Origin: Jimgerdemannia flammicorona
Taxonomy: Eukaryota
Direction of reading: 5' to 3'
Assembly (NCBI GenBank): GCA_003990765.1
Contig: RBNJ01000226.1
Span: 1 to 36,196, forward strand
Length of the DNA stretch: 36,196 bases
Shown here: one piece after another, positions 1-36,196 of the stretch
How the letters are laid out: each line of letters begins with the position of its first letter
Numbering within the stretch: position 1 is the stretch's first letter
The notes under the pieces: generated by a model
The model's database searches: none
The model's input: the letters and a program-made list of their open reading frames with translations, nothing else
What the model was told of the DNA's origin: nothing
Position numbers and translations under genes: made by a program

Positions 1-1054
<1,054 letters not shown>

Positions 1055-1099
1055 GTCACTTGGACTTCCCTTTATTACATTATTAAACCCCTAGAGTTT

Positions 1100-4000
1100 T
1101 CTGCCATCTATAACTCTAATGATACAATGTCACCCCAACCTCTCAACCAATACTCTATAGACCCATTCCTCCCCCCTTGACCTCCCTCTGCCTGAGTACA
1201 ACCCAGTCACCCACTACCCAAATCCTCCCACCACTCTTCTGAGAGATACATTGTACCAAACCCCTGTGATTCCCCCCACCTGACCCCCACCCTTGCCACC
1301 AGCCATTCAAAATGTCCAGTAATAACCATTCCCAATATGCTACCTTGACCCCAACTCCAACCTACCATCTCTCCTCAAATACATGCACCCAATGCTCCAC
1401 CAACCCAACCCACATGGCCAGAGCCCAGCCAAGGGTCAGCCATTCATCCCCAACCCTGCTGACCAGTCTTCAGTAGAGCTCTCCCCATCTCCCTCCTTCC
1501 CCTCTCTCCAGGGCACACAGCTCTAACCAGTCCATAATACCTCTCCAAAACTCCTCCAAAACCTCACACTCACTAAGCCAATGTTCAGGCATTTGTACCA
1601 CTCCTCCCAATATTGAAACATTCCTCGCACTCAAATGCACCATTATCCACCAAGTGCCCAGACTGATAGTTCAACATCACATTCTGCCATAGAACTTGCC
1701 ACCACACTACCCAGAACTTGGGGGGCAGCCACTGCCTCACCTGTTTGTTCTAAAGCCAGAGTCTATTCCAATCCCACTCCTTGCCAATTCCAACCCTCTG
1801 CCAGGGTTCAGGCCACAGGTCTCCACCTAAGCCCTGCAGACACTCTATACTCTCCCTAAGCTGGAAATCCTCCACCAGAACACCACCTAGTAGAAGCCTG
1901 TCCCACTGCCACATCTGCAGTCCCCAATCCTCCTCTGCTTCATCACCTTGCCACTGAAGTCCAATTTTCTTAGTGCCATCCACCACCCCCACCAGAAGCC
2001 TGTATACTGTATCCTCTGGCTCTCATCCATGGCCACCATTGCAAGCAGATCGCCAGAGTCACCATGAGGGGAATACCAAACCTCCCACACCCTCTGCATG
2101 AGTGGCACCCACTCCTGGCCCCTCAGCTCACTCGCCCTCCTCAACCACCAAGCTCACAAACAATGAAGCCACTTAGTAAAGTCAACTAAACCCAGCCCAC
2201 CTCTTTCCATGGGCAGTGTGAGCACCTCCCAACCCACCTGACTCACCATCCTCTCCAGATCCATGATCTCACCATCTTCAACAGCCCCCTGACCACCCAA
2301 GTCAGGAAATCTAGATGATATCTCACATACCATAGCTTTGGCAGCCAATATATATTCAGCACCATCACCCTTCTGGCTAAGGACATATGCTGACCTCCCC
2401 ATTACAAAAGAACATTTCTCCACTCCAGAAGTTATCAGTTCCACCATGCATGGGAGAGAAGAGATCCAAACACCAAGAAGTAGATCTCCAAATAATGCAC
2501 TGGTTCACTAGCCAGCACCACCATCTCAATTACATTGCCACCAACAATTCCAGCACCCAGCACCAGAGTCTCGCATTTGTGCCAGTTTAGTTTAGCACCA
2601 GATCCCCTCTCATACCATTCCACAGACTGCCTCAACTCTCTCACATCCACCAAGGAGCCCAGTCCAACCACTATATCATCAGTAAAGGCCCCCATCTTCC
2701 AATTAATCTCTAGAATGTCCAAACCCCCAATTTGATGCTGAATCCTGTCCAATAGGGGCTCCAGGGTGAGGGCATACAATATGGGTGACAAGGGGTCACC
2801 TTGTAGCACCCCACGACCAAGGGGAAAGGCCACACCCCTGTGGCTATTGATAACCAATGTAGCCTGACTATCCTCCAAAAGGCCAATCAATGAACCTCAG
2901 AACTCTGGAGGAATACCAATCCATTGCAGCACTCCCTCTAGCCAGATCCTCTGCACTCTATCATATGCCTTCTCCTGATCTAGAAATACCAACTGGCCAT
3001 CCACCCCTATAGCCTGGGCTCCTTCAATGACACCATGTACTCAAGCTGTCCCATCATGAATCAACCAGCCACCAACAAATCCATGCTGCTCCACACCAAG
3101 CACTTGCTGAGCAATTCCTTGCAGCCTCATCACCAAGACCTTCATCACCAGTTTGTGGTCCATGTCGAGTAGCATGATCAGCCACCAGTTCTTCCAATCT
3201 TCCTGCCTCCCCTTATTCTTATAAAGCAAGGAGACTAGTCCAAGGCACTGGCCCCCAATCCAAGTACCAGACTGAAGAACCTCACCACACATAGTGGTCA
3301 TTTCCTCCAGCACCTCACTCACTCCAGCCATCTTTTTCCAAAAATCCCAGAGAAGTCCATCCTCCCCCAGAGCCATCCCCTTACTCATTGAGACCACAAC
3401 CTTGCAGATTTCCTCTCTGCTCACTGGGTCCCCAAAGACCCTAGGCCCATTACAGAGTTTGGGTGCCAATCCCCCAGCTGTCTTTCAATGTCCAAGGCAT
3501 CCACTCCTCCTTCCTCCTCACTCTATAGATTCTCTCAATGGGTTCTCAGTAAACCCAGAATCATCAGAGTCCACACCACCAGCTCTCCATTCGCATCCAG
3601 GACTCCCTCCCACTGCTGCTTCATTCATCATGCTTGTAACAACCATGATAAAAACCTAGTAGGCCTCTCCCCCTCTTCAAGCCCCTGCCACTGCAGCTGA
3701 GCCACCATCCCCTGCAGCCTCACCTCCTTCTCTCTTTGTAACACTCCTTTAAGCTCCTCCACCTCCTTTCGGATCCTCACAATATGCCAGTCAGTCACCT
3801 CCCCATCTTCTAGCACACCTGCCTATCTCTCCATGAGTGCTGCCAGATGCTGTGAGACCCACAGCACCCATCACCATCATTGAGCACATCTTCCTTTCCC
3901 CACTTCTCTCTAATACCTCTGAGCATTTGCCTTCAGTCTCCTCCAGCGGTCTCCAATCCCCAGGCCCTGTTCTCACTACCTTCCAATATTCCCAATAATC

Positions 4001-4796
4001 TTCTTTTCCCAATCCTCCCACAAAACCCCATCCTCCAACAAGGAAGAATTTAGTTGCCAATGTCCAGGCCCATCCTCACTACCCCCAAACCTCCCCCCTC
4101 CTAACAACCCCCAGTGATCGGACCATGGACAACAAACTACCTCCAGCACCATCCAGACACCTGCTCCCCAGCACTCCGCTATCAAAACCCAGTCAATCCT
4201 GGAGCCTAGCCCTGCTGCCCAGTGAGTGTATATCCACTGATTGTCCCAAAACTGTCTTCCTGAGTCCACTAAAGAACTCAATCTCTCTGTCTCCAACCAG
4301 TCAGCCAACCCACCACTCTCGCTCTGCATGCCTCTCCCTCTATCTGTTCTGTCCATCTCCTTATCCTGTACTATATTGAAGTCACCCCCCAGGCAGTCCA
4401 ACCCAACCTCATCCAAGACACTGGACTCTTTCAACCTGCAAATCCAATCCACCCTCTCCTCTCTCTCAGCTGGGCAGTAACAAGACCCAACTGTCAATGA
4501 GCCCCATCCAGGCCTCTTCCACACTCCCCACACTACCTGAGACCCCCAATGTCCAACGTCTCCAATGTCCCCCATCCCTTTCCGAATGAGGATACCCACC
4601 CTCCCCCTCCATACTGCTGCCCCCCCCCCCATTCCTTAGTCCAATCCTGCAAGTCTACATCCACCTCATAACAAAAATCCTGCAACAAAAAGAGGTCTGC
4701 ATCCAGTTCCTTTAGCCATCCAAATATATACTTCCTCCTAGCTGCCCCCTGTAGCCCATTTATGTTCAAAGAGAATATTCTAGTTGTACTGTTCAT
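1100..4796 (-). pseudogene. LINE-B ORF2: APE endonuclease, reverse transcriptase, C-terminal Zn knuckle; many stops and frameshifts; 3' boundary approximate
   Basis: Endonuclease motifs SLNINGL, LLQD, GGDFN, SRIDW, WSDH. L1/Tx1-type linker motifs GPGHWQLNSSLL and EGERPTRF. RT motifs GVLQGDPLSP, AFTDD, GAKLNWHK, LPMERGGLGL. C-terminal PEHWLSEC near 1570-1590. Confidence 0.93.
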
Positions 4797-4828
4797 ATTG
4801 AAAGAATGTTTGCAATTGGGACCCCAGC

Positions 4829-6744
4829 CTAGTATTCCATACTCATCTCATCCACAGCTAGATCCAAGTGCCATTTTGCTTCCAAGTCACCCTCTGCATT
4901 AGCCTGAGCATCCAGCACCTCCAAGATTTCCTGATATTCCACCCCATCCACTACCTCCATCTCTGACCAGTAGTCCATGCAGACTGTGAGCCACTTCTCC
5001 AGTCTCTTCCTTGAGTTCCACAAGTATATTGCCCAGTCATTCACAATCCCCCTAAGTTCCTCCTCTCTCTGATCATTGACTTGATATTCAACTGACTCCA
5101 GGAGGATAGCCAGGATCTCATTCCTCACCTTCCTCAGCACCTCCTCCCCCTGTTGGATTTCCTCCCAATACCTCTCTTCCATAACCCTGAAATCCTCTCC
5201 CCCCAGCTCCTCCACTGCTACCCCTTCCAGGGTCTTCCACATCCACTTCTCCTCATCCACTGTCTCTGCTGCACTCTGGGCAATTTGCCCCCCTTCCACC
5301 TCAGGGTCCACCAGAGCACTCCTCCTCACTGACTCATCCCACTCCTCATCCAGCACATCCAGCAGTTCCTCCTCCCCCCCAGCTCCACCCAGGACACTAT
5401 ACTGAGGGTGTACACCTTCGCTCATTTCCACATCTGCCTCCACACTACCTTCCCTCTCCTCCTCTAATCCCACCCGAGCCCCACCACAGGCCCTTTCACT
5501 TCCCAGAGCCCAGGCACTCTCCTGCAATCCTACATCCCCCTCCCCTGTACTGCTGCCAGCTCTACCCCCACCCAACTTCACCAGCAGCTCCTTCTGGATT
5601 TTCCTCCCCTGCATCTTCTCCCAGGCCCTCTGCTCCATCTGGACCCTCTTCCCATCTACTTCTTCCACCACCATTCTGGCCTCATACTCCTTCCAAGCCA
5701 ATCTCCTCCTCACCACCACCCCTTCCAGATCCTCCAGTGCCTCCAACAGGTCTTCCTCCTCCTCCTGAGTCCCCTTCACTCTTGTGACCTTGCACTCTAC
5801 TTGTCCTCACCTCAGTATCACTGGCCAGTCTCTCATCTTCTCTGTATTCTCCTTTCCAGCCAGCCTCACCCTAATGTCGATGTCACCAGTCCAGAGCTCT
5901 GTACCCTCCCAGATCTTGAACTCAACATCTACAATCTCACCATACTCCTTGATCACCTCTACAACCAACTCCCTAGTCCTCTCCTTCGACACCATAGAGA
6001 ATCTAATACCATTAACTGCACCACTTGGGGGTCCCAGTGTATGCACCTGACCATAGGGACCACAACTCTGCCAACTGTCACCCCCTTCTCTATAGCTGCC
6101 AGCAAGGTGTCTTCTTCCTTAAACCCCATCTCGACCCCTTCTTTCCCCTTCAAAAACTTCACCGAAGCTGCTTCTTTCACCTCCTGTACCACCAGCCCCA
6201 AGATCATCCTCGCAGTCACTATCAAGCCCCTGAAACTCATCATGACCATGAATTCCAACCTTGACTTCTTGAGTAATAGGGCCAACACCATGCCCATCAT
6301 CCCATCTGCCAGGTCCCTGGGCCTCATGCCCACCCCCTGTTCTGAATTATCAACTGCCATCACATCTGGATTTTTTGCCAGATCTCCAGTCACAGTCCCA
6401 TCAACAGTCACATCTCCAACCTCTACTCCCACTCCTCCCCTACCACTGGACACTCCCCTGGGCACACCTCCCTGTCCCCCAGCAGTAGCTGTCAATGCCT
6501 TCCCCAGGTCCAGCCAACTATCCAGACCAGAGGTCATCTTCCCCATTCTGACCTTGTCAGCAAAGATCAACCTCTCCCCTCCTCTCTGCCTCAGGCTGCC
6601 CCTCCCTCCACCACCAGGGCCTCGGCTAGCCATCAAGGCCCCTGGCATCTCCAAACCATCTCCCCTCCTCCTTACCTACTACCAGCCAAAGGCACCACCA
6701 CCCTCCTGGCCAGTATACTCACCAGTTCGATCATTGCCATCCAT
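4829..6744 (-). pseudogene. LINE-B ORF1 (about 640 codons, frameshift near 6040)
   Basis: ATG at 6744 is in frame with ORF 5959-6654, followed by ORFs 5807-6046 and 4829-5779. It is clearly homologous to LINE-A ORF1 (FADKV, DLAD, VTAxMxLGL, WDPxVVQL, TGDIxI, LDLAxDE). Confidence 0.85.
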
Positions 6745-6844
6745 GTTGATAGTCATCAGACACCAAAAATGTTGTAAAAGTGTTGTCTGAGTCTTGTGTC
6801 ACCTGAATGTTACTGGTGAAAGATGGATGTATATGCTTATTGTT

Positions 6845-9800
6845 CTGAACCCCAACCAAGGACAGAAGATCTCCTGTAGATCCTCTCAGTAAGGACCTCA
6901 TCTCCCAGACCTTCTTCAACAGAGAAAGCCAGCTACCACTCCCCAGCTCAACAGCTCTCTTCAGCCACCATGCTCTTAGGTAGTGTAACCTCTTCAGGAA
7001 GTCAACCAGCCCAAGTCTCCCTTCAGTTATCAGTAAGGACAAAATCTGACTCCTTTTCCCTGCTCAGATCCACCCCTTAGCCAGTTTCAGCAGTCTCTTT
7101 ATCACCTAGGCTAGGAAGTCCAGATGATATACCAGATACCACAACTTTGACAGCCAGTAAGTATTCAAGATGGAAACATACCCTGCCAGAGGCAAGTGAC
7201 AGCCTATCCAGCTCTACAGAACCTCCCCCCAGATAACTACCTGCTGCTCTCACCAGAGTTTTGGAAGAACAGATCCATATACTGACAGATAGATGCCCAA
7301 GTACCTCACTGTCTCCCCAGCAGAGACAATTGTTCCAATGATGTCTCCCACCATCAGTACCATTGTTTCACACTTGTGCCAATTGAGTTTGGCCCCAGAG
7401 TGTGCCTCATACCAATTCATAGTCTCCTTTAGTTCCTCAACATTAGTAATTGAACCTAGGCTGACTACTATATTATCTACAAATGCACCAACTTTCCACT
7501 AAATGCCAAAAACTAAAAACCCTCCTATCTTCTGCTGAATTCTATCCAGTAAGGGCTCCAAGGAAAGTGTATACAAAATGGAGGACAGTAGGTCCCCCTG
7601 GAGAATAACCCTACCCAGAGGAAAAGCCACCCCTTGATATCTATTATATATGAGTACAGCCCTGCTCCCTTCCAGTAGACTGACCATTGCTGATTGGAAC
7701 TATTGAGGGACTCCAATTCTATCTAGTATCTTTGCCAACCAGACTCTCTGAACTAGTGCTCCCAAATAAGTCAAATCAATTCGAATTGAATCAAATTGAG
7801 GATTAAACAAGTCAAATTGAATTGGGGATTTTTCAATTTGAATCAATTCGAATCGAATCAAAAGTTGAATCAAATTGAGGATCTGATTTGAACCCTAATT
7901 TTCAAAATGCAATAACTCAGTGTAAACTCATCCAAATCTAACATACTTTAGCTTGTTAGAATCACATTAATATGGTGAATCTAACAAGCTAAAATGTTAA
8001 ATTTAGATGAGTTTTTGTCGAGTTATTACATTTTGAAAATTAAGGTTCGAATTAAACTTCGAATTGAATTGGACCTTTGATTCGATTCAAATCGAATCGA
8101 ATTGGACCCTTGATTCGATTCGTTGGGAGCACTACTCTGAACACAGTCATATACCTTCTCCTGAACCAAAAAGACCAGGTGCCCATCTAGTCCACAGGCC
8201 CATTCCCCTTCAATAATACTATATATCCAAGCCATGCCATCCCAAATGAGTTGGTCTCTGACAAATTCCTGCTGCTCTTTCCCTAAGACCTGCTGGGCCA
8301 CCTTCTGCAGTCTTGCTACTACTACCTTAGTAATCAACTTCCTGTCTATGTCCAGTAGTATGATCAGCCTCCAGTTCTTCCAGTTCTCTCTCCTACTCTT
8401 GTTCTTATATAGCAGTACTACCAGCTCCAGATTCTGCTCTCTTACCCATCTTCCAGACTACAGTACCAAGTCACAGAGTGCTCTGAGCTCTCCCAGTACA
8501 CTGGGGATGTCCACTATCTTCTTCCAGAAAGCCCAGGGCAGCTAGTATAGTTGTAGCAAAAATCTGGTAAATCTCCTCATCCTGTACTGGCATCACCAGG
8601 TCACCCAGCCCTTCTACCTGAGGTGGGTGCCAATCCTCCAAGGCAAGACCAATGGTACCATTCTTAGCCCCACCCTCTTCCTCACTCCACAAGCCACTAT
8701 GCTGCTCCTTCAGACCTAAGAATGTCTTGTATACTATTTACCAATATCCCCCCAGAATTGAGAACCCCCTCTTACCTCTGCTGAACCCTCCTTGCCTAAA
8801 GGGCTCCCATGAGAAACTTAGAGAACCTCTCTCCTTCCTTCAGCCCCTGCCAATATAGATGTGCTGCCATACTCTATACCTGTGCCTCCTTCTCCTCCTG
8901 CAATATCTGTTGCAACTCCACAACCTCCTTTTTCACCCATAGCAATCTCCAATCCTCCTCTCTCTCCAGGGCCAACAGACCTGCCCAATCTTCCAACAGC
9001 CTCATCAATCTAGCAGAGGCCCACAATCTCTTCTTCCTTCTCTGTCTTCCAGCTGCCATACCTGCCTCCCTCTAATAGACCCTAGCAGCCTCTTTCAGCC
9101 TCACTCACCTAGCTCCAACTCAGGCACCTTCCTGTATCTACTCCTCTACTCTCTGCCAAATATCCTCAGCCTACTTGTCCCACAGTACCTTATTATCTAA
9201 CAGGGAGGAGTTGAGGTACCAATATTCCAGTCCATCTCTCCTCTCCCCAAAATGGCCCTGTTCTAGCAGTCCTCAATAATCAGACCACAGACACCATTCT
9301 GCCTTCAGAGACCTCCAAACATCCAGACCCCAGCAGTCCACTGTCAAAATATAGTCAATCCTTATCTTCAGACCACTTACTTAATGTGTATATATCCTTC
9401 TATTACCTCACAACTCCCTGCTAGTATCCATTAAAGCACTCAACCTCTCTACTTTCTCTCATGTCTGCAAACCTCCACTCCTATCTGCCACCTCCAACCC
9501 TCTATCAGTTCTATCCAATAGTACATCTCTGACCATATTAAAGTCTCTACCAAGCACATCCACTCCAGCCTCTGTCAGAGTCCCTTCCTCCTAAAGACTC
9601 TTCACCTACTCTATATGCTTACCCTACTCTACAGGACAGTAGTAAGATCCAACCATACCTGGTTCCTAACCAGTGTGAATCCACTCACCCTAAACCAGTC
9701 TGTCTCTCTAGTTCTGCACATCTCATATCTCCCCTCTGCCCTTCCTGACCAGAATCCCAACTTTGCCCTTCCATACTATCTCCCCTCCCCATTCCTTTAT

Positions 9801-9956
9801 CCATTCCAGTCTATTCAAATCATCCTCACACCTGACATCCTGCAAAAGAAAGAGATCAGCCTTCAATCTCTTCAGCCAAGCAAAAATGTTCTATTAATAA
9901 AATGAATCTCATAGCCCATTTACATTTAAAGAGAAAATATTGGTTGTACTATTCAT
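6845..9956 (-). pseudogene. LINE-A ORF2 (endonuclease and RT), continuing at ~942 leftwards
   Basis: Starts MNSTTNIFSLNVNGL at 9956, with ADLFLLQD, GRVILQGDLLS, GAFVDN and EGRLGLVDF. More decayed than LINE-B and interrupted by MITE-1 inside the RT domain. Confidence 0.88.
7754..8134. mobile_element. MITE-1: non-autonomous hAT-type fold-back element (381 bp)
   Basis: 12-bp TIR tagtgctcccaa / ttgggagcacta. Perfect 8-bp TSD ctctgaac (7746-7753, 8135-8142). Subterminal (ga)ttcgaatc repeats and an internal palindrome at ~7886-8052. Confidence 0.95.
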
Positions 9957-9987
9957 AAGAAATAATGTATAATAACAAGCATATCCT

Positions 9988-12009
9988 CTACTGCTTTATA
10001 TATATCTCATCTTGAGCCAGGTCCAGATCATGTTCTGCAGCTTCCTCCTCCTCTTCAGTTCTCTTAGCCTCCAATCTAGCCAGAAGTTCCATAAGCTCCC
10101 CATCCTCCTTTTTCTCAAATTCTTTATGATATTCCAGACAGGCTTCCTGCCAGAGCTTCAACCCATGCCACTCTGCCCAACAGAAAGCAGTCATCTCACC
10201 AGCAGCAACTGCCAGCCCAGCCTCCCTCTACTTATCAATCTCATACCCTTCATTCTTAAGAAAAATTACAAGAATCTCCACCTTCAGCACCTCCACCACT
10301 CCCTTGCTACACACAATGTATGCCCAATACTTATCACTCATCACTTGCAGGTCTAACTCCCCCAACTCCTCTGCCACAAAGTTATTCATCATCTTGCATA
10401 TCTATAGCAGATTTCCCACCTCCTTCCCCCCAGGAGTCACTGGCCACCCTCTATCCAGCATTGAGATGTCAGCTCCTGCACTCACAGCCTCATTCCACTC
10501 CTCCTTCCAAACATCCACTAGATCATCCTTGCCCACTACCACCATCTGCCCCCCCTTTGCTATCTCAGGAACTCTAAAGTATACTCTCTGGGCTCCCCAT
10601 ATGAGTATATCCTCTACCACTCTGCTCCTTGAAGCTGGACCTTGTTTAATAAGCAGCATAGGGATCAGAGATGGCTCTCAGACCTTAAAGGTATCATCTC
10701 CATAAGGGTCATATCTCTTTGCCTCCTCTCTCCCTTCTGGTCCCTTTTCTACATTCTCTCCATTCTTGCCAGTTCAGATGCTCTTCTTGGCTCTCCCTAT
10801 AATTTCAACATCACCAGCATCCATCTTCACCCTGCTTTCCAGTTTCACCAATAGCTCTCTCTGTCTTTTGCATTCTTGAGACCTTTCCCATTACCCCTTA
10901 TCTATCTGAATTCTCTTTCCATATATTACTTCCAAATACATCAACTCAATATACACCTTCCAAGCCTTAGCTCTCCACTCTATAGTCCTGCTCAGTTCCT
11001 CTAGTACCTCTAGCAGATTCTCTTCCTCCTCCTCACTCTCCTTCACCCTTGTCATCTTGTACAAGAAAGCCCCCCAGATCATTACCAAAGGCCCATCCCT
11101 AGCCTTCCTGGTAGCTTCCTTCTCTACTAACCAAATTCAGATAGCAATATCTCCAGTCCTGAATGAGGTCCTCTCCCAGACCTGAAACCCAATATCAACC
11201 ACCTTGCTATACTTGATCATAACTTCCTCAACTCTCCTCCTTGTCTCCTCAGTAGTCACAATGGATACTTCTTTCACCAGCAATTGCACCACTCTGGGGT
11301 CCCACTTCAAGCAGCATGCCATTGAAACAAATATCTCTCCAACTGTCAACCCCACCTTCAGCATCTCCTCTAATAGTCCAGCCTCCTCAAAGCCAACCTC
11401 AACTCCTTCCAGTCTCTTCAGGAACTTTATGGATTCTGCTCCAGCCACCTGCTTGGCAATCAGCCCCAGGACCATTTTTGCTGTCACTGCCAAGCTCTGA
11501 AAGTACAAGGTAACTACAAACTCTGAGATTGACTTCTTGAGTAATGGTGCCATCACCAGTTCTGTTATACTATCTGCCAGATCACTAGGCCTAGTGCCTT
11601 TCCCACTGCTCAGTCTACCATCAGCAGTCTCATCTAGATTTTTTTCCTGATTGCCCATCATGCTCCCATTAGTAGTTACTCCCTCAGCCCCTACACCACC
11701 AGCCCCACCACTCTGGTCCCCCAGAGAGACTCTCTCTTGAGGCTGCTGCCCTGTAGTCTTCACTGCCTCCTTGCTTCTCCTAAGCCAGCCTTCTAGCCCA
11801 GCTCTCTGCTGACCCCTCTTCACCTTATCTGCAAAGCTTGCCCTCTCTGTCTCCTGACCTTCAGCACTGCCCCCTCTCCTACCACATCCTCCTGCCAGCA
11901 GGCCCCTCATGCTTCCCCCCAAGCCAGGGCCCCTCTCTATATACTGCCAGTTGAATGCACCCAGACTACCCTGCCTAGTATGCACCTTAGGATACTCATC
12001 AGTTGCCAT
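9988..12009 (-). pseudogene. LINE-A ORF1
   Basis: ORF pieces 11137-12009, 10891-11088, 10402-10659 and 9988-10194 are colinear with LINE-B ORF1 and end ~30 bp before the ORF2 ATG. Confidence 0.85.
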
Positions 12010-12087
12010 AATACTAGTAGCTTTTCTTCAGAAACTGTGTCAAAGTGTTGTCAAAAGATTGTGTAACCTGAATGTTACTGGAGAAAG

Positions 12088-13447
12088 GTCAGCAGAGGTC
12101 TTGTAATTGACTTCACTTTCTTCTCCAGAGTCTTTTTAAATATTGTTGACCTCAGTTATCTTCAAACCTTGCTCCTGGGTTATCTCTGTAAGTTTATATC
12201 TCATTTGCTGTCTGAATGTAAGTATTTCTACCAGCTGGCCAAAAGTTGTATTGACCTTTTGTTGACTGAGATCCTTGAAGATATCATACTTGAAAGTCTT
12301 GGTTTTGCAAAGCTTCTTCTCTTTTTCTCCTTTGCTGGCTGGAGTAGTTTCTTGAATAATATCTTTAATAGCCTGTTCTAGCTCTATATCTTAATCTATT
12401 TCTTTATCTTGGCTTTCTATAGTAGTTTCTATCTATTTTTCCACAGAGTTCTTCTTGGATCTTTCTGATGATCTCTTGTAGAGTTGCTTGCAGACATTCT
12501 TCTTAACAGTCTCAGCAAGATAAACTTTCTTTCTTCTTCATCTGATTTCCAATCTCCTCAAAGATAATAGTTTTGCTCTATTTCTTATTTCAAGTTGTAT
12601 TGCTTGGCTGGGTCTTATATTTGGTTTTGCTCATATATTTATATGAATAGTAGCCTTCTTCTCTATAGGTGTAGCAGGTACCTCTATTTTTGTCTATAGT
12701 GGTAGTAAACTTCTGAACTAGACAGCAGTCTATTCTTCTAATTTCTTTTACTATATCTCCTAGATGGGCTGTCATTTCAGCAAACTTCTTGATAATTTCC
12801 TCCATTGAGTTGCTGTTTCTTTGCTGCTCAGTAGCTCTTGGCTGAGATATATTTTGATTGATCACTATGGTAGAGATTATGCTAATTGTCTTGGATGCTT
12901 TAATTCTAACTCTAGTAACTCTTTCCATTGTGTAATCTTGTAGATGTCTGGCTATCCAATATCACTGAATATAGGTAACCTTTTGTACTAGATCTAGAAC
13001 TACTAGTGATGAGCAGATGGCTAAAGCTATCTCTAGGTAGACTCCTTTCATAAAGGTTATCTCAGCTACTTGATCTCGAATGGTGGCAGTATAATCTGTA
13101 AGAATTATCTGATATTGGATTCTGGTATAGAATATGTTTAAATCCTTACTCATTTCATGATATATTATATTGAGCTGATCCTTCAGAGCTTGCTTAATCT
13201 CATCTGTATAGTAGGTAATTCAGAGTGAAGCCTTCTATACTGTTAGCACAGCATTATCATCATATCCTATATAGGTTATAGCTATGAATACTGCTCTTGC
13301 TGGTCCTCAGAGACTAAAGGACATAAGGGCTACTTACTGTGTTGTTGTCAGGATCCTAATAACAGCATACTGTTCAAAATCATCAATGAAGATAATGATC
13401 AATTTATCTGAGATATATCTGTGGAATGCTGGTAGTCTCATATTCAT
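12088..13447 (-). pseudogene. gag: Decayed gag of an older Ty3/Gypsy element, cut by LINE-A
   Basis: The N-terminus MNMRLPAF...FIDDFEQYA...L*GPARAVF parallels MATSLPTF...FLDGIEG...LREPARGIF of the gag at 20475. Decayed CCHC knuckle TCYTYREEGYYSYKY at ~12630-12680. Downstream KYDIFKDLSQQKVNTTFGQL at ~12230-12295. Confidence 0.72.
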
Positions 13448-14132
13448 CTTATCTGAATGTTTTGATTCAATTTGTGTAGTTGTTTGGGTTGTAGTGGTTG
13501 TTTATTGTTTTGCTTGAAAGTGAGAGATTTGTTTTAAATTACTAGTCAATAGACACTAAGTTGTAATATAGTAGATATATAACTGTATAAGTACATCAGA
13601 TTTATATATCTTAAAAATTTAATCTTCTTTGACTTTACAGAATTCTTGGAATATAGAGGTGGGTGAGTTTAAAGTATATCTATCTGTAGGCTTATTAGCT
13701 CCTTCACTTTCTCTTTTACTCTGAACTATTTCAATCTGAGGTTTATTCACTCTAGATACTGAGAATATTAATATAAGTTTTCTAGCTATAAGATGGCTAA
13801 GTTATAACTATATTTTCTATAAGTCATTTTCTATAAGTATAGATCCTCTATAGTTGTGAAATCTCTATAATTATGAAGATTCTACATCTGTAGACTTTCT
13901 ATATTTTTAAAGTTTCTATATTTATGAAAATATGACTGCTATTTATATGGCTATACTATATTTGGAAATTGGATTCAGATATTATGATCAAATATCTATT
14001 TCTCTAATTCATATTCCTAATTCAGATTGATTATTATAATATATCATATCTTTAAAGTATAGAAAGTTATAAATAGAAACTAGTTTTAAATCTTTTATTC
14101 AATGTGATAATAATGAGCTTTTAGTAGAGAGA
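13448..14132 (-). other. AT-rich non-coding segment, probably the 5' leader of the older Gypsy, with degenerate short repeats at ~13810-13930
   Basis: Lies between the gag start and the Copia LTR and has a recurring tctata motif. The assignment rests on position only. Confidence 0.35.
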
Positions 14133-14401
14133 TATTGAAAAACTACTGACAGACTGAGAGATTGGATATTAAAGAGATATAGTGAGTAAATTGATAGATA
14201 AATAATATATATTAATAATATATAATTAACTAATCATTATCTTTTATTATTGTAGAATACTTAAAAGAGTGGAGAGAGGAAGGAGGGTGTTGTTTATTAA
14301 TACTAACTTATACATTTTTATACATATTGATGATGTTTATATAATGATATAGTCAGAATATACCACTATATATTGAGTGCTATAACTAAGATATTTCAAT
14401 A
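14133..14401 (-). repeat. 3' LTR of the Copia element (269 bp)
   Basis: Inverted termini tattgaaa...tttcaata, consistent with TGTTGAAA...TTTCAACA after C>T decay. On the minus strand it is preceded by PPT-like ttgaatgagag (14402-14412). The partner LTR is outside the window. Confidence 0.7.
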
Positions 14402-14729
14402 CTCTCATTCAATGAGATATGTTTCAGAATATATAGAAATATGTAAATAATAGACTAACTAAATATAACCAACTAAATGCTATCTAGATAATTAGCAAAG
14501 GTCAAAATTTCTTACTTATAAGTATGAAAATAGATCAAGAATATAGTGAAAGACTGGTAATATAGATCCAGAATGAAATAATATTAAAGAAATATATATA
14601 AAATATATAGGAATATAGAGATATATATGCAAAATATGGTGAAAGACTTTTAGAAGCCTAAAAAGTTTCATAATCTCTATCAAAATACTTAAATGTTAAT
14701 TATTAGTATTTTGATACATAGTTCTCATT

Positions 14730-17700
14730 AGTATAGAGTTGTTTATTATAAGTCTTATTCCATATATATATAAGACAAACTTTGCATTTAAAAGGACTTT
14801 AGTCAATAAATCCACTATTATATATGTATTTTAGATATATAGTTCTATTTTCCACACATTCTTATATAAAATAATACTATATATCAATGTACTTCATTCT
14901 AGTATAATGTATAGAGTTCTTTACTATTGCTATTATAGACTAATTGTCTTGTTGGAGTAGTATAGAGTGCCATTGATCATATATTAACTCCTTTAGTAGT
15001 TTCTAAAGCTATATAGCCTCCTTTATTACTATAGATAATACTTAATACTCTACTTTTATAGATGATATTGCTACTGAAGATTGCTTATATATTTATCATA
15101 AAATGACTTCTTTTTCACTGATTTTAAAGAGGTATCTAATTGTTGAGCACTGATCATTAAGATCTCCAGCTCAGTCTATATTATATATTAGATAACTTTA
15201 AATGTACTTCCACTTAATTTATTATTATTACTTAAATATAGTATATAGTATACTATATCTTTGATATATATAAAGATGTACTTGATTGTCATTCAATGTA
15301 AATTGTCATAGCAGGATGAGTATAGTACCACTTTGTTGACTATATATAATATATCAGATCTCATTCTGAGCTTAAGATATATAAGAGATCTCACAGCTTA
15401 TTAATAGAGGATATTATTATCTTCAGACATAGTATTGAAATTCTTTAGTCTCACAGATATCTTTATAGATGTTTTAACAGATTTATATTCACCTATACTG
15501 AATTATTCAAGTATAGTCTAAATATATATAGCTTATAATAGGTATATAGTATACTTATGTCTATTACATATGATCAATATTTCAATATAATAGGATGTAT
15601 TATCCATATTTGTCATCTTGAACACCTGATATAGTATCACTTTTATATTATTAATCTTACTTATCATTTTAATTAGAATGATATCATTTACCCAAATTTC
15701 TAGGTATACTATTTCTAAGGATACATGTCAGATATATATACATAAATTAGTCTTATAATACTTAAATCTATTACTTATAAGATATTTGTTGATTTTTTGG
15801 TTCTACAGTCTTATCACTTATTTGATATTATAAAGACCTTTATGTAATTTATATATGAGCTCCTTTTGCTCATTATATATAATTTGTATCCTTATAGTTG
15901 AGAGATATATAGCTCTATATCTATATTACCATTTAAGAAGACTATCTTAATATCTATTTGGTGGATTTTATAGTTATATTTAGCTCTGATCTCAAGAAGT
16001 ATTCTAAGTAAAGTAAGCTTGAATACAAGGAAAAAGAGAAAAGGTCTCATCATAGTCTATGCCATATCCTTATAAATACCACTTTACTACAAATTGGACC
16101 TTATACTGCTCTATATTACTGTTACTATTATGCTTAATTTTATATATCTATTGGGATCTTACTACTTGTTAATTTACTGGAAGATAGACTAGATCATAGA
16201 TATCATTCTCAATAAGTGAATTGTATTTCTCATCTATAGTCTTTTTTTATTCTTTCTTATTAACTAAATATATAGCTTCATTATAGTTTACTAGTTCATC
16301 AGTTATTATAATATTAGTATACTTGTAAGCATAGTTTATATAATGTTTATTGTTACATATAATAGAATTTCTTAAACTGATCCCAATAATCTCCTAAATC
16401 TACTTCTACTTCATTATATAATCTAGATTTGTATTTTTTCTTACCTTTCAGAGAGATATCCTCATTATCATTATCATTCTCCTCTATAATTTCTATAATT
16501 CTTGGCTTCAATGACCTTATTGATATGGATATGAATTGTTCTTCTGCTAGCATAGATATCATTCCACTCACCTTTAAAGTTAGCATAGTTATTACTGACT
16601 GTACTGTTATATTAGTCTAGATAGCAATTTCCATATGAATTTTCTGCTTAGTTTCCTTGAATTGAATATTATATAAGTTGATAATATAATATTTCTATAG
16701 ACTCTATAATCTATATACTATTCTATTATATCCATAAAATATATACTTATTGTCTTAAACTCAAATTTGTCTCTATTGTTACCCTTATTCAAGATAAGTC
16801 TTACTTCTGAATATCTGTAAATATGAAATATCTGGCTTAGATCTACTTTATAATTCTTCAGATATAAGATCATTATCATTTCTGAATTGTTAATTATTAT
16901 TAGATCTGCCAGATTTACTGAAGTCTTTATTTAGAGCTTGATAAATATAATTATTTTGGATATATACTACTATATTTACTACTTTGGCCCAGAAGGAGTA
17001 TAGTAAGCCAGCTGTATTTATCATTATTTGAGCCATTTCTACTATCATTTAATTTAAGTACTCTGCTATACTATTCTGCTTAGGTATATAGAGAGCTATC
17101 ATAGAGTATTGGATGCTATACTTCTTCAAGAAGTATCTGAAGGCTTTGTTGATATATTTCTTACCATTATCTAAGTATAGAGTCCATATCTTATATCTTG
17201 TTTTGTTCTCTATAGTTATCTTGAATTCTTGGAATTTTTCAAATACCTCATTCTTTGCTATAAGGAAGTATATATAGGCTTTACAAGTATAATTATCAAT
17301 GAAAGTAATAAAATACTTCTTCTCAGAGTATATTATCATTTGTATAGAGCTACAGATATCTATATATATTATATCAAAAATACTAGCTACTCACTTCATC
17401 TGTTTCTGAAAAGATCACTAGAAAGTCTTATTTATCATATATCTATTACAAAAGCTGAAGTCTGGTGATATATATTTTGGTAATTTATATATAGATTTAC
17501 TCCTTATCATTTATTCCAAGCTCATCTTACTGATATGTCCTAAGTATTTATGTATAATATATATACTAGAGATTATCTTCAGTTATAGTAGAATATATAG
17601 ATGATATACTACTTGACATACATACTATCAATTACATATAAGTTTCTCTTTTTTGATATATGTATATATTAACTCCTTATTGTTCTTTAGATTAATTACT

Positions 17701-18528
17701 ATTATATCATTTAGTTATATATTTACTCCTTTATCTCCTCAAGCTATCATTTGGCCTATTGAGAAGAGGTTCTTATTAATATCTGGAGTATATAGTATAT
17801 CTATAAAGATGCCTGAGAGTTCATTAACTTTTCTATATAGATATATAATAATATTTCTCTTATCTTGAGTATAAATGATATTATTGTTACTTAGTTTAAT
17901 AGATATAGGATACTTGAACTTCTCATATATAGAGAACTACTTATGGTGAGCTATTATATACTACATTGTACTGGAATTCATGAGCCAGACTTCTTTGCTA
18001 TATATATAAGTGCTCAGCATATAGCTTATATTCACACTGATATCTATATTAATATTTTTCATTCTTATTACTCCTTCTGTATATAGATAGATTGCTGCTT
18101 CTACAAAAAACAACCCTCTATTACTTCTGCTACTTTTATTGTTGTTATTGGTATCTATAATATTTACCTATTATTACTCATATTACTTGCCTTGATCACT
18201 TTTTTTTTTTTTTCTTATAGTTGTAGTTTTGCTCCCAATATCTACACTTATTACAATAGAAGTATTTACTCAAATTTCTCATATTGCTGACCTTAACCTC
18301 ATCCTTTGCTTGCCTTATCTTTGCCTTATCTACATACTCTATAGAAGGCTTTTTTATTGCCATTATTGTTATCATTGTCATCTGGTCTTGATCCTCATTT
18401 AAAAGACTTATAATAATATACTTGTAGTTCAATAGTTTGCATAGTAGTAATAACTTATTGAATGTCTCAAGAAGGCCACATGTAAGAGCCAGAACCTTAT
18501 CTTTATTCTTGATGAGATCTATAGATAT
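14730..18528 (-). pseudogene. pol: Copia gag-pol remnant
   Basis: Knuckle YFYCNKCRYWEQNY (~18230-18270). Protease WLMNSS (~17970-17990). Integrase YFITFIDNYT...LDNGKKY...KQNSIAE (17049-17339). RT WVND (15683-15694) and LHKGLYNIK. RNase H D*AGDLND and RMKYIDI*YYFI...DLLTK (~14790-15180). Confidence 0.88.
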
Positions 18529-19917
18529 TGTGACAAACCAAAGACATACTACCCAAATTATACCTTAATCAGATAATGTGAACAATTAGCCAAGATGACA
18601 TAAACATACAGTATAGTAACCAGCAACCATTGCTGTGGAACCTGTATAAATAGCCAGACATACCAGATAGGGTCTGTTTATCTGTACAGACTCTGTACAC
18701 TGTACAGGTCCTGTATACCATACAGACTCTATATATCTGTCATAAGTAGTAGATCTATAGTTAGCCATATAGCAACCAGATAGCAACCAACTTATATAAA
18801 TTACCCCAGAGATAAGAGTGAATAAACCTCAGTCCAAAAGTTGAATACAAACTAAAGCAAAAGTCAATTGTCTGGTACACTTAGGAGAAATGTCTACCAA
18901 AAGTCACTTGATCCAGGAAGGATTGCAACACTTAGGAGATATGCCTGCTAATGAGCCACTGCCAAGAAGTTGTGAGCTTGGTTCTCTTCTCTTCCACTCC
19001 AGTCTACTTTCTGATATAAAGAACAAGTCTGTTTTTGGTTTGCTTGCCAGATAAGCCTGAAGATTTGCCACCTAAGTTTAAGGAAGAACTTTGCCACTGT
19101 TTCCCAGTTGAAGCCACTGATTTAGAAGAATCCATACCATTCGAGTTATTTCCCAGAAGCCCACTGATTCAGGAGAATCTGTATCATCTACCACTTTCAA
19201 GTTATTTATATTCCCAGAATCTGCATCATGATATTCCCAGAAGAGCCCGATTTGGAAGAACTCATGCCATCCGAGTAGTATTCCCAGTTGAAGTTGCCAA
19301 TTCAGAAGAATCTGTGCCATCTGAGTTATTTCCCAGAGAGCTACTGATTTAGGAAGAGACCACAATATTTGAGTTGTTCATTGTTTCCAGTGAGTCTGAG
19401 TTATTGAGTTATCTGCTGCCAGTATTATTCTCAGTAAGGAGAAACCATGCCATATATTCTCAGTGAGCCAAATTGAGTTATCTGCCAGAAATTGTATACT
19501 TTTAGAGATTGTTGTGCTACACAGAGATCATCACACTACACATGAAATTCCACCAACTCCCAGTTGACCCAAGAAGGAAACTGCTAAATTGCCAGATCAT
19601 CATATATAAGAAACTCACATATAAGAGATTGTCACACCAGAAATCACATACTTTTAGAGATTGCCTTACTACACAAAATTGTGGCATTCTCAGTTGACCC
19701 AAGAAGGAAGGACACAAATTGCTGCTATACTTAGAGAACTGTCCCAATAAGGAAACTGCTTACAGATATCTAGCTTGACTATTATACCACTAAACACCAA
19801 GGACCTCAGGAATTTTAGAATATTTTGTTACTTTTTGACAAAGTAACTGGGAGCTCAAGCCAAACTACATTAACCTCCAACCTTGTAATTTGCCTCTATT
19901 GAGCCAGGCACATTACA
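18529..19917 (+). repeat. 5' LTR (1389 bp)
   Basis: Runs tgtgacaaacc...ccaggcacattaca and is a direct repeat of 34574-35934. Confidence 0.95.
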
Positions 19918-19919
19918 TT

Positions 19920-19937
19920 TGGGGGCTCAACTGGGAA
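19920..19937 (+). promoter_or_regulatory. Primer-binding site, tRNA-Pro-like
   Basis: tgggggctcaactgggaa starts 2 nt after the LTR. Reversing two CpG decays gives TGGGGGCTCGACCGGGAA, close to the classical tRNA-Pro PBS TGGGGGCTCGTCCGGGAT. Confidence 0.75.
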
Positions 19938-20225
19938 GATTTTAAAATTGATATGACTTTTTAGCTCACAAGAACCCACAGTCAAACTGGATACATTTGA
20001 TACAACACCAACTTCTGCCACTATAGAAGAATCAGTTATCACTAGCATCTGGACAGGAAGAGAAGTAATCACATCAAGACTTGCCAACTACCCAGCATCA
20101 GAAGGATCCCAACCAGAACTAGAAGGCAGTACAACTTGAAATTTCCAATCAGATCAACCAGATAATATAGGCAGCCCTACTAGAGATTTCGAAGAACTTG
20201 CACAAGAACTAGAAGATCTTATCAC

Positions 20226-22560
20226 ATGAACCCAAGACTTTACAGCCAGATGCCCCATATCAGTCTCACCAATCTCACCAATAGAACCTTTTCACAACTC
20301 CTTGCAGAATTGGAAGTAGCTCCTACAAGAATACCTAGGCTTATTTCACTTCATCTAAGGTCCAGAACACTATCCTCAAGATACCCAAGCACCCCCACCT
20401 CCAGTAACAGTTCAGAAAGTGTATCAGAATCAGAATCCCAACTTGAACCAGAATCAGAAGAAAGTGATAAAAAAATGGCCACCTCATTGCCAACCTTTGC
20501 AGAATACCCAGAGGAAGACCCCAGAGAATTCCTTGATGGAATTGAAGGAATCACAGCCTTGAGGAATCTCTCAGATGAAAGAAAAATTGCCATCTACAAA
20601 GCTCAGCTCAGAGAACCAGCCAGAGGAATTTTCCATCAAACAGCAAACAACCCAGATTCAGAACTAGCAAGACAGATGCAAGCAGTAATATCTTATAAGC
20701 TAGAATATGAGGTCATGGTCCACTGGCTCATTGGAAAGTATGCAGGAAATGAAACCTGCCACAAGGCTCAAGAATCCATCATGGGGATGAAGATGAATCT
20801 TAGAGAATCAACCAGAGCCTTCTTTATAAGAATCCAGAAAAGAATGCATACTGCTGGATTCAATGTCACCAACCAGAACATCATAGGTCCAATGATCTTT
20901 ATGAATGGAATTCCCCCAAACATTGTCCAGCATGTCTACACCCTAGATATCAGGAGGTCCAAAGAGTAAGTAGATGTAGTCCAAGGATTCTTTAATGTCA
21001 GACAAGAAACTACTTGGAGTGATCATGACAAGAAAGAAGAGAAAGAAGACATCCTGGTCAAAGCCCTACAAGGACTCCTTCAAGGACAAGAAAGATCCAA
21101 GGAAAGAAGGCCAGCCAAAGAAGGAAAGAAGGATAGAAGCAAAATCCAGGACCTCAGCTCCAAGTTGGACTGGCTAGTTGGACAGATAGAAAAACTCACC
21201 ACATGCAAAAATCGGAACTACCAGGACAATAGAGAATACCCCCCACAAAGGAGCCAAGGTTATCCACCCAGAGATAGTGCTCCGAACGAGTCAATCCGGA
21301 TGGGATTCGGATGGATTCGAATCAACCATTGTTTTGATTTCCAAATTAGACAATTAAATGTTTACATCAATAACTTGATGAATAATAATCCAAATTTGAT
21401 TATCTTGGTGTCATTTGAAAGCCCTTAATAAGGCCTTTCTAATAATACCAAGAATATTAAAATCGGATTACATGTTGCCGAGATATTAAGGAAAACGTTC
21501 CATTTGACGAAGTTTCCAAAATCGGCAAATCAAAGAATTTCCAAAATCGGCGATTCAGACGGTTTCCTTCATAACTCGGCAACGCATGATCCGATTTCAA
21601 TGTTCTTGGTATCATTAGATAGGCCTTATTAAGGGCTTTCAAATGACACCAAGACCATCAAATTTGGATGATTATTCATCAAGTTATTGATGTAAACATT
21701 TAATTGTCTAATTTGGAAATCAAAACAATGGTTGATTCGAATCCGATTCGAATCCGATTCGAATCCGATTCGAATCCATCCGGATGGGATTCGAATCCCA
21801 TCCGAGTTGATCTGGATGAGATTCAATCTGAATCAATCCGAATCCAATCCGGATTAAATTGACTCATTAGGAGCACTACCCAGAGATAACAGAAATTACC
21901 AATAAGAAGAAAGAAGATATTGTATCTAAGATAGAGCCCAAGTACAACTTCCACTGTGGACAATTTGGACACTATGCTACCAAATATAATAACAAAAAAA
22001 GTAACCAAAGGGACTCAGAATCATCAAACCAAAGGAATGACACCCAGTACAAAAAAACTGAAGCTCGTTCTGTTGAAGATTTTGAGGAGGCCAGCAACAG
22101 TGAAGACTACAGTGACCTGGACTTGTATCCTACCAAGGTTACCACTTGGAAAACAGTCTACCCAGCAGAGAAGAGGAAGAGACCTATAGGAAGACCATCC
22201 AGGAACATCAGTAGAAGAATTATCCAAGAGGAGGATGAAGAACATGAAGAGGAGCAGGTAGAAACACCTCCCCAAACTCCCTCACCTTTCATCTCCAAGA
22301 TAAATGAGTTGCCACCAGAAGATGAAGAAATAGAACAAGAAGAATGGGAACCTGTTACTCCAAAGCCCAAGAAGAAGTACACCCCAAAGACCATGCCTAG
22401 AGACATTTACAATGAAGGCTGGCAGAAGATTCAAGAGGCCAAGATGGAAGTCCCTCTTCTGCAGTTTCTGTAACTGACACCAGCTGGAGTCTGAACCAAA
22501 TTACTGAGAACCACCAGATCTAGTACTGGCTGAGTCCCAATCCTACAGCAAGAATCAGTT
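20226..22560 (+). pseudogene. gag: Gypsy gag, interrupted by MITE-2; the start may be 20475 or further upstream
   Basis: Capsid-like LPTFAEYPEEDPREFL...MKMNLRESTRAF...FMNGIPP. Decayed knuckle FHCGQFGHYATKY at ~21949-21987. Acidic and Pro-rich region 22123-22473. Confidence 0.85.
21275..21878. mobile_element. MITE-2: non-autonomous hAT-type fold-back element (604 bp)
   Basis: TIR tagtgctcc / ggagcacta. Perfect 8-bp TSD cccagaga (21267-21274, 21879-21886). Inverted arms of ~185 bp (21313-21498, 21559-21744) and gattcgaatcc repeats. Confidence 0.95.
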
Positions 22561-22589
22561 CCCATCTCTGTCCAGGCAGCTGAAAGACA

Positions 22590-22965
22590 TGTCAGCACCT
22601 ATCTACATAGAGATATTGGAGGACAAAAGGTGAAGATCCTCATAGATACTGGAGCAGCTATCTGTGTCATTGCCAAATGGTTCCTGGACACCCTCCAATA
22701 GCCCATTGATGGACCATCCAACCTCAGTATCATAGTAGCAGATGGTGCCTGAACTCAACCCCTCGGAGAAGTATGAAATATCATCATCTCCCTCGGACAC
22801 ATTTAGTTCTCCATCCCCAAAGCTATTGTCACTGAAGCTGTCACCTATGATATGATTCTTGGCACCAACTGGATGAAGGAAATGAATGCAGTTGTTAATA
22901 TTGGCCAATAAGTACTCAAGTTTGATTACAGAGGCAAGAAGTATAGAGTTAAGGTGACTAGCTAG
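22590..22965 (+). pseudogene. Retropepsin aspartic protease domain
   Basis: KILIDTGAAICVI (Asp codon at 22645), IIVADG and YDMILGTNWM; in frame with the gag C-terminal ORF. Confidence 0.92.
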
Positions 22966-23479
22966 AGCAATTGAAGAAGAAGAAGAAGGTTACTATTCAG
23001 GAAGAATCTGCCAGTAGTGAAGAGTCTACTACAGAAGAAGAAGAAGAATCCAAAGATAGAAATGATCTCAGACTCAACCCCCAAATTAACCTGGTGGATG
23101 ACAGACCAGAAGATAATGTGTAGGCTAAGAATACTATCCCTATTACCATTGGAGCTATTGTGGGAGAAACCAAAGGATGCCCTATTTGTCTCAAGAGACA
23201 CAAGTGTCCTAAGCATTCCTCCAAGATCATGGGAACAAGAAAATTGCCTGGCACAGCCTGCCCAGAGTGCAGAAGAAAGAAGAAGAAATACAGACATATT
23301 CCAGAAACACCTGCAACCAAAGCTGCAGAAGTGCAAGCAATTTGGAGACAAGAATTATCTGAGGAAGAAGAAACTTCTGACCAAGAAGTTTCTGAACAAG
23401 AAGCACCTGAAGAAGAAGAGGTCCCTGAACTCATTCTCTGGGATTAGTGCATCACAATCCAAGTTGACCTGTGTACATA

Positions 23480-23790
23480 TTTAACCTGACCTGGAATTAT
23501 ATGTCACCCATCTTTAACCCGACCCAGAATTATATATCACCCATCTTTAACCTGACCTGGAATAATACATCATCCATCTTTAATCTGACCCAGAATAATA
23601 TATCACCTGTCTTTAACCTGACCCAGAATTATACGTCACTCATCTTTAACCTGACCTGGAAATGTATGTCACCCATCTTTAATCCAACCTGGAATTATAC
23701 ATAACCTGTCTTTAACCCAACCTGAGAAATATACGTGACCCAACCCAAGAAATATATGTGACCCAACCCTGACCCATATTTAACCTGATA
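23480..23790 (+). repeat. Left subterminal array of the hAT, about 7 copies of a 33-bp unit plus partial copies
   Basis: Unit approximates tttaacc(c/t)gacc(t/c)(g/a)gaattata(c/t)gtcacccatc; inverted copies lie at the right end. Confidence 0.92.
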
Positions 23791-23970
23791 CAGACTCATC
23801 TTTAATCCGCCTTTAAGCTATAAGGTACCAAAAAAAATATATTGCACATCTAAGATATATATTTAGAATAAACAAACAGAAACATAATTAGGAATCAGAA
23901 ATCAAAATGAAATCGGAAATAAATAGGAAGTAAATCAGAAAAATAAAGAACTTACTGGTATGAATAGATC

Positions 23971-25273
23971 TTACTTTTCATTGCTATAAACCAAATGATC
24001 CTCCTCTTCATCGCTATAAACCAACTGATCCTCCTCCTTCTCATATTCCGAACCATCTTCCTCCATATATTCTGAACCACTTTCCTCTATATCCTTCTCC
24101 TCTATATCCTCCTCTGAGCTGACCTCCTCTGTGCCAACCTCCATTTCGTCCTCCATGCCAACCTCCCCATATTCCTCTATACTGACCTCCCCATGTTCCT
24201 CTGCGCCAACCTCCCTGTGTTCCTCCACACCAACCTCCCTGTGTTCCTCCATACTGACCTCCCCCATGCCAACCTCCCCATGTTCCTCCACACCGACCTC
24301 CCCTGCGCTGACCTCCCCCGCGCCAACCACTCCCATGCTGACCTCTCCACCGACCTCTCCACTGGCGCCGACTCCTTCACTGGCACCAACCTCTCCCACC
24401 TCTCCATCTCCTCCACCACCACCCCCCTCAACAAAATGCACAAGCCTGCCATCCATCAGTCGCATATAAAGCATTTTGTCATTCTTCACTGGTACTCGTT
24501 CAAATATAGCCAGCAGTTTTTCATGTTCATCCATGATGACAATTCCATCTGGACAATCTCGCTTGTTCCATGCTTTGGTATTCACCTTGAAGCCGGTGTG
24601 GTATGACAAACATTCCATGATTTTCACATGGTTTTCTATTGCTCTTATGACTTCTTGCCTCAGTTGGTCATCATGTACTTTCTTAATGCATTTGTTGGCC
24701 GCAGCAAAAGCATGCCTAATGTCCAATTTGTAAGACCTTTTCTCTGTAAGGTTTGGGGCATCTGGGAAATTGATTTGGCAATGCTTCCAGGTGGTGTTTG
24801 GGCAAACTTGATGGCAAAAATGGCAATTGTAGCAAGATTTGTGCTCCAGCCCAGGCTTAGAAGCTGGAGGATATGTATATTTCAAATGTTATTAGGAAAA
24901 AAATTCGGACATTGATTTAAAAAGAAAAAAAAAAAAAAAACTAACTTTTTCGAGCTGCATTATTGGGATCTGGTTAGGGACCTTGTGCTTGCGGACCGGC
25001 AGCGAGCTGGCAGTCAAGCTGGAGATCGAGGAGCTGAGGGTCAGCGAGCTGGGAGTTGGCGAGCTCAGCAACCTGGGTGTCGGCAAGCTCAGCAGGCTGG
25101 GTGTCGGCAAGCTCGGCAGACTGGGTGTCGGCAAGCTTGGCAGGCTGGGTGTTGGCAAGCTGGGCATCTTTAGGGTGCTGAGCTTTGGGATGGCATACTG
25201 AAGTACATCGAGCTTGGGGGGGGCCAAGTAAATACTTATTGGCTGGGTGGTCATATTTACGTTTTCTCAACAT
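23971..25273 (-). pseudogene. hAT accessory gene of unknown function, two exons (25273-24946, 24863-23971), about 406 codons with one internal TAA
   Basis: An 82-nt GTTAG...CTAAT...CCAG intron of phase 1 joins MLRKRKY...NNAARK in frame to the 304-aa ORF. The protein has a basic N-terminus, AELADTQ repeats, SCYNCHFCHQVC and an acidic tail. The 3' end could splice further (gtaaga overlaps the stop). Confidence 0.75.
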
Positions 25274-25288
25274 AGCGGTGAATTAAGT

Positions 25289-25433
25289 GAGGCAAAGCGA
25301 AGGATGAGGTGAAGCGAAGGACAAGGTGAAGCAAATGATGAGGCGAAGCGAAGGATGAGGCGAAGCAAAGGACAAGGCGAAGCAAAGGATGAGGCAAAGT
25401 GAAGGACAAGGTGAAGCGAAGGATAAGGCAAAA
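25289..25433 (+). repeat. 17-bp tandem repeat, about 8.5 units, just upstream of the accessory gene
   Basis: Consensus (g/a)aggcgaagcgaagga(t/c). Confidence 0.9.
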
Positions 25434-25489
25434 AGAATGAGAGGCGAAAGTAAGCTTTCGATATCTTAAATGTTCAAAAGCTATAACAT

Positions 25490-25592
25490 TTTTCAGAAGC
25501 TCTTTCGGAATCTCTCCGAAATCTCTTTCAGAAGCTCTTTCTGAATCTCTTCAAAATCTCTTTCGGAATCTCTTTGAAATCTCTTTCAAAAC
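25490..25592 (+). repeat. 11-12-bp tandem repeat
   Basis: Iterations of tttcagaagctc, tttcggaatctc and tttgaaatctc. Confidence 0.85.
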
Positions 25593-25696
25593 TCATTTCT
25601 AAATTGCATGTTATTTGCAATCTGAGGAATGAGAGAAAGAGAGGTGAAGGAATACGTGAGGGTTGTGCAAGAAGAGTGGAATGCAAGAGAAGTGGA

Positions 25697-25948
25697 ACAC
25701 AAGAGGAGTGGAATGCAGTGAGGAAAGCTCTGGATTGCAAGCGTAAGCATAAGCATAAGCACAAGCGCAAGCTTTGCTCTGCTCAGCTGATAGCTGATAT
25801 CACGTGATATCAACTTATTATCAGCTTGTCAGACTGAGCGGAGCAAAGCTTATGCTTATGCTTATGCTTATGCTTACACTTACACTTATACTTATGCTTA
25901 TGCTTGCAATCTGGAGCTTTCCTCACTGCATTCCACTCCTCTCTGTGT
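25697..25948. repeat. Long inverted repeat 1, centred on TGATATCACGTGATATCA (25795-25812)
   Basis: gaggagtggaatgcagtgaggaaagctc...(taagca)n pairs with (tgctta)n...gagctttcctcactgcattccactcctc. Confidence 0.9.
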
Positions 25949-26337
25949 GATTCAGCAGGTTCTGTATAAGCCCTTATTGAGCAAGGTTTGCAATGACATT
26001 TGAGTGAGGTTTGTGGTGTGTTTGAGTGAGATTTGCAGTGAGGTTCAAGTGAGATTTGCAAGCCTTGCACTTGCAAGCTCAGCCGATAGCTGATATCATG
26101 TGATATCAGCTTATATATATGTCATATTAGCTTGTGACTGAGCTTGTCCAGGTTTGCAAGTGCAAGGCTTGCAAAGCCTGGCTTATGCAAATCTCACTTT
26201 AATCTTACATGCAAATCTCACTTGCAAATCTCACTTGCAAATCTTGCTCGAATCTCGCTGCAAATCTCACTCAAACGTACTACAAACCTTGCTCAAATGT
26301 CATTGCAAACCTTGCTCAATACAGAACATGCTGAATC
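25949..26337. repeat. Long inverted repeat 2, centred on AGCTGATATCATGTGATATCAGCT (26088-26111)
   Basis: gattcagcaggttctgtat...attgagcaaggtttgcaatgacatttgag pairs with ctcaaatgtcattgcaaaccttgctcaatacagaacatgctgaatc. Confidence 0.9.
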
Positions 26338-26660
26338 TCCAAAGTATGTTTACTGTTTGCTGTTTGCAGTTGTGTGATGGGTACCAGTTCACCACCCGTG
26401 CATATTTATTCATCCATCCTCTGTCCACAATCGATCATTGGCTATTGCATGCCACCTTGCTGCTCTCCCTCTTGCTGCCCCCCACAGTTCTTGGCTTTTC
26501 CCGCCACTCGCCGCCTCCCCACAACTCCCTGCCCCCTAGTTTACTGCCCCCCCAGCTCGTTTCCCAGTTCGCCACTCCCTAGCTTGCCACTTCCTAGCCA
26601 CTTTCCAGCTCTTGGCCTCCCACTCAAGCTCCCAGTCCCTGCCATCATCAAATATTCGAA

Positions 26661-28983
26661 ATGTCTAAAGATCAAGAAGTACATTTAGGAGAAATCTCAG
26701 AACCATCAGATGATATATTGGAGGATATATCAGAGGATATATCAGATATCTTCACCAGTTCATTATCACCAACAAGCATGAGAATAAAAATAAAAACAAA
26801 ACCTGGTGATAGCTGGGTGTGGAATCATGCCACAAAGGTAGTTTTATACATTATGCTAATGGTTGAATTCATAGGGGTGATTGGTCTCAGTCATAAGGGT
26901 GGGTGGTTGGTTGTAAGCGGTTGAGGTTCTAATATAGTCTCATATCTCTCTATTCAAATAGAATTTACAAAGTAAGCTCATCAGTTGCAACCATTGCATG
27001 ACTTGGAGCTATATATCGAAGGATGGCAATATCAACAATCTTAAACAATATCTCTGGAAGCATCACAATACCATGCTCTTACCTCTCCAGCATGCTGAGA
27101 ATCCTCACTGGTCTAAGAAAGATGATATTGTGAGTATAGATAGAATGGAATTCGGGAAGTACTTAGGAGGTTATTAGAAAAATAATTGATCAAATTTTAT
27201 TATTACAAATAGGAACACACTAGCAAAACTTTAAGTGATGAAAATTTCCATCGATTAATTGCCAACTTCATTGTCACTGGATATCAGCCATTCTCTACTA
27301 TTGAAAATACTGGCTTCAAGTATCTCCTTTACATATTACACCCTGATCTGGCCCTTCCATCAGCTGATATGATTTCATGAGTTATTCGAAAGGAATTCGA
27401 ACTATTGTGAACTCAAGTGAAAGCAAGGCTAGCAGGGCTCAAGTCAAAGGTGTCACTTACACTTGATTGTTGGACATTGGACATTAACATCAAGGCTTTT
27501 CTTGGAATAACAGCCCATTGGATTGACAGTGATTGGAAGATGCATGACATTATCTTAGACTTTGTGAATATCAGCGAAATAACACACATGGGTGCCAATC
27601 TTGCAAAAAGTCTGGAGCTGGTAATAGATGATTTATTGCCTAGTGACAATCAAATCATTGCTGTTGTGTGTGATAATGCCAGTAACAATGATACTCTGTT
27701 TGAGAATCTCCATCATCTGCTCACTCATATATACTGTTTCGGGCATGTGTTGAATCTCGTCATTCATGATACTCTTGGTTCTCTTAGCGAGCCCATTGGA
27801 AAGCTATGGGAGTTGATAAAGAAGATCAAAAATTCAGCACAATGACAAGCACAACTGGCAAAGGTCTGTGAATCCTCCAGAATTCCCATTTTGAAGCCTC
27901 TCTTAGATATTATGATAATATGGAGTTCTACATATGAAATGTTAGCACGTGCTCTGGAGATTCATAAGGTAAGATTTTGAATCTATTTGTATAGATTTTG
28001 GAATATAATTCGGAAGTATTTTGGTACTAAATAAATTGATATTACATCCAAATAGGGCTTGGATATATTGTGTGCTATGGAGAAGCAAATGAGCGATATA
28101 TCTGAAGATGCATGGCAACAATTTGAATTGATTTGCTGATTTCTCGAGCCTTTTGCCAAAGTGACAATTGTGATGTCAGCTTCGAAGTATTCTACAATAG
28201 TGGCTGTTATCCCACTATTTAATTGGCTATGTGATCACCTCAAAGATGTCATTGATACATATCAAACTGGTGAACATTTTAATCAGGTATATATATGATT
28301 TTGAAAGTAATTTTATTTGTGAATTTAGGAACTAATTTAGTAAGTAATTGGGAAGTAATATGTGTATATTTTTATTTTTTATAGATAATGCTTACCGCTG
28401 CTGAGAATGCACATATGAAACTTCTAAAGTATTACTGCAAGATGACACCATTATACAGCATAGCTTCAGCCTTAGATCTACATATCAATATGTGTTATTT
28501 CTGTCGTGAGCAATGGAAAAAATCCTTAATTGATGAATGGAAGAATCAGATGGAACGTATCTGGGAAAAGGAGTATAAGCCTATTAATGCTATCATTATA
28601 CCCTCAATATCTCATGATGCCGATGATTTTATCAACTCAATATATGAGAAGAAACAGCGCATCAATGTGGATGATGAGCTTGAATGGTGGGTGTTGTTTT
28701 TATGTTTTTTGATTGGCTTGGTTAATTTTCACTCATATTTCTCTGTTTTAGTTATTTGTCAGAGAATCCAGCTGATCCTCATATAGATATACTGGATTGG
28801 TGGCAGCAAAATCAGTTGGTATATCCTAATCTTTCACGAATGGCTTGCGATTATCTTGCTATTTCAGCGACATCTGTTTTATCTGAATATATTTTTTCTA
28901 TTACTGGTGAGCTAGTGACTGAATGTCGAAACAGCTTATGTATAAATACAATTCATACATGCATGTGTTTGGATTCTTGGTAG
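26661..28983 (+). pseudogene. hAT transposase (BED finger, catalytic core, hATC dimerisation domain); introns 26838-26961, 27130-27212, 27969-28055, 28287-28384, 28687-28751
   Basis: BED finger SWVWNH/ISCNHC...NLKQYLWKHH. Core motifs SLTLDCWT, FLGITAHWID, CDNASNN, CFGHVLNL, WSSTYEML. hATC region DILDWWQ...YPNLSRMACDYLAISATSVLSE. GT-AG introns keep the frame; several in-frame TGA codons are probably from CGA. Confidence 0.95.
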
Positions 28984-29063
28984 TCTTCAGATATTTTTCA
29001 CTTTCAATTACTCTGAATATTATCCAAATATTTTCCAAATCATTTTTTCAGAGCAGAGTTCAG

Positions 29064-29212
29064 AGGGTCGGGTTCAGGGTCGGGTTCAGGGGTCAGGTTC
29101 AGGGTCAGGTTCAGGGGTCGGGTTCAGGGTTGGGTTCAGGGGTCGGGTTCAGGGTCAGGTTCAGGGGTCGGGTTCAGGGTCAGGTTCAGGGGTCAGGTTC
29201 AGGTTTGGGTTA
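29064..29212 (+). repeat. 12-13-bp tandem array gggtc(g/a)ggttca(g) in the right subterminal region
   Basis: About 11-12 iterations, with a core related to the 33-bp unit (aacccgaccc on the opposite strand). Confidence 0.9.
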
Positions 29213-29224
29213 AGGGTAAATAAC

Positions 29225-29418
29225 AGGTCAGGTGACATACATTTCCAGATTGGGTTAAAGATGGGTAATGTATCTTTCCAGGTCGGGTTAAAGACAGGTG
29301 ATGTACAATTCTGGGTCAGGTTAAAGACGGGTGATGTATAATTCTAGGTCGGGTTAAAGATGGGTGACGTATAATTCCAGGTTGGGTTAAAGACAGGTGA
29401 CATCTAATTTCAGGTTGG
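29225..29418 (-). repeat. Right subterminal array, about 6 inverted copies of the 33-bp unit
   Basis: Units such as gggttaaagatgggtgacgtataattccaggtt are the reverse complement of the left array. Confidence 0.92.
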
Positions 29419-30289
29419 CTGTTTTATGGGTCGGGTTTTGGGTTAATCAGGTCAGGTTTGCAGAGCACTACCTGGGATAACCCTCACTGGATACCACCTG
29501 AAGACAATGATCCTTGGAATACAGAAGAAGGACCCAGTACAAATTACCATTATCTCTAATAAAGAAACTCACTAAGAAAAAGCTTTTCAGCTAGAAAGAT
29601 GTCCACACCAATTGGTCTTCCACTCTCTCTGAGACTACTGCTATCAGTATCATTTACTAGACCAATAGAAGAGACAGAGACCCCAGAGACCAGAACCCCT
29701 AAACATACTTGCACAGTCAACTATCTTTCATGAAGTCACCACCAAATTGCAAAGCCAATTCAGGGGGCAAGGCTTCTTCATCTGGATAGAAATATATCCC
29801 TTGTCTACTCTTCCACTCACTTATGACCAAGATGGATATCAATTCTCAAGGCAATAAGAGATCAACAGCTGGGAATACCATTTCCAAGCAATGGGATATT
29901 ACAACCATGAGAGACATCTAGATTGCCAAGATTGTAGACATCAGAAGATCCATCTCAGCCATGATGTTATAGTCCATACCTTGAAGAGAGGAGATAACCA
30001 AAGCCAGATCCGAAAAAGCCAGACCAAGAAGCCAGGAAGAAGAATCCTCAAGATCTACAATTTGGAAGAAGACATCCTAGCACTCATCAGATATGCAACC
30101 CACCAAGAATGGGCAGAAGATGCCACCAACTTCATGGAAACCCTAGACCCTATAAGAAGAAGGGGAATTAACTACCTCCAAGACCCTTCCACTGGAGCCA
30201 GATGGCCACACCTTAACCTCAGAGCTTGGAGGCTCTCTGCTAGTAGAGCTTCAGCCTTAGGAAAGTCTGAACTCAGTAAGGATATCGCT

Positions 30290-30693
30290 CAGTATGCCCT
30301 GCTGCACCCCAAGGCCAAACCCCTGACCAAAGCCCACTCAGAAGATGTAGGGTATGATCTTCATAGTCTAGAGGATGAATCTATCAAATCTGGAAAAACC
30401 TTCATAATCAGAACTGGATTAGCCATGCAACCACTCCAAGGATCTTACATCTAACTGACCTCAAGATCTGAACTTGCCAGACAAGGAATAACTGTGGAAG
30501 GAGGAACTATTGACCCAGGATATAAGGCGAAATCAAGGTTATTTTACACAACAGCAGTGCAGAATGGCACAAAATCATTAGAGGACAGAAGATTGCCCAA
30601 GCAGTCTTCATAAAGGTCAAGATCCCACAGTTATAAGAAGTCTCTGAACTAACTGAAGGAACAAGACAAGCCAAGGGATTTGGAAGTTCAGAT
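30290..30693 (+). pseudogene. dut: Trimeric-type dUTPase domain inside Gypsy pol
   Basis: All five motifs occur in order: DVGYDL, TSRSEL, GTIDPGYxGEIKV (1-nt frameshift at ~30524), GQKIAQ, RQAKGFGSS. Confidence 0.93.
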
Positions 30694-31100
30694 AGGTAGG
30701 AAGTATATCTCCTTTAAGTCAACCACCTCAGGAGGAATATTCCCCAGCAAGTATACTGGCAACCAGTCAGACTGCACAAGAATCTTATCCTGAAGCCTGG
30801 AGAACAAACTACCTTCGAAATCTTTGCACCACCCAACCCCAGGAACCTTTTCTTTGAACCCAAGGAAGATATCCCATACCTGGACATAGAGGGACACACA
30901 TTCTCTGACAAGATGAATCCTGTACACTTCCAAGCAATCAACCAAAGTTGAGAGACCATCATCCTGCCAAAAGGAACCATCATAGGGCATCGGGTACCTT
31001 TTCTCAATCAAACTTATAGAGAAGTTTATGAACTAAACCTATCAGGAAATGGCAAAAGGTCTCTGAAGAAAGGAAAGGCCCCTCTGCGACCCAGGAGACA

Positions 31101-32514
31101 GTGAAGCCTTCTGCCAACATTGGAGAAGAATTGATACCTCAACAACAGCAACAACTAGTAGAACTTCTCAACAAATATCAAGATATCTTCACCACTGATT
31201 ATGGCAACCTGCCATACAATCCATCATATCACCACAGTATAAATACAGGAAATGCAACACCCATATGGCAGAAACCCTATAGAATACCCCATCACTTGAA
31301 AACATTCGAAAAGGAGCACATTCAAGAACTCTTAGACAATGGGGTCATCCGACCCTCTACTAGCCCCTGGGCCAGCCCTATACTTATTGTACCTAAGAAA
31401 GGAGGATGGAGACTCTGCATGGATTATAGGAAACTCAATTCAGTCACCAAAAAGGATGTCTATCCTCTGCTCAGAATTGATGACCTCTTGGATCAGTTAC
31501 AAGATACCAGATACTTCAGCAGTATGGACCTCTTCACAGGATTCCATAAGATCCCCATAGACCCAAGAATATTCAAAAGACAGCCTTTCTTGCTCTAGAA
31601 AAACTGTTTGAGTATCTCTGAATGCCCTTTGGACTTGAAATGCACTCTCCACCTTCCAGAGGATGATGAATTCAGTCTATACCCCCTTGATCCACCACTG
31701 CCTGATTGTATATATGGATGATTCCAACATTTATTCAGCAAATTTTGAAGAACACCTGTACTACCTAGAGGAATTCTTCAAACTCATCCGCAAGAACCAC
31801 TTGAGACTGAATGCAAAGAAATACTACTTTGGGAAACAGAAACTTGAATTCCTTGGATTCATAGTTTCAAAAGAAGGAACCCATGCAGACCTAAAGAAAA
31901 CCAAGAAGATCAACAATTGGCCAGTACCCAAAACCTCAAAGGAAATACTATCATTCCTGATGCTAGTATCCTACTACAGAAGGTTTATTAAAGACTTCGC
32001 CCAAATTGCTGCCCTAATCTAAATCCTTCTCAAGAAAGAAGTACCATTCAAATGGAGAGAAATATAAGAAAACACCTTCAGAGAACTTAAGAACTGCATG
32101 ACTACAGCACCAATCCTTGTACACCCCAATCTATAGAAGCCATTCATCCTGTATACAGATGCTTCTAAAGATGGCCTCAGAGCAGTTCTAGTCCAAGAAG
32201 GACCTGATCAACAATACTATATGATAGCTTATACAAGCAGAGCTACCAATCAGCAGCAGATGAACTATGGTAGCACCAAACTGGAATGCCTTGTAGTCAT
32301 ATGGGTGGTCACCCTGTTTAAATATTACCTTATTGGAAAAAAATTCACTCTGATCACAGACTATGTAGTCCTCAAATAGCTATTCAACTATAAGGAACCC
32401 ATTGGAATCCTAGCCTGCTGGATCCTTATCCTTCAGGATTACAAAATCACCATCATTTACAAAGCAGAGAAAGCCCACAACAATGTTAATGTACTTTCCT
32501 ACTAGTCTCAATGA
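31101..32514 (+). pseudogene. pol: Gypsy reverse transcriptase and RNase H
   Basis: RT motifs IRPSTSPWASPILIVPKKGGWRLCMDYRKLN, MPFGL, YMDD (31711-31722), FLGFIV, YYRRFIKDFAQIA. RNase H motifs FILYTDASKDG, KLECL, LITDY, KAHNNVNVLS. Confidence 0.95.
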
Positions 32515-33578
32515 ACCAGAAGAAGGGTGTCCCAAGGAACTATACCCTAAAGGAAGCTCCTCAGACCATCAAGGCACAAGAAGATCTCATCTGAAAAGAA
32601 CATCAGAAAGCCCACCAAGGACAAGCAAACATAGAAGAGAAGCTGCGAACAATACAACAACATTGGCCCAACCTCAGAACACAAGTCTGAGACATACTCA
32701 AGAAATGTGATACCTGCCAGAAGTACCAAGAAAAGAAGAACTATCAAGCACCATTGCAACCAATCGTACCACCAGATAACATCTTTCAGAGATGGGGAGT
32801 AGATATAATTGGACCTCTACCAGTTATACCAAGAAGAATCAAATATATCTGTATATTTGTAGAACATCTGACCAAGTGGCCCGAGGCTTTCCCAATGGAA
32901 ATCGCAGATGCCTTAACCATTGTAGGCCTCCTCCATAGACTCACACTCAGATACAGATTACCAGAAGAACTTATCTCTGACCGAGGCATAGAATTCATCA
33001 ACTATATAATCACAAGTTATGCTTGAATTCACAAGATCTGCCTCAAAAGGACAACATCATACCACCCTCAGACCAATGGCATGACAGAGAGAATGAACCA
33101 GACCATCAAGAAAGGACTTGCCAAAGTCAATCCTACCAATTGGGACCTCTGCTTACCTGAGATCCTATGGGAAATTCGGAACACCCCTGCTGTCTCCACC
33201 AAACAGAAGCCATTTGAAATGATATTTGCCAAGAAAACCAGAACTACTGACCATGAGAATCTTGGAGACCTCCTCAAGAAGGCAGGACAGTTATGTAATC
33301 AAGCCTGAGGTCAGATTATCAAAGCTCAAGAAAGACAAAAGAAGTACTATAACCAAAAACAGAAGGATCAGAAAATCAAGATTAGAGATCAAGTATTAGT
33401 TTAGAGAAGCATGATTGAAACGAATTTTGCCACTAAACTGGAACCCAAATGGGAAGGACCTTATCTTATATACAATATCAGAGGAACTAATATCTATTTA
33501 AGAAGCATGGATGGATGAACCCTGAGAACACTAGTATACATCAATTGTATCAAACTATATCTTCCCTCCACACCATGA
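32511..33578 (+). pseudogene. Gypsy integrase in its own reading frame (355 codons, no frameshift, a few point stops)
   Basis: HHCC finger (EHQKAH...CDTCQK), WGVDIIGP, ISDRG, YHPQTNGMTERMN, and GPY module KLEPKWEGPY. Confidence 0.92.
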
Positions 33579-34043
33579 GCCAAAGGATTGATCAGTATCT
33601 CCAGACATTAGTCCTCAGCTCCTTCCAAGCCCTACCAGTCCCTCTACTCCAATTCGGCCAAGCTAATGGAAGCTCCATTCAGAGGATCCAAGTCTACTAA
33701 GAAAATCTCACCCTAGCCAGGTACCTACTACAAATTCACCAACTACAGGCCTATTATACAATTGGTGAACAATTGCAGAACCTCCCAGCCCCAGAACAGA
33801 CCTATATCAGGAACACTACCAGTCTGATCAGAAGAGACACTACTGCTGCAGACACAGTTCTTCCTGAACAATATTCAAGGAATGAACCCTACTACCTATT
33901 TGAGCCTCATCAATGCTATCGAAATCCTATTCCCTGAAGAAGAAGAAGAGCCCATAGAATGGAGTGACCATAGTACAGACAATGAAGATGATGGAACAGA
34001 TATAGATGCAGAAGCAGCCTATACTTATTGGAATAATGACTGA
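33575..34043 (+). pseudogene. Additional ORF3 downstream of the integrase, unknown function
   Basis: Reads MSQRIDQYLQ...HQLQAYYTIGEQL...RRDTTAA, with an apparent frameshift near 33850, then ...LINAIEILFPEEEEEPIEWSD...YWNND*. One internal TAA. Confidence 0.6.
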
Positions 34044-34056
34044 AGAACAGTCTGGG

Positions 34057-34482
34057 GCATAGGAGATATGAAGTATGGGAGAGGTGGGAGGACTTGAGGG
34101 ATTGATTGGTAGAAGGGGTAGGAAAGGAGTAAATTATCTTAGGTTGGGCATTAGCTATTTGGGTTGGGCTGGCTGGTCACTGGCTATTTGTTTTTGAGGA
34201 TAGGAGGTGACAGAGCTTGGGGAGCCAGTTGTCATGGTAGCAGAGACTTATGGAAGACACCTTGATAGGCTGGTGGCTTGGTTGGGAGCTATAGGGGGGT
34301 CAGAGGTGCTGATTGGTGGAGAAAATCTGTGGACAGAGTGGTGGGAGAGTTGGAGTTGTTAGTGAGAGGGTAATCTTTATTCGAGAAGGGGTAGGGAGGG
34401 GCTCCCCTAGGGGGATCAGATAGTAGGTGGTGATATTGTATACTTATTCATAGACTGGTAATAAAGACAGAGTCTAAGTAAC

Positions 34483-34532
<50 letters not shown>
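34057..34532 (+). mobile_element. LINE-C: 5'-truncated copy of the LINE-A/B family (476 bp, 47-nt poly(A))
   Basis: 15-bp TSD gaagaacagtctggg (34042-34056, 34533-34547). The 3' end agtctaagtaactata(A)n matches the ends of LINE-A and LINE-B. Confidence 0.94.
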
Positions 34533-34534
<2 letters not shown>

Positions 34535-34561
34535 AGAACAGTCTGGGACAGACTATTCTTC

Positions 34562-34573
34562 AGTGGGGGCTAA
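34562..34573 (+). promoter_or_regulatory. Polypurine-tract region before the 3' LTR
   Basis: agtgggggctaa lies immediately before tgtgac. Confidence 0.6.
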
Positions 34574-35934
34574 TGTGACAAACCAAAGATGTACTATCTG
34601 AATTATATCTTAATCAGATAATGTGAACAATTAGCCAAGATGATGTAAATATATAGCATAGTAACCAGCAACCATTACTATGGAATCTGTATAAATAGCC
34701 AGACATACCAGATAGGGTCTGTTTACCTATACAGACTCTATATACCATACAGACTCTATATACTGTACAGGTCCTGTATACTATACAGACTCTGTATATC
34801 TGCCATAAGTAGCAGATCTATAGTTAGTCACATAGCAACCAGATAGCAACCAACTTGTATAAATTACTCCAGAGACAAGAGTGAATAAACCTCAGTCCAA
34901 AAGTTGAATACAAACTAAAGCAAAAGTCAATTGTCTGGTACACTTAGGAGAAATGCCTGCCAAAAGCCACTTGATCTAGAAAGGATTGCAACACTTAGAA
35001 GATATACTTGCCAATGAGCCACTGCCAAGAAGTTGTAAGCTTGGTTCTCTTCTCTTTCACTCTAGTCCACTTTCTGATACAAAGAACAAGTCTATTTTTG
35101 ATTTGCTTGCCAGATAAGCCTGAAGATTTGCTGCCTAAGTTCAAGGAAGAACTTCACCACCATTTCCCAGTTGAAGCTGCCAATTCAGAAGAATCTGCAT
35201 CATCTACCACTTTTGAGTTATCTGTATTCCCAGAATCTGCACCATCATATCCCAGAAGAGCCCAATTCAGAAGAACTCACACCATCTGAGTAGTATTCTC
35301 AGTTGAAGTTGCCAATTCAGAAGAATCTGCACTATCTGAGTTATTTTCCAGAGAGTTGCTGATTTAGGAAGAGACCATGACATCCAAGTTGTTTATTGTT
35401 TCCAGTGAGCCTGAGTTATTGAGTTATCTGTCACCAGTATTATTCCCAGTAAGGAGAAACCATATCATACATTCCTAATGAGCCAAATCGAGTTATCTAC
35501 CAGAAATTGCATACTTTTGGAGATTGTTATCTATACAGAGATTGTTGTGCTATATACGAAATTCCACCAATTCCCAGTTAACCCAAGAAGGAAACTGATA
35601 AATTGCCAGATCATCATACATAAGAAACTCATGCTACACAAGAGATCATTATGCCAGAAATGGCATACTTTTGGAGATTGCCTCACTATACAAAATTGTG
35701 GCATTCCCAGTTGACTCAAGAAGGAAGAATACAAATTACTACTATATCTAGAGAACTATCCCAATAAGGAAACTGCTTGCAGATATCTAGCTTGATTATT
35801 ATACCACTAAATACCAAGGACCTCAGAAATCTTAGAACATTTTATTGCTTTTTGACAAAGTAACTGAGGGCTCAAGCCAAACTACATCAACCCTCAACCT
35901 TGTAATTTGTCTCTATTGAGCCAGGTATGTTATA
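34574..35934 (+). repeat. 3' LTR (1361 bp)
   Basis: Runs tgtgacaaacc...ccaggtatgttata (terminal CA decayed to TA) and is a direct repeat of 18529-19917. Confidence 0.95.
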
Positions 35935-35938
35935 ATAT

Positions 35939-36196
35939 AGAAAGGGAATTTACTTAATTTATTAGATTATTAATATAGTTGACATAATCCTGAATGCTCT
36001 TCTTAAACTTTATTTAGTAATTAAACTGTTATACTTTCAGATAAAATCTATTTGATATAGATACTTGCTAGTGGTAATTATATAAGATCTCTTAGACTTT
36101 ATTTACTATTATAGTATTGATGATGAGTTTTATTTGCAAATTCAAAAGAGTAAATATGTATAATCTCCCTTAATGCTCTACAATCTTTCATGGCTT
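35939..36196 (-). mobile_element. Probable continuation of the Copia gag beyond the Gypsy insertion
   Basis: Follows the atat TSD and has the same AT-rich, TpA-rich composition as 14133-18528. I could not confirm a specific gag motif here. Confidence 0.6.

Follow-up and report, generated by a model that had tools for sequence, protein, structure and literature searches.

The window, i.e. the whole stretch of 36,196 nucleotides analysed here, is eukaryotic, consists almost wholly of transposable elements and has an overall CpG o/e of 0.13. Two direct repeats at 18526-19915 and 34571-35932, which are 85-93% identical, represent LTRs, and since a reverse transcriptase (31032-32022, plus strand, RVT_1) followed downstream by an integrase (32691-33026, rve) lies between them, they belong to a Ty3/gypsy-type LTR element. 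A hAT element of 6,026 bp (23445-29470) is nested in this retroelement and splits its gag-like ORFs (20184-23447) from pol. As the CpG o/e of the hAT element is 0.39 and thus above the 0.08-0.19 of the host gypsy element, the hAT element is the younger of the two. It harbors a transposase pseudogene on the plus strand and, on the minus strand, a second, putatively spliced gene. The short AT-rich introns, the nesting of transposable elements and the CpG decay would, at a guess, fit a large fungal genome.

That the second ORF is carried within a genuine hAT element, as claimed in an earlier note on this DNA, is borne out by terminal inverted repeats (TIRs), a target-site duplication (TSD), inverted 33-nt subterminal repeats and a Dimer_Tnp_hAT domain (E = 1e-19). 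The 8-bp TSD, TCTGGGAT at 23437-23444 on the left and CCTGGGAT at 29471-29478 on the right, agrees in seven of eight positions. The short TIRs, TAGTGC... at 23445-23460 (plus strand) and ...GCACTA at 29455-29470 (minus strand), are exact inverted copies of each other in their outermost 6 nt and match at 11 of 16 positions as counted by eye. A start of the YARNG type is a signature of hAT ends, and both ends are of this type here. According to TRF, a left subterminal array of a 33-nt unit in ~8 copies (23476-23742) has its inverted counterpart in a right subterminal array of ~5 copies (29243-29415), and the left array is 78-84% complementary, in inverted orientation, to 29229-29431. Together with the hAT dimerisation domain at the C-terminus of the transposase, these are the features by which the element is assigned to the hAT superfamily. 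A further tandem array with a 25-nt (12/13-nt) period and the unit GGGTCRGGTTCAG was found by repeat search and TRF at 29058-29216; it adjoins the right subterminal repeats on their inner side, and as the left end has no such array, the two ends of the element are asymmetric.

The transposase pseudogene (26661-28986, plus strand) is described by a six-exon model (26661-26837, 26962-27129, 27213-27968, 28056-28286, 28385-28686, and 28752-28986), which was read by hand from the sequence and then checked by a script. The model has 622 codons plus a terminal stop and no frameshift. Its five introns are 65-124 nt long with 18-38% GC, their donors read GTAGTT, GTGAGT, GTAAGA, GTATAT, and GTGGGT, and all five acceptors are TAG. 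The last exon matches PF05699 (Dimer_Tnp_hAT) with E = 9.7e-20 and 70.6 bits (cut-off 21.4), while zf-BED with E = 0.011 and 16.2 bits stays under its cut-off of 20.6 and a weak DUF659 match is likewise under the cut-off. The 144-aa ORF of the transposase core matches three hAT-type proteins, the best of which is P0003 with 53% identity; P0005 (712 aa) is full length with 31% identity. The reading frame is interrupted by four in-frame stops with codon starts at ~27381, 27408, 27846, and 28137, and hence this copy is dead and not an intact autonomous element. TGA is the only kind of stop among the four, TAA and TAG being absent, which fits CpG deamination (CGA to TGA) nearly throughout.

The second ORF is located on the minus strand head-to-head with the transposase, the two start codons being 1.39 kb apart, and therefore points away from it exactly as the earlier note had stated. 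The divergent intergenic region (25274-26660) contains arrays with 17-, 23-, 16-, and 6-nt units as well as two large palindromes at ~25702-25942 and ~25975-26321, the arms of which are 71 and 88 nt long and 87-89% complementary. Each palindrome has a GATATCA[CT]GTGATATC core. Furthermore, a ~38-nt unit occurs once in each of them (25781-25818 and 26077-26114) and holds a perfect palindrome with a CACGTG core, which reads GATATCACGTGATATC in the first and GATATCATGTGATATC in the second copy. These palindromes might serve as a bidirectional promoter or as a binding module, or else represent a nested foldback insertion.

All features that had been listed for the second gene are present in the sequence, namely the ATG of MLRKRK, the AELADTQ repeats, SCYNCHFCHQVC-x7-C, the block and the Gly/Glu tail. 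Exon 2 (23971-24863, minus strand, stop codon included) is delimited on the basis of ORF statistics, homology to the protein P0002 and the array periods, and encodes, in this order, SCYNCHFCHQVC-x7-C, a repeat-free block of ~90-120 aa, Gly/Glu/Val repeats and an acidic tail up to the stop at 23971. The final 150 residues of the product contain 53 Asp/Glu and 5 Lys/Arg. The stop-to-stop frame of exon 2 comprises 305 codons and is the longest in the hAT element. Of 500 Markov-1 simulations with the composition of the element, none contained a frame of this length, and of 2000 with the local composition 0.1% did. The non-repeat block of 146 codons was stop-free in 0.035% of 20000 simulations (P = 0.00035), and four of the other five frames over this block have 4-11 stops, while the antisense frame +0 has one. 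TRF identified seven tandem arrays in the candidate ORF, with periods of 30, 24, 15, 24, 39, and 15 in exon 2 and 24 in exon 1; all seven periods are divisible by three and the arrays are without indels, whereas this holds for the periods of only 4 of the 11 arrays in the non-coding parts of the element (33, 6, 21, and 33; the rest being 23, 17, 23, 16, 11, 13, and 25). This difference corresponds to a one-sided Fisher P of 0.010, to be read with the arrays not being fully independent. The open frame of exon 2 is therefore more than chance, and it behaves like coding sequence. With a CpG o/e of 0.40 vs. 0.39 for the whole element, the region of the second gene equals the hAT element and exceeds the host gypsy, which indicates that the gene is as old as the element. 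A second copy of the gene was not found within the window.

The upstream part of the gene is less certain. A putative intron (24864-24945, minus strand, GTTAGT...CAG) of 82 nt is T-rich with 22% GC, and its length is in the range of the transposase introns (65-124 nt), but its donor carries T at +3 vs. a purine in all five of these. The putative exon 1 (24946-25273, minus strand) would start with the ATG at 25273 and contains a 24-nt repeat in five copies at 25048-25166 (TRF), which reads AELADTQx in a frame that is itself ambiguous. The earlier note had concluded from the intron phase that there is one protein of 406 codons. Such a reading does exist, as splicing in phase 1 from the start at 25273 yields 406 codons, interrupted once by an in-frame TAA at 24976-24974; however, it is only one of many, since 31 combinations of ATG, GT and AG leave the frame open through the Cys motif. 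By its splice signals, the combination proposed originally pairs the best donor with the first AG. Three start models may serve as examples: the ATG at 25273 with a weak GTCCCT donor at 24981 gives a stop-free product of 394 aa, and with an alternative AAG acceptor, which ends at 24857, the GTTAGT donor gives 397 aa from the ATG at 25254, with the repeat then reading PSLPSLPT, or 299 aa from the ATG at 24960. The N-terminus of the latter model, MQLEKPGLEHKSC, parallels MNPKPGPEAKSC of P0002. In the span of exon 1, three of the six frames have one stop each, and an open frame is thus not more than chance here. Moreover, similarity to P0002 sets in precisely at the boundary of exon 2, and none was found in exon 1.

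It is correct that the second gene has fewer stops than the transposase, i.e. one in 406 vs. four in 622 codons, but this difference is not significant (conditional P = 0.35), and even a stop-free model compared with the preservation of the transposase yields a conditional P of 0.14. Counting CGA and TGA codons, five CGA and no TGA in the candidate gene stand against four of each in the transposase (one-sided P ~0.10, calculated by hand). The only internal stop of the 406-codon model is a TAA, unlike the TGAs of the transposase, and a single stop is unremarkable given four in the transposase. In the present copy both genes have become pseudogenes, or almost so, and nothing in it is active.

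An exhaustive search of 1.84 billion protein representatives returned two matches, P0001 and P0002. P0001 is a bacterial repeat protein of 2825 aa that matches only a 30-residue "DCPDGIV.MD" stretch, and was rejected as spurious. P0002, a protein of 103 aa, matches with E = 2e-5 and 25 identities in 54 residues (46%) over the Cys motif, and by tblastn this match falls at 24858-24691, in the reading frame of the ORF. Common to both proteins are KPG, KSC-x-NC, F-x-H, CP, CQ, PNL, and R-x-Y, which make up a conserved stretch of ~55 residues at the start of exon 2, KPG-x-E-x-KSC-x-NC-x-F-x-H-x2-CP-x6/7-CQ...PNL. Past the motif, a basic helix follows in P0002 and then an acidic tail of Val/Ile and Asp/Glu, so that its parts have the same order as those of the window protein, minus the ~90-aa block. 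P0002, which is a true relative, is a singleton and stems from one contig of 1078 nt. Further relatives were not recovered: a word-indexed protein search with residues 1-146 of exon 2 gave 67 candidates, none of them significant, a profile built from the window protein and P0002 found only P0002 among 140 candidates, and scans of bacterial and archaeal contigs with the Cys-motif protein and the transposase gave no match. Since even the nearest transposase in the databases is 53% identical, the transposable element proteins of the source genome are evidently absent from them, and the lack of further homologs is therefore little informative.

The conserved cysteines follow the pattern C-x2-C-x3-H-x2-C-x6/7-C and lie in a basic stretch, residues 1-60 having a pI of 9.0. 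The earlier note had compared them to the first half of a Zn2Cys6 cluster, the six cysteines of which are arranged as C-x2-C-x6-C-x5-12-C-x2-C-x6-8-C. The first three conserved cysteines indeed read C-x2-C-x6-C, the context is basic and a fourth one follows 6-7 residues on. However, only these four cysteines are shared by the window protein and P0002, the fifth and sixth are missing in both, and PF00172 gave no hit at E up to 10, which speaks against the Zn2Cys6 reading. The accompanying proposal to reverse CpG decay in the motif held in part: the third cysteine of the window protein is an Arg in P0002, as expected for CGC to TGC, but the other two positions are occupied by Thr and Ser there. 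Two further candidate motifs were rejected. The window protein contains CxxCxxCxxxCP as in 4Fe-4S ferredoxins, but Fer4 profiles score 8-17 bits, under their cut-offs of 21-35, and because the third cysteine is Arg in P0002 and its TGC is one CpG transition away from CGC, the ferredoxin-like motif is probably an artefact of decay. A CCHC zinc knuckle has the pattern C-x2-C-x4-H-x4-C, whereas the spacing here is C-x2-C-x3-H-x2-C, and no zf-CCHC hit was obtained. Apart from Fer4 below threshold, neither exon matches any Pfam family.

A structure search, which had been proposed as a check, did not provide a credible relative of the second-gene product in either the PDB or the ESM Atlas. In the PDB the best match of a profile search had E = 0.17, none being credible, and the ESM Atlas returned no usable match for the block of the window protein, nor did a feature search with P0002. 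The structural neighbors of P0002 in the Atlas are weak (TM at most 0.51) and heterogeneous. A single-sequence AlphaFold2 model is mostly helical and unreliable (pLDDT 47.3). Three hydrophobic quartets flanked by acidic residues are found at the C-terminus of P0002 and one in the window protein (GIVIMDEHE), which we take to resemble SUMO-interaction motifs.

What these data suggest to us, with a confidence that comes close to an even chance without quite reaching it, is a genuine second protein-coding gene, now decaying, within a dead hAT element of the autonomous type, whose product was most likely an accessory or regulatory factor. The gene would be arranged head-to-head with the transposase across a spacer of 1.4 kb rich in repeats and palindromes, and would encode a protein of ~300-400 aa composed of a basic module with four Cys (plus His), a helical block of ~90 aa and an acidic tail of ~150 aa rich in Gly, Glu and Val. 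The Cys module would probably bind a single zinc ion, and the architecture suits a nuclear protein that would contact nucleic acid or chromatin via this module and recruit partners by its acidic tail. Most likely it would have been an accessory or regulatory factor for the hAT element, expressed from a shared divergent promoter. It speaks against this explanation that it is based on one hAT copy, that the sole homolog P0002 covers 54 residues and is without the helical block, and that Pfam, the PDB and the Atlas yielded no relative.

A different origin of the same protein is conceivable, namely that a one-off or lineage-limited transduplication took place, by which all or part of a host gene for a small Cys-motif/acidic protein with no role in transposition came into the hAT element. 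There is precedent in fungal hAT elements that carry a captured and amplified histone H3, known from Pseudocercospora fijiensis and from Pyrenophora tritici-repentis and relatives (PMC6710886). A foreign, captured origin would agree with the 49% GC in the region of the second gene vs. 36% in the transposase region. Furthermore, P0002 is short (103 aa) and stands alone as an ORF, with a Met of its own just ahead of the conserved KPG, and exon 2 offers no ATG in frame until residue 82, as though its original start codon had been lost. Yet no parental host gene or family appeared among the 1.84 billion representatives or in Pfam, the ORF is complete to its stop codon, the intron-like spacer is apparently intact and the head-to-head arrangement is orderly. 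All in all we regard a capture of this kind as rather unlikely, but as an explanation to be reckoned with. More skeptically, there might be no gene at all and the open frame would be a by-product of stop-poor tandem repeats in a transposon. Exon 1 consists mostly of tandem repeats and exon 2 to about one half, the frames of exon 1 fail to separate coding from non-coding sequence, and other long open frames overlap the same region (24029-24469, plus strand, 146 aa; 24118-24606, plus strand, 162 aa; 24041-24376, minus strand, 111 aa). It is the stop-free non-repeat block, the significant protein-level similarity to P0002 in the frame of the ORF and the divisibility by three of all its repeat periods that make this explanation improbable.

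The earlier note had gone further in proposing an anti-silencing or chromatin factor that acts on the repeats of the element itself, comparable to VANC. Short tandem arrays and palindromes are indeed dense around the second gene, and the heavy CpG decay in this genome puts methylation-based silencing in play. VANC of the VANDAL elements is reported to bind their own non-coding regions (PMC5735166, PMC10398659). However, the second-gene product resembles no known family, nor VANC as far as this is covered by Pfam, and the present copy is itself CpG-depleted (o/e 0.39) and dead. An anti-silencing role is speculation, by analogy from repeat abundance and the methylation signature only, and a sequence-specific factor of the VANC type appears highly improbable to us. 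Another idea is that a lineage of hAT elements regularly encodes a second protein of an undescribed family, in which a basic Cys4/His zinc module of ~55 aa would be combined with an acidic tail that may bind SUMO or histones, and which might recognise the element's own tandem repeats or the CACGTG palindromes and regulate transposition or counter methylation-based silencing. We give this idea little credence; if it were true, the family would be the hAT counterpart of VANC or TnpA.

To our knowledge, hAT elements are regarded as single-gene transposons. DNA transposons with two genes are known from other superfamilies, e.g. VANDAL/MuDR with VANC and mudrB, En/Spm with TnpA and PIF/Harbinger with the Myb-like ORF1. 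Like these, the element described here combines a transposase with a lineage-specific, fast-evolving, non-catalytic protein and has repeat-rich non-coding parts, but they belong to superfamilies other than hAT and share no sequence similarity with the present gene. TnpA and VANB/VANC appear in PMC13547354. Among fungal hAT elements, captured copies of histone H3 are the best-documented second genes. For hAT elements, the capture of H3 was the only case of a second encoded protein that we found in the literature searched, i.e. that outside of subscription journals and Repbase reports. The fungal H3-carrying elements (PMC6710886) resemble ours in being of the autonomous type with short TIRs, an 8-bp TSD, a DUF659-type transposase and a second coding sequence between the TIRs. 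They differ in that their passenger H3 is a recognisable housekeeping gene, whereas the passenger here falls into no known family, and in their decay, which is by RIP there and of the CpG type here (o/e 0.39, four of four stops TGA). A conserved element-specific second protein, if true, would extend the theme of accessory factors from Mutator/VANDAL, CACTA, and Harbinger to hAT, and would help to understand how DNA transposons deal with cytosine methylation where a genome is heavily CpG-depleted and dense in transposable elements. At present, one dead copy and one distant homolog amount to a lead and not to a demonstrated system.

The remainder of the window contains further retroelements. Two related LINE-like copies lie on the minus strand at 2154-7063 and 8026-12027, with an Exo_endo_phos domain at 3976-4635 and an RVT_1 domain at 2435-2896; pieces of their ORFs are visibly alike, e.g. 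3041-3484 and 8026-8457, and their coding strand is extremely G-rich (GC skew of ~ -0.5 on the plus strand) with a CpG o/e of 0.06. Between these copies and the gypsy element, the region 13000-18500 is very AT-rich (23-30% GC) with a CpG o/e of 0.01, and holds an integrase-core ORF on the minus strand at 17049-17390 (rve, E = 4.6e-8). This region is an older and more decayed retroelement with a different composition.
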